Below, one piece after another: positions 1-64,000 of a DNA stretch of 64,000 bases. The stretch comes from Candidatus Omnitrophota bacterium (GTDB taxonomy: Bacteria > Omnitrophota > Omnitrophia > Omnitrophales > JACROU01). The notes under the pieces are model-generated. The model was not told the DNA's origin, did not search any database, and saw only the letters and a list, made by a program, of their open reading frames with translations. A program made the translations under genes and the position numbers. The stretch spans positions 230,882 through 294,881 of the forward strand of contig JAJDCD010000008.1 in NCBI GenBank assembly GCA_029261035.1. Reading direction: 5' to 3'. Numbering within the stretch: the first letter of the stretch is position 1; every line of letters begins with the position of its first letter.

Positions 1-827
1 ATTGCTTTTAGAATATCATTCAAAGTAGATTTCTCTTCTCTAAATACCAAATGCTTTCCATCTTCTTGCAAGGTAACATCATATTTTTGTATCTTTTCAG
101 GAAGAGTTTGAATAGATTCTCTAACTTGTATTAACAAAGTGTCTCGATTCATTTGCTGTATTAAAGTTTCCTTCTCTTCACAAGCAATCAATTTTCCGTG
201 ATTAATAATACCAATACGACCACACAAACGTTCCGCCTCTTCAATATAGTGCGTCGTCAACAAAATGGTAACCCCTTTTTGATTTAACTTTTTTAAATAA
301 TCCCATAACTGATAACGAAGCTCTAAATCGACGCCTGCTGTCGGCTCATCTAATATTAAAATTTTAGGCTCATGCACTAAAGCTCTTGCAATTAAAAGAC
401 GCCGTTTCATACCCCCTGATAATTTTTTATAACCTAACTTTCTAGAATCCAGCAAATTAAACTGTCTCAACAATTCCTCTGCTCTTTCTTTAGCCACCTT
501 TCGGCTAAGGCCATAATAACCGCCTGTATAAAACAGTATTTGTTCTGCATTTAAAAATGGGTCGAAATTTATTTCCTGAGGGGCTAAACCAATCATCGAA
601 CGTGATTGTTTATAATTCGCTTTTACATCGTAACCAAAAACACGTATTTCACCATGATGAAAATTGGATAATCCTGTAATAGAATGAAGGGTCGAAGACT
701 TTCCAGCTCCATTAGGTCCTAAAAAACCAAAAAATTCTCCTTCATGAATTTCAAGACACAGATCATCCACAGCTTTAAAGGAACCATAATATTTTGTAAA
801 ATTAGTAATCGATAAAGCAATACTCAT
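1..827 (-). CDS. ABC transporter ATP-binding protein (partial, C-terminus beyond window start)
   Basis: Minus-strand translation from ATG at 827..825 reads MSIALSITNFTKYYGSFKAVDDLCLEIHEGEFFGFLGPNGAGKSS (Walker A), later LSGGMKRR (ABC signature) and ILDEPT (Walker B); frame stays open to position 1. Confidence 0.8.
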   Translation of the reverse strand, partial: MSIALSITNFTKYYGSFKAVDDLCLEIHEGEFFGFLGPNGAGKSSTLHSITGLSNFHHGEIRVFGYDVKANYKQSRSMIGLAPQEINFDPFLNAEQILFYTGGYYGLSRKVAKERAEELLRQFNLLDSRKLGYKKLSGGMKRRLLIARALVHEPKILILDEPTAGVDLELRYQLWDYLKKLNQKGVTILLTTHYIEEAERLCGRIGIINHGKLIACEEKETLIQQMNRDTLLIQVRESIQTLPEKIQKYDVTLQEDGKHLVFREEKSTLNDILKA

Positions 828-903
828 ATTACTTCCTTTGTCTATTCTAGAAACCCTGACATCCTTCGATTCGTTCTAGGATGAAAAATCTGCCTCAAAG
901 AAT

Positions 904-1176
904 CTATTTCTCCTGCCATTGCTCTGGGGTAAAGGTCTTGATTGCAAGGGCGTGTATCTTTTCTTTAAGTTCATCTTTCAATGCGTCATTCACCAATCGA
1001 TGACATTGAACGAGCGATTGATCAGCAAAAACATCTGACACCACCACTACGCTAAAATGTCCTCCAGCACCACTGGCTTGATGTCCCGCATGCAAAGCAC
1101 TGTCATCAACAACAGCCACATATTCCGCATTTAATTTCTCAGTTAATATAGATTTAATTTCATTCGAATTAATCAA
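904..1176 (-). CDS. BolA family protein
   Basis: 90-aa ORF with BolA-like motifs (HAGH, GGHF, HRLV, HALAIKTFTP); sits in a glutaredoxin/BolA cluster. Confidence 0.7.
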   Translation of the reverse strand: MINSNEIKSILTEKLNAEYVAVVDDSALHAGHQASGAGGHFSVVVVSDVFADQSLVQCHRLVNDALKDELKEKIHALAIKTFTPEQWQEK

Positions 1177-1199
1177 AATAAAAACCTTCCCCTCTAAGA

Positions 1200-1311
1200 G
1201 TCATTGCGAGACGTTCACTTAGGTGCCGTGGCAATCTCAGATTAAGGAATATAAAATATTTATCCTTGGTCAGAGATTGCCACGGCCCGATTATCTTTAC
1301 CTCGCAATGAC
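1200..1311. repeat. MITE-like palindromic element with GTCATTGCGAG terminal inverted repeats
   Basis: Perfect 11-bp termini GTCATTGCGAG (1200-1210) and CTCGCAATGAC (1301-1311); internal inverted repeat GCCGTGGCAATCTC (1225-1238) / GAGATTGCCACGGC (1273-1286); related partial copies at 19564-19590 and 36654-36690. Confidence 0.6.
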
Positions 1312-1352
1312 TGCTTCTTTGGGATTTAAACACTTCAGAACTCATGTGAACA

Positions 1353-1667
1353 TTACTCAGAAAGCAACTTTCCCAAATCTCCACTCTGCGCCATTTCTGT
1401 AATAATGTCACAACCTCCAACAAATTCACCCTTAACATATAGCTGAGGGATTGTTGGCCAATTTGCATACTCTTTTATTCCTTCTCGAATAGCTTCGTCA
1501 GACAAAACATCTTTAGATTTATACTCAACCCCAAACTGATTCAAAATGCTTACAACTTGCGAAGAAAAACCGCACTGCGGCATTTCCGGATTCCCTTTCA
1601 TATAAAGAAAAACTTTATTCTCTTTAATGTCTTTTTCTATTTCCTGCTTTGTATTTTCGTCCATCAT
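1353..1667 (-). CDS. Monothiol glutaredoxin (Grx4 family, CGFS type)
   Basis: Motif PQCGFS and WPTIPQLYVKGEFVGGCDI; start moved to internal MMDENTK because the 5' part of the listed ORF runs into the palindromic repeat; AGGAG-like RBS just upstream. Confidence 0.8.
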   Translation of the reverse strand: MMDENTKQEIEKDIKENKVFLYMKGNPEMPQCGFSSQVVSILNQFGVEYKSKDVLSDEAIREGIKEYANWPTIPQLYVKGEFVGGCDIITEMAQSGDLGKLLSE

Positions 1668-1683
1668 TCTCTCCTTAATTAAT

Positions 1684-1806
1684 AGCGGATAGCGATTAGC
1701 GTAGAGCGTATAGGATCTAACCACCCTCATCCTAACCTTCTCCCTCCATCGGAGGGAGAAGGAAAAAGACAAATGACACTATACGCTAAACGCTCTACGC
1801 TGAACG
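1684..1806. repeat. Long palindromic intergenic element (AGCGTAGAGCGTATA arms with central hairpin)
   Basis: Arms TTAGCGTAGAGCGTATA (1697-1713) and TATACGCTAAACGCTCTACGCTGAACGCTA (1780-1809) are inverted; central hairpin CTTCTCCCTCC-atc-GGAGGGAGAAG (1736-1762); partial relative at 10905-10940. Confidence 0.55.
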
Positions 1807-2067
1807 CTAGTTGATATATTGACTCTTCACCTCTTCCCATTTCTGAGGTGTAAATGTTTTCAACTGAAGCGCATGCACAACATCCCCTTTAAATTCATCT
1901 TTCAACGTATTCATAACTAACTGATGTTGCTTAACCAAAAGCATTCCTTCAAACTGAGGAGCTATCACAATCGCTTCGAAATGCTGCCCATCACTCATCG
2001 GGTCTCTAACGTAAACTGTTGCTGCTTCCACAGAAGATTCTATTTTTTCTTTTATTTTCTCAATCAT
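1807..2067 (-). CDS. BolA/IbaG family protein
   Basis: 86-aa ORF; BolA-like C-terminal motif HALQLKTFTP; adjacent to glutaredoxin. Confidence 0.7.
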   Translation of the reverse strand: MIEKIKEKIESSVEAATVYVRDPMSDGQHFEAIVIAPQFEGMLLVKQHQLVMNTLKDEFKGDVVHALQLKTFTPQKWEEVKSQYIN

Positions 2068-2069
2068 TT

Positions 2070-2318
2070 CTACCCTTCCTGTTTCCAGTTATTTTTAAAC
2101 CACTCAACTATTGCATCCGATTCATATAGAGCTTTTCCGTCTATAACGAGGCAAGGAACTTGAGACTTTCCTCCAATAGCTACCAACTCATCTTGAGCAC
2201 CTTCATCAACTCGAGTATCTTTCATAGGGATCGTAATCTCCTTATCCTCCAGATAATTTCTGACATAGATACAATAAGGACAGCTTTCAAAATGATAAAG
2301 AACTAAGCTTTTTGGCAT
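2070..2318 (-). CDS. Glutaredoxin (dithiol, CPYC)
   Basis: 82-aa ORF with active site SCPYC and thioredoxin-fold motifs (VPCLVIDGKALYESDAI). Confidence 0.8.
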   Translation of the reverse strand: MPKSLVLYHFESCPYCIYVRNYLEDKEITIPMKDTRVDEGAQDELVAIGGKSQVPCLVIDGKALYESDAIVEWFKNNWKQEG

Positions 2319-3250
2319 TGTTTTTTCATCTCCACAAATTCAATTACATTTTTCTCTAATTGAGCCTTATTCAATCGGTTTATTTCTTGTAAACATGTAG
2401 GTGAAGTCACATTAATCTCAATTAAACAGTCTCCGATAATATCAATCCCTACAAAAAACAAACCCTCTTTTTCAAGCATAGGTTTTATTTCTTTAATAAT
2501 TTCCATATCTCGTTTTGTTACCTCACTGCGCTCTGGCTTGCCTCCAGAGAAAAAATTATTTCTGTGATCCTTTTTGGAATGAACTCGAAGAACAGCCCCA
2601 AGGGGCTTCCCATCTAAAAGCAGAATTCTCTTATCCCCCTTTTTAGCCTCCGGCAAATACTCCTGAACAATAACCGGTTGAGTCTCCATTTGACTTAGGG
2701 TCTCAAACGCCACATTTGCATTCAAGTCTCCTTTCTTAAGATGAAAGATAGACTTTCCCCCAAAACCATTTACCGGCTTCAAGATAATTTCTCCATGTTT
2801 TTCAATAAAAGGATTTAAATCTTCTATCTTAGAAGTAACCAAGGTGTCTGGAATTAAATTTTTAAATTGAAGAGACCAAAGCTTTTCATTGGCTGTTCTA
2901 ATCCCACTAGGTCTATTTACAACAAACACAGAATCAGGCAATTGATCCAGCAACCAAGTATTAAATAAATACTGTTCATCAAAAGGAGGGTCTTTTCGTA
3001 TAAAAACAACATCTACCTGATTCTCGTTCAACCGCTTAACATCTTTAATATTAAATGGCGGAATCAAATCTAAATCAGGCTCAACTTCCACAACATCAAA
3101 ACAAACTTTACCCTCTTTATAAAAGAGGCCATTGTCCGCCAAATAAAATACTGTATGTCCATTTTGCTTCGCCCCCAACATCAAAGCAAGACTCGTATCT
3201 TTTTCCGGATCAATAGATTCTAATGGATCCATTAAGAAAACAAATTTCAT
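2303..3250 (-). CDS. gshB: Glutathione synthetase (prokaryotic ATP-grasp type)
   Basis: 315-aa protein collinear with E. coli GshB from memory (DPPFD, ILKPxxGxGG, FVGIDIIGDxLxEINVTSPTC). Confidence 0.85.
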   Translation of the reverse strand: MKFVFLMDPLESIDPEKDTSLALMLGAKQNGHTVFYLADNGLFYKEGKVCFDVVEVEPDLDLIPPFNIKDVKRLNENQVDVVFIRKDPPFDEQYLFNTWLLDQLPDSVFVVNRPSGIRTANEKLWSLQFKNLIPDTLVTSKIEDLNPFIEKHGEIILKPVNGFGGKSIFHLKKGDLNANVAFETLSQMETQPVIVQEYLPEAKKGDKRILLLDGKPLGAVLRVHSKKDHRNNFFSGGKPERSEVTKRDMEIIKEIKPMLEKEGLFFVGIDIIGDCLIEINVTSPTCLQEINRLNKAQLEKNVIEFVEMKKQCQKA

Positions 3251-4506
3251 TGATTCACGACCTTCTCTAAATGAATTATTTCACGGTGCGCTGCAATACC
3301 AGCAATTCGAGCTAAGATATGATACACATCAAACATATTTTTCTCAGTACGAATCCCACACTTTAAAAAAGATTCGTTGTGCGGGCACATGGTCTCAAAG
3401 CGCATTCCCTTAGAATTTAAATTATCTCTCCCACTCTTATCATCATGAACCCGAAAAAAACCTCCTACAAATTGATTATCAATCTGATAAATACAGACTT
3501 CGCTCGCCTGCTCTTTTACCTGACAATAACTGGGAACACCTTCTTGAAGGAGGTATCGATGTATGACTTGAGAGCCCTTCCCTTTGTATAACTTGTTTTT
3601 CTCTCTTCGATTTAACTCCAACACTTCCGAAGCATCATCAATAGGCATCACACCCATTCCATAGGTTCCACTATCAGCCTTAAGAAAGAGCAATGGCTTC
3701 TCTTTAATTTTATACTCATTATATTTTTTTTGAATTTTCTGAAGCAAACCTGAAGCGGTCTCTGCAAGACGTTCTCTATCGCTTGGCTCATTAATATTCA
3801 CATCAGAAACAACTTCATCAAAACACGTAAAAAACCAGGGGTCAAAATCTAACATCTCAGCAAACTCCTTCATCAAATCTGCGGTATGAGCAAAGTGATG
3901 AGACTTAGAACGAGAATGCCACCCCGCTTGAATTGAAGGATAAATTGGCGTCTTGGCATCCCTTAATATTTCAGGAATCCCTTTCGTTAAGTCATTATTC
4001 ATAATAATAAGACAAGGGCGCATTCCCCCAGCCTCAATTCCACTTACAACTTTATTTATAGAATAAACTTTTAATTTATTACCCTTAGCCGTATCCAATT
4101 CTACAAAGTTAGCATCTTGGCAAATAGCGGGTTCAATATTTAAAAAAGTAGCGACCTTCACATTAAAGCCAGCTCTTTCAATTATTTTTTCTAAACTCCA
4201 AAGGTTTTCTAAATAGAAAGTATTTCGGGTATGTTCTTCTGCAATAATCAGAATATTCTTACAACCTTGAACTCGGTTCAAGATAGCTTTCTTCACCGCC
4301 ACAACAGAATCTTCTATCCCATGCTCACATAAATTATTGAACCCCGCAGGAAACAAATTCGTATCCACAACTGCCAATTTAAAACCAGCATCTCGAATAT
4401 CTACAGAAGAATAAAGAGGCAATTCCTTACTGGTCTCATACTGAAGCAACCAATGATGAATCTCCTCATTCTTCAAACTCATTTTTTCTAACAATCGATT
4501 AATCAC
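3247..4506 (-). CDS. Putative glutamate--cysteine ligase-like enzyme (GshA-like; context-based)
   Basis: 419-aa ORF overlapping gshB start by 4 bp (same operon); unlike E. coli GshA in sequence, so call rests mainly on synteny. Confidence 0.45.
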   Translation of the reverse strand: MINRLLEKMSLKNEEIHHWLLQYETSKELPLYSSVDIRDAGFKLAVVDTNLFPAGFNNLCEHGIEDSVVAVKKAILNRVQGCKNILIIAEEHTRNTFYLENLWSLEKIIERAGFNVKVATFLNIEPAICQDANFVELDTAKGNKLKVYSINKVVSGIEAGGMRPCLIIMNNDLTKGIPEILRDAKTPIYPSIQAGWHSRSKSHHFAHTADLMKEFAEMLDFDPWFFTCFDEVVSDVNINEPSDRERLAETASGLLQKIQKKYNEYKIKEKPLLFLKADSGTYGMGVMPIDDASEVLELNRREKNKLYKGKGSQVIHRYLLQEGVPSYCQVKEQASEVCIYQIDNQFVGGFFRVHDDKSGRDNLNSKGMRFETMCPHNESFLKCGIRTEKNMFDVYHILARIAGIAAHREIIHLEKVVNQ

Positions 4507-4558
4507 AACGTTTCCTTAACTCTGCTCATAGCCATTAGCTTTTAGCTTTTTTCATAAA

Positions 4559-4823
4559 TCCTAAATCACCTTCACTAGACAACAAATGCCTTTATCCCAA
4601 TCCAAAATTAAAACCCCAACAATAATAATACTTTCGTTATTTAATTAATAACGAAACACCCTAAACCCCAGAAACAATAGTTGCTCGATGCAACTCTTGT
4701 TTCAACCACCTAACACCCCACACATGTTTACAACTCTAAAGAACAAGTGCGTATCCTCGCCGCGAGTTGCGCAAGCCAAAGGCCGAGCATGTCTGAGCGC
4801 CGAGGATATGCACTTGTTCGAAC
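4559..4823. repeat. Intergenic structured repeat element, copy 1 (candidate ncRNA or hairpin-targeting element)
   Basis: About 265 bp shared with 14331-14600: identical hairpins TTTCGTTATTTAATTAATAACGAAA and GTTGCTCGATGCAAC, conserved core CCGCGAGTTGCGCAAGCCAAAGGCCGAGCATGTCTGAGCGCC flanked by an 18-bp stem whose sequence differs between copies but stays complementary. Confidence 0.6.
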
Positions 4824-4996
4824 GCCCCTTAACATCCACCAACACAACCAAAACAGTCCTATATTATACATGAAACAAACAGATTACCGGAAGCAGTCTA
4901 TAAGAAAATTAATACCAGGTAGGTTAAATGAGTTAAATCCCATAAATCACCTAAAATAAAGCCTAATTCTAGGTGCGAATCCCATATTTAAAGCAT

Positions 4997-5467
4997 TTAT
5001 TTAGCAATTTTATCTATAACAACCCATTCCTCTGGAGAAACAGGCTGAATAGAAAGCCTTTGCCCCTTCTGTAAAAGAGGCATTTTTGACAACCCCTTCA
5101 CACCTCGAAGCATCTCTAAAGGCAAAAGCTCTTTGAATTTCTTCTTAAATCGTATATCAACCACGAACCAAGTCGGATTCTCTTTTTTGCTTTTCTCATC
5201 AAAATACTTACTCTTCTTATCAAAAGCACTAGGATCTGGGTAACCCTCTTTTACAACCTCCGCAATTCCAGCAATACCTGGAGGCTCAGCATTACTGTGA
5301 TAAAAAAAAACTTGATCACCTACCTTCATCGTATCCCGCATAAAATTACGAGCTTGATAATTACGAACTCCATCCCAATATGTTTTTTCATCTTTTTTTA
5401 GATGATCAATAGAATAAACATTTGGCTCACTCTTCATTAGCCAATACTGCTTAGCCATTCTTAACAC
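4997..5467 (-). CDS. EVE (PUA-like) domain protein
   Basis: 156-aa ORF with N-terminal YWLMKSEP and WDGVRNYQARNF motifs typical of EVE domain. Confidence 0.75.
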   Translation of the reverse strand: MLRMAKQYWLMKSEPNVYSIDHLKKDEKTYWDGVRNYQARNFMRDTMKVGDQVFFYHSNAEPPGIAGIAEVVKEGYPDPSAFDKKSKYFDEKSKKENPTWFVVDIRFKKKFKELLPLEMLRGVKGLSKMPLLQKGQRLSIQPVSPEEWVVIDKIAK

Positions 5468-5939
5468 CCTTCAAACGAATAGGCCCAGGAAATTTCTGCA
5501 ATCGATCTTTAGGTTTGTATTTCACACCTAATTTTCTGTTCATCGTTTCAAACACTTTAGGCTTCTTCTTAGCTAAATAATCATACAAATCTTCTTCATT
5601 CTTAAGAACATACTCTTCCTCGTATTCATCAACATAACGATAACAAGTTTTAGCTTCATAATCTCTACAGATCTGCGGTCTTTGAGGATGATAAGAGCAT
5701 CTTCGTTGCTCTAGTTTTTCACAAGGAGTATTAAACTGGATATACCAATCATTCTGGTCATCCACATAGACCCAAACGTCTTTATGAATCACATACCACA
5801 AAATAAAATCAAAATCTTTAGCAGAAGTTGGTGTGTCAATCTCTAAAGCCACATACTCACAACAATAACTACATCCCTGACAAGCATTCGCATCTTTTGG
5901 ATCAAACTCTTTTAAATTTCCTACTTTTGGCTCTGGCAT
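5451..5939 (-). CDS. YkgJ-family zinc/iron-chelating CxxCxxCC protein
   Basis: Motif CQGCSYCC near N-terminus and later C...RPQICRDY, matching the YkgJ/UPF0153 pattern. Confidence 0.65.
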   Translation of the reverse strand: MPEPKVGNLKEFDPKDANACQGCSYCCEYVALEIDTPTSAKDFDFILWYVIHKDVWVYVDDQNDWYIQFNTPCEKLEQRRCSYHPQRPQICRDYEAKTCYRYVDEYEEEYVLKNEEDLYDYLAKKKPKVFETMNRKLGVKYKPKDRLQKFPGPIRLKGVKNG

Positions 5940-5940
5940 T

Positions 5941-6726
5941 CTACTCCCCTTCTTTCTCTACTTGTTGAGACGGAAATTTACCATTCAACGCACCTCTAAT
6001 AATTGTTTTAATTGAATCACTAAAATCAGCTCTTAAAATCCACTCCAAATAGTTTTTATCCTTTTCAACAATCTGGTTCAAAGTGATTTTGCGTGCATAT
6101 TTTCCAAACATCAAATACAAACCACCATTCCACCAACTAAATCTTTTTTCTTTATCAAAAAACTCCATTGGCGACGAGTAATCAAAGTCCTTTAAACTTT
6201 CAACGCTCCCATCTCCATACTTATCTGCTTGGGATTGAATAATCTCCAATGTTGCTTCTGTATCCGCCATAGCCGTATGCGCATTCATCAGCTCCTTCTC
6301 ACAGTAAAACTTATAGCCCGCACTTAAATCTCTTTTCTCATGAATATGAAAAACTTTTTGGGCATCATAAACAGTCCGTTTTCGCCAATCAAAAGGATAA
6401 CCTGCATCGCTCATTTCCCTTTCCAGCACGGGTAAATCAAAACGCTCACAATTAAAGCCCCCTAAGTCTGCATCTCCTATAAATCGAAGTATTTCAGCAG
6501 CAATATCCTTAAACCAAGGAGCATCTTTCACATCCTCATCCTTAATTCCAATAAGCTCACTGACCTTGGGAGGGATAGGAATTCTAGGGTTGCATCGTTC
6601 TAAGTATTTTTCTGAGGTCCCATCAGGGTTACACTTAATCAAAGCAATCTCAACAATACGGTCTTTTTCAATCCAAATACCCGTTGTTTCCAAATCGAGA
6701 ACAACAAGAGGATTTGTTAATTTCAT
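5941..6726 (-). CDS. 3'-5' exonuclease domain protein (DnaQ-like DEDDh) with C-terminal extension
   Basis: Exo I motif LVVLDLETTG, downstream H..ADT.AT motif; 261 aa. Confidence 0.75.
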   Translation of the reverse strand: MKLTNPLVVLDLETTGIWIEKDRIVEIALIKCNPDGTSEKYLERCNPRIPIPPKVSELIGIKDEDVKDAPWFKDIAAEILRFIGDADLGGFNCERFDLPVLEREMSDAGYPFDWRKRTVYDAQKVFHIHEKRDLSAGYKFYCEKELMNAHTAMADTEATLEIIQSQADKYGDGSVESLKDFDYSSPMEFFDKEKRFSWWNGGLYLMFGKYARKITLNQIVEKDKNYLEWILRADFSDSIKTIIRGALNGKFPSQQVEKEGE

Positions 6727-8219
6727 AATAATTCCTTTATCACCTTATTAAAGTCTTCTTTAAATTGATTAAACAAACGAGCATTGTACCCTACAGATAG
6801 TCTACGGTAAACAATATCTTCTTCCTTAATAGCCATCTCAACATCAATAGAGTATTTTATTTGAGCTTTAATCATAGGTAAATCTGGATGGATTCTCTCT
6901 TTTAGTTCCGAATTTTCTTTTGTTAAATTTAGCACATCTTTATAACGAGCTCCGTACTTACTCATCAACTCACTTAATACTTCTAAATCAACACCATATT
7001 TTTCCGAAATTTGTTTAGGGTCATCCATTATTTTGCCCCCACTATATAAACTATACCTCTGTGTATTCGGAATCCTTATTAAACGTTTCAAACAATCAAA
7101 AGCCATTCTACGATATGTGGTGTACTTCCCACCTGCAACATAAGAAACCCCTGATTTGCTTTCATGAATCATGTGTTCCCTAGAAACTTTAGATGGATGC
7201 CCCTTGCTTTTAATAAGAGGCCTTAACCCAGCAAAGGAAACCGTATCTGTATGATCTAATTTCAAACCTGGAAAAACTCTCTTAGCCTCATTCATTAAAT
7301 ACTGAATATCTTCCTTCTCTGGACGAACATCATCAGGGTCCGAAGAATAATCCGTATCTGTAGTTCCAATTAACGAGTTTCCATTCCATGGAATAACAAA
7401 AAATACTCTATTGTCTTTAGGTGAAGGAATAAGAAAAGCATTTTTCGAAATTTCTTCAGGATAAACAATATGAACACCCTTAGTTGTCCTTACAATTTCT
7501 TTCTCATTTTCGCTATCCAGTTTTAATAATTTATTTGTCCAAGGGCCCACGGCACAAATTGTTTTTTCAGCACGAATCGTAAAAGAAGCTCCATGTGGAT
7601 CTAACAAATCTTTAACTTCAGCACCAATCGTTCTACCTTGATGTTTTGCAAATGATTTCACTTCAACATAATTAGCGACGTCCACCCCAACCTCATATGC
7701 GGATAAAACATTTTCTAAACAAAGACGGGCATCGTCCATCTGAGCATCATAATAAAGAACCCCACCTTTCAAACCTTCTCTGTTAATGCCAGGCTCTAAA
7801 TGAATAACTTCTTCAGCTGTTAAATTGCGATGTGGGCGAATATTATATTTAAAAGAAAGCAGATCATAGAGAAAGACCCCCAGCTTTACGATCCAAAAAG
7901 GCCTTTTATCTCCTTTATAAACTGGAATCACAAATGGCATAGGCCTTACCAAATGGGGAACTTCCTTTAAATGAATAAAACGCTCAATCAATGCTTCACG
8001 CACCAACTTAAACTGAAAGCTCTCCAAATAACGAATACCCCCATGAACTAGCTTTGAAGATTTGCTCGAAGTTCCACTAGCAAAATCCCCTTTATCAATC
8101 AAAGCTGTCTTAAGACCCATTGAAGCCGCTATATAAGCAATGGACGCACCATTAATGCCTCCTCCAATGACTAATAGATCATAAGTGCTCTTCTTTAAAT
8201 TTTCCACACGTCGCTTCAT
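6723..8219 (-). CDS. glpD: FAD-dependent glycerol-3-phosphate dehydrogenase
   Basis: N-terminal FAD dinucleotide fold DLLVIGGGINGASIA, 498 aa, GlpD-like length and motifs. Confidence 0.85.
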   Translation of the reverse strand: MKRRVENLKKSTYDLLVIGGGINGASIAYIAASMGLKTALIDKGDFASGTSSKSSKLVHGGIRYLESFQFKLVREALIERFIHLKEVPHLVRPMPFVIPVYKGDKRPFWIVKLGVFLYDLLSFKYNIRPHRNLTAEEVIHLEPGINREGLKGGVLYYDAQMDDARLCLENVLSAYEVGVDVANYVEVKSFAKHQGRTIGAEVKDLLDPHGASFTIRAEKTICAVGPWTNKLLKLDSENEKEIVRTTKGVHIVYPEEISKNAFLIPSPKDNRVFFVIPWNGNSLIGTTDTDYSSDPDDVRPEKEDIQYLMNEAKRVFPGLKLDHTDTVSFAGLRPLIKSKGHPSKVSREHMIHESKSGVSYVAGGKYTTYRRMAFDCLKRLIRIPNTQRYSLYSGGKIMDDPKQISEKYGVDLEVLSELMSKYGARYKDVLNLTKENSELKERIHPDLPMIKAQIKYSIDVEMAIKEEDIVYRRLSVGYNARLFNQFKEDFNKVIKELL

Positions 8220-8260
8220 AATCGCTCACATTCAAGTTTTTGCTTTTCAACTAACAGAAT

Positions 8261-8274
8261 GTCACATATGTGAC
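8261..8274. promoter_or_regulatory. Perfect 14-bp palindrome GTCACATATGTGAC in divergent glpD/MFS promoter region (candidate operator)
   Basis: Self-complementary 14-mer about 42 bp upstream of glpD start codon; no cognate regulator identified. Confidence 0.3.
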
Positions 8275-8399
8275 GTTCCCAATTACTTGCATTTTAATTC
8301 AAAACTCCCTCGAATCAAATAACCTTCTTTCCAAAACAGATAATAATTGCTATCCTACTGCCTTTGAAATTAATCCAAATCAAAAACTAGGATCCCTCA

Positions 8400-9656
8400 T
8401 TGAACAAGAAAGCCGCTCTCTTCACCGTTTTTTTAGCAGTCCTCATAGACCTTATGGGTTTCGGACTCGTTCTCCCATTAATTCCTTTTTATGCTACAAA
8501 ATTCAATGCAACACCTATAACAATTGGACTTCTTTACAGTGTTTACTCCTTCGCCCAACTCATCTGCTCTCCTATCTGGGGGAGTTTTTCAGATCGATTT
8601 GGAAGACGACCTATTATGCTCATAAGCACTCTAGGCGCGTCAATCGCTTATCTTATATTTGGTTTCGCTAACTCGATACTTATCCTCTTTATATCTCGAC
8701 TCTTTGCCGGCGTGATGGGTGGAAATATTTCTGCAGCTCAAGCCTACGTAGCAGATGTTACATCTCATGAAGATCGCGCTAAAGGCATGGGGCTCATCGG
8801 AGCCGCTTTTGGAATTGGGTTTTTATTTGGCCCTGCCATCGCTTCTGTATTAATCCACCCAAAGTTCATGAGTTTTTTTAACATTCCGGAAAATTATAAA
8901 TTTTTAATCCCAGGATTATTTGCTTCAGCCTTATCTCTAATAAGTTTCTTTTTTGTTCTATTCAAACTTCCAGAAACAGTCAAAAAAGGTGCCCCCTCTG
9001 AAGAAGTCGATCCAGAACGAATCTCGAAATCTAGCATCTTCAGCAAATCCTTTTGGGTTTCTATCTTGGCAGAAAAACCATCAGGCACACGATATATCCT
9101 TCCCATTTTAATTGGATGTATCTTCTTATTCTCTTTTGGTCAAGCCAGCCTCTATAGCTCGTTTCCTTTATTCTGTAAATTTCAGCTAGAAATCCCTGTA
9201 GAAAAAGTTGGGCTTCTTTTTGCTTTTATGGGCCTCATTGCCATCTTTGTTCAGGGTGGTCTAATTCGAATCTTAGTTAAGAAATACAGTGAAGAACCTG
9301 TGTTTTTAACAGGCAGCGTTTTAATGGTAATCGGCTTTGCCCTTATTCCTTGTGCTCAATCTAGAAATCAATTACTTTTAGTATTAGTTCCCCTTGCTCT
9401 TGGTGGCAGCTTAACAGCCCCCACACTCACTAGCTTTATCTCCAAAGAAGCAGATCCAAAACGTTTAGGACAAGCAATGGGAACCTCTCAAGGGGTATCT
9501 GCTCTTGGAAGAGCTTTAGGTCCTACTTGGGGTGGAATACTTTATGGAATGTCTTTCTTTTTACCTTTTATTGTAACTTCAGGAATTATTGTACTGACAG
9601 TTGTTGCAGGAATTGTTATTTGGAACAACCATAGATCTAAGCAAACTTCCCTCTAA
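8400..9656 (+). CDS. MFS transporter
   Basis: 418 aa, about 12 predicted TM segments, MFS-like motifs (GxxSDRFGRRP); TTG start. Confidence 0.8.
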   Translation: MNKKAALFTVFLAVLIDLMGFGLVLPLIPFYATKFNATPITIGLLYSVYSFAQLICSPIWGSFSDRFGRRPIMLISTLGASIAYLIFGFANSILILFISRLFAGVMGGNISAAQAYVADVTSHEDRAKGMGLIGAAFGIGFLFGPAIASVLIHPKFMSFFNIPENYKFLIPGLFASALSLISFFFVLFKLPETVKKGAPSEEVDPERISKSSIFSKSFWVSILAEKPSGTRYILPILIGCIFLFSFGQASLYSSFPLFCKFQLEIPVEKVGLLFAFMGLIAIFVQGGLIRILVKKYSEEPVFLTGSVLMVIGFALIPCAQSRNQLLLVLVPLALGGSLTAPTLTSFISKEADPKRLGQAMGTSQGVSALGRALGPTWGGILYGMSFFLPFIVTSGIIVLTVVAGIVIWNNHRSKQTSL

Positions 9657-10892
9657 TTACTTTGCGTCAAATATTTCTTTAGAGAACTGCTTTTCGCTTT
9701 TCGCTACAACGCAACTTATGGTCGCATCCCCTGTCACATTAACCGCGGTTCTCATCATATCCAACAATCGATCTACTCCGATAATAAGACCAATACCTTC
9801 AACAGGCAATCCTACTTGATTTAAAACTAAGGCCAACATAATAAGCCCCACACCTGGGACCCCTGCTGTTCCAATCGAAGCAAGCACTGCTGTCAGAACA
9901 ACCATTAGAAAATCAACAGCATCCAATCCAACACCATACGCTTGAGCAATAAATACAGTTGCAACCCCTTGCATAATTGCGGTTCCATCCATATTAATCG
10001 TAGCGCCTAAAGGCAAGGTGAATGACGCAATCGAATTCTTAACACCTAACTTATGTTCACAAGTTTCCAAATTAACCGGAAGTGTTGCATTACTACTAGC
10101 AGTACTAAAAGCAAATAAAATAACATTCCTAAAGTTTCTAAAGAAAACAAGAGGATTTAAACCGCATAAAAATTTTAAAATCAAAGGATAAACAAGGGTT
10201 ATATGCATAAGCAAAACAAGAGTAACAACAAAAAAGTACTTAGATAAAGGAGCAATAGCATCTAAACCCTGCTTAGCAAACACTTGTGCTATCAAGCAAA
10301 AAACACCATAAGGTGCTAATTCCATAATAATTAAAACCATCTTCATAATCACTTCATTCGCAGATTGAAAGAGTTGAAGTACAGGCTTCCCTTTTTCACC
10401 AACTAAGGTTAAGGCCAAGCCGAAAAGGATGGAAAAAACAATAATCTGAAGCATATTCCCTTCAACCATTGCTTTAATAGGATTAGAAGGAAATATATTA
10501 ATAAAAGTTTGTGCTAACGTTGGGGCCTCTTTCATCTGAAAAGAAGTTTCACTCATCAAATTAAAACCAACTCCGGGCTGTATTATTAAAGCCATCAAAA
10601 GAGCCAGACTAATAGCTATAGCAGTTGTTAATATGTACAATCCAAAAGATTTTCCACCGACACGTCCTAACTTCCGAACATCATCCAAAGCAGCCGTACC
10701 ACAAACCAAAGATACAAACACCAGAGGAACAACCAAGAGTTTAAGCAAAGCTAAAAAAACCTTCCCAACAACATGAAAAAATTCATCCACAAAAAAAGAA
10801 GAGAACGCTCCATCAATTCCATTCAGATTAAACGTAACCCCTGTCACAAGCCCTAAAAACATACCCAACAAAATCTTCATGGTTAAACTCAT
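9657..10892 (-). CDS. Dicarboxylate/amino acid:cation symporter (DAACS family)
   Basis: 411 aa multi-TM protein with GltP-like motifs (GTAAL, ATINMDGTA). Confidence 0.8.
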   Translation of the reverse strand: MSLTMKILLGMFLGLVTGVTFNLNGIDGAFSSFFVDEFFHVVGKVFLALLKLLVVPLVFVSLVCGTAALDDVRKLGRVGGKSFGLYILTTAIAISLALLMALIIQPGVGFNLMSETSFQMKEAPTLAQTFINIFPSNPIKAMVEGNMLQIIVFSILFGLALTLVGEKGKPVLQLFQSANEVIMKMVLIIMELAPYGVFCLIAQVFAKQGLDAIAPLSKYFFVVTLVLLMHITLVYPLILKFLCGLNPLVFFRNFRNVILFAFSTASSNATLPVNLETCEHKLGVKNSIASFTLPLGATINMDGTAIMQGVATVFIAQAYGVGLDAVDFLMVVLTAVLASIGTAGVPGVGLIMLALVLNQVGLPVEGIGLIIGVDRLLDMMRTAVNVTGDATISCVVAKSEKQFSKEIFDAK

Positions 10893-10966
10893 GATTTAAT
10901 TCCTTTGTTTATTAGCGTAGAGCGCATAGCGTTTAGTAAAACTTCCTTTTTCTTAACAAGACAACT

Positions 10967-11060
10967 GTCATCCCTCAAAGCTCTCAGCTTAACTATCATC
11001 CCCGAAATCTTTTATCGGGGATCCAGAAATCAAGAACTAGATTCCCTCCTAAGGGGGAAT
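10967..11060. repeat. Composite palindromic intergenic element (ATCCCCGAAA...TCGGGGAT hairpins)
   Basis: Hairpins ATCCCCGAAATCTTTTATCGGGGAT and ATTCCCTCCTAAGGGGGAAT; related to element at 50949-51085. Confidence 0.5.
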
Positions 11061-11077
11061 AACAAGACTTATGATTT

Positions 11078-12382
11078 CTACTTCAAACTCTTCAGGTATT
11101 CGTATGTATAAATCCCCGTTCCATGACCATCACTCCAGTCAAATCGAACACCATAACTTCCTACCTTTTCCATTCCTTTAACAGACACTTCTGAATCTAG
11201 CTGCTCTTTATTTATTCTTCTCTCACCCGAAACCTCATCCACACATTCAGCACAAGCACAAGCTGCTCGCAAATCAAAAGCCTTAAAATTTTGTTCGCTC
11301 CCATCCACCCAAACAACCTTAACTTGCTTATCTGTTGGCAAAGATATTTCTTGCAGCTCACTGAGACTATTAGCTTTATACTCTGTTAACTTTTCTGCAA
11401 TCTTCTTAAACACTAAAGACACTTCAGACTCAGGATCAGACTTAACAATAGGAACCCCTTGATCCGATTGGATGCGAAGCTCTTTTGAGAGTGGAATTTC
11501 TCCTAAAACAGGAATCCCCTTTGAAGCCGCGTACGTTGAAGCCCCTCCCTTACCAAAAATATCTCCTATCATATTTTCTATAAGCCCAATCACAGGCGTA
11601 TTTAATTTTTTAAACATAATCACCGCTTTTTCTGCGACATGAAAAGCCAAGTCCTGAGGCGTAGATACAATAACAGCCCCAGTCAAAGGAATACTCTGGC
11701 ACAAACTCAAATGAACATCTCCAGTACCTGGAGGTAAATCTATAACCAAATAATCTAGCTCTCCCCATTCCACTTGTCCCAAAAACTGCTCTATCATCTT
11801 ATGAAGCATAGGACCTCTCCAGATAACAGCATCATCTTTCGGCAAGAAAAAACCCATAGAAATGATTTTAATCCCATGACAAACAGGAGGAATTATTTTA
11901 CCGTCTTGTTGTAATGGCTTCTCATTAGCACCCATCAAGATCGGAATACTAGGACCATAAACATCGGCATCCATCAAACCCACTTTAAAACCCAACTCAG
12001 AAAGAGCAATTGCTAAATTAGCACTCACCGTCGATTTGCCAACCCCACCCTTTCCACTTGCAACCGGAATAATATTTTTAACCTGAGGAGCCAGCAAGGG
12101 TTTAGGAGGAGCCTGATGAGAATGTTGTCCTTCAGAACCCAACTTAATCTTTAAATCAACATCCACATCTTTAATATCAGGAAGAGTTAATAAAACTTCC
12201 TTAACCTTATCCTTAATTGCATTACGCTCTGGGCTCACGGGTGGGGGTAACTCAATAGAAATAATTGCCTTCGTTCCCTCTAATTCTACTTCCTTCACAA
12301 AACCTAAAGACAAAATATCTTTATCCAAATGCGGATCAATTACCTGAGAAAGCTTCTCTGAAATTTGTTGTTTATCTGCCAT
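11078..12382 (-). CDS. Mrp/ApbC family Fe-S cluster carrier ATPase
   Basis: Deviant Walker A GKGGVGKSTVSANLA, conserved CxxC, N-terminal MIP18-like region; 434 aa. Confidence 0.85.
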   Translation of the reverse strand: MADKQQISEKLSQVIDPHLDKDILSLGFVKEVELEGTKAIISIELPPPVSPERNAIKDKVKEVLLTLPDIKDVDVDLKIKLGSEGQHSHQAPPKPLLAPQVKNIIPVASGKGGVGKSTVSANLAIALSELGFKVGLMDADVYGPSIPILMGANEKPLQQDGKIIPPVCHGIKIISMGFFLPKDDAVIWRGPMLHKMIEQFLGQVEWGELDYLVIDLPPGTGDVHLSLCQSIPLTGAVIVSTPQDLAFHVAEKAVIMFKKLNTPVIGLIENMIGDIFGKGGASTYAASKGIPVLGEIPLSKELRIQSDQGVPIVKSDPESEVSLVFKKIAEKLTEYKANSLSELQEISLPTDKQVKVVWVDGSEQNFKAFDLRAACACAECVDEVSGERRINKEQLDSEVSVKGMEKVGSYGVRFDWSDGHGTGIYTYEYLKSLK

Positions 12383-12462
12383 ATCATCCTCTTTCTAAAC
12401 GATTTAAGATTTATTCTAACATATTAGACCCCTTAATAGGTCCCATGATATAATGAAAGGCT

Positions 12463-13428
12463 ATGATTAAGCTAAAAAACTTCACTCTTAAAAGCAACGT
12501 AATCCAATCCCCTATGGCTGGCTGCACCGATATCGCATTCAGACTATTGGCCAGACAATACGGAATGGAGTTCGCCTTCTTAGAAATGGTCTCCTCAGAG
12601 TCTCTCGTTCGAAAAACAGAAAAAACATTTCGCCTTTTAAAAAGCGTAGAAGCAGACAAGCCTTTAGGAGCTCAAATTGTTGGCTGTAACCCTGACGTTA
12701 TGGGTGAAGCTGCTAGTATGGTAGAAGACCTTGGATTTGACCTCATAGACATTAATATAGGTTGTCCTGTACCCAAAATCACAGGGCCTGGTGGAGGCTC
12801 TGCTCTTTTAAGAGAACCCAAAACAGCAGCAGAAGTGATCCGTAAAGTTGTTAAGAGTGTAAAAAACATCCCCGTTACCGTAAAAATGAGAAAAGGCTAC
12901 GCAGATCCATCAGGAGATGAAGCCGTTAATATTGCAAAAATTGCAGAAGACGTAGGCGCATCCGCCGTCACTGTTCACGGAAGAACGAGAGAACAAGGTT
13001 ACTCCGGCATCGCGGATTGGGAAGCTATAGGTAAAGTAAAACGAGCGATTAAAATTCCCGTATTCGGAAATGGAGACGTCAATAATGGCGAAGACGCTCA
13101 AAGGCTGATAGACATCAGTGGTTGCGATGGGGTCATGATTGGAAGAGGAGCTCTAGGAAATCCTTGGATATACAAATCCATTGAAAACACCCTAAACAAA
13201 AAAGCGAATCCTGCTTACTCCCCATCAACAGAAGAACAAAGAGAAGCTGCTCTAAAACATTTAAAATTAGAAATTGAATATGAAGGCGAAAAAATTGGTG
13301 TGTTGAAATGTCGAAGAATGATTTGTTGGTACTTCAAAGAACAAGCTGGAATTGCAAAGTTTAGAGCCAAAATTAACAAAGCAACAACATTTAATGAAGT
13401 AGAAGACTTAATTCTGAATTTTGGATAG
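12463..13428 (+). CDS. tRNA-dihydrouridine synthase
   Basis: Dus signature (SPMAGCTD, TVHGRTREQ, catalytic Cys in DINIGCP); 321 aa. Confidence 0.85.
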   Translation: MIKLKNFTLKSNVIQSPMAGCTDIAFRLLARQYGMEFAFLEMVSSESLVRKTEKTFRLLKSVEADKPLGAQIVGCNPDVMGEAASMVEDLGFDLIDINIGCPVPKITGPGGGSALLREPKTAAEVIRKVVKSVKNIPVTVKMRKGYADPSGDEAVNIAKIAEDVGASAVTVHGRTREQGYSGIADWEAIGKVKRAIKIPVFGNGDVNNGEDAQRLIDISGCDGVMIGRGALGNPWIYKSIENTLNKKANPAYSPSTEEQREAALKHLKLEIEYEGEKIGVLKCRRMICWYFKEQAGIAKFRAKINKATTFNEVEDLILNFG

Positions 13429-13544
13429 TGACTGTCACTTGCCTACATTACTCAGAGCAAAGTGACTGTCACTATCCACAAATCACTCACAAGTGACAGT
13501 CACCAAGGTCTATGCTTACATAGCCTGATGACAGTCACTTTTTC
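13427..13544. repeat. Array of four 13-bp palindromes AGTGAC(T/A)GTCACT between convergent dus and maf
   Basis: Copies at 13427-13439, 13461-13473, 13492-13503, 13527-13539 with 31-35 bp spacing; last copy followed by T5; outer and inner pairs can form nested hairpins. Confidence 0.6.
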
Positions 13545-14110
13545 AACTCTTTAAGCATCTCTTTCAACAACTCTCTTGGCAACCCAATCACATTAGAATA
13601 AGAACCCTTATACCACTCCACAATCTTAGGGCTTTTCTGGATTGCATATCCCCCCGCTTTATCTAACGGATCTACTTTTTGTACGTACTCATCAACAGCT
13701 CTCTCACTCAGTCTTTTAAACTTAATCTCTGTCTCATCATAGCTTGCCAAAACTTCATTATGTTTATAATCAATAAAAGCAACCCCGGTCATAACGATAT
13801 GTTTTTTTCCAGACATAGTAGACAACATTCTCTTAGCTTCCGCAATACTCTTGGGTTTTCCTAAAATACGATTATTAAAATAAACAATCGTATCAGAACC
13901 TAAAACCAAACCTTTTTTCACAGGAAGTTTTGCTTTTTCTGCTTTTCCTAACGCATGAAGAATAACTAATTTCTCCGGAGAAACACCCTTCATAGGACGT
14001 TCTTTATATGTTGATGGAACTCTTTTATAACGAAGCCCCATCTTCTCTAACAACTCACCTCTTCGCGGAGATTGAGACGCTAGATAAATCAATGGGTTAT
14101 TTCTCTTCAT
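13535..14110 (-). CDS. maf: Maf-like nucleoside triphosphate pyrophosphatase
   Basis: LASQSPRR and GSDTIV motifs; start placed at internal Met (MKRNNPLIYLAS) because the listed ORF start overlaps the upstream gene. Confidence 0.8.
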   Translation of the reverse strand: MKRNNPLIYLASQSPRRGELLEKMGLRYKRVPSTYKERPMKGVSPEKLVILHALGKAEKAKLPVKKGLVLGSDTIVYFNNRILGKPKSIAEAKRMLSTMSGKKHIVMTGVAFIDYKHNEVLASYDETEIKFKRLSERAVDEYVQKVDPLDKAGGYAIQKSPKIVEWYKGSYSNVIGLPRELLKEMLKELKK

Positions 14111-14285
14111 CCATCTGCTCCTTTTTCTTTTTCGACCCTGCAATTAGCATCATAACGCCTAAAGTAAAAAAAGAAAGAAAACTGATCATTGCCCAAACAA
14201 GACTTCTCTGAGAACCCGTAATAAACGCAAATAAAAAGAAAACAATAGCCGGCAACGTATAACTAACAAAATGCTTCATCCCCAC
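14097..14285 (-). CDS. Small hypothetical membrane protein (2 TM)
   Basis: 62-aa ORF with two hydrophobic segments and a K/E-rich tail; no recognisable family. Confidence 0.35.
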   Translation of the reverse strand: MGMKHFVSYTLPAIVFFLFAFITGSQRSLVWAMISFLSFFTLGVMMLIAGSKKKKEQMDEEK

Positions 14286-14330
14286 CCCTTTAACTCCAAA
14301 AAAAGATCGTTACACAAGTAACGATACAAC

Positions 14331-14600
14331 CCTAAATCCTATCCAAACACTCTCAGAACTGACAACGCCTTTATCCCACTCCACAAATAAAATTCCTAAA
14401 AATAACAATGCGTTTCGTTATTTAATTAATAACGAAACACTATAAACCCAAGAAACAATAGTTGCTCGATGCAACTCTTGTTTCAACCCCTAACACCCCA
14501 CAAAAGTTATTAACTTAAAGGAAAATGGAATATTTCCGCCGCGAGTTGCGCAGCCCAAAGGGCGAGCATGTCTGAGCGCCGGAAACATTCCATTTTCCGA
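14331..14600. repeat. Intergenic structured repeat element, copy 2
   Basis: Second copy of the 4559-4823 element; stem GGAAAATGGAATATTTCCG / CGGAAACATTCCATTTTCC encloses the same conserved core. Confidence 0.6.
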
Positions 14601-14621
14601 CTCACCCCAATAACTCCCCCG

Positions 14622-16808
14622 CTACGTAGAACTCACCTTAGACCCACCACCCTCTCTAACCATATCAAACTTACTAGGACTCCACTCTCTTCTCAAAGGA
14701 ACCCCCGCAAGATAAGGAAGAACAAAAATAGCAACAAGCGGCGCCATACAAGACCCTATAATCACACAAATCCCAAACCGTTGTGTCGGTGGAAAATTAG
14801 AAAGAGCAAAAATGCCAAAACCACTACTAATAATAATCATTGAAAATAAAATAGGTTTCCACAAACGAATTCTTGCCTGAACCCAAGCGTCCCAATACCC
14901 TTGACCTTCTTTCTTAATATACCGCCTCACAAAGATAAGGGTATGAATCATCGCATCCACCCCCATAGCTATAGCCAAATTAACCGAAGGAGTCGAAATA
15001 ATTTCCAAAGGAATTTTAAAATAACCCATCAATCCAAGTAAAGTAAATGGAATTAAACAAAGACTAATAAACATAGCCCAAGTAACACGCATAGATCTGG
15101 ATAAAGAAAGAGACATCAAAACAAAAAGCCCAATCAATAAAGCTAGTCCCATCTGAAGACTTGAAACAATTAACTCAGAAAGTTTTTTCTGGAGTAAATA
15201 AGCTCCGCCTAAAAACTCAGGGATAAATCCATTATCATTCACAATCTGATTAATTTGATTTACAACATTTTCCCGGGTATCTTGACGATTAGCCTCCTTC
15301 ATCCTTAATATAAAAAAACCTTTTTTCCGATCTTTGGTTATAAAATATTTACCCACCTCATCGTATTTGGGCAAATCCATAAATTGCAACAAACGTTCCC
15401 AAGAAATCAACTTCGCGAAAGGAACTCTCCGTGCTTCCGCCATCATAATAGGAAGAGAAATAACCATTCCTACATCCGGGATCGTTTCCAAAGCCCGGTT
15501 CAAATCCCACATTTTCCTATAAGAAGACTCGGTATTTAATCTCACACCTTCTGGCGTATCTATCACTAAATTAACAGGACTACTTCCTCCATTGCTATCC
15601 ACATACTCTATCCCTTCTCTAATTTCTCCTCCCTGCTTAAAATAAGAAATCAAGCTAGGATCCACATTAAGACGATGAATGCCTGAAAATGTCAGAATAC
15701 ATAAAATGATAATAAAGAAAACAGCAATACCATGCTGACGTGATAAAAAATGATGTCTATAATCTTTAATAGGCTTCTTAAGATGTTTCCCCTCACCATA
15801 AATATCGTGAATATGTAAAAACCAAGGGTAAAATAAATACGCAACAACAAAAGCAATACAAGTTCCAATAGCACCACAAACACCCAGGTTTCGAATAGGT
15901 TCCGCCTCGACAAACAAAAGGCTCACAAAACCAAGGAATGTCGTTAACATACTCCAAAAAGAAGCTGTAAAGGTAACTTTAACAGCCTCCCATGAGGCAT
16001 TAGTAATGTCTCCCCCATATTTTACAGAGTATTTCCAGTTAAACGTTAAAAAGACAATATGCGATAACGTTAGAACGAAAACAATAGTAGAAAGGTTAGC
16101 TGTTAAAACCCCAATTTCAAACTTCATGAACTGATTCACAATCAAAGTAAGACAACTTGCATTTGCACAAGCAACAACAGTCCCCAAAACCACCCAAAAA
16201 GAACGAAATATAAGCACCACCACTAGCCCAAATACAATTGCAGAAGCAATGCTGAATTTCTTCAAATCATTCTCTAAGTTTCTGCGGATTAATTCATTAA
16301 TATAAGGAATGCCAGAAATAAGGATCTCAAAACCGTGGGTTTCATATTTACCTTTCAAATACTCTAATTTGGGCACAATTTGATCTGGAGTCACCCCAAG
16401 CTTAAGAAAAATAAGGATATTAGAAGATTCTTTATTCGAAGAAAGTAGCACCCGTTTCCATAAAGGACTCTCAAGAATATCCGTCATATTCTTAGGCCCC
16501 TTGGTCATCGATTGGACAGACGCAACTTCCTCAAAGGTATCAATCTCATCCGTCAACAACTTCATTCTTTCCAGGTAATCAGAGTAAATACTGCCTCGAA
16601 CACTAATTAATACTTGTTGAGGTTGAGGGAAGATCGAAGCAATCTTAGTATCAATTTGAAACTGGGGGTCATCTTCGGAAAAGAAAAAGTTCTCCTCTAC
16701 CTTGGGCTTCAAATCAACATAATTAAACAAAGTAACCAAAGAAACACAAGTAACCCCTATAAAAACAAGGGGTAATATAAGAACCAAAAACTTCTTAAAA
16801 CTATTCAT
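14622..16808 (-). CDS. RND-superfamily exporter (MMPL-like)
   Basis: 728 aa, two clusters of about 6 TM helices separated by large soluble loops. Confidence 0.7.
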   Translation of the reverse strand: MNSFKKFLVLILPLVFIGVTCVSLVTLFNYVDLKPKVEENFFFSEDDPQFQIDTKIASIFPQPQQVLISVRGSIYSDYLERMKLLTDEIDTFEEVASVQSMTKGPKNMTDILESPLWKRVLLSSNKESSNILIFLKLGVTPDQIVPKLEYLKGKYETHGFEILISGIPYINELIRRNLENDLKKFSIASAIVFGLVVVLIFRSFWVVLGTVVACANASCLTLIVNQFMKFEIGVLTANLSTIVFVLTLSHIVFLTFNWKYSVKYGGDITNASWEAVKVTFTASFWSMLTTFLGFVSLLFVEAEPIRNLGVCGAIGTCIAFVVAYLFYPWFLHIHDIYGEGKHLKKPIKDYRHHFLSRQHGIAVFFIIILCILTFSGIHRLNVDPSLISYFKQGGEIREGIEYVDSNGGSSPVNLVIDTPEGVRLNTESSYRKMWDLNRALETIPDVGMVISLPIMMAEARRVPFAKLISWERLLQFMDLPKYDEVGKYFITKDRKKGFFILRMKEANRQDTRENVVNQINQIVNDNGFIPEFLGGAYLLQKKLSELIVSSLQMGLALLIGLFVLMSLSLSRSMRVTWAMFISLCLIPFTLLGLMGYFKIPLEIISTPSVNLAIAMGVDAMIHTLIFVRRYIKKEGQGYWDAWVQARIRLWKPILFSMIIISSGFGIFALSNFPPTQRFGICVIIGSCMAPLVAIFVLPYLAGVPLRREWSPSKFDMVREGGGSKVSST

Positions 16809-16998
16809 TCAGCCTCTCAAAATAAGCACAATTACATTAAGTATTAATAAAATAACAAGTTATACAAATTATACCCTTTTATATGGAAAACAAAAAGAGC
16901 TGTTGTCATTCCGAAAAGAGTAACAGCGCATGTCCACCATCATGTTGGATGGAAAAAATATCGTAGAGATTAAACGAAAATACATAATAAGTCCCTCA

Positions 16999-17048
16999 GA
17001 CAGGCCCGGGCCTCTTATTTTCGAAAAAAGGAGGCCCGGGCCTAAATG
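16999..17048. repeat. Quasi-palindromic repeat with two AGGCCCGGGCCT palindromes (copy 1)
   Basis: AGGCCCGGGCCT at 17002-17013 and 17032-17043 around central TTTCGAAA; same unit at 17479-17528; minus-strand reading gives hairpin plus T-run just after the gene stop (terminator-like). Confidence 0.6.
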
Positions 17049-17066
17049 CATAAATGCACTAACTTA

Positions 17067-17420
17067 TTACTTCCAATTCTTCTTAAATACCACCTCATCA
17101 AAACCCACCGTATGCTTCTTCCCATCACTGATAATAGGTCTTTTAACCAACTTCCCATTCTTAGCTAGTAATTGGACTAAATCAGCCTCTTTCATCGTTT
17201 TAATCTTATCCCTCATATTCATCTCTCGATACAGAACTCCTGACTTATTAAACAAATCCTTAATCCCATAAGTCCCTTCTTTTAATATAGTTACAAATAA
17301 TTTCTTACTTGGAGGCCTAGACGTAATATCGATATCCTTATACTGAATCTTCTTCCCATCCAAGTATTTCTTAGCATTCCTACAAGTTCCACATTTATCA
17401 TACCCATAAAACTCCATCAT
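17067..17420 (-). CDS. ArsC/Spx/YffB-family thioredoxin-fold protein
   Basis: N-terminal YGYDKCGTCRNAKKYL (CxxC) typical of ArsC/Spx family; start placed at internal MMEF. Confidence 0.65.
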   Translation of the reverse strand: MMEFYGYDKCGTCRNAKKYLDGKKIQYKDIDITSRPPSKKLFVTILKEGTYGIKDLFNKSGVLYREMNMRDKIKTMKEADLVQLLAKNGKLVKRPIISDGKKHTVGFDEVVFKKNWK

Positions 17421-17478
17421 CCCAAACTCCCTTCTAGTTAAATGAAATAATTCAGAGACATTATACACACCACCCCAA

Positions 17479-17528
17479 AACAGGCCCGGGCCTGTTTTTT
17501 TCGAAATATTCAGGCCCGGGCCTAAATG
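17479..17528. repeat. Quasi-palindromic repeat with two AGGCCCGGGCCT palindromes (copy 2)
   Basis: CAGGCCCGGGCCTG + T7 (17481-17500), TTTCGAAA, second AGGCCCGGGCCT at 17512-17523; direct repeat of 16999-17048 bracketing the gene. Confidence 0.6.
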
Positions 17529-17670
17529 AAGGAAAAGCAGACAACAATGTTGTCGTAATCCAATAAAATAACAATATTGTAACTATTGTAGATAAAATAC
17601 AATTTTATTTATTTTGATAAATACATATAAATAAAACACTTACAAACATACAGGAAAATATTAAAAACAT

Positions 17671-17686
17671 TGGCACACGCATTGCA
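17671..17686 (+). promoter_or_regulatory. Sigma-54 (RpoN) -24/-12 promoter upstream of amt-glnK
   Basis: TGGCACacgcaTTGCA matches TGGCAC-N5-TTGCA exactly (GG and GC separated by 10 nt), 50 bp upstream of amt ATG. Confidence 0.6.
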
Positions 17687-17736
17687 ATTAGAGCACCGTT
17701 GAATTTTACTAAATTGATAAAGAAAGGATCGAAATT

Positions 17737-19095
17737 ATGGAAATTGGAGAATTAAAAATAGCATTAGATACCTTATGGGTTGTCTTTGCTGGAGTTCTAG
17801 TATTCTTCATGAATGCTGGGTTTGGTATGTTGGAAACAGGGTTTACTCGGAGTAAAAACTGCGCCAATATTCTATCAAAAAACTTCATCGTTTTTGCTGT
17901 TTCAAGTTTGGCTTTTTATACAATAGGTTGGGGCCTAATGTTTGGAGACGGAAACGGTCTATTCGGAACTCAAGGACTTATCGGTTTAAGTGGTTTAGAT
18001 AATAGTCCTGCAACAGGAGATGAGTACTCAGGAGTTTACGGGTCCATTAACTGGAGCACGATTCCATTAGAAGCAAAGTTTTTCTTTCAACTCGTATTTG
18101 CAGGTACTGCAGCCACAATCGTATCTGGAGCCGTTGCAGAACGCGTTAAATACGTTTCATTTATTGTATTCTCATTCTTGCTTGTTTCTTTCATCTATCC
18201 TGTCGTAGGTCACTGGATCTGGGGCGGTGGTTGGTTAGCAAACTTAGGAATGTGGGATTTCGCAGGTTCAACCGTAGTTCACTCTGTTGGTGGTTGGGCT
18301 GCACTTGCTGGAGCACTTGTATTAGGACCTCGTTTTGGAAAATATATCAAAAATAAAATTAGTCCAATTCCTGGACACAGTCTACCTCTTGCAACCATTG
18401 GTTGTTTTATACTTTGGTTAGGTTGGTTCGGATTTAACCCAGGATCTACCATGGCAGCTGTACCAGGTGACATTGCTCACATCTTGTTAACCACAAATAG
18501 TGCTGCAATTGCAGGTATCCTAGGAGCAACAATCGTATCTTGGATTTTCCTTGGGAAACCAGACTTAGGAATGACACTTAACGGTTGCTTAGCAGGTCTT
18601 GTTGGAATTACAGCTCCTTGTGCTTTTGTTTCAATCCCTAGCGCACTTTTAATTGGTTTTATAGCAGGAATTATCGTTGTAGGTTCTGTCATCTTATTTG
18701 ACCGAATTAAAGTAGACGATCCTGTAGGTGCTATTTCTGTTCATCTTGTTTGTGGTATCTTCGGAACCATTGCAGTCGGACTATTCGCGCAAGATAGCGT
18801 TGCTCCTGGAACAACAGGAAACGGTCTATTCTTTGGCGGAGGAACCACCTTACTTACAGCACAATTAATCGGCGTTGCTTCTGCTGGTGCTTTCGTATTC
18901 ACACTTTCAATGATTATTTGGCTCTCTATCAAAGCAATTATGGGTGTTAGAGTTAGTCTTGCTGAAGAAATCGAAGGTTTGGATATTGGAGAACATGGAA
19001 ATACAGCTTACCCAGAAATTGTTGCCAAAAACCAAGCTCATTCAGCATTAGGTTTAGGCAGAAGAAAAAGCATCACTGAAAAGGTTGGAGCATAA
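17737..19095 (+). CDS. amt: Ammonium transporter (Amt family)
   Basis: 452 aa, about 11 TM, Amt-like motifs; followed by P-II gene; AAGGA RBS. Confidence 0.9.
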   Translation: MEIGELKIALDTLWVVFAGVLVFFMNAGFGMLETGFTRSKNCANILSKNFIVFAVSSLAFYTIGWGLMFGDGNGLFGTQGLIGLSGLDNSPATGDEYSGVYGSINWSTIPLEAKFFFQLVFAGTAATIVSGAVAERVKYVSFIVFSFLLVSFIYPVVGHWIWGGGWLANLGMWDFAGSTVVHSVGGWAALAGALVLGPRFGKYIKNKISPIPGHSLPLATIGCFILWLGWFGFNPGSTMAAVPGDIAHILLTTNSAAIAGILGATIVSWIFLGKPDLGMTLNGCLAGLVGITAPCAFVSIPSALLIGFIAGIIVVGSVILFDRIKVDDPVGAISVHLVCGIFGTIAVGLFAQDSVAPGTTGNGLFFGGGTTLLTAQLIGVASAGAFVFTLSMIIWLSIKAIMGVRVSLAEEIEGLDIGEHGNTAYPEIVAKNQAHSALGLGRRKSITEKVGA

Positions 19096-19127
19096 GCATT
19101 TGCTTTTCAAATAAAGGAGATTGAAGA

Positions 19128-19469
19128 ATGAAAAAAATTGAAGCAATTGTCAGACCCGAAAAACTAGATGATGTCTGTCAAGCCTTACAAGACGCTGGAT
19201 GTCCTGGAATTATGATCACAGAAATTGAAGGTCACGGACTTCAGAAAGGCATCAAACAAAAGTGGAGAGGTGAAGAGTTCACAGTGGACTATTTACCAAA
19301 AATAAAGATCGAAACAATCGTAGATGACGGAGAATTAGACGGTATCTGCGACACAATCACCAACGCCGCTTTTACAGGTGAAGTTGGAGACGGAAAGATC
19401 TTTATCTACGACGTTCAAGGTGCAATTCGCATCCGCACCAAGCAAAGCGGAATGGCAGCCATAAGTTAA
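19128..19469 (+). CDS. glnK: Nitrogen regulatory protein P-II
   Basis: 113 aa; P-II signature MKKIEAIV...; T-loop region; immediately downstream of amt. Confidence 0.9.
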   Translation: MKKIEAIVRPEKLDDVCQALQDAGCPGIMITEIEGHGLQKGIKQKWRGEEFTVDYLPKIKIETIVDDGELDGICDTITNAAFTGEVGDGKIFIYDVQGAIRIRTKQSGMAAIS

Positions 19470-19563
19470 TATCCATTCCTAAATTCGATCCACCAGCCCC
19501 AGACGACATGTTCCCCATACATGAAATCTGGGGCTACCCCATCCAATTAATTTTCAATTAGAA

Positions 19564-19590
19564 GTCATTGCGAGCGAAGCGTGGCAATCT
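19564..19590. repeat. Truncated copy of GTCATTGCGAG-type palindromic element
   Basis: GTCATTGCGAGCGAAGCGTGGCAATCT shares terminus and GTGGCAATCT core with element at 1200-1311. Confidence 0.45.
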
Positions 19591-19611
19591 TTAGTTTTTT
19601 CTGAAAGTTTA

Positions 19612-20283
19612 TTACGAAACGTTTGATAACTGAGAGGCGTCAAGATCCGAAGTTTTTGACTGCGAAGAGTTACTACTTATATCTTTAACACAAAATAAAA
19701 TATCAGAAATCCAAGGCAATCTAAATGAAACATAAGACAACTCTACTATATTCCAAAGACGGCTAGGCCAAAGCTTAGAACCCAACCCAAAGCATCTATA
19801 ACCTAGCTTCTTAAAAGTTTTAATTTTCCACCAAGACAAATGAGCCTCATGAGGATTAAATCCCGACTCATCCTCTACCCCACCTCTTAGATCTAATTTA
19901 TTAGGCGTTGATAGCATCACTCTTTTTCTGGCGACTCGTTCCAGCTCACTTAAAAGCTTAAAACCATCCTCCTCAGGCATATGCTCTATAATTTCCATAG
20001 CAATAATCGTATCAAACGAATTATCTTTAAAAGGAAGTCTCATCGCATTAGATTGAGTCAATAAATTATAAATAGAATGTTTATTCAGACGTGCAAGATT
20101 GGGAGAGTACAAATCAACACCAGCCACAAAAGGCTCTCTCATAATGTCCCCATTTTCAGTGTTCCAAAAGTACTTCTTTGCCAAAAACCCCCATTTTCCG
20201 TACCCACACCCTACATCAAGCACAGAATCCCCTACTATCCTAGGGATAACCACATGATCTAAACTCAATGGACTTGTCGACAT
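19612..20283 (-). CDS. Class I SAM-dependent methyltransferase
   Basis: Motif I VLDVGCGYG and downstream acidic/motif II residues; 223 aa. Confidence 0.7.
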   Translation of the reverse strand: MSTSPLSLDHVVIPRIVGDSVLDVGCGYGKWGFLAKKYFWNTENGDIMREPFVAGVDLYSPNLARLNKHSIYNLLTQSNAMRLPFKDNSFDTIIAMEIIEHMPEEDGFKLLSELERVARKRVMLSTPNKLDLRGGVEDESGFNPHEAHLSWWKIKTFKKLGYRCFGLGSKLWPSRLWNIVELSYVSFRLPWISDILFCVKDISSNSSQSKTSDLDASQLSNVS

Positions 20284-20508
20284 AACGACTCCTATAATTC
20301 GGTAAACAAAAATAACATTATAACTTATTAAGGAATACTGAATATAGATTATTTTTATACATATTTAATTGTATATTTTAATCTTATTTTAAGTAATTTA
20401 ATATAATATTAAATTAATACTATATTTTATACAATTTTTAATTGTACTTGAATAACCTTTCTGTTGATGCTACCCTTTTGCTTAAGTTCATTTTAAGGAG
20501 AAATTTAA

Positions 20509-21786
20509 ATGTATAGAAAAATTCATGAAGATCTCTTAGAGAAGAATCAATCTCAAAGAAAACTTAATATAGGATCTGCTGTTCGGCAATACATGAGAAA
20601 CAAAAGAATCAGCATGAAAGATTTACTTAAAAAAACAAAAATAAATGAAAGCACAATTAAAAATATTCTTCACTATGGAGAAATGAATACGAGTCAGAAA
20701 AACTTCACAAAATTAGTAAAAGCATTAGGCGTGTCCGTTGACGAGTTCATTCTTACCGCGAGAGAAACCTCCGAATCCAATTTATATATTTTAAAAAATA
20801 ACTCTGCCCCCATTTTTAAATATGATGGCTATGAAGTTGAGTCACACTCTCCTTCTCAGTTTTCACAAAAAGACTTCATCCTCTCTCTTATCAGAATAAA
20901 CCCAAGAGCTTCTATTAACCACATAAAGTCTGAAGTAGGCATGGAACCTGTTTGCTGTTTTATAGTCAACGGACACCTTAATGTTAATTATAATGGAAAA
21001 ACACAGCATGTTCACACAAATCAATCTTTTATTTTTGACCCAAATCATAAACACAGTTTTAGAAACCCTGCATCATCAGGAACTACAGATTTCTATATCT
21101 TGTTTAGATTAAACCCGAAATCAGAAGAAAAAGAACAAGAAGCAAAACCGACTTTAGATGAATTCTCAGTCTCAGATTTAATTCAACAAATTAGAAAAGA
21201 ATTATCTCCGCACACCAATAAAGCTTTACCAACACCTTCCCTAGCAGCACTATCAGGGATAGATGCAAACGCTCTTAACCACCTTCAGTTTAGAGAAAAT
21301 AAAGTAATCCCTTTTGACAAGCTTGAACTTCTTGCAAGCACAACAGAGAATACTTTTGAACAAATTATACAAAAGTCTCTAAACACTTATAAGGGTTTCT
21401 TCCATATATATACAGATGAAAATAAATTTAAAATTGATCTTTCATTAAGATATGGCACACAATTCACTAGCCATACTCAGCTGGGAACCTCAAACAAAAG
21501 TTTCACAATTGCAGACATCACACTCGACCCTTATCGAATAGGCTTTCCTAAAAAACAATGGCAATTCAAAGCCCCAGGCTTTATGGCTATTAAAGTAGAA
21601 AGAGGTATTGTTGGACTTCAATATGGAAAACAACCTTTAAAAAAATTGGAATGGGGAGATTCCGTCTATCTAAATACTGATGTAGGATTTACATTAGAAA
21701 ACTTGATCCCTATTGAAAAAGCAAAAGAACTGGAAGAGTCTGCAGAACCAAAAGCGATGCTATTTAGTTCCCCCCCTCTTTTTTAA
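20509..21786 (+). CDS. XRE-family HTH regulator with tandem HTH-cupin architecture
   Basis: N-terminal HTH_XRE-like segment (ISMKDLLKKTKINESTIKNIL...LGVSVDEFI) followed by cupin-like beta region; second HTH-like plus cupin-like unit in C-terminal half; convergent with the sensor-kinase operon. Confidence 0.55.
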   Translation: MYRKIHEDLLEKNQSQRKLNIGSAVRQYMRNKRISMKDLLKKTKINESTIKNILHYGEMNTSQKNFTKLVKALGVSVDEFILTARETSESNLYILKNNSAPIFKYDGYEVESHSPSQFSQKDFILSLIRINPRASINHIKSEVGMEPVCCFIVNGHLNVNYNGKTQHVHTNQSFIFDPNHKHSFRNPASSGTTDFYILFRLNPKSEEKEQEAKPTLDEFSVSDLIQQIRKELSPHTNKALPTPSLAALSGIDANALNHLQFRENKVIPFDKLELLASTTENTFEQIIQKSLNTYKGFFHIYTDENKFKIDLSLRYGTQFTSHTQLGTSNKSFTIADITLDPYRIGFPKKQWQFKAPGFMAIKVERGIVGLQYGKQPLKKLEWGDSVYLNTDVGFTLENLIPIEKAKELEESAEPKAMLFSSPPLF

Positions 21787-21787
21787 G

Positions 21788-22561
21788 CTACTTCTTTATT
21801 TCTCGTTCCAACGATCGAGCTAATTGATTTAGAGAATCCAAAGAGAATGGTTTTGATAAATACTTTCTCTCACCAGTCTCTTTCTTCAACCGATCTCTAA
21901 ACTCCTGATGATCTTGAGCTGTCATTGCAACAATAACAACATCAGGGTTCAGTGCCTTAATCTCATTAATTAACCAAAAACCATTCTTGTCTACTAGAAT
22001 AATATCGACAAGCACACACTCGGGTCTCATCTCATCATAGAGTCTCAACGCCTCTTTAGCAGAATTTGCTACATAACAATTAAAACCTCGTTTCTCAAAA
22101 ACCTCACTCAACAATTCTGTAATCTCAACTTCATCATCAACCAAAAGGATATTTCCTCTACCAACTGTTTCAACTTCATAGGATTTATTCTCCAGTTGAT
22201 TTAGTAGCAACTCAAAATCAGAAGAGGTAAATGGCTTTTCCAGAACCTTATTTAAGAGACCTTTTTGAATAAGCTGTTCAAGACCCTCCCCAAACTTACT
22301 TAAATTACCTGTCATAGCAATCACTGAAACTGTTGGGAATCGGCTATTAATATCGGCTAAAAAAGCCAAAGAATCCAACCTGGGCATATTTAGATCAACA
22401 AAAATATAACTTGGATCTCCCTTATCCAAAAGCAAAGGAATCTCTTTATAATTAACCACCTTAATGACATCAAAGTTGTTCATACCTAAAGTAGTATCTA
22501 ACGAGTCTACCAAATTAACATCATCATCAATCACAACTGCTAATTTCTTTTTTCTTGCCAT
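21788..22561 (-). CDS. Response regulator with two receiver (REC) domains, no output domain
   Basis: Two CheY-like modules each with acidic pocket and conserved Asp (VVIDDD...FVDLNMP; LLVDDE...LVDIIL); 257 aa. Confidence 0.75.
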   Translation of the reverse strand: MARKKKLAVVIDDDVNLVDSLDTTLGMNNFDVIKVVNYKEIPLLLDKGDPSYIFVDLNMPRLDSLAFLADINSRFPTVSVIAMTGNLSKFGEGLEQLIQKGLLNKVLEKPFTSSDFELLLNQLENKSYEVETVGRGNILLVDDEVEITELLSEVFEKRGFNCYVANSAKEALRLYDEMRPECVLVDIILVDKNGFWLINEIKALNPDVVIVAMTAQDHQEFRDRLKKETGERKYLSKPFSLDSLNQLARSLEREIKK

Positions 22562-22573
22562 AATCTTCTCCTT

Positions 22574-22942
22574 TTAAAGCAACTCACATACTTTTTTATA
22601 TATCTCATCTGGTTGAATCCCAGAAGGTTTTAGAGCATAATGAGAAATGCCAGCATCAAATGCTTCTTGCTTTAGATTCTGATCCACATATCCTGTCATT
22701 GCTATAATTTTAGCATCAGGATAGATTTCTCGACACTTTTTAATCACATCAATCCCCGTGGTTGATGTTGAAAGCCTTAAATCAAAAACATAAACATCAA
22801 ACGAATATTTTGAAAATATTTCAATAGCACTTTCACCGGTTAACGCTGTTTCGACTTCAAACTCTCTTTCAAGTTTCTCTTTAATAAAATCACATATTTC
22901 TTCCTCATCATCCATAACGAGTATTCTTTTATTTCCCATCAC
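22574..22942 (-). CDS. Single-domain response regulator (CheY-like receiver)
   Basis: 122 aa; ILVMDDEEE, phospho-acceptor region VFDLRL, conserved Thr/Lys positions (IIAMTGY, ALKP). Confidence 0.8.
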   Translation of the reverse strand: MMGNKRILVMDDEEEICDFIKEKLEREFEVETALTGESAIEIFSKYSFDVYVFDLRLSTSTTGIDVIKKCREIYPDAKIIAMTGYVDQNLKQEAFDAGISHYALKPSGIQPDEIYKKVCELL

Positions 22943-24569
22943 TGTCCCCCAATGGTAGTGATATTCTGAATGTCACTCCTGGCTTATTTTCTTTTTTAAT
23001 TTCAATTTTTCCACCATGAATATCTTCGATAATGTGCTTGCAGATAAAAAGCCCCTGCCCTTGCCCAGACAGATTAACATCAGCGATCACATATCCCTTA
23101 GTAGTAAATCCCTGCACCCAAATATCCTCTTCTATCTCCCTCTTAATCCCTGGCCCAATATCAGAGAATTCAATCTCAGCTTCTCCTTCGTTCTTAGGAT
23201 TTTTTCTAGCATAAATAATTATCTTTTTCTTACGATAAGGCTTCATTGCCTCAATGGAATTTTTAATCATATTGGTAAATACCTGTATCAGTTGTTCAAT
23301 GTTACCGTTAACCACCAAATTGGGCTCAATATGCTCTTCCACATTCAAGTTTAGAGCATCCTCTGTATCAAATGTAAGAAATCTTTTTGCCTCCAAACAT
23401 TCCTTCCATAAGATCCTAAAATTCAGAGGCCCAATCTCCCCACTTTCTCCTTCTTCCAAATTAGTTAAAGTTCTAACAGCTACTTCAATTCGTTTTCCTG
23501 ATCTATATATCCTTTCAGCCTTATCTTTTATTTTTTTCAAATTATCCAAAACTACATTCTGTTCTTCTAAGTCAGAATCTGTCATTAAGCTCTCTTTGTA
23601 ATAAGATTCTAACTCTAAAACAGCTTCTTCGCTCAAGGTATTAGAACGAGCCAATAACCATGCTAGTGGATTATTGATTTCATGCCCCATCGCCTTTGCC
23701 ATACCGTCTAAAACACCCCTCTTCTCAGCCAAAATTAACTCTGTTTGCATATCTTGAAGCATCCTATTCTTTGATTCTAATTCTTTATTACTATTTTCAA
23801 TTTCTTCCCTTTTATTGACGGCTTGGTCATAAAGCCGAGCATTTTCTATAGCTATCTCTGACTGTTGAGCTAAAATAGAAAATACTTTTATTTCTTCTGC
23901 TTGGTATCGTTTTCCAGACTTTTTTTCCCCTAGAAAGAAGACGCCTCTCAATTTAGAGCCTTCTGCCTGTCCACGGCTTGTTTTAAAACTAGGAATAATA
24001 AGCATTATCTCATTCTCTTTCATAAATTTCTCTATGTCAGCAACTTCAGCATTGTAATTTATCTGGAGTAAATTCCTATAAGAAATATATGTTTGATATT
24101 TATTAATATATTCCAAAACATTACATTTTAAAACACCCCCAACAACTCCTCTGCTTGCTTCTAAAGTAAGTTCTCCACTCTTTTCATCGCGCACATAAAT
24201 TTGAGCCGATTTAATTCTAGCCCATAGACATAATATAAGAACCAGAAGATTGGAAACCTCGGACAAACTCCTTACTTTAGATATTGCCTGTCCCGCTTTT
24301 TGAAGAAACTTTTTATGATTAAAGTCTTCCCTAAAAACAGTATTCTCTACCCCATAGGTAACACCCCGTTTAATTGGGTAATAAACCAACATCGCAAAAA
24401 TAACTCCAAACCCCATAAATATATTACTATTTACTATGGCTTTATCTCCAAGAAGAGCCAACGTAAGTTCAGCAACAACAACCCCCATACCTATGATAAT
24501 TAAAAACAGTAATACAAATATGAGCACTGATTTTATATATCTATTTAAATCTGTTATTTTATATTTCAT
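22929..24569 (-). CDS. Sensor histidine kinase (2 TM, GAF-like, HisKA, HATPase_c)
   Basis: H-box MAKAMGHEINNPL, G-boxes in C-terminus (GQGQGLFICKHII); N-terminal TM pair; overlaps neighbours by 11-14 bp. Confidence 0.85.
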   Translation of the reverse strand: MKYKITDLNRYIKSVLIFVLLFLIIIGMGVVVAELTLALLGDKAIVNSNIFMGFGVIFAMLVYYPIKRGVTYGVENTVFREDFNHKKFLQKAGQAISKVRSLSEVSNLLVLILCLWARIKSAQIYVRDEKSGELTLEASRGVVGGVLKCNVLEYINKYQTYISYRNLLQINYNAEVADIEKFMKENEIMLIIPSFKTSRGQAEGSKLRGVFFLGEKKSGKRYQAEEIKVFSILAQQSEIAIENARLYDQAVNKREEIENSNKELESKNRMLQDMQTELILAEKRGVLDGMAKAMGHEINNPLAWLLARSNTLSEEAVLELESYYKESLMTDSDLEEQNVVLDNLKKIKDKAERIYRSGKRIEVAVRTLTNLEEGESGEIGPLNFRILWKECLEAKRFLTFDTEDALNLNVEEHIEPNLVVNGNIEQLIQVFTNMIKNSIEAMKPYRKKKIIIYARKNPKNEGEAEIEFSDIGPGIKREIEEDIWVQGFTTKGYVIADVNLSGQGQGLFICKHIIEDIHGGKIEIKKENKPGVTFRISLPLGDSDGK

Positions 24570-27500
24570 ATCTTTTCCCTAAGGGTAAACAAATAATAAA
24601 ACAAGCCCCTTCATTTAAATCCTCATCCAAACTTATCTTTCCCTTGTGAATTGTTTCTACAATATGCCGACAAACATAAAGTCCTTGCCCTAACAACCCT
24701 GACTCCCCCACATCAACCTGTTTCGTTGTAAAATCTTTTTGCCATATTTGATGACGCAGCTCTACAGGAATTCCTTTTCCATTATCCAGAAATCTAATCT
24801 CCAAATATCCATTTTTATTATCTTCCTTAGCTGATACTGAAATTCTTTTATTCTTCTGTTCCCGCATAGCCTCATAAGAGTTTTTAATTAAATTATTAAA
24901 AACCTGAACCATGTTTCCCATATTTCCCATAACCATAGCATCAGAAGGAATAGTTGCACTAAATTGACAATTCCCCAATGTCTCATCGTACATAGAAAAC
25001 CGACTCGTCTTTAATGATTCATTCCAAACACTACCAAATGAAATTGGCTCCAGCCCACCTTTACTACTTTTCATCAAATCTGTTAATATTTTTACAGCTA
25101 GCTCTATCTGGTTCCCCGATCGATCCATCCTCATACAAAGATCCTCAATCCCCCCTAATTTCTCTTTAAATACCCTTAAAGGCTCTTCTCTAAGCCCATT
25201 GGGGGAACTCGATAAAGAATTGCGTATTTCCCTTAAATCCTCTTGTAAAATACCACTTATTCGGGCCCGTGCGATAGCCAACGGGTTATTTATCTCATGC
25301 CCCATCGCTTTTGCCATATTCACCATAGTATTCGTTTTTTCAGCAATAATAATCTGAGCCTGTTTTTCCTTAATCTTAGAGTTAAATTCTTCAAGTTTAA
25401 TATGATTTTTCTCAAGATCTTCAGTTTTCTCAAGCACTTCATCCAATAGCACCGCATTTTCAACTGCTACAGCCACACCATGAGACAACGTAAATAAAGT
25501 ACTAACCTCATCAGCAGAGTAATCTTCATCTGACTTTTTCTTCCCTAATGCAATAATACTATTCAAAATAATCTTCCCACTTTCATCTACTCTCATGCAG
25601 GGTAATAAGAGATCTGCCTTAAGCTCCTCCATTAAGAGCATAATTTCGTGATAGTTATAATCTTCATAATGCTTTTTCTTATCTTCCTGAAAAACATCTC
25701 TAAATCTAATCGGCAATCTCCGTTCAAGAAAATATTTTATTACCGAATGAGAGTGAAACAACTCTAACTTAGAAAAAGCAGAACCTTTTCCTCGCACAGC
25801 CGAAACAACAAAAGATTGTTTTGTTTTACTTCGAAATAGAAATGTTGCATTATCAATTCGAGTGCCTAATGTAAAAACGGTGACAAGCTGACGGGATAAA
25901 TCATTTAAATTCCGAACCCTTGAGATCAAATGACTCACATTTGAAAGCAACTGACCAAAATCATATTTTCTCTGGAACAAAAATCGATCCGTAACATGAA
26001 CCAACAAATTTCTGACGGGTTCATAAATTACTAAAATTATCAAAATGCTTAATATGATAGGCATGCCCTTTACATTCTCAAAGGAATAAAATCTCACTAT
26101 GTCAGCAAATTTAAATGAAGAAAACCAGATCAAGGTCACCGTGAGAAAAAAAATAGAAGTAAACACAAGTGTTTTTTTAATAAAAATAGCTATATTCATT
26201 AACTGATAACGAAGAATTGCATAAAAAATCAAAGCTAAAAACATTACTACAAACACGAATCCTATAGGATAAAAAGAATAGCCATAATTTACTAAAAAAT
26301 CACTGCTAGATAAAAAGTAAAAGACCAATGCAATTAAAAGATAATAATTTTGATTTCTTAATCTACAATCTATTCTTTCACGAATAGTTTTAGTCGTGAT
26401 TAAATATAAACATCTCAAAAACATAACAACAACATACACAATGAATAAAAGATGAAATATTCCACACTGAGGATACACACCCCACAATTGCTCATAATAT
26501 CCTTTAATAAATCCCTTTGTTGTAATCAAGAGCAAAATAAACACTGCAGGTATAATTATTAGCTGTCTTGATATTACAATATCTAATCGGCTACCTGAAT
26601 ACTCTGAGAAGAACCTATAAAAATAGTAAGGAATTAAAATTATAAAAACATACCCTGCTTTTATAATATAAATTATTAAAATTGGATTATCTAGTGGAAT
26701 CAATACTCCCCAAGTGAATTGCCAAAAAAAAGTTACGAAGCATATACAAGAAAAGTACTCTCCTATTTTATCTTTTCTATTAATTAGAACATAAATTCCA
26801 AGTCCTAAACTTATGAAGGAAGAAATTAAAGGAAGCAATGCATATATAGTGATTTTGTGAAAATTAGTATTTATAGCAATAAATAGCAAATACAAGAATA
26901 GAGAAAAAATTAATGAAAAAACAATAGTCCTTTTTAGGTAATAATTTACCCCAAGAGCTCTGTGCCTTACTATTACATAAGCCATAATAGCTACATAAAA
27001 GGATATAAGAATGTTGGAATAAGGGGGGAAATATATATCAAATGCTGGCAACCAATTACTGCCACCACCAATATATCCAATCAGAGTCGCAAAAAATATA
27101 TATTTTATTTGAAGAGCTTTCTCTCCACTTTTTTTTATAACATAAATACAGAGCAAACTTAGACCTATTACAGCCTGCAAAGCCCAAAATACTATATACA
27201 AAAAAAATAATGGGTTTTCTTTTGCTGATGGCCAATATCCCCATCTAAAATAACTAACAACATCAAAAAGAATTAGTTTAAAATTAAGAATCAGAAAAAT
27301 AAAACAAACAACATCATTAATAATTAAATATATTATATATTTATTTTTTTGTGAAGTTAAAGATATGACAAAATGCAAAAACATGGAATTGATTAAGATA
27401 ATTCCACCTAACAAGATTTGATAAGACCTCATCCCATCAGAAACATTCTTAGCGATACCCCAATAAAAATACCCATAATTGTATAAAGCAATTGCAAAGC

Positions 27501-27618
27501 AAAATAAAACGAAAAATAAAATTTCAGGATTTGTTTTCTTAGCTTTCAATAAAACGAATAAAGCAATACCTAAAGTTAATACTAAATTAATAAGTCCTAT
27601 CCAAGAAATTATAGTCAC
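24559..27618 (-). CDS. Sensor histidine kinase with very large polytopic N-terminal sensor (about 17 TM)
   Basis: 1019 aa; roughly 550-aa hydrophobic N-terminus, then GAF-like region, H-box MAKAMGHEINNPL and HATPase_c (GLLGQGLYVCRHIVE). Confidence 0.85.
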   Translation of the reverse strand: MTIISWIGLINLVLTLGIALFVLLKAKKTNPEILFFVLFCFAIALYNYGYFYWGIAKNVSDGMRSYQILLGGIILINSMFLHFVISLTSQKNKYIIYLIINDVVCFIFLILNFKLILFDVVSYFRWGYWPSAKENPLFFLYIVFWALQAVIGLSLLCIYVIKKSGEKALQIKYIFFATLIGYIGGGSNWLPAFDIYFPPYSNILISFYVAIMAYVIVRHRALGVNYYLKRTIVFSLIFSLFLYLLFIAINTNFHKITIYALLPLISSFISLGLGIYVLINRKDKIGEYFSCICFVTFFWQFTWGVLIPLDNPILIIYIIKAGYVFIILIPYYFYRFFSEYSGSRLDIVISRQLIIIPAVFILLLITTKGFIKGYYEQLWGVYPQCGIFHLLFIVYVVVMFLRCLYLITTKTIRERIDCRLRNQNYYLLIALVFYFLSSSDFLVNYGYSFYPIGFVFVVMFLALIFYAILRYQLMNIAIFIKKTLVFTSIFFLTVTLIWFSSFKFADIVRFYSFENVKGMPIILSILIILVIYEPVRNLLVHVTDRFLFQRKYDFGQLLSNVSHLISRVRNLNDLSRQLVTVFTLGTRIDNATFLFRSKTKQSFVVSAVRGKGSAFSKLELFHSHSVIKYFLERRLPIRFRDVFQEDKKKHYEDYNYHEIMLLMEELKADLLLPCMRVDESGKIILNSIIALGKKKSDEDYSADEVSTLFTLSHGVAVAVENAVLLDEVLEKTEDLEKNHIKLEEFNSKIKEKQAQIIIAEKTNTMVNMAKAMGHEINNPLAIARARISGILQEDLREIRNSLSSSPNGLREEPLRVFKEKLGGIEDLCMRMDRSGNQIELAVKILTDLMKSSKGGLEPISFGSVWNESLKTSRFSMYDETLGNCQFSATIPSDAMVMGNMGNMVQVFNNLIKNSYEAMREQKNKRISVSAKEDNKNGYLEIRFLDNGKGIPVELRHQIWQKDFTTKQVDVGESGLLGQGLYVCRHIVETIHKGKISLDEDLNEGACFIICLPLGKRYEI

Positions 27619-27746
27619 ACTTTGCTCCCTATAGGTTCAGAATAACTTTAAACCATATCTTCCTTTGGATCAACACATAGGTATGCGATTAATTTTTACA
27701 TGGGCATTATGTAAGTGGTAATTTATGAATTCATTGTAAAACCTAT

Positions 27747-27824
<78 letters not shown>

Positions 27825-27892
27825 ATAATTATGAAGGGCGTGTATTTTAATAGATTAAGTAAGATATTGGAAGAAATTTTTATATTTATATT

Positions 27893-30214
27893 TTAAGCAA
27901 CTTTATGGGGTAAAGCAGTCAATTCTTCTTCAACTAAAGGAAGTTTTATAACGAATTTTGTTCCCTTTCCAATTTCACTTATTACTACCATTACTCCCTT
28001 ATGCACTGATTCAATAATATGTTTGCAAATATACAAGCCTTGTCCTTGACCAGATGTTCCTATCCCTTTTTTTGCATCTTGTTCCTTTGTAGAATAACCT
28101 TGTTGAAACACTTTTCTTTGAACCTCTTCCGTCATCCCAGGTCCATTATCAATAAATTCTATTCTTGCCATTCCCTGATTTTCCTTGTCTATATCTGCAA
28201 CTAATTTAATTTCTCGGTTGGACTGTTGATCCATAGCTTCATAAGCATTTTTTATTAAATTAGTAAAAACTTGCATTAATTGTTCTAAATTACCATTAAT
28301 TAATAAATTCGCCTTAATATCTTCCTCAAATTCACAAAAACTCAAGTTTTCATCATATGTTGAAAAACGAGTTGCTTGAACAGATTCTTTCCATAAAACT
28401 AAAAAATTTAACGGTGTCATCTCACCTTTTGACTCTTTTAAAATATTAGTCAAAGTCTGCACAGCGACTTTTATTCTTCTCGCAGATTTTTCTACCCTAG
28501 AAATGTAATCAAAAATCTTATCAAAGTTTTCCTCTTCTATTTTTTTCTCTTCAGGAGATAATAGTTGTAAATATGCTGGCATAATTTTCCCTATCTTTTT
28601 CCTTAACAAATCAACACGTCCTTCTACAGTACATAATGGATTGTAAACTTCATGCCCTATAGCTTTAGCCATTCCAACCATCGTTGCATTTTTTTCAGCA
28701 ATAATTAAAGACGATTGAGTTTCTTGTAATCTCAAATTAGAGTTTTCTAATTCTTGATTAGTTTTTTCTAAAGCTATCGTACGATCAATTTTTTCATCAA
28801 ACAAACGCGCATTCTCAATTGCTAATGCCGATTCTTGTGCAATTACTGAAATAACGGAAATTTCAGAATCTCGATATATTTCATCCGACTTCTTTTTCCC
28901 CAAAACTAGTAAGCCTTTTAAATCCGATTCATAATAACTTGCTATTATTAATTCTGCACCCATATATTCAAATTCATTTCTTATTAATTTCAGATCTTCT
29001 ATTTTAATTTTTTTATTGTTAACATTCTTATCTAACATATCCATTATTTCATCATACTTTATATATGCAGTATTCTTGTACGATTTTAAATATCTCATTA
29101 TTACAGAATCACACCTAATTTCTTCAACTTCAATAAAACGATTGTTGTTTTTTCTAACTTCTACTAAACTGAAACTCTCCCCACTCTCCTTAGGCATATA
29201 AATAGATACCGCGCTAATTCTAGCCCTCATTGTCAAAAAATGACTTATCAATTTAAGTTGATGCTTTAAACTATTAATTTTAGCCAACCCCATACTCGCA
29301 TCTTTTAAAAGCTTGCTATAATCATATTTCTTTTGAAAAAGATACTTATCCGTAATATTAATCAAGATCTTTCTAGTTGGATCATACAAAACCATAGAAA
29401 CTAATACGCAAATAATTAAAGTTAAATTAATATTAATTTCATAAAACTGCCCAATTAGATTTTGTGTTAAGATAAATATCAATGATATTACTCCTAAGAC
29501 AACTGAAAACACCCCTGTAAATACTAATGACTTTTTAATAAATACTTCTATATCCATTGCTCTATATTTCAATATTGCATAAGTCATCATCCCCATATAT
29601 ATAGGAGCTAGCCCATTACCAAATGGAGGTATTTGTATGTTATACCAAAGAAAAAAGTTAGTAACTCCTCCAGCATAACCGATAATCATCCCTATTAAAA
29701 CTAGCTTAATCTGATTCCTCCACCCTCCAGTACTTCTTTTTAAAACAACCCATAGAAGATAACATGCATAAACTGCATTAATAAGAAAAAACAAAAGAAA
29801 AAAATGAAACAGAATACTTGGTACTGGCCAATATAGAAAAATATTTCTTTTTTCTACGCCAACTATTAGGTATCCTAAAAAATTTAATATTAAAAATATA
29901 AATGAAAGGATATAAGAAAAGAGAAGATAAGATTCATGTTTCTTATGAAGCTTCACCCAAGAAACTACAAAATCTAAAAAAATTACGGGGATCATGATAG
30001 CGCCAGAAATTAAGATTTTGGCACAGAACAGTGATAAGGATGGGCTTTTGGAAATAAGCCAAAAAAAGTATCCAAAACTCCATATAGCAACCATAAAATT
30101 AAAAAAAGCATATTTTATGTTTACATAGTTTTTAGAGTTCTTAAATAAAACAAAAGACCCTAAAATTATACTTGTTAACGCATTTATTAATCCAGTAATA
30201 GCATAAAAAAACAT
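27893..30214 (-). CDS. Sensor histidine kinase with 7TM-type N-terminal sensor
   Basis: 773 aa; about 7-8 TM N-terminus, GAF-like linker, H-box MAKAIGHEVYNPL, HATPase_c (GTSGQGQGLYICKHIIE). Confidence 0.85.
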   Translation of the reverse strand: MFFYAITGLINALTSIILGSFVLFKNSKNYVNIKYAFFNFMVAIWSFGYFFWLISKSPSLSLFCAKILISGAIMIPVIFLDFVVSWVKLHKKHESYLLFSYILSFIFLILNFLGYLIVGVEKRNIFLYWPVPSILFHFFLLFFLINAVYACYLLWVVLKRSTGGWRNQIKLVLIGMIIGYAGGVTNFFLWYNIQIPPFGNGLAPIYMGMMTYAILKYRAMDIEVFIKKSLVFTGVFSVVLGVISLIFILTQNLIGQFYEININLTLIICVLVSMVLYDPTRKILINITDKYLFQKKYDYSKLLKDASMGLAKINSLKHQLKLISHFLTMRARISAVSIYMPKESGESFSLVEVRKNNNRFIEVEEIRCDSVIMRYLKSYKNTAYIKYDEIMDMLDKNVNNKKIKIEDLKLIRNEFEYMGAELIIASYYESDLKGLLVLGKKKSDEIYRDSEISVISVIAQESALAIENARLFDEKIDRTIALEKTNQELENSNLRLQETQSSLIIAEKNATMVGMAKAIGHEVYNPLCTVEGRVDLLRKKIGKIMPAYLQLLSPEEKKIEEENFDKIFDYISRVEKSARRIKVAVQTLTNILKESKGEMTPLNFLVLWKESVQATRFSTYDENLSFCEFEEDIKANLLINGNLEQLMQVFTNLIKNAYEAMDQQSNREIKLVADIDKENQGMARIEFIDNGPGMTEEVQRKVFQQGYSTKEQDAKKGIGTSGQGQGLYICKHIIESVHKGVMVVISEIGKGTKFVIKLPLVEEELTALPHKVA

Positions 30215-30225
30215 ATAACTCTCTT

Positions 30226-31254
30226 TTAATTAGAGTTGCTAGCTATAATATATTGCATTATACCTTGTTGCTCATAAGAAAATTTCAACTGCTTATTACT
30301 AAAACCTGCTTTTAGAAACAACTCTTTAAAGTTATCTGGTTGTCGATATATGAGCTCCCATAACCCCACTAAAATCATAAAATAAAAAGAAGGATTACTA
30401 TACTTACTTTGCACATCAGCTATTATCAATACTCCATTAGGGCTCAAAAGTTTTTTCATATTTGCAATTAATCTAACTGCCACTTTATCTCCTAAATAAT
30501 CAAATAGACCTGTTGAATAAATTAAATCAAATTTTTTACCAAACTCTTCTTCTATATTCTTTTTTAAAGCAAGCTTTACTGCATTTTTTTTAAAAAATTC
30601 TACATTTTTGTAAGGAAGTAACTTTTCTGAAAAACTCAAAGCATTTTGATCATTATCAATACAAGTAAAATTTGTATCCATAATCTTAAATGGAGACAAC
30701 TGAAAAATCTCAAAAATCTCTCTACATGGACCACAAGCTAAATTTAAAACATCAGCTTTGTAATTACGTGCTAAAATAAAATCCAAAATGAATTTTCTAA
30801 AGTCATCTTTTCGATTTCTTACAGCTACAGAAATCGATGACATTTGCATATAATTATCAAATAAACGATCCACACCTTCAGTCGTAGGTGAGTTTTCATA
30901 TATAAAATTAATCATTTGATAATCACCGGCATACCCATAAGGCTTATCTTGACTCCATTTAATATATTCACCCTTAGAAAATTCTTTCAAAAAATTATTT
31001 AAAAAGAATTCTCTAAATTTCTTATTATGACTCAGATTCCCTTTGGCTTCATTTTCTCTTTCAAAGATCATAATATCTCTAAATATCCCATTAATAGTTT
31101 GGCTAAAATCACTTTGATAAACACCCCATTCACTTGGGTTTATATTTAAACTATCTTTTAAATACTCCATCCTCTTTTTATATTGTTTGATTTTTCTCAG
31201 CAAAGGGGCTTGCGGTAAAACTAAATCATCAACATTCATACTATTCATTATCAA
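30226..31254 (-). CDS. SAM-dependent methyltransferase (divergent motif I) with about 150-aa N-terminal extension
   Basis: Motif I variant VLNLACGPCRE, acidic residue CIDND, motif II FDLIYSTGLFDYL, motif III SPNGVLIIAD; 342 aa. Confidence 0.6.
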   Translation of the reverse strand: MIMNSMNVDDLVLPQAPLLRKIKQYKKRMEYLKDSLNINPSEWGVYQSDFSQTINGIFRDIMIFERENEAKGNLSHNKKFREFFLNNFLKEFSKGEYIKWSQDKPYGYAGDYQMINFIYENSPTTEGVDRLFDNYMQMSSISVAVRNRKDDFRKFILDFILARNYKADVLNLACGPCREIFEIFQLSPFKIMDTNFTCIDNDQNALSFSEKLLPYKNVEFFKKNAVKLALKKNIEEEFGKKFDLIYSTGLFDYLGDKVAVRLIANMKKLLSPNGVLIIADVQSKYSNPSFYFMILVGLWELIYRQPDNFKELFLKAGFSNKQLKFSYEQQGIMQYIIASNSN

Positions 31255-31277
31255 CCTTTTAATATTTTAAATTATTA

Positions 31278-32663
31278 CTAGCTATTAGAAATTGATTGTT
31301 GTTTTTCAAAAAAAGGAATATGGTCAAAGCGGTAGGTGAAATTTACAATAAAGTCATTAGTATAGCTCGTATATCGACCGTCAATATTAAGACCTGTCTT
31401 AGCGAAAACCTCTGAGTTCTGAATATTTCTACTAAAATGAAATAAACCAAGGTATGCGGTATCTAAACTCATATTTTCTGTGATATTCCACCTTAATCCT
31501 AATGACCAACCCATTCTATGAGAATCAACCAAAACATTATCTACATGCTCTTTAGGAGATGCTGCTGTGTAGTAAAGAGTTCCTGCCATTAAATCTAATT
31601 TATCATTAATTTTGTAATGACCTCCGAGGTGAAAGCTCCATGTGTTGTCATAATCCCTTGGTACTCTTCCTAAATTTTGTAGTACGACATTAGTTATTTC
31701 GAATGCGAAGTCTTGGTCTTTGAAAACATTCCACATTGTGTAACCCACGTCAAACTCTATTGCCCACTTATCCGATGGAACATAGGCATAACCAACTGTT
31801 ATGTTTGGAGGTAAGGGCAAGTCTGATGTTGCTTGTGTCTTGAAGTCAGGGCCTGTTGGAAATAGATTTCCTAAAACAGGTGAAAATAAAAGTGGGTTTA
31901 AACCTTCTATGCGTACTTCCCCATCAATTTCAACAGTTGCTCTGCTTCTGTAATAAAAACCTATTCTGTGTTTTTCAGATGGTTTGTATAGAGCACCTAA
32001 AGTCCATCCTAATCCATAACCATCGGAATCAAGTCTTGCTACACCGTCAGGAGCATTATTTGGACCAATAATCCCTGCTAGAACATTGGAATTTGGAAAG
32101 TTGGATATCTGATCATATTTAAATGTTACGTAGTCTACAGCGGCACCTCCAATTGAAAGCTTATCGGAAAGCTTCAAGCCACCTGCCAATGTTATAGCAA
32201 CCATTTTTAAGGCATTACGATGTCCTGTGTACCTCGAGAAGACATCTGTAGAATTGTATCTGTTTTGAAGTCCGAAGGGGGCTGTCATTCCTAAACCAAA
32301 ACCTACCCTGTCATCTAAAATTTCACCTGGATTTGCTGTAAGGAAGAAGTTGGGAACAAATGCAAGCTGAGCACTGCTCTTCTCTCTTCGCCCTGTTCCC
32401 TTGCTCTGGAAATGCGTTAGAGTATTGATAGCAGCGCCACCCACGGATAATTGAACCCCTGGGAGGTCTGGAAGTCCAGCTGGGTTAAATACAACCGCAT
32501 CTGGCTCATCTGGACGAGCAACAACTGCATTGGATTGAGCTATCGATCTTGCACTGTAAGTTGCATTCTCAAATCCTGAAGATCCTACCGCCCAACATTG
32601 GGACTGGAAAGCTACCAAAATAAGAACGATTAAAAGGCTGAGTTTAGTGTAAAGTCTAAGCAT
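31278..32663 (-). CDS. Outer-membrane beta-barrel protein, FadL/TodX-like (hydrophobic compound channel)
   Basis: Signal peptide, N-terminal GSSGFENATYSARSIAQSNAVVA hatch-like segment, alternating beta-strand pattern, C-terminal aromatic residue; 461 aa. Confidence 0.6.
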   Translation of the reverse strand: MLRLYTKLSLLIVLILVAFQSQCWAVGSSGFENATYSARSIAQSNAVVARPDEPDAVVFNPAGLPDLPGVQLSVGGAAINTLTHFQSKGTGRREKSSAQLAFVPNFFLTANPGEILDDRVGFGLGMTAPFGLQNRYNSTDVFSRYTGHRNALKMVAITLAGGLKLSDKLSIGGAAVDYVTFKYDQISNFPNSNVLAGIIGPNNAPDGVARLDSDGYGLGWTLGALYKPSEKHRIGFYYRSRATVEIDGEVRIEGLNPLLFSPVLGNLFPTGPDFKTQATSDLPLPPNITVGYAYVPSDKWAIEFDVGYTMWNVFKDQDFAFEITNVVLQNLGRVPRDYDNTWSFHLGGHYKINDKLDLMAGTLYYTAASPKEHVDNVLVDSHRMGWSLGLRWNITENMSLDTAYLGLFHFSRNIQNSEVFAKTGLNIDGRYTSYTNDFIVNFTYRFDHIPFFEKQQSISNS

Positions 32664-32820
32664 ATATAGATTTTCGACATTTATAGCCTCTATTTGAAGG
32701 GTTATTTTGTAATTTTATGGTTAAAAATTCTATATATGGTGCTTAAATTTCCCTCTTCTTCTATATGTAGATAATCAGCTCTGAAATGGCTAACAATCTA
32801 CTCTTTATAAGGTTTTATAT

Positions 32821-32925
32821 AGATTTACAGGGCTTTAGGATATTAACCAAGAAACTTATCGAAGAAGGCATGTTTGATGAGGAAGAAATAGCCAATGAAG
32901 ATGGAGTTGTGATAGAAAATTAAGA
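32821..32925 (-). pseudogene. Relic 3' end of a CPBP-protease gene (duplicate of the 33873-34985 C-terminus)
   Basis: Minus-strand translation gives ...FYHNSIFIGYFFLIKHAFFDKFLG*, matching the C-terminus of the CPBP gene (VVHNSIFIGYFFLIKHAFFDKYLG*); DNA 32857-32916 about 91 percent identical to 33888-33947. Confidence 0.6.
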
Positions 32926-33073
32926 GAAATAAGAAACTGACATTTTTAATTCTTAGGCTGCTTGAGCAATGAGTTGAATTCTTTTTAGGGCTTGGGTGAC
33001 GGCAGCTAATATTATGTCTTTTGAAATTGTTCCCAGGACTGTCCTGTTACTTGATCAGAAGCTTCAAAATATT

Positions 33074-33388
33074 TTACGCTGCTTCTTTTTTTGGTTTAAT
33101 CACAATTTTTAAACCAACGGCTTCCAGTATAGAGTTTAAGGTAGATAGTTTAGGGTTTCCTTTTTTAGACATTGCTTTGTAGAGACTCTCTCTACCAAGG
33201 TTGGCTTTAGTGGCTACCTCTCTTACACTATGGGCTTTAGCAACATCCATAAGAGCTAAAAGAAACAACTCTTCTGGATCTCCCTCTTTATCCACCCAAC
33301 AAGCCATTAGATATTGCGCTGCATAATTAGGGTCCTTCAATCTCTCTAATAGCCCCTCTTTATATGAAACACTTTTTACTCTTTTCAT
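33074..33388 (-). CDS. Addiction-module antidote protein (HTH antitoxin, HigA-like)
   Basis: 104 aa; HTH-containing C-terminal half; overlaps upstream toxin gene by 4 bp in the toxin-first HigBA arrangement. Confidence 0.75.
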   Translation of the reverse strand: MKRVKSVSYKEGLLERLKDPNYAAQYLMACWVDKEGDPEELFLLALMDVAKAHSVREVATKANLGRESLYKAMSKKGNPKLSTLNSILEAVGLKIVIKPKKEAA

Positions 33389-33705
33389 TTAAAATCCCTA
33401 TATTCTTTCCAGTATTGTTGAGCTTTTTTTATATCTTTATTTTGCCCACTTTTAGTTCCACCACACAATAATAAAATTATTCTATTTTGTTCTTTTCCAA
33501 AATAAATTCGATATCCTGGACCATAGTAAATTTTCAATTCAAAAACCCCAGCTCCAACAGATCGACTGTTTCCGAGAGTCCCTCGTTCTACATTTGCAAT
33601 CCGAGTATCAATTAAAACTTTAGCACACCTATCTCTTAATGATTCAAACCACTCACTAAATGGTCTTCTTCCCTCAATAGTTACATATTCTCTAATCTCA
33701 TTCAT
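33385..33705 (-). CDS. Addiction-module killer protein (RelE/ParE-superfamily toxin, HigB-like)
   Basis: 106 aa; N-terminal Gp49-like motif and basic C-terminus; precedes HTH antitoxin. Confidence 0.75.
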   Translation of the reverse strand: MNEIREYVTIEGRRPFSEWFESLRDRCAKVLIDTRIANVERGTLGNSRSVGAGVFELKIYYGPGYRIYFGKEQNRIILLLCGGTKSGQNKDIKKAQQYWKEYRDFK

Positions 33706-33723
33706 TAATGGCTCACTACATTT

Positions 33724-33739
33724 GTATCCTAAAAGATAC
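33724..33739. promoter_or_regulatory. Palindrome GTATCCTAAAAGATAC upstream of toxin gene (candidate TA autoregulation operator)
   Basis: Inverted repeat GTATC-N6-GATAC located 19-34 bp upstream of toxin start codon. Confidence 0.3.
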
Positions 33740-33872
33740 TATTTGTCAAATTTTAAATAATTAATATTATTATTGCAATATATTAATTTTAATAAGTGCC
33801 GTTACTGGTAGTGCCAGGCTATATGTATTTACAAAAATACATAAGCAAACTCAATGAAAATGAATAGCCTCG

Positions 33873-34985
33873 TTAGCCTAAATATTTATCGAAGAAGGCA
33901 TGTTTTATTAGGAAGAAATAGCCTATGAATATGGAATTGTGGACCACATGAATCACTATGGATGGGACTAGAGAGTTGCTCTTTTCGTACACATAGGCCA
34001 AAACCATGCCTAATACAAATATGGGGAAAAAAGCAAATATGGAACCATGGATTGATGCGAAAAAGGCTGAGGATAAAACCATAGCCCATTTTGCTCCCCA
34101 TTTTTTTCTGAATGCGGGATAGCAAAACCCTCTGAAGAAGATCTCCTCTACAATAGGCCCTATGGTGCATGCTAAAAAAACAGAAAGATAAATAACCATT
34201 GGGTTTTTTTTATCTTCTTCTAAAAAGATCTCTACCAATTCATGAGGTGGCGGTTCGTAAGAAATCATTTCTGTAATAACAACTAACAAGGCTAAGACCA
34301 TCGCAATAACAGGAAGTATGGCGGAGTAACTTAATAATCCTAACCCCAAGTCTTTAAATCCATATTTGAAGCGCAGTCCAAGGGATGAAAAGTTTGTTTG
34401 ATATTCTTTATTCAGTAGATTCAAAATAAATAAAACGATAACAACATCAATGAAAATAGTTAAAAGTAAAGTCCATAAATTTTCCACCCCCTTGTTATCC
34501 AACAAACTATGAAAAGAGCTTAGCGCAGCTGAAAAAACAAGGGTAGAGAACAAAATGAATATAATACATTTAGCAATATCTCTAACGCTCCAGGGAATTT
34601 CTGTCCGAGGCAATCTTGCTTTAATTATTTCTTTTCCTTTAGCCCACTGGGAAATAATGTTTACATCAATAAAAGCTCCTAAAAATATCCCCCCAAAAAT
34701 AAGTAATGGAATTAATATCATAAAGAAACTCTCTGTAAGAGTAGCCTCTTTAAAAAAATCGAGAATCAACTGAGTTTGGTCTTCTTGTTTTAGCTGGTCC
34801 TCTATTTGTTTCACTTGCTGTATTACTTCAGAAGGCTCTTCTACTTGATTAGGCGAAAGAAAGGAAAGTAAGAGAAAAGAACAGATAGCAAAACAGAACA
34901 AATACGAATAGGTCTTTTCTTCTTTAAAAAATTGATAAATTTCTGAGGTTGTATTTTTGAGGACACTTAGGATTTGATTGATCAT
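33873..34985 (-). CDS. CPBP-family intramembrane metalloprotease (CAAX protease/Abi-like)
   Basis: Motifs EEIFFRGF (EExxxR), FFASIHGS (FxxxH) and HVVHNSIF (HxxxN) in a polytopic membrane protein; 370 aa. Confidence 0.7.
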   Translation of the reverse strand: MINQILSVLKNTTSEIYQFFKEEKTYSYLFCFAICSFLLLSFLSPNQVEEPSEVIQQVKQIEDQLKQEDQTQLILDFFKEATLTESFFMILIPLLIFGGIFLGAFIDVNIISQWAKGKEIIKARLPRTEIPWSVRDIAKCIIFILFSTLVFSAALSSFHSLLDNKGVENLWTLLLTIFIDVVIVLFILNLLNKEYQTNFSSLGLRFKYGFKDLGLGLLSYSAILPVIAMVLALLVVITEMISYEPPPHELVEIFLEEDKKNPMVIYLSVFLACTIGPIVEEIFFRGFCYPAFRKKWGAKWAMVLSSAFFASIHGSIFAFFPIFVLGMVLAYVYEKSNSLVPSIVIHVVHNSIFIGYFFLIKHAFFDKYLG

Positions 34986-34993
34986 CGTATGGT

Positions 34994-35962
34994 TTAGAAC
35001 AAGACATCTTCCAACTGAATAGCAATATGCTCTGCTGCTATTTTTTGATTAAGATTACCTTCTAATGTTTCTCTAGAGGACATAAGGTCTTGTATTAATT
35101 GAGAAATAGAGTCTCTGCTTACCGCCCCAACACGTGCTGAAAATTGCTGTATTTCTTCTGGGTAGATTAAAGGAGGATTTTCTTTTTCTATTGTGCTCAC
35201 TATGTAATCTCTTAAGAATTGAATAAACAACTCAACGATGGCTTTTAATTCTTCTCGGTTCTTAACTCCATACTCGTTTAAAAAACCCCATGCTCCTTGA
35301 TCTAACCAATCGGAAAGCAAAAAACGGTTATGTTCCAACACGCCCTCTTCAGCAAATGCTAAAGCTTTTCCTAAATTACCTTCTGTAAATCGAGACAAAA
35401 TATCTATATCTTCTTCTATCCCACGTTGTTCTAATACCTGATGAATTGTTTCACTGCTAAGAGGATTCAGCTGAACTTCAATCGAACGACTACGAATAGT
35501 ATCTAAAAGTACATTTTTTTGGGATGAAAGCAAAATAATTTGGGAAAAATCAGGAGGCTCTTCCAGCGTCTTCAAAAGTGCATTCTGACTTTCCAAAGTC
35601 ATCGCGTTCGCATTGTTAATAATAAATACTTTTGTTTTTGATTCAAAGGGTTTTAGAGAAATCCAATGGTTAAGGTCGCGAATGTCATCAATCTTCACTT
35701 TCTTTGTATCTTCTTCTACCCCATACCATTTAATGTCCGGGTGATTTCCCTGTTCTATTTTATGGCAAGAAGAGCACTCACACTCTTCAAAGAAAACGCC
35801 TTTTTCGCAACATATCGCTTTGGTTAGGAAGCGAGCGAATGTCTTTTTCCCCATTCCCTCTTCACCTGTGACTAACAAGCTGTGACTTAAATTATTGTTC
35901 TTTATAGAGTTCTCAATAAACTCAAGAACCTTTTCATTTCCATAAAATTTATCTAAAAGCAT
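34994..35962 (-). CDS. holB: DNA polymerase III delta-prime subunit
   Basis: AAA+ clamp-loader fold with degenerate Walker A (GEEGMGKKTFA), zinc module CxxC...CxxC, SRC-like motif; overlaps tmk. Confidence 0.75.
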   Translation of the reverse strand: MLLDKFYGNEKVLEFIENSIKNNNLSHSLLVTGEEGMGKKTFARFLTKAICCEKGVFFEECECSSCHKIEQGNHPDIKWYGVEEDTKKVKIDDIRDLNHWISLKPFESKTKVFIINNANAMTLESQNALLKTLEEPPDFSQIILLSSQKNVLLDTIRSRSIEVQLNPLSSETIHQVLEQRGIEEDIDILSRFTEGNLGKALAFAEEGVLEHNRFLLSDWLDQGAWGFLNEYGVKNREELKAIVELFIQFLRDYIVSTIEKENPPLIYPEEIQQFSARVGAVSRDSISQLIQDLMSSRETLEGNLNQKIAAEHIAIQLEDVLF

Positions 35963-36575
35963 AATTTATTACTTTCTTGATTTCTTCTTGAACATTTTCT
36001 ATAGATTGAGTTGTAGATATAACTCTAAATCGTTTTTTATTTTTTTTTGCTAGCTGCAAGAAACCTTTTCTAACTTTTTCGTGAAAAGCTTTGGGCTTTC
36101 TTTCCATCCGATCCGTCCCACCGGCCCTTTTAAGACCTGTAGATACAGGAACATCCAGAAGAAGTGTTAAGTTAGGAGTTAAACCATCTGTAGCAAAATC
36201 CCCCATAGTCTCAATTAGTTTCTGAGATAGCTTTCCCGCAAAGCCTTGGTAAACCCATGTCGAATCCTGAAAACGATCACAAAGAACAACTTTACCAGCT
36301 TTAAGCGCCGGTAGAATTTTCTTCTCCACCAAATCTCTTCTAGCGGCTAAAAATAAAAAAGTTTCCACCTCGCTCGATAAAGGTTCATTTTTATGAAGAA
36401 GAATTTTACGGATAGCATCTGCCGTTGGAGTTTTTCCGGGCTCTCTTAATACCAGAACTTTATAGCCCTTCTTTTTCAGCAACTTCTCAGCATAACGAAT
36501 TTGAGTCGTTTTGCCGCTGCCTTCTGGGCCTTCAAAAGTTACTAATTTTCCTTTTTTTGATTTCATAATTTCCAT
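35949..36575 (-). CDS. tmk: Thymidylate kinase
   Basis: P-loop VTFEGPEGSGKTTQ, DRF motif (CDRFQDS); 208 aa. Confidence 0.85.
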   Translation of the reverse strand: MEIMKSKKGKLVTFEGPEGSGKTTQIRYAEKLLKKKGYKVLVLREPGKTPTADAIRKILLHKNEPLSSEVETFLFLAARRDLVEKKILPALKAGKVVLCDRFQDSTWVYQGFAGKLSQKLIETMGDFATDGLTPNLTLLLDVPVSTGLKRAGGTDRMERKPKAFHEKVRKGFLQLAKKNKKRFRVISTTQSIENVQEEIKKVINYAFR

Positions 36576-36653
36576 TTCCTCTACTGTCTTTAATAGGCTT
36601 ATAGCAAGTAATTAGATCCTTCACTACGTTCAGGATGACAGTCCGTTGTCTGG

Positions 36654-36690
36654 GATTGCCCCGACTCTTTGCTAGGTGTCTCGCAATGAC
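36654..36690. repeat. Fragment of GTCATTGCGAG-type palindromic element
   Basis: GATTGCC...CTCGCAATGAC matches the right arm of the 1200-1311 element. Confidence 0.4.
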
Positions 36691-36693
36691 ATG

Positions 36694-38082
36694 TTAAACC
36701 TTTTTAATTCGGGTTCCTTGTTTCGTGTCTTCCAAAGCATAGCCTTTTGAAATAATGAGATCTCTTAACTCATCGGATCGTTCGTAATTCTTATTGTGTT
36801 TTGCTTCATCTCTTTGTGAAGCAATTTTTAGAATTTCTTCTGGGATCTCATCTTTATGAATTAAAGCTTCTAATCCTAAAATCTGATTAAAAGTTTCTTT
36901 AAACTTCAAAACTTCTTTTTTCTCTTCTTCTGTAAACTGCTGACTCTCCATAGAAGTATTCACTTCGTGCATTAAATCAAAAAAACAACCCAGAGCTCCT
37001 GATATATTTAAATCATCTTTTAAAAAATCTACGAATTGATTTTCTTTACTTTGAAATGAAGCTAATTTAACGGATTTCCCATCTAAGGTCTGACAATCTT
37101 CTACCCGAATCCAAAAGTCTTTTATTTTCTGCAAAATTCCTTGAGCTTCTTCTATCCCTTTCAGCGTAAAATTAACAGGATGCCGGTAATGATGTGAAAT
37201 CAGCAAATATCGAATAGCTAGAGCATCATAACCTTTCTCCATCAAATCTCTAAGTGTATAAAAATTACCTTTCGACTTAGACATCTTCTCTCCATCAACC
37301 AATAAGAATTTACAATGCAGCCAATACTGAACGAATTTCTTTCCAGTTGCGGCTTCTGATTGAGCAATTTCATTTTCGTGGTGTGGGAAAATATTATCTT
37401 CTCCACCTGTATGAATATCAAAAGTTTCTCCTAGGTACTGCATTCCCATCACTGAGCATTCAATATGCCAGCCTGGACGACCTTCACCCCAAGGACTCAC
37501 CCAAAAAGGCTCTCCTTCTTTTTTGGCTTTCCAAAGAGTAAAGTCACAGAGATCTTCTTTGTGGTACTCGTCCACATCCACTCTGGCGCCTGCGATATTT
37601 TCCTGAAGGTCTTTTTTAGACAATTTGCCATAATCCGGGAAAGAGGTTACACGATAGTAAACAGAACCCTCTTGCTCATAGGCATGGCCCTTTTCAATCA
37701 AAGTTTGAATCATTGCAATCATCCCATCAACATGTCTTGTCGCACGAGGATATTCTTCAGCTGTTTCAACAGCTAAGCTTTCGAGGTCTTTATGAAATGC
37801 TTCAATGTATTTTTCGGTATATTCGTCCAAAGATAGGTTGTTATTTACCGCTTCTCTTATCGTTTTATCATCCACATCCGTAATATTCATTACCTGTGTT
37901 ACCGTGTAACCAGAAAGCTTAAGCGTTCTTCTTAAAAGGTCTTCAAAAACATAAGCTCTTAAGTTTCCGATATGTGCATAATCATAAACCGTAGGGCCAC
38001 AAGTATACATTAAAGCTTTGCCTTTATTTATAGGCTTAAACTCTTCTTTTTTCTTTGTATACGTGTTGTATAGCTTTAACAT
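36694..38082 (-). CDS. cysS: Cysteinyl-tRNA synthetase
   Basis: Class I HIGH (HIGNLRAY) and KMSKS motifs, zinc-binding Cys; 462 aa. Confidence 0.95.
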   Translation of the reverse strand: MLKLYNTYTKKKEEFKPINKGKALMYTCGPTVYDYAHIGNLRAYVFEDLLRRTLKLSGYTVTQVMNITDVDDKTIREAVNNNLSLDEYTEKYIEAFHKDLESLAVETAEEYPRATRHVDGMIAMIQTLIEKGHAYEQEGSVYYRVTSFPDYGKLSKKDLQENIAGARVDVDEYHKEDLCDFTLWKAKKEGEPFWVSPWGEGRPGWHIECSVMGMQYLGETFDIHTGGEDNIFPHHENEIAQSEAATGKKFVQYWLHCKFLLVDGEKMSKSKGNFYTLRDLMEKGYDALAIRYLLISHHYRHPVNFTLKGIEEAQGILQKIKDFWIRVEDCQTLDGKSVKLASFQSKENQFVDFLKDDLNISGALGCFFDLMHEVNTSMESQQFTEEEKKEVLKFKETFNQILGLEALIHKDEIPEEILKIASQRDEAKHNKNYERSDELRDLIISKGYALEDTKQGTRIKKV

Positions 38083-38089
38083 TATTAAA

Positions 38090-39532
38090 TTATCCTGCGA
38101 TTTCAGATGCTTTTTTTAAACGATCAAGACAAAGGTCTTTTTTTAATAAAGGAAGTATGCGTTTCATTTCGGGACCATGAGATCGGTATGTAAGAGCTAC
38201 TCTTAATGGTAGAAATAACTCTTTTCCTTTTTTAGAAACGGATTCTTTTAATTGTTGGTTTAAAACAGAGAAATCCATACTTTCCCCATCCGCCACAGAC
38301 TCAACATAAGATTTAACAGCTTCTACAATTTGGCTAACGCCTTCTTGCTGTAAAACAAATTCATCCTGCATCGGAGCATTTGGATCATAAATAGTAAGCC
38401 GATCTACTAATTCTTCAAATCGAGTAATATTGTCTTTAAAAATAAGAAGAATACTTTTAATTTCATCCAACGGTAATAATTTTAATGATTCAGATAAACA
38501 ATTTTGCTCTTTTAAATAGTCTAAAGCTTTTTGGACATAAACATCATCTTCCAACATCCGAATGTGTTCACCAGAAAGCCAATCCATTTTCTCAATATCA
38601 AAGATTGCTGAAGATTTGTTGACGCGCTTTACATCAAAAGCTTTTTCCAATTCTTCCATTGTGTAGATTTCTTTATCATCTCCAGCAGACCAACCCAAAA
38701 GCGCTAAATAATTATCTACTACTTCTGGTAGATAACCTAATTTACGATACTCTTCTAAAGACTTAGCCCCTTCTCTTTTGCTCAATACCTTTCCCCCCTT
38801 ACCCATAATTAACGAAAGGTGTGCGTACTGTGGTGGTGTAAAACCCATCGCTTTCATCAATAAAATATGTTTAGGTGTGTTAGCTAAATGGTCTTCACCT
38901 CTTAGAACGTGAGTAATCCCCATAGAACCATCATCATAACAAACTGCTAAATGAAATGTAGGAGTTCCATCAGGACGGACAATAATAAAATCTCCAAACA
39001 AATTAAGATCGAATCGAACAGAACCACGAACCAAATCTTCGAATGTAAGTTCCGGTTCATCAATTTTAAAACGGATAGCTGCTTTATCCCCTTTTTCTAA
39101 CCTTTGTTTAACGTCATCTTCACTTAGATTACGGCAACGATTATCATATCGAGGAGGCTGCCCATTCTTCTTACATTCTTCTTTCATCACATCCAAATCC
39201 TGTGGAGTACAAAAACAACGATACGCATGTCCTTGTTGTATTAATTGGTCAACAGCCTTTAAATGAAAATCAAGACGCTTAGATTGCTCATAAGGAGCTG
39301 AGGCACCACCCACATCAGGACCTTCATCCCAATGCAAACCTAACCAATTTAAGTCTTTTAGGATCTGATCAATATATTCTGTTTTCGAACGCTCTTTATC
39401 TGTATCCTCAATTCTCAAAACCAACTTACCCCCTTGGCTTTTAGCATAAAGATAATTAAACAACGCCGTACGAACATTTCCAATATGTAAATAACCTGTA
39501 GGTGAAGGTGCAAAACGAACTTTAACACTCAT
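38090..39532 (-). CDS. gltX: Glutamyl-tRNA synthetase
   Basis: RFAPSPTGYLHIGN (HIGH) and KLSKR (KMSKS-type) motifs; 480 aa. Confidence 0.95.
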   Translation of the reverse strand: MSVKVRFAPSPTGYLHIGNVRTALFNYLYAKSQGGKLVLRIEDTDKERSKTEYIDQILKDLNWLGLHWDEGPDVGGASAPYEQSKRLDFHLKAVDQLIQQGHAYRCFCTPQDLDVMKEECKKNGQPPRYDNRCRNLSEDDVKQRLEKGDKAAIRFKIDEPELTFEDLVRGSVRFDLNLFGDFIIVRPDGTPTFHLAVCYDDGSMGITHVLRGEDHLANTPKHILLMKAMGFTPPQYAHLSLIMGKGGKVLSKREGAKSLEEYRKLGYLPEVVDNYLALLGWSAGDDKEIYTMEELEKAFDVKRVNKSSAIFDIEKMDWLSGEHIRMLEDDVYVQKALDYLKEQNCLSESLKLLPLDEIKSILLIFKDNITRFEELVDRLTIYDPNAPMQDEFVLQQEGVSQIVEAVKSYVESVADGESMDFSVLNQQLKESVSKKGKELFLPLRVALTYRSHGPEMKRILPLLKKDLCLDRLKKASEIAG

Positions 39533-39534
39533 TT

Positions 39535-40722
39535 TTATTTATTTCCTTTCGTAACCACAACCATAGCATCACAAGCAACAGCTTCCCCATCACCAATCGG
39601 GCCTAATCCTTCGGCTGTTTTTGCTTTGATATTGATGTTCTCTTTTTCTAAATTGAGAAACTTTGATAATTTAGATTTAATTTTAGATTTATAGAGACCT
39701 AATTTCGGTCTTTCTAAATGGATCGTACAATCCAGCTGAGAAACAGCCCAACCTTGTTTTTTAGCCATATCTACAATCGAATTTAAAATCTTACTACTGG
39801 ATATGTTTTTGTTTTTCTGATTTGTATCAGAAAAGTATTCGCCAATATCCCCTAAACCCAGAGAACCTAGAATAGCATCCGAAATAGCATGCAACAGAGC
39901 ATCCCCATCCGAGTGACCCAAAGGTCCTTTTGAGAATTTCAATCTTTCTCCCCCAAGAATAAATGGGCGTCCCTGAATAAGACGGTGAATATCGTATCCC
40001 TGTCCGATTTTAATTTCTGCCACCTGAGAAACCATATTCTCTGCCAATTTCCAATCCTGCAAGGTTGTTATTTTAAAATTAAGGGAATCCATTTTAACCA
40101 ATTCAACAGGTTTATCAATAGCTTCTAATAAACTACTTTCATCTGTGGCCTCAAAAGGGTGTTTTTTGTAGTGGTGATAGGCTTCCTTAAGCCATGTTTT
40201 TTTAGCTACTTGAGGTGTTTCGGCCTCCCAAAGAGCCGTTCTAGATACCGTTTTAATTCGTTTACCGGATATCTTTTGCTTAACAGTGGAAGCCATGGGT
40301 TTTGCGATAATGGCCGCCCCCATCTTTTTAGCTCTACGGATCACAGCTTCAATTGCTGTTTTTGTAATAAAGGGTCTTGCAGCATCATGAACCAATACCC
40401 AGGAGCTTTGAGGCTTTACTTTTTTTATACCTTGTAAAACAGAGTCCGCTCTTGTCTTTCCGCCTTCAACAACTTTGACGTTGATATTAGAGGCTCCTTC
40501 AGATCGAATCCATTTCTTAAACGATATGATTTTTTGTTTAGGAACAACAATAATAATTTCAGAAACTAGATTAGAATCTATCAAGGCTTGAACGGAATGC
40601 ATCAAAAGAGGTTTTCCTGCCAAAGGCCAAAACCCTTTGGGTTGAGCATGTAAATTTTTTGAAGTTTTTTTCAGACGGCTTCCAGAGCCTCCCGCAACAA
40701 CAATAGCACTAACGTTTTTCAT
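39535..40722 (-). CDS. ispDF: Bifunctional IspD/IspF (MEP cytidylyltransferase / MEcPP synthase)
   Basis: N-terminal IspD motif AIVVAGGSGSRL, C-terminal IspF motifs (GYDIHRL, GHSDGDALLHAI); 395 aa. Confidence 0.9.
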   Translation of the reverse strand: MKNVSAIVVAGGSGSRLKKTSKNLHAQPKGFWPLAGKPLLMHSVQALIDSNLVSEIIIVVPKQKIISFKKWIRSEGASNINVKVVEGGKTRADSVLQGIKKVKPQSSWVLVHDAARPFITKTAIEAVIRRAKKMGAAIIAKPMASTVKQKISGKRIKTVSRTALWEAETPQVAKKTWLKEAYHHYKKHPFEATDESSLLEAIDKPVELVKMDSLNFKITTLQDWKLAENMVSQVAEIKIGQGYDIHRLIQGRPFILGGERLKFSKGPLGHSDGDALLHAISDAILGSLGLGDIGEYFSDTNQKNKNISSSKILNSIVDMAKKQGWAVSQLDCTIHLERPKLGLYKSKIKSKLSKFLNLEKENINIKAKTAEGLGPIGDGEAVACDAMVVVTKGNK

Positions 40723-41716
40723 GTTTATTCATTAAGGGTTTTGCAAATATCATTCGACCTGCCTGAGTTTGTAATACACTTAAAATTTCAATATCAATCG
40801 TCTTTCCCACTAGACCAGAACCTTCCTCAACAACAATCATGGTGCCATCTTCTAAATAGGAGACACCTTGGTCCGCTTCTTTCCCCTGTTTCACAACCTT
40901 AACAGTCATACGCTCACCAGAAATTGCGGCTGGCTTCAACGCATTAGCCAAATCATTTATATTTAACACATGAACTCCTTGAATTTCAGCTACTTTATTC
41001 AAGTTAAAATCATTCGTCCATATTTTCGCATTTAGCTCTTGTGCCATTTTTACTAATTTAGAATCAACCGTGGGTATCTCTGGATATTCCATATCTTGTA
41101 TTTTTACATTAATTCGTGAAGAGGTTTTTATTTGGTTAAGGATGTCCAATCCGCGACGTCCTTTTGCTCTTTTTAAATCGTCTGCAGAATCCGCTATTTG
41201 CTGCAGTTCTTTTAAAACAAAACGCGGAACAACCATCGTCCCACTCACAAATTCTGTTTCTGCCATCCCCAAAATACGCCCATCAATAATAACACTCGTA
41301 TCTAAAATAATAATTTCTTTTCCTGTATTTTTTGTATCTAAACGAACAAAAGGAATTAAAACCTGAAATTCTTCCTGACCCCTCAAAATTACAATTGCTC
41401 CTAAATAAGAAAATAGGATTGCTGAAAGGTAACTCAACTGCTGGACTGTTGTTTGACTTAAAGAAGACATATTAACAACACTAATAAAAAGACGGCTCAA
41501 AACAAGCCCTAAAACGATTCCCACAAAAATAGAAAGAATATTTCTGACTGTCGCCTTTTTGAAAAAAAGATCCAATAGAATAGCTAAAGCAGCTAAGGTA
41601 ATCCCAATAACCAAACCCCAGACAGAAAAAGGCTCTATCCCAAAAGCAGAAAAACCCATATAGTAACTACCACCTATGCAGGATAGTAGAATAAGAACTC
41701 TTAAGACATGAATCAT
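40709..41716 (-). CDS. Membrane-anchored PIN/TRAM domain protein (YacL-like)
   Basis: N-terminal TM helices, PIN-like acidic core (IILDTSVIIDGR), C-terminal TRAM-like beta region; position upstream of ispDF mirrors Bacillus yacL. Confidence 0.7.
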   Translation of the reverse strand: MIHVLRVLILLSCIGGSYYMGFSAFGIEPFSVWGLVIGITLAALAILLDLFFKKATVRNILSIFVGIVLGLVLSRLFISVVNMSSLSQTTVQQLSYLSAILFSYLGAIVILRGQEEFQVLIPFVRLDTKNTGKEIIILDTSVIIDGRILGMAETEFVSGTMVVPRFVLKELQQIADSADDLKRAKGRRGLDILNQIKTSSRINVKIQDMEYPEIPTVDSKLVKMAQELNAKIWTNDFNLNKVAEIQGVHVLNINDLANALKPAAISGERMTVKVVKQGKEADQGVSYLEDGTMIVVEEGSGLVGKTIDIEILSVLQTQAGRMIFAKPLMNKHEKR

Positions 41717-41770
41717 ATTATTCCTTTTTAAATATTGAATACATTATAGTTATTATAACATTTCAAGGAG

Positions 41771-43558
41771 TTAAAAGCGTGTTTCTAGTTGAGATATAGA
41801 CTTTTCTTGGCCTGGGTCAGAAACGTTGTCTAAAGTGTCAAAATTGGCCTTTTTCCCACTCCAAATTGAGAACACCCCGTCTTTAACTACTTCAACACCA
41901 GAAAGTATGTTTTTATTAGAAAAATCCACATCTCCCTGTATTTGAAATGTTCTTCCATCTTTACTCACATTAGAATCTTTCAACTTCAAATAGTGTCTGT
42001 TGCCGTAAAAATTTAAAATCAAATGATCATAACTTTGGTTATCAATATTTCCATTCTCAATACTGATATACCCAGAAACCTCAGGTTGCTTTGCCTCACC
42101 TCTGATCTTGACCTTCCCGTCCATCTCCCCAATCATTCCAGAAGGAAGTGCATGAAAGCCCAATGAAGTCATTTGATCTAAACTAACATCCTTACACTCC
42201 AAATCCAAATCAACATGTCCGGGGTCTTTAAATTTAATATCTCCTTTTAATGAATATAATTCTCCCCAAGTTATAGCAACATCACTTAATCCATCAATTG
42301 AAAATGTGAAATTTCCTTTAAAGTCTTTTAACGGCTCGTAATTGAATATAAAATAATCTGTGTTAACGGATGCATCCAAAGCAAAATCATTCAAATTCCA
42401 TTCCTTTTTCTGTGGTTTAAATTTAATATGAGTTGAAGTAACAATATCAAAATCATAAATATTTAGATGATCCACTTTTAGATCTAACTGTATATCCATA
42501 TCCTCAAGTGAGAATTGAGCATCATAACGTTGTTTTCCATAAACCAAGCCGATTTGGATTTGTTTTTCGGGAATCAGAACTCTCAGCTGAGCCGTCTTAC
42601 CTTCACCCCAAGAATCTTGTATGAAAATTATTTCTTCTTCTGATTTAATTAAAGATCCACCTAATTCTATTTCTCTTTCTAATAAGTTTATATTGCCATC
42701 AAAACGATTTTTCTCAAAGTCTCCTTCAATATCCAATAGCTCAACTTTCGATTGCAATATCTTTAGCATAAAACTAGGGTTTTCTTTATTAAAACCCGTC
42801 AAATTCCCTCCTAATTGAACCGGAAATGAAAGCAAATTTATATCCATATTCTCAAACACGATATTGTCCTGTCTCAAACGAACCAAACCATTTAAATCAC
42901 GCAGGACGTTTACCCCATCAACAGACTGCCTCACACCCTCTAGATTAAACTGCATATCTACATCTTCTAATTTGTGCCCCACATTGCCTTGTCCAGAGAC
43001 CTTACCTTCCACACTGCCAAAAAAACTACCTTGAAACTTAACTTTAATCTGCCCATCTCCTTTTAGAGATATCTCAGCTTTAGCTATTCTCAAACCGGTA
43101 TCCACTCCATTCACTTTAAATAATGAAAACGATGCATCTTTTAATTGAAGAGCAATAGGAACCGTAAATTTAGGGAGATTCCCCTGAAACAACTTCTGAA
43201 AGGAAAAATTTAAGAGTTGAAATTTAGGCTTTTCTAATAGAATTATGGAAGGTATATTAAAATCCTGTTTAATAATATTATTTAAATTAAAAGATAACTT
43301 AATTCTCTCAACCCCCTTTAAAGAAAGGTCGGAATCATCCTGAGGCCGAACAATTACATCTTTTAAAGACAAACGCGTATCAACATCAAAATCCACATCT
43401 CCAATATTCAGCTCTGTTTTAAGATAATAATTAAGACGTTTAGTGATCTGATTTTTTATTTCTTTGGAGTTAACCCATTGATTCACATAGAAGAACGCAT
43501 AGATAGCTGCTATAAGAAAAAGAGATAAAAAAAAGAGAGGAATTAAGATTTTTTTCAT
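41771..43558 (-). CDS. Hypothetical membrane-anchored beta-rich protein (possibly AsmA/TamB-like)
   Basis: N-terminal signal anchor followed by about 560 aa of repetitive beta-strand-like sequence; no catalytic motif. Confidence 0.35.
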   Translation of the reverse strand: MKKILIPLFFLSLFLIAAIYAFFYVNQWVNSKEIKNQITKRLNYYLKTELNIGDVDFDVDTRLSLKDVIVRPQDDSDLSLKGVERIKLSFNLNNIIKQDFNIPSIILLEKPKFQLLNFSFQKLFQGNLPKFTVPIALQLKDASFSLFKVNGVDTGLRIAKAEISLKGDGQIKVKFQGSFFGSVEGKVSGQGNVGHKLEDVDMQFNLEGVRQSVDGVNVLRDLNGLVRLRQDNIVFENMDINLLSFPVQLGGNLTGFNKENPSFMLKILQSKVELLDIEGDFEKNRFDGNINLLEREIELGGSLIKSEEEIIFIQDSWGEGKTAQLRVLIPEKQIQIGLVYGKQRYDAQFSLEDMDIQLDLKVDHLNIYDFDIVTSTHIKFKPQKKEWNLNDFALDASVNTDYFIFNYEPLKDFKGNFTFSIDGLSDVAITWGELYSLKGDIKFKDPGHVDLDLECKDVSLDQMTSLGFHALPSGMIGEMDGKVKIRGEAKQPEVSGYISIENGNIDNQSYDHLILNFYGNRHYLKLKDSNVSKDGRTFQIQGDVDFSNKNILSGVEVVKDGVFSIWSGKKANFDTLDNVSDPGQEKSISQLETRF

Positions 43559-43573
43559 GAATATATAAGAATT

Positions 43574-43615
43574 AAAAAAGGGACACTTTCCATCTGCTTA
43601 AAAGAAGCGTGTCCC
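43574..43615 (-). terminator. Putative terminator downstream of clpC
   Basis: Minus-strand stem GGGACAC/GTGTCCC followed by T6; loop is long (about 22 nt), so only moderate support. Confidence 0.4.
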
Positions 43616-43624
43616 TAAAGTAAT

Positions 43625-46075
43625 CTAGGCTTTAACAAATACCAAAGCTTCTCCTTTGAGATCCGCTTTGATTTTGTCTCCAGCTTTAAAAGTTCCTAAC
43701 AACAATTCTTCTGAAAGAACATTCTCAATATATTTTTGAATTGTTCTTTTAAGAGGTCGTGCTCCATAAACAGGATCGTAACCCTTATCAATCAAAAATT
43801 GAACGGCCTTCTTTGAAAAAGTAAGGTCTAACTCTTGTTCATTCAGACGTTTCACAACATCATTTAATTCTAAGTTAATGATTTGCTCAAGATTTTCCCT
43901 ATTCAAAGGATGGAAGACAATCATATCATCCACACGATTCAAAAATTCTGGACGAAAGAAACGCTTCGCTTCATCAACAAGTTTTCCTTTAAGCTCTTCA
44001 AATTTCAAATCATCTCCTGCAGGCTTAAAACCCAGGTCTCCTTGTTTGTGAATGAGGCTAGCACCCACATTGGATGTCATAATCAAAATAACATTTCTAA
44101 AATCCACTTTACGTCCAAAGGAGTCCGTTAAATGCCCATCTTCCATTACTTGGAGTAGAATATTAAAAATATCAGGGTGTGCTTTTTCAATTTCATCTAG
44201 AAGCACAACACTATAGGGACGTCTTCTAATTTTCTCTGTTAACTGCCCTCCTTCTTCATAACCCACATACCCTGGAGGCGCTCCCACTAATCGAGATACA
44301 TTAAACTTTTCTCCATATTCAGACATATCAATTTGAAGAACAGCTTCTCGATCACCAAACATAAAATCAGCCAACGCTCGCGCTAGCAATGTTTTCCCCA
44401 CCCCTGTCGGACCCATAAAAATAAAGCTTCCTATAGGCTTTCTTGGGTTTTGAAGACCACTGCGAGACCTTCTCACTGCATGCGATATAGCTTTAATAGC
44501 TTCTTCTTGACCAATTACCATATTATGCAGCTCTTCTTCCATACGCAATAATCGTTGAGTCTCTTTTTCCTCTAGGCGCTGCAATGGAATTCCTGTCCAT
44601 TTCGCAACCACAACAGCAATGTCTTCATCCGAAACAATAACTTCTGTATCCGATTTCGCTTCTTGCCATTGTTTTTTAACTCGATTAAATTCTTCTTTAG
44701 CTTTACGTTCCGAATCTCTAAGCTTAGCTGCCTTTTCGAAATCTTGATCTTTGATTGAAGACTCTTTTTCTAAGCGAAATTGTTCTATATCTGCCTCAAG
44801 CTTTTTTAGATCTTTTGGAAGAGTTGTTACAGATAAACGCGCTCTAGAACCCGCTTCGTCAATCAAATCAATAGCTTTGTCTGGTAAGAATCGTCCGGTA
44901 ATATAACGGTCCGAAAGCTTCGCCGAAGCCGTCAATGCTTCATCCGTGATCTTCGCACGATGATGCGCTTCGTATTTATCTCTAAGCCCTTTCAAAATCT
45001 CAATTGTTTCGGTCACCGTAGGAGGCTCTACATTTATCGTTTGAAAACGACGAGCTAAAGCAGAATCCTTTTCGATATACTTACGATATTCATCCAATGT
45101 GGTTGCTCCGATACATTGGATTTCACCACGAGATAAAGCTGGTTTTAAAATATTAGAAGCATCAATTGCACCCTCAGCACCTCCAGCTCCTACCAAAGTA
45201 TGTAACTCATCAATAAATATAATAATATTTTCATGTCTTCGAATCTCATCCATAACCGCTTTGATGCGTTCCTCAAACTGCCCTCGATATTTTGTTCCAG
45301 CGACCATAAGGGCCAGATCCAAAACAACAATTCGTTTATCCATTAATATTTCGGGAACATTTCCATTCACAATTCTTTGTGCTAAACCTTCGACGATAGC
45401 CGTTTTACCAACCCCTGCTTCACCTAACAAAACAGGATTGTTTTTCGTACGACGACTTAGAATTTGTGTTACTCGTTCAATTTCATCTTGTCGATTAACA
45501 ACAGGGTCTAGCTTTCCATCACGAGCGTACTGAGATAAATCTCGACCAAAAGAATCTAATGCCGGTGTCTTTGTTTTCCCTTTAGCGACACCCCCAGAAG
45601 CAGCGCCACCACCTCCACCACCTCCGCCTTGAGGAGTAGAAGACCCTAACAGTTTAATTACTTCGGTTCTTACTTTATTAAGATCAAGACCTACATTCAT
45701 TAAAACATGACTAGCAACACCCTCTCCCTCTTTAATTAAACCTAAAAGAAGATGTTCTGTTCCTATATAGTTATGCCCCAAGCGACGAGCTTCATCCATT
45801 GCTAACTCAATTACTTTTTTTGCTTTTGGCGTAAAAGGAATATCTCCAGACACAATAGTGCTAGGACCAAACTGAACTAATTTTTCCACTTCTAAACGGA
45901 TTGTTTCAAGGGAAAGTCCCAAAGTTTGTAATACCGCAGCAGCAACACTTTCTCCTTCTTTAATCAAACCTAAAAGAATATGTTCTGTTCCAATATAATC
46001 ATGATTAAATCGCTTAGCTTCTTCTTTTGCCAATATAATGACTTTGCGTGCTCTTTCTGTAAATCTATCAAACAT
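43625..46075 (-). CDS. clpC: ATP-dependent Clp protease ATP-binding subunit ClpC
   Basis: Duplicated Clp_N repeat, two AAA+ modules ([15 protein letters not shown]; [15 protein letters not shown]), UVR-like coiled coil; poly-Gly linker after N-domain; 816 aa. Confidence 0.9.
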
Positions 46076-46258
46076 GATGTATGCCTCCCAACTCGTACAT
46101 AGCTATAATTTCATTTTTAAAGTCTGCTTTTATATATCGAATGAATCCCTCTTTGACTTTAAGGTTAAGCCTAAATTATAGGACTTATCCACAGGGGCAG
46201 CAAGGTATATATATCCTTTAAAACTGGCTATGAGGGTTATTGCTTATACAGCAATAAG

Positions 46259-47320
46259 TTAAACAATTTGAACTTTGGAAAGGGTTTCTCGAATAAGCGT
46301 GGCTCGTTCTATATCACGTTCGTCCGGATTAAGAGTTTTACCTTTTCTCTTTTGTAAGTGTGCAGGTTGAGCAAAGATTAGAAGTTCATTTAAATTTTTA
46401 CGATTCAAACCTTTAATAACTTCAATATCCATTCCTAATCGAAGCATTGACAAAAGACCCGTAGCCTCTTTACTCGTCATAATGCGAGCTGATTTAAGCA
46501 CACCTAAAGCTCTCCAAATTTGATCGAAAAATTTTTGCTGTTTCTTTTCCGATAATGTCTTTCTTGCTTCTCTCTCATTATCAATAATTTGTCTTATTAC
46601 TTTTTCAAAGCCATCAATAATATCAATTTCACTTTGCCCTAAAGTAGATTGATTTGAAATCTGAAAAAAGTTACCACTTGCTTCTGTCCCCTCCCCATAA
46701 AGACCCCTAACAGCAAGGTTCAACTTTGAAAGAGCTTGAAGCACTTTATTGATTTGTTTCGTCATAACTAAACAAGGTAGATGAAGCATACACGACGCCC
46801 GCAACCCCGTCCCAACATTCGTAGGACACGCAGTGAGATAACCCAAAGTATTGTCAAAAGCAAAAGAAAGCTTCTTTTCTAATTGATTATCTACTTGATC
46901 TATAAGCTTCCAGCATTTCATTAAATCAAAACCTGATTGAATTACCTGAATTCTCAGATGATCTTCTTCTATAACCATAACACTAACGGATTCCGTCTTC
47001 GTAAAACAGAGCCCTACATTATCTTTGTTATTTGCGTGTTCCACACTCATCAAATGCCGCTCCACAAAAAACCGACGATCCATCTCGTTTAAATTTTGTG
47101 TCTCCACAAAAAAAGCATTTTTTAATTTAGTAGAGCTTTGAGCCGAAAGCTTCACTTCTTCAATAAGGGTCTTCCTTTCGTCTTTTGAAAGTTTCTGAGA
47201 GAAAGGATATCCTTCAAGATTCCTTGCTAAACGAACCCGGCTACTCATCACAATATCATGATCTGGCCCTGTGGCCTTTAACCATTCACAAGGAGAATCA
47301 ATAAAACTTTTAAGATCCAT
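46259..47320 (-). CDS. mcsB: Protein arginine kinase (McsB, ATP:guanido phosphotransferase family)
   Basis: Phosphagen-kinase core motifs (CPTNVGTGLRASCMLHLP); overlaps mcsA; 353 aa. Confidence 0.85.
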   Translation of the reverse strand: MDLKSFIDSPCEWLKATGPDHDIVMSSRVRLARNLEGYPFSQKLSKDERKTLIEEVKLSAQSSTKLKNAFFVETQNLNEMDRRFFVERHLMSVEHANNKDNVGLCFTKTESVSVMVIEEDHLRIQVIQSGFDLMKCWKLIDQVDNQLEKKLSFAFDNTLGYLTACPTNVGTGLRASCMLHLPCLVMTKQINKVLQALSKLNLAVRGLYGEGTEASGNFFQISNQSTLGQSEIDIIDGFEKVIRQIIDNEREARKTLSEKKQQKFFDQIWRALGVLKSARIMTSKEATGLLSMLRLGMDIEVIKGLNRKNLNELLIFAQPAHLQKRKGKTLNPDERDIERATLIRETLSKVQIV

Positions 47321-47828
47321 TTTTCTTTTTAACTTTCTTTTTAGGTACTTCCAATTTTTTAATTAAATCTCTCACCTTCACAGCTTCCTCAAAGGCTTCT
47401 TTCTCTACTAGAATACGGAGTTGTTCTTGAAGTTTTCTTAATTCGATCTGCGGTTTTAGTTCTCCAGGTACTTTCTTAGGCCTTTTGCCTATATGCTTTG
47501 TAGATCGATGTATTCTTTTAACTAAAGAGTTCAAGGATGTTTTAAAAGAGACATAACAGTGAGGACAACCTAAACGACCCGATTTACTGAAATCTTCAAA
47601 TGTACTGTTACATTGACTACACTTGGAGACTTCTGTGCTTAGTGAAGATTCAACAGTATCCTTATCCGCAATTCCGGCTAGAAGGTCACTAAAATTAAAA
47701 TACTGTTTTATATCGGTACCCTTCTCGTAAGCACATTGCTCACAAAGATGTAACTCCATCATTTTTGAATTAACAATTTCTGTTAAATGTATAGTAGCAT
47801 CTTCCGTACTACAGACTGAACATTTCAC
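47310..47828 (-). CDS. mcsA: McsA-like activator (zinc-finger plus UVR domain)
   Basis: Two CxxC...CxxC zinc-ribbon pairs and C-terminal UVR-like helix (LRKLQEQLRILVEKEAFEEAVKVRDLIKKLE); 172 aa. Confidence 0.75.
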   Translation of the reverse strand: MKCSVCSTEDATIHLTEIVNSKMMELHLCEQCAYEKGTDIKQYFNFSDLLAGIADKDTVESSLSTEVSKCSQCNSTFEDFSKSGRLGCPHCYVSFKTSLNSLVKRIHRSTKHIGKRPKKVPGELKPQIELRKLQEQLRILVEKEAFEEAVKVRDLIKKLEVPKKKVKKKNGS

Positions 47829-47974
47829 GGCTTCATCCTTTGTTTAATTGAAGAGAGTACAGAAGAGAGAGCACAGAAAATAGAAAAATCACTTCAAGAC
47901 AAGAGAACTGTACTCTGTGCTCCGTTCTCCATTCTCTATACTCAATTGTAACAGATGGCAATGAGGCGCTTTGG

Positions 47975-48886
47975 TTACAATGAATATTTCACACCTTCTA
48001 CTTTGGTTAGTTTTTTAAAAGCGGTTGTCAGTTTCGAAGTTATTTTTCCAGGCTTACCCAAACCGATAATACGATTATCAATTTTAACAACAGGCATCAA
48101 CTCTGCTGCCGTTCCCGTTAAAAAGCATTCGTCGGCATTAAAAAGATCATGGCGTGTAAGGGCTCGTTCTTCATTAGGCAACCCAGCATCTCTCGCATTA
48201 TCCAAAATCGCTTGTCTCGTAATCCCTTTTAAAGCTCCCATATGAGAGGGCGGTGTTAATAGTTGTCCGTCTTTAACAATAAATATATTAGCCCCAGTAC
48301 ACTCAGAAACATAACCTTGATGATTTAACATAATCGCATCCAAATATCCTGCGGTAGTTGCTTCAATTTTTGCCAAAATATTATTTAAATAATTGAGGGA
48401 CTTAATGCTTGGATTAACTGCTTCTGGATGATTACGAACCGTTGGAACAGTAATAATCTCAATACCTTCTTTATAAAGTGTGTCAGGATACAAAACAATT
48501 TTATCTGTAATTACAAAAATGGTTGGTTTTTTGCATTTACGCGGATCTAAACCCAAATCTCCACTACCTCGGGTTACGACTAAACGGATATAGGCATCTT
48601 TAAGCTTATTTTTTTGCAATGTCTTAATAACAATATCTTGTAGTTGCTTCTTTGTGTATGGAATCTCAAGCATAAGTGTATGCGCCGATTCCCACAAACG
48701 ATCCAAATGCTCTTCTAAACGAAAACAAAGATTATTATAAGATCGCATTCCTTCAAAAACACCATCCCCATAAAGAAGACCATGATCAAAGATAGATACT
48801 TTGGCATTTTCTTTATAAACATATTCCCCATCTAAAAAAACGATGTTTTTTTCTTTTTTTGTCTTTGTTTGTGTTTTACGTTTCAC
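47975..48886 (-). CDS. Class IV aminotransferase (branched-chain amino acid aminotransferase-like)
   Basis: N-terminal HGLLYGDGVFEGMRSY, fold-type IV motifs; start placed at GTG 48886 with AAGGAG RBS inside the lolD 3' end; K-rich N-terminal extension in listed ORF likely not translated. Confidence 0.75.
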   Translation of the reverse strand: MKRKTQTKTKKEKNIVFLDGEYVYKENAKVSIFDHGLLYGDGVFEGMRSYNNLCFRLEEHLDRLWESAHTLMLEIPYTKKQLQDIVIKTLQKNKLKDAYIRLVVTRGSGDLGLDPRKCKKPTIFVITDKIVLYPDTLYKEGIEIITVPTVRNHPEAVNPSIKSLNYLNNILAKIEATTAGYLDAIMLNHQGYVSECTGANIFIVKDGQLLTPPSHMGALKGITRQAILDNARDAGLPNEERALTRHDLFNADECFLTGTAAELMPVVKIDNRIIGLGKPGKITSKLTTAFKKLTKVEGVKYSL

Positions 48887-48887
48887 C

Positions 48888-49568
48888 TTACGACTCCTTT
48901 TGTAAATTCCCACTTGTTAATCGATAGACATTAGGCTTCGATTTAACAAAGCTTTCTTCATGAGTCACAATACAGAATGTAACACCTTCTTCTTGGTTAA
49001 GCGACTCAATTAGATCATATACTATTTTAGCATTTGTTTCATCTAAATTACCCGTAGGTTCATCACACAACACAACTTGTGGAGAATGAACCAAAGCTCG
49101 AGCAATAGTTGTTCTTTGCTGCTCTCCCCCAGATAATTGAGAGGGAAGATGCTGAATACGCTCCTTTAAACCCACTCGTTCAATCCATTCGATTGCCTTT
49201 TCTTCTGCATTACTTTCGTTAGAAATCATCAAAGGAAGCATAACATTTTCCAACAAAGTCAGCTCCGGCAATAAATGATAAAACTGAAAAACAAAACCTA
49301 TATTTTTATTTCGAAAATGAGCTAACTGACTTTCATTCATACTCGACAAACTCTTGCCATCAAACAAAACATCCCCAGAAGTCGGCGTGTCTAAACCACC
49401 CAACAGATGAAGAAATGTTGACTTCCCCACACCCGAGTGTCCTAAAATATAATAAACCTCTCCTCGAGCAAGTCTAAAGTTAATTCCTTTAAAAACTTCA
49501 ACCGTAGTGGCTGAGCTCCCATCATAAACTTTATGCAGTTTGTTTGTCTCTAAAACTAGCTCACTCAT
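48888..49568 (-). CDS. lolD: Lipoprotein-releasing system ATP-binding protein LolD-like
   Basis: Walker A GHSGVGKST, signature LSGGEQQR, Walker B VVLCDEPT, H-loop; 226 aa. Confidence 0.85.
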   Translation of the reverse strand: MSELVLETNKLHKVYDGSSATTVEVFKGINFRLARGEVYYILGHSGVGKSTFLHLLGGLDTPTSGDVLFDGKSLSSMNESQLAHFRNKNIGFVFQFYHLLPELTLLENVMLPLMISNESNAEEKAIEWIERVGLKERIQHLPSQLSGGEQQRTTIARALVHSPQVVLCDEPTGNLDETNAKIVYDLIESLNQEEGVTFCIVTHEESFVKSKPNVYRLTSGNLQKES

Positions 49569-50928
49569 ATCTAAATGCTTCCACAGGGTTTAATTTAGCG
49601 GCCTTATGCGCTGGGTAAATGCCCGCAAGTAACGAAACAACTAAAGCCGAAACAATAATTAACGTAACATCAGAAAAATTAATTTCTGCAGGAATTTTAT
49701 TAAAATAGTAAATATCACTTGGAAACACTTCATAGCCCGTCAAACGTTCAACAACATCTGCCACTTTATTAATATTAAAGGCCACCAACAAACCTACAAT
49801 GCCTCCTGAAATAACTCCTACAACCCCGACACAAACCCCCTGAAACAAAAATATACTGCGTATTCCGGAAGTTGTTGCTCCTAAAGCACGAAGTAATCCG
49901 ATGTCTTTTGTTTTCTCCATCACAACCATAATCAATGTTGATATAATATTAAATGCGGCTACTAAAATAATAAGAAACAGCAATATCGACATTACTTTTT
50001 TCTCAACTTGTAAAGCAATGAAAAAATTTCGATTCAAATCCAACCAGCTTCTAATAATAAAAGCTCCTGGCAACTCTGAAATTAATTGTTTTTTAAACTC
50101 TTCGGCCTGGTCCACATCATTCATGCGTATGCCAATACCACTAACCGTACCTTTCATTTGAAACAAATCCTTAGCTTCTGGGATGCTTATTAAAACAATA
50201 CTCGAGTCCAAGTCACTCATCCCCAACTCAAAAATTCCCGTTATTTCAAATGGAAGAGACTTTGCTTGTGTCGGTAATAACTGACCTTCATTTTCAATAT
50301 GAGGAGATATTAAATAGACTTTAGACCCCACCCCCACGTTCAACGTATTTGCCAATTGCATTCCGATAACAGCGCCAGGAAGTTTCCCTCCTTTTGGACT
50401 ATCAGAATCTCCTTTAAACTTAAAAGAACCAATTCTCATAAAATCCAAAAAGCCTTTTAAGTCATCCCTCCTTTGATCTACCCCCTTCATAATGACGCCC
50501 GTAGCATTTACTTTAGAACGAATAATCCCTTGCCCTTGAATATAAGGAGCTGCGGTTTTTAAGTCTGGGTTTTTGATTTTACGAATTTGATCAACAATAG
50601 CATCAGGATCGCCCATACCACCTATCTGTTGAACGAGAATATGAGCATTAGCACCTACAATCTTTGCCTTAAGATCACGGTCAAAACCACTCATAACCGA
50701 AAGCACAACGATTAAAGCCATAACCCCCAAAGCTATTCCTAAAATAGAAATAAAAGAAAACACCGAAATAACCCCTGAGCTTCGGTGTTTTAAGAGATGT
50801 TTTGTTGCAATAAAACGAATATAAGCCAAAATGAATTCCTTTTTGGAATATTCTGAAATCAGAAGTCTGAAATCAGAAGCAAGATAAAAATCAATACTGT
50901 CATCCCCATACTCGCTTATTAACTCCAT
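49561..50928 (-). CDS. LolC/E-family lipoprotein-release permease (FtsX-like)
   Basis: MacB-like periplasmic domain between TM1 and the C-terminal FtsX 3-TM bundle; overlaps lolD by 8 bp; true start may be an internal TTG (about 25 codons downstream). Confidence 0.8.
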   Translation of the reverse strand: MELISEYGDDSIDFYLASDFRLLISEYSKKEFILAYIRFIATKHLLKHRSSGVISVFSFISILGIALGVMALIVVLSVMSGFDRDLKAKIVGANAHILVQQIGGMGDPDAIVDQIRKIKNPDLKTAAPYIQGQGIIRSKVNATGVIMKGVDQRRDDLKGFLDFMRIGSFKFKGDSDSPKGGKLPGAVIGMQLANTLNVGVGSKVYLISPHIENEGQLLPTQAKSLPFEITGIFELGMSDLDSSIVLISIPEAKDLFQMKGTVSGIGIRMNDVDQAEEFKKQLISELPGAFIIRSWLDLNRNFFIALQVEKKVMSILLFLIILVAAFNIISTLIMVVMEKTKDIGLLRALGATTSGIRSIFLFQGVCVGVVGVISGGIVGLLVAFNINKVADVVERLTGYEVFPSDIYYFNKIPAEINFSDVTLIIVSALVVSLLAGIYPAHKAAKLNPVEAFRYE

Positions 50929-50948
50929 GGCAAAGTATTGGGTAAATT

Positions 50949-51085
50949 GTCATTCCCGAAATTTTTTGTCGGGAATCCATAATGCTTAAAAACATTGCTC
51001 TTTCTTTTGATAAAACATGGATCCCCGACTAATACATTCGGGGATAACAAGCTTTCTTCTGGATTCCCGCCTACGCGAGGATGAC
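50949..51085. repeat. MITE-like palindromic element filling the lolC-lysS intergenic region
   Basis: Termini GTCATTCCCG... and ...CGCGAGGATGAC are inverted (GTCATYCYCG type); internal hairpins TTCCCGAAATTTTTTGTCGGGAA and ATCCCCGACTAATACATTCGGGGAT. Confidence 0.55.
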
Positions 51086-51088
51086 AAA

Positions 51089-52591
51089 CTATTTAACTTC
51101 AGGTTCTTCTTCTATAGAAAGCTGAGTTCCATCTCCAGGCTTCATTTGAGGAAATAAAATAACGTCACGAATAGAGCTTTGGTTTGCTAATAACATGACT
51201 AGTCGATCAATACCAATCCCCAAACCACCCGCAGGAGGCATTCCATACTCTAATGCCAGTAGAAAATCCTCGTCTAAATGCTTGTGTTCACCAATCATTT
51301 CTTTTTGTTTCTCAAGGCGAAGTCTTTGCTCTTCCGGATCATTCAATTCCGAGAATGCATTAGCCAGCTCCATGTTTGCGACAAACAATTCGAATCGATC
51401 TGCCATATCATCAGAACCTTCTTTTTGTTTTGCCAAAGGAGAAATTGCCAAAGGAAAATCGACAACAAAAGTTGGGTCCACTAACTCAGGTTCGACAAAC
51501 ACATCAAAAACTTCATTCAAAACATCCGAATCATCAAAAGGCTCTTCTATCTTCAACTTTAACTTCTCAGCATTTTTCTTATAATCTTTTTCTGTATGCC
51601 AATCGATACCTGTTTTTTCTTTAAGCAAATCATAAAATCCAATTCGTTTCCAAGGTCTTGCAAAATTCAATTCCTTTTCTCCGAATTTTATTTTATCTGT
51701 TCCGTAAATTTTACTAATTTGTTCAGAAATCATTTCCTCAGTAATTTCAATCATATCGGTAAGATCTGCATAACTCTGATAAAGTTCCAACATCGTAAAC
51801 TCAGGATTATGTTTAATGGAGATACCTTCATTTCTGAAATTCCGATTAATCTCGTAAACGCGTTCAAATCCCCCCACTAAAAGTCTCTTCAAATAAAGCT
51901 CCGGAGCCACTCTTAAATACAAATCTAAATGCAAAGCGTTATGGTGCGTTTGAAACGGTTCCGCTTTTGCCCCTCCAGGGATTTGCTGCATCATCGGTGT
52001 CTCAACTTCCATAAAAGATTTAGAATCCAAGAAAGATCGAAGGTCACGAATAATTTGGCTTCTCAACTGGAATGTCTTTCTAACATTTTCATTAGCAATC
52101 AAATCAACATAACGATGACGGTATCTAAACTCCACATCTTTAAGCCCATGCCACTTCTCTGGAAGAATTTGTCTAATTTTAGAAAGAATCTTAAAAGATT
52201 CTACCTTAACAGTTTTCTCCCCTTTTTTAGAGAGAAACAACGTTCCTTCAACGCCCAAAATATCTCCCAAATCTAAATGCTGAAACAAATCGTAAGCTTC
52301 TTCTCCTACAGCATCTAATTTTGCATAAATTTGAATTTTGGCATTCTGGTCTCTGATATCACCAAAACTACTTTTCCCATGACTTCTCTTAGCCATAAGC
52401 CTTCCAGCAATACGCACCTTCTTCTCTTCTTCAAAAGGCTCTAAGATACCTTCAACAGAATCAACAGGAAGAAAACGCTCCCCATATAAATTAGGATTCT
52501 TTTGCTTAATCAGCTTGATCTTTTCTTCTCTCTCTTTCAAAATCTCGTTTTGTACTTGCATGAGCCCACTCTCTTTAGGGTTAATTTCCAA
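51089..52591 (-). CDS. lysS: Lysyl-tRNA synthetase (class II)
   Basis: N-terminal OB-fold anticodon-binding region, class II motifs 1-3 (GGLGIGIDRLVMLL at motif 3); 500 aa. Confidence 0.95.
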   Translation of the reverse strand: MEINPKESGLMQVQNEILKEREEKIKLIKQKNPNLYGERFLPVDSVEGILEPFEEEKKVRIAGRLMAKRSHGKSSFGDIRDQNAKIQIYAKLDAVGEEAYDLFQHLDLGDILGVEGTLFLSKKGEKTVKVESFKILSKIRQILPEKWHGLKDVEFRYRHRYVDLIANENVRKTFQLRSQIIRDLRSFLDSKSFMEVETPMMQQIPGGAKAEPFQTHHNALHLDLYLRVAPELYLKRLLVGGFERVYEINRNFRNEGISIKHNPEFTMLELYQSYADLTDMIEITEEMISEQISKIYGTDKIKFGEKELNFARPWKRIGFYDLLKEKTGIDWHTEKDYKKNAEKLKLKIEEPFDDSDVLNEVFDVFVEPELVDPTFVVDFPLAISPLAKQKEGSDDMADRFELFVANMELANAFSELNDPEEQRLRLEKQKEMIGEHKHLDEDFLLALEYGMPPAGGLGIGIDRLVMLLANQSSIRDVILFPQMKPGDGTQLSIEEEPEVK

Positions 52592-52736
52592 ACTAATGAA
52601 TTATTATAAGGTGCTGAAGCACCCATAGCAAACTACCAATTATATAGGGGGCAAAAAGGGGTGTCAATGGGGACTGTAACTATTAGTATTTGAGATTACT
52701 CTGGATATCTATGTTCTAAACCTCGAAATGACCGAA

Positions 52737-53585
52737 TTATACTGGTTCTACACCATACAATTGCTTTACACCAGAAGTCATCATATTAAATCGTTCTCGC
52801 TCTGTATCAAATTGTTTATTCTCAAAAGTCATCTTTTTGAACACATTCTCTAGATGAATCATTCTATCCGCACTGACGGGCCTCGATTGGTAATAATCGA
52901 TCATGTAAGGTATCAGCATCTGATCTGCATAAATAATCTTATAAAGAACATCTACAAAACCTTGAGGATCATAGCCCGCTTTATTCATATATACTAAAGC
53001 TTTTTTATCAGCCAAAAGAACCAGGCTATCCACATTTTTCGAAGTCGTTAATTGGTTTAAAGTAGCCACCCCCACAAAAGCCAAAACACCGAAAGGCCCA
53101 AAAAAACCTCCGGCAACTCCCGTAACAACTTCCATCACTTCAAGGGACTTCTTTGCTCCAGAATATTTTGGATTTCGATATTGCAATTGAGCTACTTCAT
53201 GGGCTAATACACCAGCAAGCTCTGTTTCGTTGTCTAATATATTGATAAACCCCGTCGTAATGTAAACATGCCCTCCCGGTGCTCCTGTGGCATAAATCTT
53301 ATCACTCGCTAAAATAGTGCAATCATATGGAAGATTAGGACGAGAACTCACCTTAGAGATTTCCTCTGTAATATGATTCACATATTGATTCGCTCGTTCT
53401 TCAGTGAATAAAGAAAATGAAGAAAGGATTTGACGATGTATCTGCCGTCCAATCTCTATCTCTTTATAATCACTGTTGGATAACTTTTCATTATAGTTGT
53501 GATTAGAATCATTATGAGAAGTAGTACAGCTGGAAAGAAGAAACAGCACAAGAAAAGAAGAAGTTATTCGGTTAAATAATTGCAT
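52737..53585 (-). CDS. Lipoprotein with M48-peptidase-like fold but degenerate zinc motif
   Basis: Signal peptide with lipobox (LLSSC); M48-like region has HEVAQ where HExxH is expected. Confidence 0.5.
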   Translation of the reverse strand: MQLFNRITSSFLVLFLLSSCTTSHNDSNHNYNEKLSNSDYKEIEIGRQIHRQILSSFSLFTEERANQYVNHITEEISKVSSRPNLPYDCTILASDKIYATGAPGGHVYITTGFINILDNETELAGVLAHEVAQLQYRNPKYSGAKKSLEVMEVVTGVAGGFFGPFGVLAFVGVATLNQLTTSKNVDSLVLLADKKALVYMNKAGYDPQGFVDVLYKIIYADQMLIPYMIDYYQSRPVSADRMIHLENVFKKMTFENKQFDTERERFNMMTSGVKQLYGVEPV

Positions 53586-53681
53586 ACTTAATCCATCCCC
53601 TTTTTCTTATTATGAATTATTGGCACTAGAGCCTGGCCCCACACCACAGGGGTGTAGGGCTCATACCTTTTTACATCTGTA

Positions 53682-53758
<77 letters not shown>

Positions 53759-53773
53759 ACGAGTAAAGAGATC

Positions 53774-54757
53774 TTACACTTTCTGCTTCAAATTCTCAAT
53801 AGCAAGTGCAGCGGCACCTAAAGAACCTACACCTTTAGTAAATTGGGTTCGTACGACCTTACAGTTCTTTAAAGGTTCTTTCCACGCATGCTTCTTAGTG
53901 GATGCCAAAATTTCTTTCCAAATAAAATCAGCTGCTTTTTTAGGTGGTTGAAAAACACCTCCACCAAAAACGATCATTGCTGGATTAAGTAAATTAATGA
54001 GGCTTGCCACTCCAACCCCAAGAAACATCGCTTGTTCAGAAAAAATCTTCTTAGCATCTTTATTTCCTCGAACAAATGCCTGCTTCAATGTTTTAGAAGA
54101 AACACCCCCCTCTTTTTTTAACAACTTCGCCAATTGAGAGTTAGGATTTTCCTTTATAAATTTTTTTGCTTTTTTTGCAACGGCTGTCCCGCTCGCATAC
54201 GCCTCAAAACAACCTTTCTTACCACAGTGACACAAATTCCCTCCAGGAACCAAAATCATATGGCCTATCTCACCAGCTCCAAAAGAATGTCCTGCGTAGA
54301 TCTGTTCGTTCAAAATAATTCCACCACCGATGCCCGTACTCACCGTAATATAAATCAAACTTTTTACTTTTTTCCCAACACCAAAATGTTTTTCACATAA
54401 GGCCCCGACATTTGCATCATTTGCCAAATAAACCGGAACTTTAAATTTTTGTTTTAAAACTCGTACAATAGGAGTTCCTTTCCAACCGGGTAAATGAGGA
54501 GACCATGGCAGAACCCCTTTTTTTGAGTCAACAGGACCTGGCGATCCCACGCCTATTCCTTTTAAACTTTTCTTCTCTAATTTTTTATTTTTCAACAGCT
54601 CATCAATCGCTTCAGTCATTTTACTAAGAGAGGACAAAGATTCCTTTTTAGACAGCACTTCAAAATAAGCAGATGCCACAACTTTCCCTTGCATAGAAAC
54701 AAGATCAATCGCAACCTTCGTTCCTCCGATATCAATCCCTATCACATACTGCTTCAT
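53774..54757 (-). CDS. ROK-family sugar kinase (glucokinase-like)
   Basis: N-terminal IGIDIGGTK, ROK zinc motif CHCGKKGCFEAYASG; 327 aa. Confidence 0.8.
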   Translation of the reverse strand: MKQYVIGIDIGGTKVAIDLVSMQGKVVASAYFEVLSKKESLSSLSKMTEAIDELLKNKKLEKKSLKGIGVGSPGPVDSKKGVLPWSPHLPGWKGTPIVRVLKQKFKVPVYLANDANVGALCEKHFGVGKKVKSLIYITVSTGIGGGIILNEQIYAGHSFGAGEIGHMILVPGGNLCHCGKKGCFEAYASGTAVAKKAKKFIKENPNSQLAKLLKKEGGVSSKTLKQAFVRGNKDAKKIFSEQAMFLGVGVASLINLLNPAMIVFGGGVFQPPKKAADFIWKEILASTKKHAWKEPLKNCKVVRTQFTKGVGSLGAAALAIENLKQKV

Positions 54758-54854
54758 TAGAATCCCTCAAATTAAAAATAAAATTGATTATACAAAAAAA
54801 AACCCCAAACATCACTGTTTAGGGTACGTTTAAACTGAAATAAGATAATTAAGT

Positions 54855-54930
54855 TGGTGGGAAGGAACGGAATCGAACCGCCGACACAGGGATTTTCAGT
54901 CCCTTGCTCTACCGACTGAGCTACCTTCCC
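54855..54930 (-). tRNA. tRNA-Phe (anticodon GAA)
   Basis: Acceptor GGGAAGG/CCUUCCC, anticodon stem AGGGA/UCCCU with loop CUGAAAA, T loop UUCGAUU, discriminator A plus encoded CCA. Confidence 0.85.
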
Positions 54931-55169
54931 AACCAAAAATGTCCATCCTAATACAAAACAAGCCTTCATACTAAAGAAATTTTTAAATTTCACAGCGAAG
55001 GAGGGTACCGACGCTTTAGGCTACGATGGTAGGGATACCAAGTGCCGAATCAATGCCATGGATGGCATGTTTTATTTCGGCCCTTCCCAACCAAAAACAC
55101 AGCATTTTATGGATGAGTAGGTAGAAAGTCAATGGGAAACATATATTCTACGCTTTAGATTAATTTAAT

Positions 55170-56141
55170 TTACAATGTTTTCCAGTGATTCCATAGGATT
55201 TTAAGATATTGAGGTATCGTGGTCGTAGGCACTTCTTTGGGTAAAGGAATTTCGGTAACATCACGAAGATTAATTTGAGGATAGGCATGATGAAAGTAGT
55301 GAGACCTGGAGTCATTATGATTAATCATATTCCAAATACGATTACTCCAGTGAGTGTTGGGCAAGCTTCGGGTCTTCAAAATTCTATTTTTTAAATTATC
55401 TTTTGGATGCAAAACTCCTAAATGTTCTATCCACTGATCCTGACGTGTGACAACGGCTCCCACCCATATAGATAAAACATACACAAAAATTGCAGGCACT
55501 CCTGCTCCTGGATATAAAAATTCTACCGAATAACAAACAACAAGCAACATCACAATTCGAATCACAACGCTCATAAACTGTTTCCAAAAAGAAAATTGAG
55601 GCGACTTAATAAAACGTGCCATAAAGTTAATCTCCCACGCTGCATTTCCAAAAAATAGTTCGAATAAAAATTGAGCTTTCCTTTTAAAAGAATTTTTAGA
55701 ATAATCCTTACAAAAAAACTCCAAGTCTCCTTCTGTGTGCAAATGGCGGTGATGAGTCGTATGTGCAAAATTTATAATTTTAGGGTTTGAAAAAAGCATA
55801 TTAGACACCATATTAAAAAAGAATCGATTTGGAACTATGGGAATATAGTTATGCCATAACTCATGTCGTAAATATCCTAGCCATGAAACTATAAAAGGAG
55901 GAAAAACAATAATAGCAGCTAATGCTGCTGAAATAGAATGAGTCCAAAGAACAGATACAGATAATAAGTAAAAAAACCAAAGGAAAATGGCGAGAAAAAG
56001 ATCGGCAACGGAACTCAAAGAAGCGTTCCTAATAGAGTCCGCATGTAGCCGCACTTCTTTATCCATTTCAACATTCCCTGTTGAATTCAAATTGTAGGCA
56101 CTATCCATGAGGCCATGGGTTCCGAACATCCAGATCACCAC
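55170..56141 (-). CDS. Membrane fatty-acid desaturase family protein
   Basis: Three His boxes (HELWH; HTTHHRHLH; HNDSRSHYFHHAYP) in a polytopic membrane protein; 323 aa. Confidence 0.75.
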   Translation of the reverse strand: MVIWMFGTHGLMDSAYNLNSTGNVEMDKEVRLHADSIRNASLSSVADLFLAIFLWFFYLLSVSVLWTHSISAALAAIIVFPPFIVSWLGYLRHELWHNYIPIVPNRFFFNMVSNMLFSNPKIINFAHTTHHRHLHTEGDLEFFCKDYSKNSFKRKAQFLFELFFGNAAWEINFMARFIKSPQFSFWKQFMSVVIRIVMLLVVCYSVEFLYPGAGVPAIFVYVLSIWVGAVVTRQDQWIEHLGVLHPKDNLKNRILKTRSLPNTHWSNRIWNMINHNDSRSHYFHHAYPQINLRDVTEIPLPKEVPTTTIPQYLKILWNHWKTL

Positions 56142-56217
56142 CTCTCAACGAAAAAATACCTTCATTTAGAATTATACCTGATTTACAGAAATTGGAAGGG
56201 GCATAGGACTAGTTCGA

Positions 56218-57717
56218 TTAGGATTGTTGTTTAAAATGCTGGTATTTTAAAGGAATATTGAAGAATCTAATTTTTTCTGTTTTTGAAGACATTCCAAAAA
56301 AACGGATCAAAACTACCAGAAATAAAACAATCACCTCTGAAGCAAGTAAAAACCAAAAAGTAGAAAGGGTGTCCGCTTTTACCCCCTCCCAAACAAGTAA
56401 AAAGATAATACTAGGCCATAATATAAACATTAAAAAATAAGCCGCCTGATCAAGCCTCTGCTTGATACCAACATTTGCAGTCATATTTCTAAACGCCAAT
56501 TTTATACGAGAAATCCAACTAAAAAGAATAGCTTTCACACCCAAAATTCCTCTTAACAACAAGCTAGGCTCTAAATTTTTCTTTTCAGCAACATATTCAT
56601 AAAGAAGTTCTTTATTCCCTAATTCAAATAAATTGATTTTGGAATCTTCTTTTTTAACTGACTGAATAGCAATCGTCTTAGGAATCAAACTAATAACATG
56701 CTGATTTTGCATCCATTCATCCAATCGATAAACAGAGTCTCCCCTAAATAAGGTTTGTTGTAATCTGTTGGACTGAAAAAATGTCCAGAGAGGGTTACTC
56801 TTATCTGTTTTCACTAATCCATAAACGCATCCATTCTTATCTTTTTCTTTAAGCCATAAATAAGCTAAATGTGACAACGCATAATCATAAAGAATAGAGG
56901 TTTCGTGCATAAAGAGAACTAATGGATAACGAGCTAATTTTAGAAATAATTTTAAGAAATGTTCAGAATTTTCTTTTTGTGAATAAACAATCAAAATTCT
57001 TTTTTTTCCTTCAACTTCCAAAATCTCACAAGGTTCTTCCGTTTGAAGGTCTGAAAAATATAAAGGGGAACGATATCGTAACTTATATTCATCCAGGGCA
57101 ATCGCATCTAAATCTTTTTGATCCAAATCTCTAAAAACAATTAATTCCCACTCATGGTAATCTATACGATCCATTTCCTTAACCCTAGAAACTAAATCAA
57201 TTGTTTTTAGATCTAAAGAATTCAAATACAAAGATACTGGTGGCGCCAACGCACTTTCAGCTACTTTCTTCTTAGAAAACAATTCGTCCTCATCCCTCTT
57301 TTTCATTAACAAGAAAAATATTCGAATTAGAGAAACAGCACGCCACAAAATGCTCATCATCAACAATAGAATTATTCCCATAATAAAATTATGAATATGA
57401 GATGTTTTAAAAAAGTTGCCACGAACTTCACCCTCTCTCTTCAAAGGCCTGCCTCTTCCTGAATCACTTAAGCTGTTTACTTTTAAATCAGCCTTAGACG
57501 CAGGCGCACCTACAAGGTTTTCTGTTTCTTTCTTAAACTCTTCAAGGAAAACCTTTTCCTCTACGAGAGGACTTATAGTTTTTGTTGGAGTTTGTGCTGG
57601 TTGTGTCGAAGTTCTCACTCTTACAGAATTTTGAGAAGCACAAGAATAGAGTAGTAGCACTAAAAAAAGAGAAAGCCCTATGTTTAACATAATCTTAGAA
57701 AATGATTGTTTAATCAT
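56218..57717 (-). CDS. Hypothetical lipoprotein/membrane protein
   Basis: Signal peptide with lipobox-like LLYSC, internal TM segments near residues 120-140 and C-terminus; no recognisable catalytic motifs. Confidence 0.3.
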   Translation of the reverse strand: MIKQSFSKIMLNIGLSLFLVLLLYSCASQNSVRVRTSTQPAQTPTKTISPLVEEKVFLEEFKKETENLVGAPASKADLKVNSLSDSGRGRPLKREGEVRGNFFKTSHIHNFIMGIILLLMMSILWRAVSLIRIFFLLMKKRDEDELFSKKKVAESALAPPVSLYLNSLDLKTIDLVSRVKEMDRIDYHEWELIVFRDLDQKDLDAIALDEYKLRYRSPLYFSDLQTEEPCEILEVEGKKRILIVYSQKENSEHFLKLFLKLARYPLVLFMHETSILYDYALSHLAYLWLKEKDKNGCVYGLVKTDKSNPLWTFFQSNRLQQTLFRGDSVYRLDEWMQNQHVISLIPKTIAIQSVKKEDSKINLFELGNKELLYEYVAEKKNLEPSLLLRGILGVKAILFSWISRIKLAFRNMTANVGIKQRLDQAAYFLMFILWPSIIFLLVWEGVKADTLSTFWFLLASEVIVLFLVVLIRFFGMSSKTEKIRFFNIPLKYQHFKQQS

Positions 57718-58849
57718 GATGTGCCCGATCTAAATCTTCAAAAATTGGAAAAACTAAATGATGATTCTCATCCAATATTTCACGAACGGCTCTTTTCCCT
57801 TCCAAGCCAAGCTCCATCAAGGTTTCTAAAGCTCTATAACGCACCCAAGGATGTAAATGCGTTACCAACTCTTTTATCTCAGGAGTAAAACGCTTCAACT
57901 TAAGACTTCCTATCATTTGTAACACACGAGCCAGTTCCGGCCAAGAAGCTGTTTTGAATTTCGCTTCAATGGCATTTTCAATAAATTTTTTACATTGAAC
58001 TTCCACGCGAGACGAAGAAGTGTTTTTTTTAGGGGCCACCAACTTACCCCCGCTTTTCTCAGTGGAAGAAAGATCAATAATCGCTTTCATGGCTTTCATT
58101 CTTACTTCTAAAATAGGATCTTCAATTAAAGGTGTCACACAAAGTAAAAAGTCTTTTTGCTTAAGTTGTGACATTATTCCAAGCGCTAAGATCCTAATGT
58201 TCGATTCCGGGTTTTGAAGAGTTTCTTCTAAGGACAACACCCCCTCCTTCCCCAAACTCTGTAAATCGGGTTGTAGTTGAATTAAATCAAAAGCACCGTC
58301 TCCTCGAATGCTTTCAAGCACCAACTCAATACTAGTCTCATCTTTAAGTTGCAACAAAGCAAAAGCGCTCGCCCATCGCACTTTATCTGAAGAGTCTTTT
58401 AATAAAATTTTTAGCTGAGAAACTGCTTCAACATATTGAAAAGCAGCAAAAACAAGGCTTGCTCTGATACGTTTTTTATCATTATTTGATTTAAGATATT
58501 TAAAATTCTGTTCTGGATATCGTAGAGATTCCCACAAAAATTGAATTTTTTCTTTGATTGCTTTTGAATTTGAAAAATTAATTAGTCTTTCTAAAAGAAG
58601 ATCCTCAACACACCTTTTTAAATAACGACTTTTTTGTTTTAACCATGGAAGCGATTTTTTTCTAGCGTTTGAATGTAAAAAATTATCTAAATCGTAAGCG
58701 TACTTCTTTTCAACTTTTTGATGATACATATATTTAAGTTGCGCAAAAAGATAAGACGTAGACATGAAAAAAAACAGAGTAATAACCAGTGAAGAAATTA
58801 GCAAAAACAAGAGTTGAGCAAATCCTAGAACAAATGTATCCATAAGCAA
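57710..58849 (-). CDS. HEAT-repeat protein with N-terminal membrane anchor
   Basis: Repeated PBS-lyase/HEAT-like units (DKVRWASAFALLQL; DPILEVRMKAMKAI; HPWVRYRALETLMELG); N-terminal hydrophobic helix. Confidence 0.5.
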   Translation of the reverse strand: MLMDTFVLGFAQLLFLLISSLVITLFFFMSTSYLFAQLKYMYHQKVEKKYAYDLDNFLHSNARKKSLPWLKQKSRYLKRCVEDLLLERLINFSNSKAIKEKIQFLWESLRYPEQNFKYLKSNNDKKRIRASLVFAAFQYVEAVSQLKILLKDSSDKVRWASAFALLQLKDETSIELVLESIRGDGAFDLIQLQPDLQSLGKEGVLSLEETLQNPESNIRILALGIMSQLKQKDFLLCVTPLIEDPILEVRMKAMKAIIDLSSTEKSGGKLVAPKKNTSSSRVEVQCKKFIENAIEAKFKTASWPELARVLQMIGSLKLKRFTPEIKELVTHLHPWVRYRALETLMELGLEGKRAVREILDENHHLVFPIFEDLDRAHHD

Positions 58850-58850
58850 T

Positions 58851-59165
58851 CTAGTCCGACCCTCCTCCTAACAGCTCATAAGCTTGGGACTTGCCTGTCC
58901 ATTTTTTATAATCATCATAATCTATAAAAATAAGATCAGGTCTCTTATCTGCAATTCTTCCCGCCCATCGATAACGATCCTTGGACCTTGACGCAATATA
59001 CTTGAAAGGCACTCCACATTCAGGACAATTTTTATGTTTTTCGTAAGACAAACCTAATGCTTTACAAGAAGAACAATCACCTGATGAGTCTCCAACAATT
59101 AACAATGAAGATTTAATTTCATCTAGAGGCAACGACTTCCAAACACGAATGCTAAATTTTTTCAT
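58851..59165 (-). CDS. Hypothetical small protein with putative zinc ribbon
   Basis: 104 aa with CxxC (CSSC) and CPEC pairs; tightly packed between HEAT protein and channel gene. Confidence 0.3.
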   Translation of the reverse strand: MKKFSIRVWKSLPLDEIKSSLLIVGDSSGDCSSCKALGLSYEKHKNCPECGVPFKYIASRSKDRYRWAGRIADKRPDLIFIDYDDYKKWTGKSQAYELLGGGSD

Positions 59166-59179
59166 AAACCCTCCTTATT

Positions 59180-60085
59180 CTACCTCATCATTTTACGGCC
59201 AAAAACTAAAACGAAAAGCGCCATCATAAAAGCTCCAATAAAAGCCTCCACCCCAGCAAATATTTTACTAATTCCAAGAGGTGTAATATCTCCATAGCCT
59301 AATGTCGTCAAAGTAACCACACTATAGTATATGCATAGCCCCAGATCTTTAATAGAATCTACTATAGGCTGATTCGGCTGATAACGTAATATTTCATTTC
59401 CATATTTAATCCCACACAGATAAAAAACAATTCCGTTAAAAATAACAAATAAAGCTGCGCTACTAATAACTCTAGCTGTTTTTTCACCATAACCACACAA
59501 AACATCTGTGATTTTAGAACTCAGGCGCTTATAAGAAAATAAAGGTTGCTGCTTTCTCCTCATAACCATTTCTCGATAAAATAGATCTGCAGCCTCGTCA
59601 AAAATACCTAGCTCTGTCAAACGAACTCTTAAAACACGATAGATCTCTTCTGCTTCTCTGTATTTTTCTTTCGCTTCTAATTTAAACCCTTTTCCATCCA
59701 AAGCTTTTGCTTCTTGCTCATTGGCTATAATTCCTTTTGAGCCATATTTAAGGCCTGCTAACTTAGCCCCTTCCAATTTAACTTCCAATAAATTAGCCCC
59801 TTGAAAATCTGCCTCTTTAATATTAGAAAATTTTAAATTAGCATTAAACAAATTAGATCCTTGGAAGTTAGCTTTGTATAAATGCGCATGCTCCAAATTG
59901 GCTCGCTCCAAATTACAGTTTTTCAAATTTGCTTCGACAAGACTTACTTCTTTAAGATCGGCTCGGGACAAATCAACCCCTTCTAAATTAGCTCCATCTA
60001 AAGGCTTCCCATTCTTAACCGCCATAATAACGTCTTCGCGAGTTAGCTTCTTCCCCAAACCTTTCATTCCCAGATCTTTACCCAT
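59180..60085 (-). CDS. Pentapeptide-repeat protein fused to a 2-TM potassium-channel pore domain
   Basis: N-terminal tandem pentapeptide repeats (ANLEG, ADLKE, ANLKN, ANLEH, ANFQG...) and C-terminal TM1-pore-TM2 with K+ selectivity filter TLTTLGYGD. Confidence 0.7.
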   Translation of the reverse strand: MGKDLGMKGLGKKLTREDVIMAVKNGKPLDGANLEGVDLSRADLKEVSLVEANLKNCNLERANLEHAHLYKANFQGSNLFNANLKFSNIKEADFQGANLLEVKLEGAKLAGLKYGSKGIIANEQEAKALDGKGFKLEAKEKYREAEEIYRVLRVRLTELGIFDEAADLFYREMVMRRKQQPLFSYKRLSSKITDVLCGYGEKTARVISSAALFVIFNGIVFYLCGIKYGNEILRYQPNQPIVDSIKDLGLCIYYSVVTLTTLGYGDITPLGISKIFAGVEAFIGAFMMALFVLVFGRKMMR

Positions 60086-60238
60086 ATAAAACTCCTTTAT
60101 ATAAGAAGTATACCTGATACATCTTTGTGCTTAATATTATCGGTAAATTCCCTCCCTAAGTTAAATGAAGCCGTTGCAATCCCCTCTTTAGACTTACCCC
60201 TAAATACGCTATACTACCCTCTTAAACAAAGGATGTTT

Positions 60239-61060
60239 ATGAAACCTAAATCTGTATTAATTACTGGGGCTTCTTCTGGAATTGGCAGAGAATTAGCCAT
60301 TGAGTTTTATAAGAACAACCATAATGTTGTTTTATTTGCTCGTCGGAAAGAGAAACTAGAAATTCTGGCACAAGAACTTAAGGACATTCCCTCTAAAGCC
60401 TCTGTCGTTGTGATTGCTGGAGATGCCACACAAATAGAAGATATCAAACAAGCTCTAAAAGAAACAATCCACCAGTTAGGTCGAATTGATATTTTGATCA
60501 ACAATGCTGGAGCAGGATTAAATTCATTTTTTGAGGATTTAGAAATAGAGGAAGCTAAAAAATTGATGGATCTTAATTTCTTTGGGCTCCTATCCTTCTC
60601 TCAGGAAGCACTCCCCTATATGAAAAAACAAGGCTGTGGTCAAATCGTTAATATTAGCTCTATAGCAGGAAAACGAGGTTTACCCTCAAGAAGTATCTAT
60701 AGCGCATCAAAGTTCGCTGTAGAGGGTCTTACAGAAGGAATTAGGGTAGAATTAGAGCCTGAAAACATCCATTTCACCTTAGTCCGACCCACTTCCACAC
60801 AAACGGAATTCTTCGATGTAGAGCCCAAAGGCAACAGCTACCTAGACCAAAGAGATCGAGCAAGGATGACCGCAAAACAAGTAGCTCAAATCGCCTATAA
60901 AGGGATCCTTAAAAAAAAGAAAGTGATAACCATAAGCTTCCACGGAAAGTTAGCTGTTGTGTTAAATACTCTTTTTCCAAACTTTACAGATTGGATTATC
61001 TCAAAAGTCTTTAGCCATTTAAAAAAAGTGACAGTCGCCAAAGGTGACAGCCACTTTTAG
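60239..61060 (+). CDS. Short-chain dehydrogenase/reductase (SDR)
   Basis: TGASSGIG cofactor motif, NNAG, catalytic S...YSASK; start placed at ATG 60239 (MKPKSVLITG) after an AAGGA RBS. Confidence 0.85.
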   Translation: MKPKSVLITGASSGIGRELAIEFYKNNHNVVLFARRKEKLEILAQELKDIPSKASVVVIAGDATQIEDIKQALKETIHQLGRIDILINNAGAGLNSFFEDLEIEEAKKLMDLNFFGLLSFSQEALPYMKKQGCGQIVNISSIAGKRGLPSRSIYSASKFAVEGLTEGIRVELEPENIHFTLVRPTSTQTEFFDVEPKGNSYLDQRDRARMTAKQVAQIAYKGILKKKKVITISFHGKLAVVLNTLFPNFTDWIISKVFSHLKKVTVAKGDSHF

Positions 61061-61069
61061 TGTGTTAAA

Positions 61070-62590
61070 TTACTCTAGCAATTCTTCTCGAAACAAAGTT
61101 CCTCTGCCCAAAACACAATCAGGATCAAATGCTTTTTTAATTTGAATCATTTCTTTAATCGCTTCTTCCCCATACATCATCTCTAAATAAGGTACTTTAA
61201 TTTTCCCAATACCGTGCTCCGCAGAAACAGTCCCTTTTAAATCAATCACTTTTTTCATCCATTTTTTATAAAGCTCTAACGCAACATCAAATTCCTTCTG
61301 GCTCTTAGGCATCAAATTCACATGCAAATGATTATTCCCGATATGACCAAAAGTAGCCGCCTGTAAACCAACTTCATTAATCGTCATTCGATAATAAAGC
61401 ATCATCTCTTCTAAGGCTTCATCCGGCACAGCCATATCTGTCGCAATTTTTCTAAATCCTCTCCTAGACATTATTTCATTAATCACCACAGGGACCTCAT
61501 GTCGAAAAGCTATCATCTCCTCATGTTTCTCTCGTGTTGTACCAACCCACGACTGATCTATTATCGCCCGGTATATTTCCATCAACTCAAACCAAGATTC
61601 CAACACACGATCTTCTGATCCATCGGTTATTTCTTCCTCAACAAACAAAGCTGAATTCGCTTGTTCAGGAATACGCTTAAATTTACCTCTTATAAAATCC
61701 AAAGAAAAGGAATCAAAGTATTCCAACGCTCTCGCATTCGTTTTACTTTTCGCTTCCCTTACACACTTCAAAACATCATCTTCATTTTCAAAAAAAATCA
61801 TTAAACTGACAAATTTCTCAGGCAAAGGAATTAAATTAAGTTCAACTTCAGAGATAACTCCAAGAGTCCCCTCTGAGCCAATAATAAGATCGATTAAATC
61901 CATCTTATCAGTCACATAATAACCAGCTGCGTGTTTTATGGGGGGCATACAATAGCTTGGAATCTTAAAAGAAGAAGTTGTTTGATCTAATCGTTCTAAA
62001 TAAATTTCGTCATTAGATGAAACTATATATTGCCCTCGCTTTAAGACTAAAACTTCTCCACTGCTCAGGACAAGTCTCAACGACTTCACGTGTGGACGCG
62101 TAGCTCCATACTTATAAGATCTGGCTCCAGAAGCATTCGTAGCAACAGTGCCTCCGATCCACGCACTTCTCTCCGTGGGGTCTGGTGTATAGAACAACCC
62201 CTTCGACTCCGCATAGTCTTGAAAATCTTTTAGGAGAACTCCTGGTTCTACAAACGCTGAGGTATCTGTTCCCCTTAATATAATCTCCGAATAGTTATTT
62301 AATTTTTCTAAGGTAAGAATAGCCCCCTTTTCAGGAACCGCCGCTCCAGTTAACCCTGTCAAAGCCCCTTGAATAGTTAAAGGCTCTTTCCTTGCCGAAG
62401 TTTCTTTTAATACCTGCGAAATTTGAGACTCACTATGAACAAAAAAGAGAGAATTGCCATCCCCTTTAAAATTGGATGCATCCAACAAATAATTTTGGAA
62501 TATAGTTTTATCTTCTTTTTTTAGAATAGGAGGAAGTTGACTTTCATTCTTTTTTAATTTAGGAGCTTCTAAAGGAACTTGTATCTTCAT
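61070..62590 (-). CDS. FAD-linked oxidase (PCMH-type FAD-binding, D-lactate dehydrogenase/GlcD-like)
   Basis: FAD_binding_4-like N-terminal domain (GALTGLTGAAVP, GGTVATNASG) and C-terminal oxidase domain; 506 aa. Confidence 0.75.
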   Translation of the reverse strand: MKIQVPLEAPKLKKNESQLPPILKKEDKTIFQNYLLDASNFKGDGNSLFFVHSESQISQVLKETSARKEPLTIQGALTGLTGAAVPEKGAILTLEKLNNYSEIILRGTDTSAFVEPGVLLKDFQDYAESKGLFYTPDPTERSAWIGGTVATNASGARSYKYGATRPHVKSLRLVLSSGEVLVLKRGQYIVSSNDEIYLERLDQTTSSFKIPSYCMPPIKHAAGYYVTDKMDLIDLIIGSEGTLGVISEVELNLIPLPEKFVSLMIFFENEDDVLKCVREAKSKTNARALEYFDSFSLDFIRGKFKRIPEQANSALFVEEEITDGSEDRVLESWFELMEIYRAIIDQSWVGTTREKHEEMIAFRHEVPVVINEIMSRRGFRKIATDMAVPDEALEEMMLYYRMTINEVGLQAATFGHIGNNHLHVNLMPKSQKEFDVALELYKKWMKKVIDLKGTVSAEHGIGKIKVPYLEMMYGEEAIKEMIQIKKAFDPDCVLGRGTLFREELLE

Positions 62591-63234
62591 TTTTTCTTCG
62601 TTTGCGTAGATGCCTTCATCAACCCCTCGGCTTGGGGGGGAAGAAAACCAGAATAGCCATGATGTCTTTCTGTTAATTCAAGAACCGTAAATGCTTTACC
62701 ATCCTTAACGTCTGCTTTTGTGAAAATTTGTCTTAAATTGCTTCTTGGTTCCCCAACAATATCTCCAGCAAACTCGACTCCTTTCTTTTTTAGGTGCTCA
62801 ATAGATCCATCAATATCATCAACTAATACAGCGATATGGTGAATAACATTATCACTAAACGCATCCACCCAACCAGGAATCACAGATGGTTTTCCACGCT
62901 CACCATCATAAGCTTGGTCAATAAACAAAGCAGGAAAACCAGGCTTTCTTAAAACACGAGCCCACCAATCGTCAAAACTAATCAACCCCTTCTCCCCAAC
63001 CTCGTTATCCCACTCAAATCCCAAGGCGATAAATTCTTCGGAGCGTTTATAAACATCATGGGTTCTAAAGGTTAAATGATCCACTATAGGTCTCAGTCCA
63101 ATCCCTAGACTATAAAGATGTTCAGAGATAATTTGAGCCGCTGAGTTATTTTGAATAAATTGCTCAACATACTTTGCAATAATCTCTTCAACATTATCTA
63201 CAGAATGATAATTGTCACTCATATCCCACCTCAA
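62587..63234 (-). CDS. Hypothetical protein (possible metal-binding His cluster, VOC/DUF1338-like)
   Basis: 215 aa; HLTFRT and VIHHIAVLVDDID motifs; family assignment uncertain. Confidence 0.3.
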   Translation of the reverse strand: MRWDMSDNYHSVDNVEEIIAKYVEQFIQNNSAAQIISEHLYSLGIGLRPIVDHLTFRTHDVYKRSEEFIALGFEWDNEVGEKGLISFDDWWARVLRKPGFPALFIDQAYDGERGKPSVIPGWVDAFSDNVIHHIAVLVDDIDGSIEHLKKKGVEFAGDIVGEPRSNLRQIFTKADVKDGKAFTVLELTERHHGYSGFLPPQAEGLMKASTQTKKK

Positions 63235-63333
63235 ATAATTAGTTTATTTCTTTGTTGCAAAATTTGACAACTTGAGTAAAATATCAGCCTCTTTACTCAA
63301 TTGTAGATGAGATTTGAGTTTAGAGCAAATGTA

Positions 63334-63410
63334 GGGGGCGTAGCTCAACTGGTTAGAGTACCTGACTGTCGATCAGGATGTTGCGGGTTCGAGTCCCGTC
63401 GCTCCCGCCA
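63334..63410 (+). tRNA. tRNA-Asp (anticodon GTC)
   Basis: Acceptor GGGGGCG/CGCUCCC, D arm GCUC-AACUGGUUA-GAGU, anticodon stem CCUGA/UCAGG with loop CUGUCGA, T arm GCGGG-UUCGAGU-CCCGU, encoded CCA. Confidence 0.85.
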
Positions 63411-63428
63411 TATTTAGAACATAAAAAA

Positions 63429-63456
63429 GGCCATCCACATAGGATGGCTTTTTTTA
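63429..63456 (+). terminator. Rho-independent terminator after tRNA-Asp
   Basis: Stem GCCATCC (63430-63436) / GGATGGC (63442-63448), 5-nt loop, then T7; A-tract upstream makes it potentially bidirectional. Confidence 0.7.
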
Positions 63457-63465
63457 TGTCTAAAT

Positions 63466-63484
63466 GGGAGCGACGGGACTCGAA
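63466..63484. repeat. Exact inverted copy of the tRNA-Asp 3' end (19 bp)
   Basis: GGGAGCGACGGGACTCGAA is the reverse complement of tRNA-Asp positions 63388-63406 (TTCGAGTCCCGTCGCTCCC), 60 bp downstream of the tRNA. Confidence 0.8.
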
Positions 63485-63576
63485 AAGAACGACGCCAAAT
63501 CTATCACGCTGAAATAAATAAAAATCTGACTCAATGTCAGGTTATTATTTATTTAAGACTTTACAAGGAGTGAATG

Positions 63577-63750
63577 GCCGACCTGGAGTAAGTGCTTACG
63601 ACTAGTAAGTCACGAACGCAAGGCGCCGAGTCCCCGATTGTCGGATAACTTTTTTAAGGCTTAACGAGAAAGGAACAGCCGCCCTGAAGTAAGCTCTTAC
63701 AACAAGCAAGTCACAAACCCAAAGCTCCTAGCCCCTCAATTATCAAATAA
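63577..63750. repeat. Two diverged tandem copies of a roughly 73-bp element (candidate sRNA pair or att-like repeat)
   Basis: Unit 1 63577-63649 and unit 2 63677-63750 align at about 75 percent identity (GCCGaCCTGgAGTAAGtgCTTACgACtAGtAAGTCACgAAC...), each with GTAAG/CTTAC inverted motif. Confidence 0.5.
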
Positions 63751-63777
63751 ATTTTCTATCTCTATTCAAAATAAAAC

Positions 63778-64000
63778 CTAAAGAATCCCATTCACCAACA
63801 CATTAAAAACATGCGCTCCTGGAATATTACTTACTAATTGCAATGAAAGTATTTGATTCAAATTAACTCCTGCTGCAAAAACAATAGTTGGATCCAATAT
63901 CCAATACTGCGTTCCTGCCAAAATGCCTGTTAATAAAATATTAACCCTATTTCCATTTACATCCGTTATTTCTAGACGAACTTCACTTAACGTAGATGAG
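63778..64000 (-). CDS. Hypothetical protein, C-terminal fragment (N-terminus beyond window end)
   Basis: Minus-strand frame open from window end to TAG at 63780-63778; C-terminus ...ILAGTQYWILDPTIVFAAGVNLNQILSLQLVSNIPGAHVFNVLVNGIL. Confidence 0.3.
   Translation of the reverse strand, partial: SSTLSEVRLEITDVNGNRVNILLTGILAGTQYWILDPTIVFAAGVNLNQILSLQLVSNIPGAHVFNVLVNGIL

Follow-up and report, generated by a model that had tools for sequence, protein, structure and literature searches.

The window analysed here, a stretch of 64,000 nt from Candidatus Omnitrophota bacterium (assembly GCA_029261035.1, contig JAJDCD010000008.1, positions 230,882-294,881 of the forward strand), contains housekeeping genes only, including gshA, gshB, grx, bolA, grxD, mrp, glnB, cysS, tmk, lolCD, lysS and clpC-mcsAB. 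Genes were annotated with Pfam on ORFs of at least 80 aa, excluding ORFs nested in longer ones. Using Pfam on these ORFs, an HMM of Ssn-like proteins and tblastn, we found no transposase, RAYT or GIY-YIG gene in the window, and Rfam at the gathering threshold returned four tRNAs and nothing else. A first-pass annotation had described a family of MITE-like palindromic elements scattered through the intergenic regions, with a complete 112-bp copy at 1200-1311, and these elements are the subject of the present analysis.

Several other features lie among the same genes. Two copies of a structured non-coding element of ~250 nt are located at 4580-4830 and 14359-14609 (− strand). The element has a 19-bp basal stem with 9 fully compensatory double changes between the copies. 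Conserved in both are the apical region (GGCGCUCAGACAUGCUCG..CUGCGCAACUCGCGGCG), a second hairpin, and a hairpin that resembles a terminator and precedes a U-rich stretch. Copy 1 is found immediately 5′ of gshA, at the head of the glutathione gene cluster, and copy 2 upstream of a small hydrophobic ORF and maf. The element has no Rfam match, and is a candidate cis-regulatory leader, riboswitch or sRNA. Two 56-nt repeats (16993-17048 and 17473-17528) form hairpins with AGGCCCGGGCCT arms, bracket an arsC/Spx-like gene (17067-17468, − strand) and belong to a family distinct from the GTCAT modules described below. The 3′ end of tRNA-Asp (63388-63406) recurs at 63466-63484, inverted and without mismatch over 19 nt, with a terminator hairpin (63419-63459) between the two copies (region 63334-63484); this may be the scar of an integration event or an attachment site that was duplicated. 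Downstream of this tRNA, two non-coding direct repeats of ~110 nt (GGCCGMCCTGRAGTAAG..CTTACRAC.AG.AAGTCAC.AAC.CAARG.) were seen by eye at ~63560-63790. The 69-nt 3′ end of an Rce1-like gene (32843-32911) is duplicated 1 kb away (33873-33941, 86% identity), and the duplication brackets a putative toxin-antitoxin pair at 33074-33705 (HI1420-type antidote, PF21716), which looks like an insertion together with the duplicated gene end.

Hairpin modules in the intergenic spacers

When the copies were compared side by side, the basic repeat unit was found to be an oriented hairpin module of 25-37 nt, not a 112-bp transposon. Read 5′ to 3′, the module consists of (T)GTC, a palindrome whose first bases are AT, and a C that follows the palindrome immediately. 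The window contains three stem types, arranged singly, in tandem and, preferentially, as convergent inverted pairs. The type A stem is ATTGCGAG...GGCAAT (in full GTC-ATTGC-GAG-[5-18 nt]-CGY-GGCAAT-C), the type B stem is ATYCCCG...CGGGRAT (GTC-ATYCCCGA...TCGGGRAT-C), and the type C stem is ATCCTGA...AGGAT (GTC-ATCCT-GAACGTAGTGA-AGGAT-C).

Hairpins of this kind have been described by Chenal et al. 2025 (Nat Commun). The Neisseria Transformation Sequence (NTS), CGTCATTCCCGCGMAVGCGGGAATCYRG, contains dRS3, and the broader class was termed "Ssn-related motifs" (SRM) (PMC11893778). SsnA is a 94-aa single-domain GIY-YIG protein (cd10448) that binds the hairpin only as ssDNA and cuts a few nt upstream of it, without activity on dsDNA or RNA; its binding depends above all on the C that follows the palindrome, and its cleavage above all on the three bases that precede it (PMC11893778). 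Binding specific to ssDNA and upstream cleavage were shown for four Ssn homologs, and ssn genes are typically bracketed by their own motifs (PMC11893778).

The modules and remnants in the window are as follows, where L numbers denote loci from other genomes:

1200-1236, + strand: A module, left arm of the 112-bp pair, GTCATTGCGAG-N16-CGTGGCAATC, with the same frame as the A modules flanking ssn in L214, L215 and L335
1237-1274: AT-rich core of the 112-bp pair, 38 nt, with a small internal hairpin AAGGA...TCCTT
1275-1311, − strand: A module, right arm of the 112-bp pair, with flanks as in the left arm and an unrelated 14-nt inner segment
10967-10975, + strand: orphan module head GTCATCCCT, a remnant without a 3′ partner
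10995-11023, + strand: B module with head ATC for GTC, z = −3.7
11040-11063, − strand: B module with head GTT, GTTATTCCCCCTTAGGAGGGAATC, from sequence and ssDNA folding
19564-19589, + strand: single A module GTCATTGCGAGCGAAGCGTGGCAATC, between the convergent glnB (P-II) and methyltransferase genes
36615-36639, − strand: single C module GTCATCCTGAACGTAGTGAAGGATC, between cysS and tmk; L320/L332 have C modules almost identical to it on the flanks of ssn
36654-36690, − strand: single A module, beginning 3 nt past the cysS stop codon
50949-50977, + strand: B (NTS-like) module GTCATTCCCGA-N9-TCGGGAATC, 8-bp stem, z = −2.1
51020-51048, − strand: B module with mutated head GTT for GTC, GTTATCCCCGA-N9-TCGGGGATC, z = −5.2
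51059-51086, − strand: B module TGTCATCCTCGCGTAGGCGGGAATCCAG, the sole window match to the published SRM motif
52700-52732, − strand: degenerate A-like remnant (GTCATTTCGAG...ATATCCAGA)

The 112-bp element (1200-1311) is thus made of two inverted A modules, with GTCAT outward, around an AT-rich core. Its perfect 11-nt termini and internal inverted repeat are as first reported; the inner 24-nt arms (1225-1248/1263-1286) are 88% complementary, and the whole element folds as ssDNA with −34.7 kcal/mol (z = −10). A 99-aa ORF without Pfam match (1169-1468, − strand) runs through it, and is almost certainly spurious, an open frame that results from the repeat. The other copies require a different description. 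The supposed truncated relatives at 19564-19589 and 36654-36690 are complete single hairpin modules, and the inner CGAAGCGT of the former is identical to the commonest variant in viral contigs among the matches listed. The 137-bp lolC-lysS spacer, previously read as one element with two termini, consists of three modules (+, −, −), and the 118-nt cysS-tmk spacer of two, one of type C and one of type A. The stretch rich in hairpins at 10967-11060 was confirmed as described, and the modules at 10995-11023 and 11040-11063 form a degenerate convergent pair.

The reported sequences are present at their positions far above chance. GTCATTGCGAG occurs exactly at 1200(+), 1301(−), 19564(+) and 36680(−), and with at most one mismatch gives 5 matches in the window against 0.51 expected; GTCATYCYCG, at 50949(+) and 51076(−), gives 2 against 0.15. 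With a strict module definition (GTCAY, with a Watson-Crick palindrome of 5 bp or more that begins immediately behind GTC and is followed by C), we counted 8 modules in the window compared with 1.64 ± 1.40 in shuffles, and 7 of the 8 were intergenic, in spacers that make up about 10% of the window. As a negative control, 1.19 Mb of unrelated bacterial loci remained at chance level, with 87 modules against 68 in one shuffle; these loci, from Planctomycetota, Omnitrophota and Acidobacteriota, carry relatives of the Mrp/ApbC protein at no more than 60% identity, and are too distant for synteny.

Beyond the window, A modules were found in at least 120 viral and at least 120 metagenomic contigs, with up to 15 copies per contig. 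The inner segment of A is a variable hairpin in the viral and metagenomic contigs among the matches listed. In the contigs among the matches listed, the outer stem is changed on both sides to ATCGC/GCGAT 17 times and to ACTGC/GCAGT 9 times, compared with ~6 half-changes. These compensatory TC/GA and CT/AG changes indicate that the A outer stem is kept paired. The A, B and C types share contigs well above chance among the module-bearing contigs of the matches listed.

We compared the modules with the published motif. Like the NTS/SRM, they have a (C/T)GTCAT 5′ head, a palindrome starting with AT, a C right after it and a YRG-like tail; the likeness extends to hundreds of intergenic copies and, in other genomes, to the SRM-ssn-SRM architecture. 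The HGTCWY head is present as (N)GTCAT in 7 window modules and as one-base variants (GTT, ATC) in 3 more, and every listed module ends in ...AT-C. One-base changes in the GTC head affect 3 of the 5 type B copies (50949, 51020, 51059, 10995, 11040). The window B modules are near-copies of the NTS, and the copy at 51059-51086 shares 24 of 28 positions (manual count) with the consensus of the Neisseria NTS. The published SRM search motif, HGTCWYN(0-2)YYVSBRHN(0-5)WNVSBRGN(0-2)RNCYNB, is the authors' search heuristic and not a biochemical definition (PMC11893778); its one match in the window (51059-51086, − strand, 0.08 expected) means that 1 of ~10 window modules fits, and the A, C and long-loop B copies fall outside it. 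The differences are that the A hairpin is bipartite, with an outer 5-bp ATTGC/GCAAT stem, then GAG/CGY without pairing and, inside, a hairpin that varies and spans 5-30 nt; that A and C fail the published motif; that B loops are longer; that the convergent-pair unit is absent from the paper's main account; and that the window has no ssn gene. Folded as isolated ssDNA, the B stems are 8 bp with z of −2 to −5, and the A and C stems 5 bp. On their own, A and C modules form weak ssDNA folds (z about 0 to −1.5), which counts against reading them as Ssn-related repeats. Since A and C share the frame of the SRM and fail its motif, they were tested independently.

Convergent pairs and the spacers of related genomes

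In the module-bearing contigs among the matches listed, adjacent modules were convergent (GTCAT outward) in 120 cases, divergent in 29 and co-oriented in 75, with gaps mostly of 10-60 nt. By our own arithmetic, the convergent excess over divergent pairs is ~7 standard deviations. The paired, MITE-like units are ~90-130 bp long. The cores of different pairs align weakly; the B pairs of the window and of the related locus L206 share TTAAAAAnATTG and AAGGAA(R)TGGATCC patches, which are suggestive, not proof, of common descent.

L206 is the closest retrievable relative (CysS 70% identical, GC 36%), with conserved gene order. Four convergent pairs are present in it, in spacers other than those of the window:

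Between holB and metG: A pair, closely resembling window 1200-1311
Between the Aminotran_4 gene and mcsA: B pair
Between metG and tatD: B pair nested in heptamer-repeat arms
Before tsaE: pair with ATTCCTGC/ATCCCTGC stems, outside types A, B and C

Conversely, cysS and tmk overlap by 4 nt in L206, against the 118-nt two-module spacer in the window, and the Aminotran_4-mcsA spacer holds an SRM pair in L206 against a heptamer-arm palindrome in the window. The comparison of insertion sites suggested at the outset thus shows that the filled spacers differ between related genomes. A 63% relative with a GC of 48% (L328) has compact spacers and zero modules. Further repeats were seen in L206, namely inverted arrays of GGAGTTA-like units in the spacers 18823-19056 and 20962-21196 and tandem GCAGTCCGCAATTC units at 19744-19815. 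These extra families show an intergenic repeat load of the same kind as in the window.

The second palindromic family of the first-pass annotation is likewise present (TAGCGTAGAGCGYATAG, 5 matches in the window against 0.05 expected), and is built of heptamers:

1682-1809: inverted tandem-heptamer arrays, TAGCGNN x4.6 at 1682-1713 (first arm) and the complement at 1779-1809 (second arm)
10913-10929, + strand: single heptamer-type arm TAGCGTAGAGCGCATAG, beside the module cluster
47852-47940: heptamer/14-mer-built inverted repeat in the Aminotran_4-mcsA spacer

Between the arms at 1682-1809 lie a 12-bp hairpin without mismatch (1736-1762) and, on the − strand, a GTCAT head (~1772-1776); the whole folds with −31.3 kcal/mol (z = −8.5). 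In L206, heptamer arms of the same kind lie around an SRM pair (14657-14841). The density of tandem heptamers is 7-fold higher near modules, a comparison that is confounded by intergenic location. The heptamer arms are a repeat type separate from the Ssn hairpins, and the tie between them is an association only.

An Ssn nuclease gene beside the modules in other genomes

An Ssn bait protein served for the retrieval of loci alone, and every match was re-checked with Pfam. In addition, an HMM built from Ssn-like proteins was run on the module-selected contigs, and detected five ssn-like genes, all single-domain PF01541 proteins of 93-102 aa. In 10 loci from several phyla, the gene beside the hairpins encodes an Ssn-family GIY-YIG nuclease with a single domain and ~95 aa:

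L214: A modules 11 and 31 nt from ssn
L215: A modules 24 and 13 nt from ssn
L234: modules 17-39 and 63 nt from ssn
L320/L332 (Patescibacteria): C → ssn ← C, at 37-42 and 3-4 nt
L335 (Aerophobetes): A → ssn ← A, at 19 and 33 nt
L333 (Mastigocoleus): A-like variant 2 nt from ssn
L003: NTS-type modules at ssn, with A modules 2 kb away
L201-L203 and L334: B/NTS types flank ssn

Flanking of ssn in other genomes was therefore found for each of types A, B and C, with ssn identified by PF01541 membership, length and single-domain architecture. Most of the ssn genes with modules on both sides show the → ssn ← geometry, as in the window pairs. Among the named assemblies, a Planctomycetaceae MAG carries NTS-type copies with ssn. 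The loci of the ssn association had been chosen for carrying A modules, which counts against the Ssn reading.

An unbiased approach gave the same partner. When the ORFs within 150 nt of modules were clustered over 1.78 Mb of module-bearing contigs, Ssn was the sole recurrent nuclease or recombinase. The remaining neighbour clusters were phage portal, terminase and capsid genes, which appear here because the viral collection was sampled. In at least 9 IMG/VR contigs (for example L060 489-1877, L014 5429-6610, L037 2867-4297 and L083 10088-11461, with tandem arrays of up to 15 copies in L037), A hairpins are no more than 150 nt away from portal, terminase and capsid-module genes of phages; therefore, hairpins of the Ssn type are common in phage genomes.

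A profile search with Ssn gave at least 8000 matches in many phyla; the best 120 of them include none on the window's contig or on the 2.17-Mb contig of the relative. The HMM and tblastn detected no ssn gene or remnant in the window (64 kb) or in 21 kb of L206, and tblastn showed no ssn pseudogene in the pair cores. A search of the PDB returned no sequence relative of the Ssn proteins. Many ssn genes were seen on very short contigs of 500-1000 nt (Ssn protein matches P0121-P0240), the expected assembly outcome for a gene that is bracketed by multi-copy repeats or is itself multi-copy.

Origin and significance of the repeats

Taken together, we consider it probable that the elements are Ssn-related hairpin repeats of the same kind as the Neisseria NTS/dRS3 and the SRM. 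A resident Ssn, presumably encoded outside the window, would recognize the modules when the DNA is single-stranded, which may occur during replication, in incoming transforming or conjugative DNA, or in ssDNA phage. Its action at the modules may modulate recombination and uptake at the flanked genes. The repeats might spread as gene-less copies of the → ssn ← unit, a mode that would account for the arrangement in pairs, for the absence of a target-site duplication and for the different spacers that are filled in related genomes. Copies within operons, where they would be transcribed, may affect mRNA too, as a by-product. Several points speak against this reading: 1 of ~10 window modules fits the published motif, the window and 21 kb of L206 contain no ssn gene, Ssn is not known to mobilize DNA, and the published enzyme is sequence-specific, so that with three or four stem types one would have to assume several paralogs or a relaxed specificity.

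The Neisseria repeats dRS3 and NIME offer a close parallel, with ATTCCC-N8-GGGAAT-type cores and mosaics of several hairpins filling spacers; the lolC-lysS spacer with its three modules resembles a small NIME. The differences are the host, here an unrelated low-GC uncultured bacterium, the extra stem types and the absence of a DUS or Correia context.

We weighed other explanations for these repeats. One is that they act at the RNA level, as terminators, attenuators or mRNA-stabilizing hairpins selected as such. This would suit the stable stems in the pairs and B modules and the location of 5 of the 6 sites between co-directional genes, where they would be transcribed (e.g. the gshA-gshB-grx-bolA-grxD-bolA cluster). 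However, the modules occur in both orientations relative to transcription, termination leaves the oriented, non-palindromic GTC head and the 3′ C unexplained, the modules are not followed by U-tracts, and the A and C hairpins are weak. In addition, the characterized partner protein ignores RNA (PMC11893778). We therefore regard selection as RNA elements as unlikely.

Another candidate was REP/REPIN elements mobilized by RAYT, an IS200/IS605-like Y1 transposase, and a RAYT/IS200-like partner had indeed been suggested by the first-pass annotation. The resemblance is real: both are short extragenic hairpins with a conserved 5′ head, form inverted doublets (as in REPINs/BIMEs) and spacer clusters, and would work via hairpins in ssDNA, with no target duplication. 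A further point in common with REP/RAYT is a domesticated nuclease gene, present in one copy and enclosed by repeats of its own. REP elements have a GTAG-type head, unlike the 5′ GTCAT head of the modules. The bracketed gene in the examined loci, moreover, is a GIY-YIG gene and not a Y1 (HUH) transposase gene, and no RAYT-like (Y1) cluster was present among the ORFs within 150 nt of modules in the 1.78 Mb of module-bearing contigs. RAYT mobilization is likewise unlikely, slightly more so than an RNA-level role. The analogy to REP/REPIN is drawn by the Ssn paper itself (PMC11893778).

The idea of MITEs fared differently in its descriptive and its mechanistic part. That the family is multi-copy, non-coding and intergenic, and that the pair acts as a unit (120 vs 29), was borne out. 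Units of 90-137 bp with inverted termini, an AT-rich core and other spacers occupied in relatives are what MITEs such as the Neisseria Correia elements (~100-150 bp, non-coding, intergenic, variably present between relatives) would lead one to expect. A classical MITE, an IS deletion derivative moved in trans by a DDE transposase that recognizes terminal inverted repeats, is nevertheless quite improbable. We found no target-site duplication, TA or other, at 1200-1311 (...TAAGA | ... | TGCTT...) or at the four L206 pairs. The "terminal inverted repeats" are autonomous oriented hairpins that fold on their own and occur singly and in same-orientation tandems. No transposase is encoded in the window, none recurs beside modules in the neighbour clustering, and no parent IS (DDE) with the same termini was found in the window or any fetched locus.

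The modules could instead be attachment or target sites of a site-specific recombinase, of the IS110/Piv type or a phage integrase. Neisseria dRS3 provides a precedent as the target of a phage recombinase (PMC11893778), and A hairpins are frequent in phage contigs near portal and terminase genes. But no integrase, IS110 or prophage junction lies beside any window module, and the paired geometry and the flanking of ssn would be left unexplained, which makes this reading very improbable. Chance palindromes in AT-rich intergenic DNA, to which stems of just 5 bp in A and C might point, have next to no probability, being refuted by the shuffle controls, the recurrence in relatives and hundreds of contigs, and the covariation.

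Within the reading as Ssn-related repeats, a bolder version can be put forward only tentatively, and we think it rather doubtful as it stands: the convergent pairs (→ AT-rich core ←) may descend from a selfish → ssn ← unit as gene-less, non-autonomous derivatives, and Ssn may represent an unrecognized class of ssDNA-based mobile element with MITE/REPIN-like progeny across many phyla and phages, of which the GTCATTGCGAG...GCAATC hairpin would be one terminus. The geometry that the pairs have in common with the ssn unit, together with the empty and filled sites in relatives, makes the mode of repeat multiplication testable.

The kind of element is already known: NTS/SRM with Ssn were described in 2025, dRS3/NIME are their Neisseria face, and REP/REPIN-RAYT are a functional analogue. 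New in comparison with the main text of Chenal et al. are three points. The A and C hairpins flank ssn though they lie outside the published motif (the paper's supplementary tables may already list them; text searches of the literature for the A/C stem sequences found nothing relevant). Convergent pairs dominate among the arrangements, in a geometry that mirrors the gene unit. Finally, the repeats have expanded in an uncultured lineage of low GC, and a 63% relative is without them. Hairpins of the GTCATTGCGAG...GCAATC and GTCATCCTGA...AGGATC types are extremely common in environmental genomes and phage contigs, and are often mistranslated as small hypothetical ORFs, like the 99-aa ORF noted above. 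Tying them to the Ssn family would widen its target repertoire past the published motif, let annotators mask such hairpins, and provide candidate new specificities for programmable ssDNA cutting.

Follow-up and report, generated by a model that had tools for sequence, protein, structure and literature searches.

The window, a 64,000-nt stretch of a contig from a Candidatus Omnitrophota bacterium, contains two paralogous copies (A and B) of one non-coding intergenic module of ~280 nt, as read along the minus strand. The module is built around a long hairpin whose outer helix differs in sequence from copy to copy while keeping its pairing, and whose internal loop recurs unchanged in genomes of other phyla. 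Judged by sequence comparison, the hairpin is an uncatalogued family that is sparse in at least three phyla. We tentatively favor the interpretation that it is a transcribed, REP/BIME-like hairpin module of 3′ UTRs and intercistronic regions, with its inner loop as a putative recognition site for a partner, a proposal that we rate at somewhat short of an even chance.

The window is ∼36% G+C with a strongly negative GC skew on the plus strand, and all of the genes adjoining the two copies lie on the minus strand. The copies can be aligned over ∼265 to 290 nt (Table 1). Copy A is followed by gshA, the product of which has its best named homologues exclusively in Omnitrophota, and then by gshB and glutaredoxin (grx) genes; copy B follows a gene for an MMPL-family transporter and precedes an ORF for a small membrane protein with two helices, which begins with the ATG at 14279 and overlaps maf. 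The initial annotation had reported two ∼265-bp copies at 4559 to 4823 and 14331 to 14600, located 45 to 55 bp upstream of minus-strand start codons, and both were present as described; the distance was 53 nt from copy A to the gshA GTG and 46 to 52 nt from copy B to the small membrane ORF. The minus-strand 18-mer core GGCGCTCAGACATGCTCG and the hairpin-2 block GAAACAAGAGTTGCATCGAGCAACTATTGTTTC have exactly two occurrences each in the window, compared to 0 expected from shuffles. No third copy was detected in the window by repeat search, BLAST (word size 7), a covariance model, or a one-mismatch motif (regular expression) scan combined with a stem check. The arms of copies A and B had no match elsewhere in the window at ≤3 mismatches, and the possibility that they are guides for, or copies of, other window sequence was rejected for this reason.

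Table 1. Positions of the two element copies, their parts, and nearby signals in the window.
Feature	Position	Strand	Sequence or setting	Basis
Copy A, whole conserved unit	4559–4841	−	in the 490-nt spacer from the stop of an EVE-domain gene (4997) to the gshA GTG (4506)	Pfam
Copy A, outer helix, 5′ arm	4801–4819	−	GAACAAGUGCAUAUCCUCG	alignment and pairing
Copy A, core	4761–4799	−	CGC, UCAGACA, inner hairpin UGCUCGGCC-UUU-GGCUUGCGC, AACUC, GCG	
Copy A, outer helix, 3′ arm	4741–4759	−	CGAGGAUACGCACUUGUUC	alignment and pairing
Copy A, hairpin 2	4671–4703	−	GAAACAAGAGUUGC-AUCGA-GCAACUAUUGUUUC	identical in copy B
Copy A, hairpin 3	4632–4656	−	UUUCGUUAUU-AAUUA-AAUAACGAAA; U-rich tail; terminator-like	identical in copy B
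TATAAT hexamer	4863–4868	−	possible −10, ∼45 nt upstream of the copy A stem; lacks a good −35	putative
Copy B, whole conserved unit	14331–14620	−	2 nt past the stop of the MMPL gene (14622)	Pfam
Copy B, outer helix, 5′ arm	14580–14598	−	GGAAAAUGGAAUGUUUCCG	alignment and pairing
Copy B, core	14540–14578	−	CGC, UCAGACA, inner hairpin UGCUCGCCC-UUU-GGGCUGCGC, AACUC, GCG	
Copy B, outer helix, 3′ arm	14520–14538	−	CGGAAAUAUUCCAUUUUCC	alignment and pairing
Copy B, hairpin 2	14452–14484	−		
Copy B, hairpin 3	14410–14440	−	13 pairs, then AUUGUUAUUU; terminator-like	terminator scan
Intrinsic terminator	14306–14325	−	8-bp stem and T7 tail, immediately beyond copy B; the SD/ATG (14279) of the operon of the small membrane ORF and maf follows 20 nt downstream	

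Read along the minus strand, the element begins with ∼20 nt that are loosely conserved (67% identity between A and B) and continues into the long hairpin, which comprises a 19-bp outer helix, a G·G mismatch, and three further pairs (CGC/GCG). The internal loop presents UCAGACA on its 5′ side and AACUC on its 3′ side, and it holds a short inner hairpin, GGCC-UUU-GGCU in copy A but GCCC-UUU-GGGC in copy B. Beyond a diverged linker (75% identity) comes an 85-nt block that is 95% identical between the copies and contains two invariant hairpins; a G-rich C-free linker precedes hairpin 2, and another G-rich linker separates this from the A/U-rich hairpin 3. The tail of the element shows 70% identity. 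The long stem is succeeded only by (C)UUUA and was not reported by the terminator scan, which did report hairpin 3 of copy B and the hairpin just past the end of that copy. The latter, a clean intrinsic terminator, leaves no room for a promoter before the SD, so the maf operon needs read-through or attenuation. The promoter scan reported no promoter at copy A, the TATAAT hexamer included.

The hairpins of copies A and B were aligned without gaps on the minus strand, using a slid partner column and 500 shuffles as controls. Eight of the 22 outer-helix pairs were changed on both sides, one G·U and one A·C combination were present, and the inner hairpin contributed one more compensatory change. 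Pairing was found in 98% of the cells, compared to 40 to 52% when the partner column was slid, and the observed values were matched by none of the 500 shuffles. The core is 93% identical between the copies, the central block 95%, and the flanks 67 to 75%, whereas the arms, at 53% (10/19), are the most diverged segment and yet are paired in both. The stem had been described as completely different in the two copies yet complementary; the complementarity stands, but with 10 of 19 arm positions identical the arms are not completely different. This block-wise divergence speaks against a recent, uniform duplication and would fit old copies under selection, with a constraint on sequence in some blocks and on pairing only in the long helix.

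The elements known from other genomes were all found with exact-match patterns taken from the window, and seven distinct full instances are known. Scanning species-representative genomes for the exact 18-mer core returned 16 matches, approximately the chance expectation, and only three of these, all in one Singulisphaera MAG, are related to the element. Several of the 18-mer matches are genuine N-termini beginning MSER because CGAGC-ATG-TCT-GAG-CGC runs through a start codon, and the presence of the core string at real start codons inflates the chance matches for this motif. The same plus-sense string was seen at true starts (M-S-E-R) of unrelated genes in GC-rich genomes (L001, L002, L004, L008, L010, and L021). 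A small ORF starting from the plus-strand core ATG was considered and rejected, as the ORFs diverge right past MSERR; they also overlap real genes in antisense, and the ATG is ATT in the inverted copy of L020. Among the Singulisphaera loci, L006 shows the full architecture with an unrelated 13- to 15-bp outer helix and a different inner hairpin, and L007 and L013 are half copies in which the core is represented by its 5′ half and the helix by its 5′ arm alone. The half copy of L007 runs directly into GC-rich tandem repeats of ∼230 nt (CGACGGCGCGGGCTGCGCGCGAGCGACGGCGCGCAAGGGCT..., positions 620 to 1000).

A metagenome scan with the pattern CTCAGACATGCTCG-N(5–35)-GCAACTCGC matched five loci (L017 to L021). 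Full elements were present in L017 and L020, which are near-identical strains, and in L018, a related species, with outer helices of ∼30 bp; RadC assigns these loci to Gemmatimonadales. L019, an unassigned metagenome contig of 58% G+C, carries the core with its own helix and inner hairpin. A second copy in L020 is diverged and inverted (CUCAGACA-AUGAGCCGCGC...GCGCGGCUCAU-AACUCGC) and has its own 25-bp helix. L021 matches the pattern without stems and was treated as a chance match; the ATG of its core string (143 to 190) starts a Tat-signal protein.

The common architecture consists of a variable outer helix, GC-UCAGACA, a variable inner hairpin, AACUC-GC, and the return of the outer helix, with 5′-GC-UCAGACA-helix-AACUC-GC-3′ as the invariant consensus. 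Genomes as different in G+C content as 36% and 70% share one and the same 9 + 7-nt loop sequence. Between the L017 and L018 orthologues, five outer-helix pairs show compensatory changes and the core shows none. The covariance model built from the window copies only (R1) scored the foreign copies at 37 to 41 bits. In an alignment of five sequences from three phyla, which was model-fitted and leans to structure although its slid controls were far lower, covariation was seen at 19 of the 22 outer pairs, and 98% of the cells were paired, compared to 32 to 50% after sliding. As a further control, a relaxed core pattern gave 68 chance matches in viral contigs, none of which had ≥10 of 12 flanking pairs. 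The pattern initially proposed from the two window copies, a variable helix that keeps its pairing around a conserved core, holds in A and B, in the Gemmatimonadales orthologues, and across three phyla, and all of the external full copies have complementary stems.

Searches of known families and collections did not identify the element. Rfam 15 (gathering threshold plus E ≤ 10) gave no match for either window copy, and it also gave none for the GC-rich homologues; at threshold, the window yielded four tRNAs only. This comparison took in 6S, SRP, T-box, riboswitches, the hammerhead, twister, pistol, and hatchet ribozymes, HEARO, and LhrC. The best match near the copies was LhrC, at 19.5 bits versus a threshold of 110, and the remainder was miRNA and snoRNA noise. 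The initial annotation had recognized no RNA family, and the covariance search agrees in that no Rfam 15 family fits. BLAST searches of phages and plasmids that used the complete element, its core, or the L017 version as the query produced nothing or chance matches at real gene starts (e.g., in S. meliloti pSymB), the strict core pattern had 0 matches in viral contigs, and a literature search for the core sequence and similar descriptions found none. By-eye resemblances to K-turn, loop E, SRP domain IV, 6S, boxA, attC, sigma-54, and 16S h42 were tried, and none fitted.

In six of six independent instances the element lies 22 to 230 nt downstream of the nearest gene and in the same orientation. 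The two L020 copies, 350 nt apart, point in opposite directions, each co-oriented with its own upstream gene, and same-orientation intrinsic terminators follow copy B and L018. The genomic context thus favors the gene strand, which is the minus strand in the window. The position of the window copies could also be read from the other side, as a cis-regulatory 5′ leader (riboswitch or attenuator) of gshA-gshB-grx and the small membrane protein-maf operon, with the core hairpin as the putative sensor and, as the expression platform, either hairpin 3 or the terminator past copy B. Both copies end ∼50 nt before start codons with terminator-like hairpins between core and SD, and the need for read-through at copy B would suit such a device. 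The downstream genes are functionally unrelated, however, and unlike a riboswitch or leader the element has no conserved place upstream of functionally related genes. Moreover, the closest relative has no element at gshA, the core hairpins of L006, L019, and L020 lie between convergent genes with nothing downstream to regulate, the next gene in L018 is 480 nt away and past a terminator, and no Rfam family matches. The 5′-leader role for gshA and maf implied by the original description is weakened by these findings, and we consider it very unlikely.

The pairing itself is strikingly poor in wobble pairs. Only four of 159 cells in the five-sequence alignment are G·U, and the number of G·U pairs on the gene strand (∼3–5) roughly equals that of A·C mismatches (∼5), that is, of G·U on the other strand; the pairing data therefore show neither RNA-level selection nor strand. 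RNAfold predicted the opposite strand to be more stable in six of seven instances. This more stable plus-like folding would be compatible with paralogous genes for trans-acting small RNAs on either strand, in which C-rich G-free linkers of the plus strand might serve as anti-Shine–Dalgarno seeds. Other features point the same way: hairpins strung together modularly by single-stranded linkers, the last of them terminator-like on the minus strand; the TATAAT upstream of copy A; and a faint similarity of the plus strand to LhrC in its CU-rich arrangement (E = 2.8, well short of the threshold). Copy B, however, starts directly after a stop codon with no promoter-like site, the plus strand has no terminator, the promoter scan is empty at copy A, and the 3′ block of A and B was not found in the nearest relative. 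Small RNA genes are, in our judgment, quite improbable.

The distribution of the element among relatives is irregular. The closest relative, with a GshA that is 73% identical, has the same gene order, an EVE-gshA spacer of 16 nt compared to 490 nt, and no element. Synteny with this relative extends over the 9.8 kb that separate A from B; the copies thus mark the ends of neither a duplicated nor a mobile segment, and a composite transposon bounded by A and B was rejected on the same ground. Comparison of window positions 5941 to 8400 with the closest relative (L022, 4762 to 6465) showed that a response-regulator/GGDEF/EAL gene between the MFS transporter and FAD oxidoreductase genes is missing from the window, with synteny otherwise kept. 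The L018 element sits in the secA-radC spacer; among other Gemmatimonadales this spacer is 61 nt in one lineage and elsewhere is long but motif-free or occupied by other genes, and the element was absent from further RadC-linked Gemmatimonadales loci. In another lineage of the order (L026, ∼2270 to 2355), what by sequence is a tRNA-like gene replaces the element in this spacer. The element behaves as a sporadic, duplicative intergenic repeat.

At one locus two near-identical strains can be compared. An indel of 93 nt, with an edge at the hairpin base, distinguishes L020 from L017; the segment in L020 comprises the core plus one arm, which is an inverted copy of the arm retained in L017. The empty site in L017 has this one arm only, beside a GTAG-type REP hairpin, and no pre-existing hairpin. 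From these two sequences, the indel can be read as a hairpin-mediated deletion, the retained arm being homologous to that of the neighboring full copy, or as an insertion that copied its flank in inverted orientation. The empty site also bears on two ideas raised at the outset, that the 43-nt core is a tiny mobile unit residing in the loops of pre-existing hairpins, or that the copies are a functionless segmental duplication. Either would be in keeping with arms that are far more diverged than the core. The arms, however, are internal to a longer conserved unit and are bordered on either side by homologous sequence, the empty site has no hairpin into which a unit could have inserted, divergence is block-wise, pairing survives eight double changes, and the 9.8 kb between the copies is syntenic with the relative. 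Insertion into hairpin loops was not borne out and duplication of a single locus is disfavored, and both ideas are scarcely credible to us.

The same indel would fit a DNA-level palindromic repeat (REP/REPIN- or MITE-like) that would form its hairpin in single-stranded DNA, with the loop as a transposase or nuclease site (e.g., HUH/Y1-type) and with arms maintained by a templated process, such as fold-back synthesis or quasi-palindrome correction, rather than by RNA selection. The position of the indel edge and the content of the segment match this proposal, and near-perfect helices with few G·U pairs and a balance of G·U and A·C are more typical of a templated DNA process than of RNA helices. 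Also in line with it are the half copies in L007 and L013, the degenerate CTCAGACA/CTCAAACA units in L018 and L020 (a third CTCAGACA in the window, at 16995, is covered by chance expectation), and the relatives that lack the element at the same loci. The Gemmatimonadales spacers (L020, 1 to 200 and 680 to 850; L017) are, in addition, mosaics in which the element is embedded among arrays of GTAG-headed REP-like hairpins (GTAGGGGCCGGCCTTGTGCCGGCCCC) and ∼95-nt tandem units. In contrast, no transposase, target-site duplication, or terminal inverted repeat was seen at the window copies, and the arms differ within one genome although transposase-bound ends are normally the conserved part. The opposed copies of L020, each co-oriented with its upstream gene, fit transcription over replication polarity, and the block-wise conservation of ∼130 nt between A and B suggests host-level constraint. 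We regard a purely DNA-level repeat as somewhat unlikely. A separate and unrelated long hairpin of GGGGYCAG repeats was observed in L020 at 2729 to 2813.

According to the 3′-end module that we tentatively prefer, the hairpin would be transcribed from the gene strand together with the upstream gene, in its 3′ UTR or in intercistronic RNA. Its 19 + 3-bp outer helix, on which pairing is the only constraint, encloses the invariant asymmetric internal loop with its short, variable apical hairpin. The hairpin may act in cis at the 3′ end, in termination, processing, or protection from exonucleases as REP/BIME elements do, and the invariant loop could be a docking or cleavage site for a putative, widely conserved factor. 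In the Omnitrophota genome the hairpin is joined to a lineage-specific 3′ block, made up of hairpin 2, the terminator-like hairpin 3, and the G-rich C-free linkers, which probably terminates the upstream transcript and keeps it apart from the following operon. Members of the family spread via duplication and are dispensable at any one locus. Several points count against this proposal: the wobble pairs single out no strand and G·U pairs are very rare, the long stem lacks a proper U-tract, the full instances number only seven, a simple stabilizer or terminator leaves the cross-phylum invariance of the 9 + 7-nt loop unexplained, and the tail terminator of copy B, 20 nt before the next SD, is equally readable as a 5′-leader attenuator. 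The UCAGACA/AACUC hairpin might instead be a functional nucleic-acid motif that is new, shared across phyla, and served by a dedicated partner, for example a new catalytic or protein-docking RNA or a new kind of mobile element that, in line with one reading of the L017/L020 indel, copies adjacent DNA in inverted orientation as its stem. Such self-built stems would explain why stems differ and the loop is fixed; overall we find this an unlikely solution.

Comparison with known systems places the element closest to intergenic repeats with an unusual distribution of constraint. Like the REP/BIME elements of Proteobacteria, it forms intergenic, multi-copy hairpins that vary in presence among relatives and can be arranged in mosaic arrays. 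REP/BIME sequences are also extragenic, downstream of genes, and co-oriented with them, as found here for all six independent instances, and they are usually co-transcribed with the gene just upstream. REPs are 20 to 40 nt in length, and their stem sequence is the conserved, species-specific part. In the present element, by contrast, the stem varies within one genome (arms 53%) and the apical internal loop is invariant across phyla; furthermore, the window copies have no GTAG head at the hairpin foot, and no RAYT gene was seen within the 64 kb of the source genome. The Correia elements of Neisseria and ERIC/IRU of Enterobacteria are transcribed MITEs of ∼100 to 150 nt that form long mRNA hairpins and may carry promoters, terminators, or RNase III sites, and the element resembles them as an intergenic repeat folding into a long hairpin. 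These MITEs have conserved terminal inverted repeats and target-site duplications and are limited to one genus or family, whereas the approximate ends of copies A (4841/4559) and B (14620/14331) show no inverted or direct repeat and the inverted repeat of the element is internal and variable.

Other structured nucleic acids share individual features. Phage T7-type RNase III signals (e.g., R1.1) are intercistronic and co-oriented with the transcript, and they have what we take to be a similar architecture of lower helix, asymmetric internal loop, and upper stem-loop. The ≥19-bp lower helix, internal loop, and upper hairpin of the element may be likened to such signals in architecture alone; T7 loop sequences are unrelated to that of the element, and RNase III does not depend on a particular loop sequence. 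The orphan Rfam "motif" RNAs resemble the element in their occurrence in metagenomes and in helices that covary around conserved unpaired nucleotides; so few G·U pairs are unusual for RNAs of this class. Integron attC sites have paired R″ (RYYYAAC) and R′ (GTTRRRY) boxes at the hairpin base and a variable tip, whereas the element has only one AAC-containing box and its conserved part is internal, not basal.

If the inner loop is truly a recognition site, this would be an uncatalogued structured element common to Omnitrophota, Planctomycetota, and Gemmatimonadota, phyla for which, to our knowledge, there is almost no non-coding RNA or repeat biology on record. The pattern of a fixed loop with a free stem, the opposite of REP and MITE elements, would then imply a conserved trans-acting partner. 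Were the element merely a selfish palindromic repeat, it would be a modest addition to the bacterial intergenic repeats. It provides a concrete, searchable model for annotating the long unexplained spacers in such genomes.

Several other repeats were noted in the window. Two 56-nt direct repeats (16993 to 17048 and 17473 to 17528), 84% identical, flank an ArsC/Spx-family gene (17067 to 17468, minus strand). In both, two AGGCCCGGGCCT palindromes enclose TTTTCGAAA to form a hairpin, and the four AGGCCCGGGCCT sites of the window are all located in these repeats; the first repeat starts with CTCAGACA, as chance expectation allows. Three 71-nt segments that are ∼70% alike (23665 to 23735, 25280 to 25350, and 28635 to 28705) lie in three neighboring large minus-strand genes; by eye they encode a histidine-kinase H-box-like HEINNP and look like tandem paralogues. 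The 3′ end of an Rce1-like CAAX protease family gene (32843 to 32911) is repeated ∼1 kb downstream at 33873 to 33941 (69 nt, 86%), in an unusually long 1.2-kb spacer, and this second copy may be a gene-fragment relic. Finally, a 150-nt repeat with 71% identity (45686 to 45835 and 45914 to 46063) lies inside an 816-aa gene (43625 to 46075) and presumably reflects a repeated protein domain.

Follow-up and report, generated by a model that had tools for sequence, protein, structure and literature searches.

A predicted toxin-antitoxin pair between two diverged copies of a CPBP protease gene end in an Omnitrophota genome: a probable integration scar

In the genome of a Candidatus Omnitrophota bacterium we found a predicted toxin-antitoxin (TA) pair that is enclosed by two copies of the 3' end of a gene encoding a CPBP protease. 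The locus is probably the scar of a Campbell-type integration of foreign DNA carrying a diverged CPBP gene end, a reading to which we assign a probability of roughly 0.55. As such it illustrates a known process, neatly but without being out of the ordinary, and involves no new mechanism or kind of system. The features on which the analysis is based are given below with their positions in the window (the whole 64-kb stretch of DNA that was analysed).

31278..32663, minus strand: gene for a FadL/TodX-type outer-membrane channel (PF03349, 3.2e-56), the first gene past the distal repeat copy
32843..32911, minus strand: distal repeat copy (attR-like), an orphan CPBP gene end reading HNSIFIGYFFLIKHAFFDKFLG followed by a stop codon
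32912..33073, no strand assigned: 162-nt spacer between the antitoxin stop codon and the distal repeat copy, with no gene and no CPBP similarity
33074..33388, minus strand: predicted antitoxin of 104 aa with an HTH domain (HI1420 family, TIGR02684; HigA-like)
33385..33705, minus strand: predicted toxin of 106 aa, RelE/ParE superfamily (HI1419 / Gp49-like, TIGR02683; HigB-like by gene order)
33706..33872, minus strand: non-coding leader of the TA operon (167 nt) with a candidate sigma-70-like promoter TTGCAA-17-TAAAAT (33778 to 33750)
33873..33941, minus strand: proximal repeat copy (attL-like), the last 22 codons plus stop of the functional CPBP gene, reading HNSIFIGYFFLIKHAFFDKYLG followed by the stop codon
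33873..34985, minus strand: intact CPBP gene, encoding an Rce1-like, glutamic-type intramembrane protease of 370 aa (PF02517, 1.8e-22)

A repeat search of the window identified a 69-nt direct repeat (32843-32911 and 33873-33941; 86% identity, spacing 1030 nt), and these two stretches form the only two-copy repeat family at the locus. Within it, blastn of the window against itself delimited a core of 56 nt with 91% identity (32856-32911 and 33886-33941; E 9e-16), by which the repeat of about 60 bp and about 91% reported in the preliminary description was confirmed, with ends that had been placed 1-6 nt off. The copies have two perfectly conserved blocks, of 14 and 20 nt, the latter being the longest identical run. 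This 20-mer, TTATCGAAGAAGGCATGTTT, occurs nowhere else even when three mismatches are allowed, and its double occurrence had an expectation of 0 in 100 shuffles. The repeat spans exactly the stretch from the His349 codon of the CPBP gene to its stop codon, and the similarity between the copies ends abruptly on both sides. Translated on the minus strand, the distal copy ends in FYHNSIFIGYFFLIKHAFFDKFLG and the CPBP protein in VVHNSIFIGYFFLIKHAFFDKYLG, each followed by a stop.

The distal copy is an orphan fragment that is not part of any gene. Its frame is open for just 45 codons upstream, contains no in-frame ATG, GTG or TTG start, and has nothing left that resembles CPBP ahead of the His349 codon. 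The relic was also considered as a small ORF, which was rejected for want of any such start codon, and as a read-through fusion with the antitoxin, which shares its frame but is separated from it by two stop codons. Tandem accretion involving a third copy was dismissed as well: blastn-short and tblastn revealed no third, weaker copy in the window, and the matches that were obtained, at about 22,900 and about 61,640, are chance occurrences of a coding string, GATGAGGAAGAAATA (Asp-Glu-Glu-Glu-Ile).

Between the copies lie 961 nt of unique DNA that hold only the toxin and antitoxin ORFs, as had been proposed, and two non-coding segments of 167 and 162 nt. The leader contains a palindrome with 9-nt arms (33759-33767 and 33780-33788), a candidate operator; both the promoter and the operator are called by consensus matches, from which their function is inferred. 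An Rfam search of the region returned one insignificant match and no terminator-like site. The 'GC-richer stretch' that had been described here is not notable, with a GC content of 0.35-0.40 against 0.40-0.49 in the adjoining FadL gene. No integrase, excisionase or transposase was found between the repeats or anywhere in the 64-kb window (Pfam domains in scanned ORFs of at least 90 aa), and no terminal inverted repeats were found at the insert. The spacers were inspected for an integrase pseudogene, but their open segments (at most 45 aa) contain nothing recognisable. An integron cassette was rejected as well, on limited evidence: the cassette ends have no attC-like inverted repeat, an integron integrase is absent, and the repeat is coding.

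The pair itself is, judged by profile matches and gene order, a toxin-first type II TA module. The toxin matches TIGR02683 over positions 2-95 of the 95 in the profile (7.2e-35; 119.3 bits, cut-off 62.85) and phrog_3445 'toxin' (1.8e-31), while its sole Pfam match, PF05973 (Gp49), stays below threshold (18.9 vs 23.9 bits). It is full length and aligns untruncated to 13 homologues with 24 invariant columns. The antitoxin matches TIGR02684 (1.8e-17; 63.3 bits, cut-off 53.7), PF21716 (3.5e-17; 62.5 bits, cut-off 27) and phrog_4268 'transcriptional repressor' (6.4e-22), so that by the PHROG matches both proteins fall in families found in phages. The two genes are on the same strand, toxin first, and the antitoxin start overlaps the toxin stop by 4 nt, an organisation that is shared with HigBA of the HI1419/HI1420 family, as are the TIGR02683 and TIGR02684 scores above cut-off. 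The earlier assignment as a HigB/HigA-type pair thus holds for the TA families and the gene order but not for canonical HigB: the toxin has no match to the Pfam HigB models and no PDB sequence match at E<=0.01. We therefore describe it as a toxin of the RelE/ParE family (HI1419-type), HigB-like by organisation only; in difference from HigBA it has no relative of solved structure detectable by sequence, and its activity is a prediction.

The nearest homologues of the toxin are only about 60% identical and taxonomically scattered (cyanobacteria and others), and no relatives at the level of the cassette are known. Together with the phage-linked families and the GC3 of the toxin gene (0.17 vs 0.30), these scattered homologues appear consistent with horizontal arrival.

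Most informative was the nature of the differences between the two repeat copies. They differ at 10 of the 69 nt, nine of these differences being synonymous (in 8 codons) and one a conservative Phe/Tyr replacement, and the stop codon is kept without any indel. By the Nei-Gojobori method pS is 0.65 and pN 0.037, which amounts to a dN/dS of about 0.03. In simulations, 10 random substitutions led to at most one amino-acid change with P<1e-4; even with just five of them assigned to a dead copy, P comes to about 0.01. Since 9 of the 10 differences are synonymous, the two ends must have been diverged functional coding alleles before they were joined, and since the distal copy cannot be translated now, the copies were already different when they came together. 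A fresh target-site duplication is thereby ruled out. The divergence instead favours incoming DNA as the source of a restored gene end, of the kind known from e14 at icd (see below). What stands of the proposed insertion with the gene end 'duplicated or restored' is the probable scar and the probably incoming end, and not a simple duplication at insertion.

Codon usage was compared between the copies and the genes of the window. The GC3 of the distal copy is 0.64 (14/22) versus 0.30 for these genes (P=0.001), which makes it foreign-looking by this measure. All five Phe codons are TTC in both copies, versus 17% TTC in the genes of the window (P=1e-4) and, for the proximal copy, versus 11/34 in the rest of the CPBP gene (Fisher P=0.008); relatives mostly have TTT at these positions. 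The log-likelihood under codon usage is slightly better for the proximal copy (-29.4) than for the distal one (-31.4), mainly owing to the 5' half and based on few sites, and this gap of about 2 units is too small to tell which copy is native. The better proximal fit in the 5' half would suit a crossover in the 20-nt core, although the sites are too few to rely on.

By sequence and gene order, the CPBP gene is orthologous to the one that other Omnitrophota carry between tatD and the gene of an M50-like peptidase. All full-length homologues (33-50% identical) are from Omnitrophota, the closest being 49-50% identical (the best among 5.8 billion proteins: 50%). The gene belongs to a housekeeping cluster that is conserved across the phylum, cysS-tmk-holB-metG-tatD-CPBP-M50-thiL-tsaE, in which relatives have the arrangement metG-tatD-CPBP-M50-thiL with M50 or thiL within about 150 nt after CPBP. 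In the source genome the cysS-tmk-holB synteny upstream of CPBP is kept, and rearrangements against the conserved cluster are seen on either side of CPBP, which leaves room for other histories of rearrangement. The FadL gene is not an ancestral neighbour, for relatives carry the M50-like peptidase or thiL gene at that place, and no FadL homologue adjoins CPBP in the relatives' loci examined. The preliminary description had also suggested a defence-island context. This is not supported, because CPBP sits in a conserved housekeeping cluster (at least 77 relatives) and has no PADLOC match; neither have the antitoxin and FadL, weak generic matches being obtained only for the toxin and a methyltransferase. 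The 64-kb window contains housekeeping and two-component genes only.

We also searched the relatives for the insert. Among the 77 loci with more than 700 nt of sequence downstream of CPBP, a TA homologue follows the gene only in L001, a Logan contig of the same genome, and the insert is absent from the approximately 77 Omnitrophota relatives. The preliminary description had named as contrary evidence the same arrangement in relatives, with the upstream repeat inside a functional gene; the arrangement occurs in 0 of the 77, and the distal copy lies outside any gene. A second CPBP C-terminal motif is absent from all 113 relatives' loci (the regular-expression scan covered 55 GTDB loci and 55 metagenome loci, and two copies were seen only in the window), and integration at the CPBP 3' end does not recur across these 113 loci. 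Two loci inspected as possible relics, L065 and L074, proved to be frameshifted full CPBP genes followed by M50. Metagenomes searched with a degenerate DNA pattern for HNSIFIGYFFLIKHAFFDK yielded 0 matches. Used as a possible attP, the C-terminal motif gave 0 matches in viral contigs (IMG/VR) and only ordinary CPBP genes in metagenome contigs, and no relatives of the toxin were found in IMG/VR. Neither a related intact element nor an integrase with the same specificity was present in the window, the 113 relatives' loci or the viral contigs. The collections contain no genome closer than 49-50% identity in CPBP, and accordingly no true empty site and no donor allele.

The history that we favour would run as follows. 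A circular foreign DNA bearing the terminal 69 nt of CPBP in diverged form would have recombined with the chromosomal gene end, most probably by means of a site-specific (tyrosine-type) integrase acting on the identical 20-nt core, AAACATGCCTTCTTCGATAA on the sense strand. After integration, one copy would complete CPBP and the other would have been moved to the far side of the insert. Homology running from one codon to the exact stop codon is what one would expect of an incoming copy retained for no other purpose than restoring the protein. The element would then have been streamlined to its addiction module, or may have been minimal from the outset, leaving a 1.03-kb 'TA islet' without a recombinase. 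With a stable toxin of the RelE/ParE type and a labile HTH antitoxin acting also as autorepressor, losing the segment would carry a penalty, and the survival of precisely the TA part would be accounted for. We infer that the intermediate was circular, that recombination was site-specific and not homologous, that the element once had more genes, that the repeats have an att role, and that the TA pair is active and stabilising. Because no integrase lies between the repeats, the insert is probably a remnant and not an intact integrative element. It is improbable, in our view, that the 1,030-bp unit (one gene-end copy, the promoter, both TA genes and the 162-nt tail) represents no dead remnant but a minimal cassette that is still mobile, with its mimic of the host gene end as attachment site and an integrase supplied in trans from Omnitrophota genomes or viruses. 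If it were, the exclusive use of the rare TTC and the conserved 14- and 20-nt blocks would reflect selection at the DNA level for recombinase binding.

The main rival, which is unlikely, is that the distal copy is what remains of a tandem paralogue: two adjacent CPBP genes would have diverged in one genome under purifying selection, and the 5' 94% of the downstream copy would have been deleted or overwritten when the TA pair landed, with neither a foreign end nor an att site. The synonymous-only divergence and the intact orphan frame follow from it as well as from integration of a foreign gene end, no integrase is required, and rearrangement on either side of the locus is evident in this lineage. 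Yet none of the 113 relatives' loci contains a second or tandem CPBP gene of this orthologue group, and the orphan has no CPBP similarity left before its His349 codon. The tail IKHAFFDK(Y/F)LG, which varies widely among CPBP orthologues, is identical at 10 of 11 positions between the two copies despite near-saturated synonymous sites, unusual for old paralogues that are free to subfunctionalise, and the GC3 of the orphan (0.64 vs 0.30 for the genome) is hard to square with long residence. More doubtful than this is a RecA-dependent single crossover, in which a circularised fragment from a related Omnitrophota, acquired by transformation or transduction and carrying a CPBP 3' end and the TA pair, would have entered by homologous or homology-facilitated recombination in the 69 nt. 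It would yield the same topology and the same substitution pattern, agrees with the lack of any integrase, and has a parallel in the proposal that TA islets spread by recombination at flanking core genes (PMC13617665). The homology is the difficulty here. RecA requires minimal lengths of homology, by which 69 nt at 86% with a longest identical run of 20 nt is a very poor substrate; homology that stops exactly at the stop codon is unexpected for a random fragment from a relative, and the usual double crossover in flanking genes would not duplicate a gene end.

Direct repeats around an insert have the classic look of a target-site duplication, and the insertion itself could have doubled the gene end (as a long target-site duplication or by replication slippage), after which the copies diverged. 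We regard this as very improbable: a dead copy should gather mostly non-synonymous changes, stops and indels, not 9 synonymous changes and one conservative change (P<1e-4 if all 10 were neutral and about 0.01 if half were), and 69 nt far exceeds known transposon duplications, in a locus that has neither a transposase nor terminal inverted repeats. The slightest chance of all is given to an assembly artefact, in which a metagenome contig mis-joined two strains and so created an apparent duplication. The source is evidently a metagenome-derived genome, and the independent Logan assembly, of which contig L001 is 100% identical to positions 32973-35780 of the window, ends 62 nt before the distal copy and leaves that junction without a second witness; the FadL protein, looked up as such a witness, is not on record. 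The same contig nevertheless reproduces the proximal side, holB-CPBP-toxin-antitoxin, at 100% identity. A chimeric join at shared k-mers would moreover produce one hybrid end and not two copies 961 nt apart, the longest stretch of identical bases in the copies is 20, shorter than the usual final assembly k-mers, and there is no shared sequence at 32911/32912 to trigger a false join.

Integration of a foreign gene end is well known from Escherichia coli, where e14 / phage 21 enters the 3' end of icd and leaves the icdC fragment (PMC6379469, PMC13626634). In E. coli K-12 we measured the icd 3' end against icdC: the repeat is 165 nt long and 92.7% identical, its upstream boundary is sharp, and of its 12 differences 10 are synonymous and two Asp-to-Glu. 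At both loci the end of a coding gene forms a direct repeat of which one copy completes the gene and its partner is an orphan; the homology has a sharp upstream boundary, the differences are nearly all synonymous (10/12 in e14 vs 9/10 here), and by analogy a functional hybrid gene would be regained if the copies recombined (PMC6379469, PMC13626634). However, e14 measures 15.2 kb and carries intE/xisE, whereas the CPBP insert measures 1.03 kb and lacks a recombinase; the CPBP repeat is shorter and more diverged, in another target gene and another phylum, and excision there would be hypothetical. The insert also resembles CIMEs, decayed remnants of ICEs or IMEs that kept attL and attR and lost the genes for integration and transfer (PMC5704250), in that it is small, has no integrase and has kept att-like direct repeats. 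CIMEs were defined in Firmicutes beside related ICEs whose integrase can mobilise them; for the CPBP insert no such partner element or integrase is known, and the att role of its repeats is putative.

In Photorhabdus, TA systems were described to arrive on mobile elements and to be streamlined later into very small TA-only islands (Belot et al. 2026, PMC13617665). The CPBP insert is in line with this: an isolated, apparently intact TA pair between core genes, without mobile-element genes, specific to its lineage and not tied to defence systems. The Photorhabdus study established a statistical pattern, and we saw no direct repeats mentioned in its text (PMC13617665), whereas at the CPBP locus the probable scar of integration is still readable.

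Type II TA modules are scattered in bacterial chromosomes, usually with no trace of their arrival, and here such a trace survives. The almost purely synonymous divergence of the displaced gene end indicates that the host terminus came in a separate version with the incoming DNA, which makes the locus a concrete and datable case of the model in which TA systems arrive on a mobile element and are then streamlined to a TA islet. It comes from Omnitrophota, an uncultivated phylum of which mobile elements are almost unknown, and the 3' end of CPBP may be an attachment site to watch for in new Omnitrophota genomes.

The preliminary description placed a repeat of the CPBP gene end around a toxin-antitoxin (TA) pair, and a repeat search of the window bore this out: a direct repeat of 69 nt (86% identity, spacing 1030 nt) with an internal 56-nt core that is 91% identical. 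The repeated segment covers the end of CPBP (encoding an Rce1-like intramembrane protease) from the codon for His349, an invariant residue of the catalytic motif, through the stop codon, and similarity between the copies breaks off sharply at both ends. Even when 3 mismatches are allowed, a 20-mer common to both copies has no further site in the window (shuffles expect 0). Every gene in the region lies on the minus strand, in the following order.

Gene order at the locus
34994-35962, minus strand: holB (DNA polymerase III delta'; PF13177)
33873-34985, minus strand: CPBP/Rce1-like intramembrane protease gene, 370 aa (PF02517, 1.8e-22)
Between CPBP and the toxin gene: non-coding stretch, 167 nt
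33385-33705, minus strand: toxin gene, 106 aa
33074-33388, minus strand: antitoxin gene, 104 aa, 4-nt overlap with the toxin gene
Between the antitoxin gene and the orphan CPBP gene end: non-coding stretch, 162 nt
32843-32911, minus strand: orphan (distal) copy of the CPBP gene end
Between the orphan CPBP gene end and the FadL gene: non-coding stretch, 179 nt
31278-32663, minus strand: FadL/TodX outer-membrane channel gene

The pair had been called HigB/HigA-type, a name that holds for its organisation (toxin first, with the 4-nt overlap, is HigBA-like), and the families matched were TIGR02683 (RelE/ParE family, HI1419 type; 119 bits, cut-off 63) for the toxin and TIGR02684/PF21716 (HI1420 type, helix-turn-helix; 63 bits, cut-off 54) for the antitoxin. 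By sequence, the toxin matched neither canonical HigB models nor solved structures, so that RelE/ParE-family toxin with HI1420-type antitoxin is the more precise name. Phage protein families were also matched (phrog_3445 'toxin' and phrog_4268 'transcriptional repressor', respectively). The toxin is full length, aligning end to end with 13 homologues, and is preceded by a sigma-70-like promoter and a palindrome, both putative functional sites; the pair is predicted to be active as a TA system.

The two copies of the gene end differ at 10 nucleotides over 22 sense codons and the stop codon. Nine of these differences, in eight codons, are synonymous and one changes Phe to Tyr, while the stop codon is retained in both copies and indels number 0 (Nei-Gojobori, proximal copy in the intact gene versus distal copy: pS 0.65, pN 0.037, dN/dS about 0.03). 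In simulations, at most one amino-acid change arose among 10 random substitutions with P<1e-4, and the probability was about 0.01 when only five differences were assigned to a non-functional copy. Yet the distal copy is untranslatable today: its frame has 0 ATG, GTG or TTG codons and is cut off from the antitoxin frame by two stop codons. This indicates that the copies diverged while each belonged to a working gene. That they already differed before being brought together is thus well supported by the sequences; such divergence excludes a duplication made at the moment of insertion and means that another allele or lineage of the CPBP gene supplied one of the copies.

The orphan copy is also GC3-rich (14 of 22 codons, versus 0.30 in the genes of the window; P=0.001). 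All five Phe residues are encoded by TTC in both copies (33873-33941 and 32843-32911), compared with 11 of 34 in the rest of CPBP (Fisher P=0.008) and 17% in the genes of the window; the same stretch in the orthologous tails of relatives has mostly TTT. For this small sample, the composition suggests either DNA-level constraint on the 69-nt segment or a past that it does not share with the remainder of CPBP, and the exclusive use of TTC may stem from such constraint or from a foreign source.

Homologues of CPBP and its flanking genes were all from Candidatus Omnitrophota. A cysS-tmk-holB-metG-tatD-CPBP-(M50-like peptidase)-thiL-tsaE cluster is conserved across the phylum, and the closest genome (P0002/L057) shows 70-74% amino-acid identity for gltX, cysS and tmk, falling to 49% for CPBP. 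Among the 77 loci with >700 nt downstream of CPBP, the M50-like gene lies <400 nt away in 54, with thiL next in most others; the sole TA homologue was in L001, an independent Logan assembly contig of the same genome. A second CPBP C-terminal motif was found in 0 of 113 loci. The insert thus appears specific to this lineage, and relatives sharing the arrangement, which would have spoken against an insertion, were not seen; nor did any close relative turn up in which an empty site could be recognised. Compared with L057 and 77 other loci, metG-tatD is gone from between holB and CPBP (33873-35962). Where the downstream M50-thiL-tsaE-tsaB-alr block would be expected stand the TA pair, the relic, FadL, a methyltransferase, three 7TM histidine kinases and two response regulators, and the gene order of the nearest relative is picked up again at an HTH-cupin gene (20509-21786). 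Since both flanks of CPBP depart from the conserved order, its 3' end is a rearrangement breakpoint in this lineage, which fits a recombination-prone site and also leaves room for other histories. The suggested defence-island context was not upheld: CPBP is one of the conserved core-cluster genes, PADLOC gave no meaningful match and the window carries housekeeping, transport and two-component functions.

In two metagenome contigs (L065, 1835-2947; L074, 381-1471) the CPBP orthologue is split over two or three overlapping frames, by frameshifts or assembly errors; we rejected these as gene-end relics, as the M50-like gene still follows the split CPBP.

Several other features of the window were observed. 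An intergenic element of ~240 nt occurs twice in the same orientation (4585-4821 and 14364-14600, 9.78 kb apart), with three hairpins per copy; in the long hairpin of ~80 nt (4741-4819 and 14520-14598) 9 base pairs differ between the copies, all compensatory, and the apical region is conserved. A search of Rfam up to E<=1 gave no match, and the element has the look of a structured RNA or repeat element not yet described. Two palindromic repeats of 52-56 nt containing GGCCCGGGCC (16992-17048 and 17473-17533; 79-84% matched, as direct and as inverted repeats) enclose ~440 nt that contain small ORFs; an MMPL gene lies on one side of this unit and amt/glnB on the other. A solitary tRNA-Pro(TGG) gene (27747-27824) has a large 7TM-receptor histidine-kinase gene on each side, and the three kinase paralogues (22929-24569, 24559-27618 and 27893-30214) have a 71-nt conserved segment in common. 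A 335-aa PIN-domain protein (40709-41716) adjoining ispDF/gltX had no obvious paired antitoxin and no PADLOC match.

The integration of a foreign gene-end mimic is the most likely mechanism (probability roughly 0.55). A circle of foreign DNA that bore a diverged CPBP gene-end mimic would have integrated by a single crossover, restoring the protease (with at most the Phe/Tyr change) and displacing the resident gene end. This integration topology is well supported. Crossover by a site-specific recombinase in the 20-nt identical core is most plausible, because RecA would act only very poorly on 69 nt at 86% identity; Campbell integration, through RecA, of a fragment from a relative is accordingly improbable. 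Loss of a tandem paralogue that left its end behind would account for the synonymous pattern, but it finds no support in any relative and fits poorly with the foreign GC3 of the orphan copy and the near-identical variable tail, and we consider it unlikely. Duplication in situ is statistically disfavoured and very improbable. Misassembly seems scarcely credible, being topologically implausible and with the proximal side reproduced by the independent contig, although that contig does not witness the distal junction.

The closest parallel to a foreign gene end of this kind is prophage e14 at icd of E. coli K-12, where the e14-supplied icd end and the displaced fragment icdC are 92.7% identical over 165 nt, with 12 differences (10 synonymous, 2 Asp-to-Glu) and a sharp upstream boundary, in agreement with the literature (PMC6379469; PMC13626634). 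Anatomy and substitution signature are the same as in the Omnitrophota structure, but e14 is 15 kb long with intE and xisE, whereas here the repeats enclose only the TA pair; the scanned ORFs of the 64-kb window contained no recombinase domain and the islet spacers no recognisable pseudogene. The integrated element, with its putative recombinase and former cargo, may have been reduced by deletion to the present 1-kb islet, the addiction module resisting loss, in line with the acquisition-streamlining model (Belot et al. 2026, PMC13617665) and the concept of cis-mobilizable elements (CIMEs; PMC5704250). Less probably, the islet never carried more than it does now and was mobilised in trans as a minimal cassette. 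The repeat noted earlier is thus confirmed, and its reading as an insertion scar is partly supported and made more precise, a restored gene end being favoured over one duplicated at insertion, as the copies had already diverged. The structure is most probably a scar of e14-like gene-end replacement with a TA islet inside it, of an already known type, and its modest interest lies mainly in how cleanly it can be quantified, in a phylum of which little is known.

Follow-up and report, generated by a model that had tools for sequence, protein, structure and literature searches.

A four-gene cluster in a narrow lineage of Candidatus Omnitrophota encodes a pentapeptide-repeat K+ channel, a zinc-ribbon protein, a HEAT-repeat protein and a degenerate GT2-like membrane protein

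A cluster of four genes, A to D, in a Candidatus Omnitrophota bacterium is on balance best explained as a lineage-restricted and probably co-transcribed unit that brings together three modules with separate evolutionary histories: a K+ channel (A), a small zinc-ribbon protein (B) and a clade-specific pair (C and D). The main value of the present analysis is descriptive: the unannotated 499-aa 'lipoprotein' D is recognised as a probable pseudoenzyme of GT2 descent that, within a narrow lineage of Omnitrophota, forms a pair with a HEAT-repeat protein.

Organisation of the cluster

The features of the locus are given below in positions of the window, that is, the whole stretch of 64,000 nucleotides analysed (TM, transmembrane).

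59180-60085, minus strand: gene A, 301-aa two-TM K+ channel (Pfam, TM prediction, family alignment, homologues)
59741..60010, minus strand: pentapeptide-repeat region of A, residues ~26-115, ~17-18 repeats in register (Pfam; matches to solved pentapeptide-repeat proteins)
59288..59314, minus strand: selectivity-filter signature TLTTLGYGD of A, residues 258-266 (translation)
58851-59165, minus strand: gene B, 104-aa soluble zinc-ribbon protein with C31, C34, C47 and C50 (ORF; conserved Cys)
57710-58849, minus strand: gene C, 379-aa protein with an N-terminal TM anchor (residues ~10-28) and a HEAT-repeat domain (Pfam, hydropathy)
56218-57717, minus strand: gene D, 499-aa membrane protein (ORF, hydropathy, homology, fold matches)
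57640..57651, minus strand: lipobox L-Y-S-C of D, with Cys26 (LLYSC; alignment)
56653..57270, minus strand: GT2-like (GT-A fold) domain of D, residues ~150-355, catalytic motifs lost (hhalign, fold matches, alignment)
60136..60164, minus strand: weak promoter-like site TTAACT-17-GATAAT upstream of A (consensus scan and sequence)
~60092-60098, minus strand: AAGGAG Shine-Dalgarno sequence of A (sequence)
55170..56141, minus strand: neighbouring gene of the membrane fatty-acid desaturase family (Pfam FA_desaturase, 2.2e-11)

Translation of the window placed all four open reading frames on the minus strand, exactly where an earlier sequence-only reading had put them, and the operon-like packing that it described was recovered in the order A-B-C-D with a gap of 14 nt, a gap of 1 nt and an overlap of 8 nt. 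The domain assignments of that reading likewise held, namely the channel fusion with its TTLGYGD filter in A, the double CxxC in B, the N-terminal TM segment in C and the lipobox in D, and its proposed HMM searches returned Pentapeptide and Ion_trans_2 on A and HEAT_2 on C, all above their cut-offs. As it had supposed, all four proteins fall outside the families that have been characterised by experiment. A to D are real genes and not chance open reading frames, because each has homologues elsewhere and the frames reach 300-500 codons in DNA of ~35% G+C.

At the first junction, the 14 nt between the stop codon of A and the ATG of B contain AAGGAGG. The stop codon of B is followed after 1 nt by the TTG start of C, with the next ATG at 7 nt and GGAGGAGGG preceding, and the 8 nt in common between C and D read ATGATTAA. 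An operon test on sequence features found a shared strand, gaps of at most 14 nt and a single upstream promoter-like site; the four genes are probably co-transcribed. In the consensus scan, promoter-like sites in the region were no commoner than in shuffled sequence and no terminator-like site was found inside the cluster. Nor was a repeated element found flanking the cluster within the window, the short two-copy matches being possibly due to chance. A TATAAT-like element of its own accompanies the desaturase gene, which lies 76 nt downstream of D and is probably a unit separate from the cluster.

The degenerate GT2-like protein and its HEAT-repeat partner

Protein D consists, from the N-terminus, of a lipoprotein signal, a periplasmic segment, a TM helix, a cytoplasmic degenerate GT-A/GT2-like domain and two C-terminal TM helices; its hydropathy profile shows the signal and lipobox followed by one and then two TM segments. 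The signal peptide ends in a lipobox, so that D is predicted to be a lipoprotein. The motif S25-C26-A27 is invariant in five sequences, and the cysteine is present in six of the seven lineages that carry D, being missing in L013. The sequence-only reading had called D a large lipoprotein, with which the lipobox agrees; that description was incomplete in that the degenerate GT2-like nature of the protein had been missed.

The family is tiny: a search of 1.84 billion sequences gave 7 representatives at E<1e-30, and JGI metagenomes gave 3 loci. Searches of Pfam and NCBIfam returned no family for D at E<=0.1, GT2 models included, and neither PADLOC nor PHROGs gave a match above threshold. The next-best sequence matches of D were membrane GT2s, which themselves score best, below cut-off, against PgaC_IcaA. 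Alignment by hhalign gave 98.8%, and matches to the GT-A fold were also found. D is thus a degenerate GT2 glycosyltransferase-like protein, probably derived from a PgaC/IcaA-type membrane GT2 synthase. A literature search on Omnitrophota together with HEAT repeats or GT2 found nothing relevant.

Like PgaC/IcaA, hyaluronan synthase, BcsA and chitin synthase, D has a cytoplasmic GT-A domain located between TM helices, and it shares with the processive membrane GT2 synthases the N-terminal motifs PPVSxxL, (D/E)YxExE(L/V)IV and LARYPL. On the contrary, it lacks their DxD, (T/G)ED and QxxRW motifs and any Pfam GT2 match, it has only one plus two TM helices instead of a multi-helix translocation channel, and it carries in addition a lipoprotein signal and, at its N-terminal end, a periplasmic segment. 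These losses, together with the added N-terminus and the absent Pfam match, mark D as a derived relative and not as a functional member of the group. In the alignment, DxD, the conserved ED and [QR]xxRW are lost in all seven lineages, and the site aligned to DAD reads HET, NES, RDD, HEN, NER, SQE or NKG. Metal-independent GT-A enzymes exist, and the loss of DxD alone is no proof of inactivity. Many Arg and Lys residues of D are invariant. Outside residues 150-290 the predicted structure of D is of poor quality (mean pLDDT 53.5).

The partner of D, protein C, matches HEAT_2 (PF13646) over three stretches at E 1.1e-17 (64.5 bits, cut-off 27.7, Pfam), and its HEAT domain is predicted from the positive-inside rule to be cytoplasmic. 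The repeat type is common to C and the PBS-lyase-type HEAT-repeat proteins NblB and CpcE (HEAT_2 / HEAT_PBS). Compared with these proteins, C falls far under the equivalog cut-offs (30 versus 300 bits) and carries an N-terminal membrane anchor, and its host is not a cyanobacterium. Among the loci fetched, C was seen only beside D and in all seven D lineages, the two genes always being adjacent with ends that overlap or nearly abut. The pair would be translationally coupled through the overlapping stop and start codons. D would have arisen from a PgaC/IcaA-type synthase by losing DxD, ED and QxxRW along with most translocation helices, and by gaining a lipid-anchored periplasmic N-terminal extension. 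Since motifs and helices were lost and an N-terminus was gained, the likeliest role of D is that of a scaffold or sensor of the inner membrane without catalytic activity, and the HEAT solenoid of C would dock on its cytoplasmic face.

It could instead be that D is an active but unconventional glycosyltransferase, metal-independent or re-wired, which together with C makes an envelope glycan or glycolipid that is possibly linked to the desaturase, A and B being bystanders. The GT-A fold and the clear homology to processive membrane GT2s speak for such an activity, as do the strongly conserved motifs that the domain has of its own (ELIVFR, LRYRSPLYFSDL, EILEV.G.RIL.VY and FLKLARYPL), which suggest a conserved surface for ligand binding or catalysis. 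However, no form of the DxD site is conserved, and in the NKG lineage (L061) the site has no acidic residue at all; neither a conserved catalytic acid nor QxxRW is present, and the acceptor-side half (residues ~290-400) is both the least conserved and the least confidently modelled part of the domain. Three TM helices are moreover too few for a translocation pore. As for the desaturase gene, it lies 3' of D in four of the six assessable lineages (the window, L002, L004/11/12 and L013), which counts in favour of the link, but L005 and L014 lack it, and it apparently has its own promoter-like element. An active D is accordingly regarded as rather unlikely, and the non-catalytic scaffold or sensor is retained as the preferred account of this protein.

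The channel and the zinc-ribbon protein

The fusion of pentapeptide repeats to a K+ channel pore is the eye-catching feature of the locus. Protein A matches Pentapeptide (PF00805) at E 3.3e-32 (110.1 bits, cut-off 20.2) and Ion_trans_2 (PF07885) at E 3.9e-13 (49.5 bits, cut-off 22.5) in Pfam. An N-terminal cytoplasmic pentapeptide-repeat beta-helix is followed by a conserved helical linker (AEEIYR...CGYGE) and then by the pore, in which hydropathy places TM segments at residues 206-224 and 275-293 on either side of a pore loop that bears the T-x-G-Y-G-D signature. The filter VVTLTTLGYGD spans residues 256-266, with TTLGYGD at 260-266. Among 20 diverse family members, T261, G263 and G265 of the filter are invariant and T258, T260, L262, Y264 and D266 nearly so; in the linker E146, E147, R150 and C197-G198-Y199-G200-E201 are invariant.

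This architecture is not special to the locus. The homologues of A amount to 2,200 matches in many phyla, and PF00805 and PF07885 were both found on all of the best 120 of them; the fusion is thus a large and widespread family of which A is an ordinary member. Compared with Pentapeptide + Ion_trans_2 proteins of Litoribacillus, Aliikangiella, Latescibacteria, KSB1 and SAR324, annotated as 'pentapeptide repeat-containing protein' or 'ion channel', A falls in the same length class (~300-340 aa), has the same domain order at 38-61% identity, and shares the linker (AEEIYRN...FFYREMVMRRKQ...CGYGE), the filter YFSVVTxTTLGYGD and, at the C-terminus, a short tail ending in ...KKMTR. An N-terminal Cys/His knuckle (C...C...CFWH) is found in most family members and is absent in A, in the L002 protein and in P0100; as the knuckle varies within the family, its absence does not exclude A from membership.

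Like KcsA and the pore of MthK, A has two TM helices with a pore helix between them and a T-x-G-Y-G-D filter, whereas its cytoplasmic module is an N-terminal pentapeptide beta-helix and not a C-terminal helical bundle or RCK domain. A would be an autonomous two-TM channel, presumably tetrameric, conducting K+ through the canonical TTLGYGD filter, and the beta-helix with its conserved linker ending in CGYGE before TM1 is a likely regulatory or assembly module for the inner gate. The earlier description of the channel as gated by its pentapeptide repeats is a conjecture, the literature searched containing nothing on gating. Sequence matches to solved structures included none uniting a pentapeptide beta-helix with a two-TM pore, and no experimental or structural study of the family was found in the literature searched, in which the sole co-mentions of pentapeptide and 'potassium channel' came from papers on eukaryotic KCTD9. 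The channel family, more than this locus, is a worthwhile target, one that would tell how a minimal K+ pore is coupled to a beta-helical repeat domain.

Protein B belongs to a family for which 78 proteins and, in genomes, 44 loci were found, almost all of them recorded as Candidatus Omnitrophota. C34, C47 and C50 never vary across these 78 sequences, and C31 is kept in at least 90% of them. Its zinc-ribbon matches in Pfam all fall below cut-offs, the family being without a Pfam model, and NCBIfam, PADLOC and PHROGs gave none above threshold. None of A, C and D lies near B at 42 of the 44 loci; the neighbours of B are LOG-like, M20 peptidase and TrpB/TrpA genes, or else CSD, GT2 and GGDEF genes. 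As it occurs in nearly all Omnitrophota in other neighbourhoods, a general role of B that is independent of the channel is most likely, and Omnitrophota may have in this phylum-wide family a marker or core protein.

Distribution of the cluster and its bearing on a common function

B-C-D is kept in all seven lineages that carry D, and A-B-C-D is adjacent in every lineage whose contig could be checked (five lineages). The genomes concerned are close relatives, with LysS 74-80% identical and ~15 kb of synteny in common, and the flanking SDR, FAD oxidase, desaturase, ROK, M48 and LysS genes are conserved as well. Given this close kinship and these syntenic flanks, the retention of B-C-D adds little evidence for a functional link. 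The co-occurrence analysis suggested by the sequence-only reading thus returned the four-gene set only in seven close lineages, and neither in distant taxa nor beyond the point where the flanking order has decayed.

The same reading had taken the co-organisation of the genes as a sign of a membrane signalling or transport complex. Stated in full, the four proteins would form one inner-membrane complex in which the beta-helix of A serves as docking surface and B, C and D either regulate K+ flux or are regulated by it. The single strand, the gaps of 1-14 nt, the 8-nt overlap and the strong Shine-Dalgarno sequences are in its favour, and so is the order A-B-C-D, which was held in five lineages while C and D diverged to 35-47% identity. 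Three of the four proteins are moreover membrane proteins with large cytoplasmic domains, and in one unrelated genome (L057) a HEAT-repeat gene lies directly 3' of a channel homologue. Yet this HEAT protein has a signal peptide and shows no homology to C or D. The order of the cluster is conserved no better than the surrounding synteny, no channel C-terminus is encoded in the 214 nt that precede B in L013, and A and B are each widespread without the other members: the relatives of A at 47-55% identity (L057, L058, L059 and L063) lie in unrelated neighbourhoods with no adjacent B, C or D. The co-organisation therefore says little in itself, and a complex is judged unlikely. A more specific form of it, in which a dead polysaccharide synthase, acting as a scaffold and equipped with a lipid-anchored sensor arm in the periplasm, controls K+ flux through the beta-helix of A, or is controlled by it, is held to be very unlikely; if true, it would couple the state of the envelope to the membrane potential in a way not previously described, and this in a nanobacterial phylum.

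The mosaic of three modules, with a channel that probably works independently of B, C and D, remains the preferred reading of the cluster. The adjacency of A-B-C-D in five lineages, the short gaps and the strong ribosome-binding sites count against it in that they also fit a true functional operon.

The 1295-aa HEAT protein of L057 was also considered as a fusion of C and D and was rejected, HMM comparison with A to D returning no match.

Finally, an anti-phage defence or mobile-element cargo module, made of an ion-channel effector and sensors, is highly implausible, and a defence-system or prophage origin was rejected: phage family phrog_15350 has the linker and pore module of A (E 9.1e-42, PHROGs) and C weakly matches HEAT-ARM_XIII of PADLOC (2.9e-07), but PADLOC returned no match for A, B or D, scans of B and D with Pfam, NCBIfam, PADLOC and PHROGs stayed below threshold, integrase, transposase and other mobile genes are absent nearby, and the cluster lies in a stable, syntenic context amid housekeeping genes with a G+C content close to that of its surroundings.

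Layout and conservation of the four-gene cluster

The interval 56218-60085 is filled by four consecutive minus-strand ORFs, exactly at the coordinates given by the sequence-only reading, in which their co-organisation as an operon had suggested a membrane signalling or transport complex.

59180-60085, minus strand: gene A, ORF of 301 aa, pentapeptide-repeat K+ channel
58851-59165, minus strand: gene B, ORF of 104 aa, double-CxxC zinc-ribbon protein
57710-58849, minus strand: gene C, ORF of 379 aa, HEAT-repeat protein
56218-57717, minus strand: gene D, ORF of 499 aa, lipoprotein-like membrane protein

The A-B, B-C and C-D junctions are operon-like. A and B are separated by 14 nt that include AAGGAGG, B and C by 1 nt (7 nt if counted to the next ATG) with GGAGGAGGG preceding, and the ends of C and D have 8 nt in common (ATGATTAA). 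Consensus matching alone placed one promoter-like site upstream of A and found no terminator-like site inside the cluster. The best-supported reading is that of a probably co-transcribed mosaic, in which A would be an autonomous K+ channel of a common family, B a zinc-ribbon protein general to Omnitrophota, and C-D a clade-specific membrane pair derived from an exopolysaccharide-synthase-type family 2 glycosyltransferase (GT2) and now probably non-catalytic.

Similar 31-nt stretches (74% identical, ATCAGGTATAaTTCT...) were observed at 56152-56182 and 60088-60118, one just upstream of the desaturase gene and the other of the channel gene, with a TATAAT-like box. The resemblance may be due to chance, or the two genes may share a promoter or leader.

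It is possible that the four proteins do form one channel complex. Gene order was compared with loci fetched from other genomes (L numbers). D is borne by seven lineages: the window, L002/L062, L004/L011/L012/L060, L005, L006/L014, L013 and L061. The order B-C-D was found in all seven and A directly upstream of it in the five that could be checked; the L061 contig ends within B, and the 214 nt upstream of B in L013 do not encode the channel's C-terminus. The D-bearing genomes are close relatives (LysS 74-80% identical) and share a block of glyoxalase-like, FAD oxidase, SDR, A-B-C-D, desaturase, ROK, M48 and LysS genes. Because of this kinship and much longer synteny, conservation of the A-B-C-D order does not rise above background. 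Co-conservation of the four genes is only partial: B, C and D are absent beside channel homologues of 47-55% identity (L057, L058, L059, L063), and B lies without A, C or D at 42 of its 44 loci, HMM searches having found these genes near it only in L013 and L014, two MAG loci titled Candidatus Omnitrophota. The four proteins do not, for all that, each match a well-characterised unrelated family.

At 8001-12937 of L057, the gene for a 1295-aa HEAT-repeat protein with a signal peptide begins 63 nt after that of a channel homologue with 52% identity. This protein appears secreted and was rejected as a relative, being homologous to neither C nor D; the adjacency may be a coincidence or a recurrent association. 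In L002, a 96-nt inverted repeat (2208-2303 and 9675-9770, 92.7% identical) brackets the glyoxalase-like, FAD oxidase, SDR and A-B-C-D genes; the window yielded no such repeat.

The C-D pair and the zinc-ribbon protein

Three domains named by the sequence-only reading were recovered with Pfam, namely Pentapeptide (3.3e-32) and Ion_trans_2 (3.9e-13) in A and HEAT_2 (1.1e-17) in C. Hydropathy gives C a single N-terminal TM segment, and its HEAT domain is probably cytoplasmic because basic residues follow the anchor (positive-inside rule). At the loci examined, C was found only immediately upstream of D, their ends overlapping or nearly abutting in 7/7 lineages.

D matched nothing in Pfam or NCBIfam. 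By hydropathy, a signal/lipobox (LLYS-C26) is followed by one TM segment, a soluble domain (~280 residues) and a pair of TM segments at the C-terminus. Direct homologues are very rare: a first search gave 5, JGI metagenomes contributed 3 loci, and among 1.84 billion representatives, 7 passed E<1e-30. Next among the profile matches, at E 3e-10 to 1e-3, come membrane proteins of ~450-480 aa with Glycos_transf_2, Glyco_tranf_2_3, Glyco_trans_2_3 or Chitin_synth_2 domains; their best NCBIfam match is PgaC_IcaA, below the family cut-off. In the seven-lineage alignment, the position of the catalytic DxD reads HET/NES/RDD/HEN/NER/SQE/NKG, 'VVxDGS' is turned into 'VFR[D/N/E]', and neither ED nor QxxRW is conserved. 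The C-terminal half of the GT2-like domain is its least conserved part. Other motifs, particular to D, are strongly conserved (LRYRSPLYFSDL, FLKLARYPL), and the lipobox Cys is present in six of the seven lineages. Given the membrane-GT2 profile matches and the missing motifs, D is GT2-derived, with glycosyl transfer most probably lost. It is also possible that D still acts as a glycosyltransferase of an unconventional kind, perhaps connected with the downstream desaturase. The C-D pair, in which a HEAT protein accompanies a probable pseudoenzyme of GT2 descent that bears a lipoprotein extension, is a new form of a known type.

For B, Pfam returned only zinc-ribbon matches, all sub-threshold, and none of its 78 homologues (41-67% identity) carries a Pfam domain. 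The 44 loci, from a scan of species-representative genomes, are titled Candidatus Omnitrophota nearly throughout, with a few Planctomycetia or Planctomycetales MAGs. At other loci its neighbours are either LOG-like, M20-peptidase and TrpB/TrpA genes, a set of cold-shock, GT2 and GGDEF-MshEN genes, or a histidine kinase.

In another Omnitrophota genome (L009/L010, 1-4612 and 7818-13697), a B homologue has a histidine kinase on one side and giant ORFs on the other, which encode 6141 and at least 1960 aa. Giant proteins such as these are a reported trait of the phylum.

The channel protein

Two TM segments flank the filter TLTTLGYGD (residues 258-266) of A by hydropathy. A homology search (E<=0.001) yielded 2,200 proteins, and the best 120 all combine Pentapeptide and Ion_trans_2 within ~290-370 aa. 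They come from, among others, Latescibacteria, KSB1, SAR324 and several Gammaproteobacteria, and their annotations there read 'pentapeptide repeat-containing protein' or 'ion channel'. The fusion is therefore real, yet the architecture is common, and A adds a member to a type that is known but unstudied: no solved structure unites both domains, and no study of such channels was found in the literature searched. Gating by the pentapeptide repeats, as first proposed, is hypothesized.

Among 20 diverse members, the helical linker (AEEIYRN..., FFYREMVMRRKQ, and an invariant C-G-Y-G-E right before TM1) is highly conserved, as are the filter and a short, basic tail. In most of them the N-terminus bears a Cys/His knuckle, C-x7-9-C ... 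C-[FY]-[WF]-H, which is presumably zinc-binding. It is lost in A of the window (N-terminus, 59999-60085) and its closest relative, L002.

The linker and pore module (residues 128-299, window 59180-59704) matches phrog_15350, a PHROG family of unknown function (E 9.1e-42), so relatives of this channel family are encoded in phage genomes; a defence or mobile module is nevertheless disfavoured as a reading of the locus.

Observations at tRNA genes

An almost certainly spurious ORF of 73 aa (54772-54993, minus strand) runs across tRNA-Phe (54855-54930). Within 63334-63484, a strong bidirectional terminator-like hairpin (63419-63459) lies between the final 19 nt of tRNA-Asp (63388-63406) and a perfect inverted copy of them (63466-63484). 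An integration or rearrangement at this tRNA gene may have left the arrangement behind.
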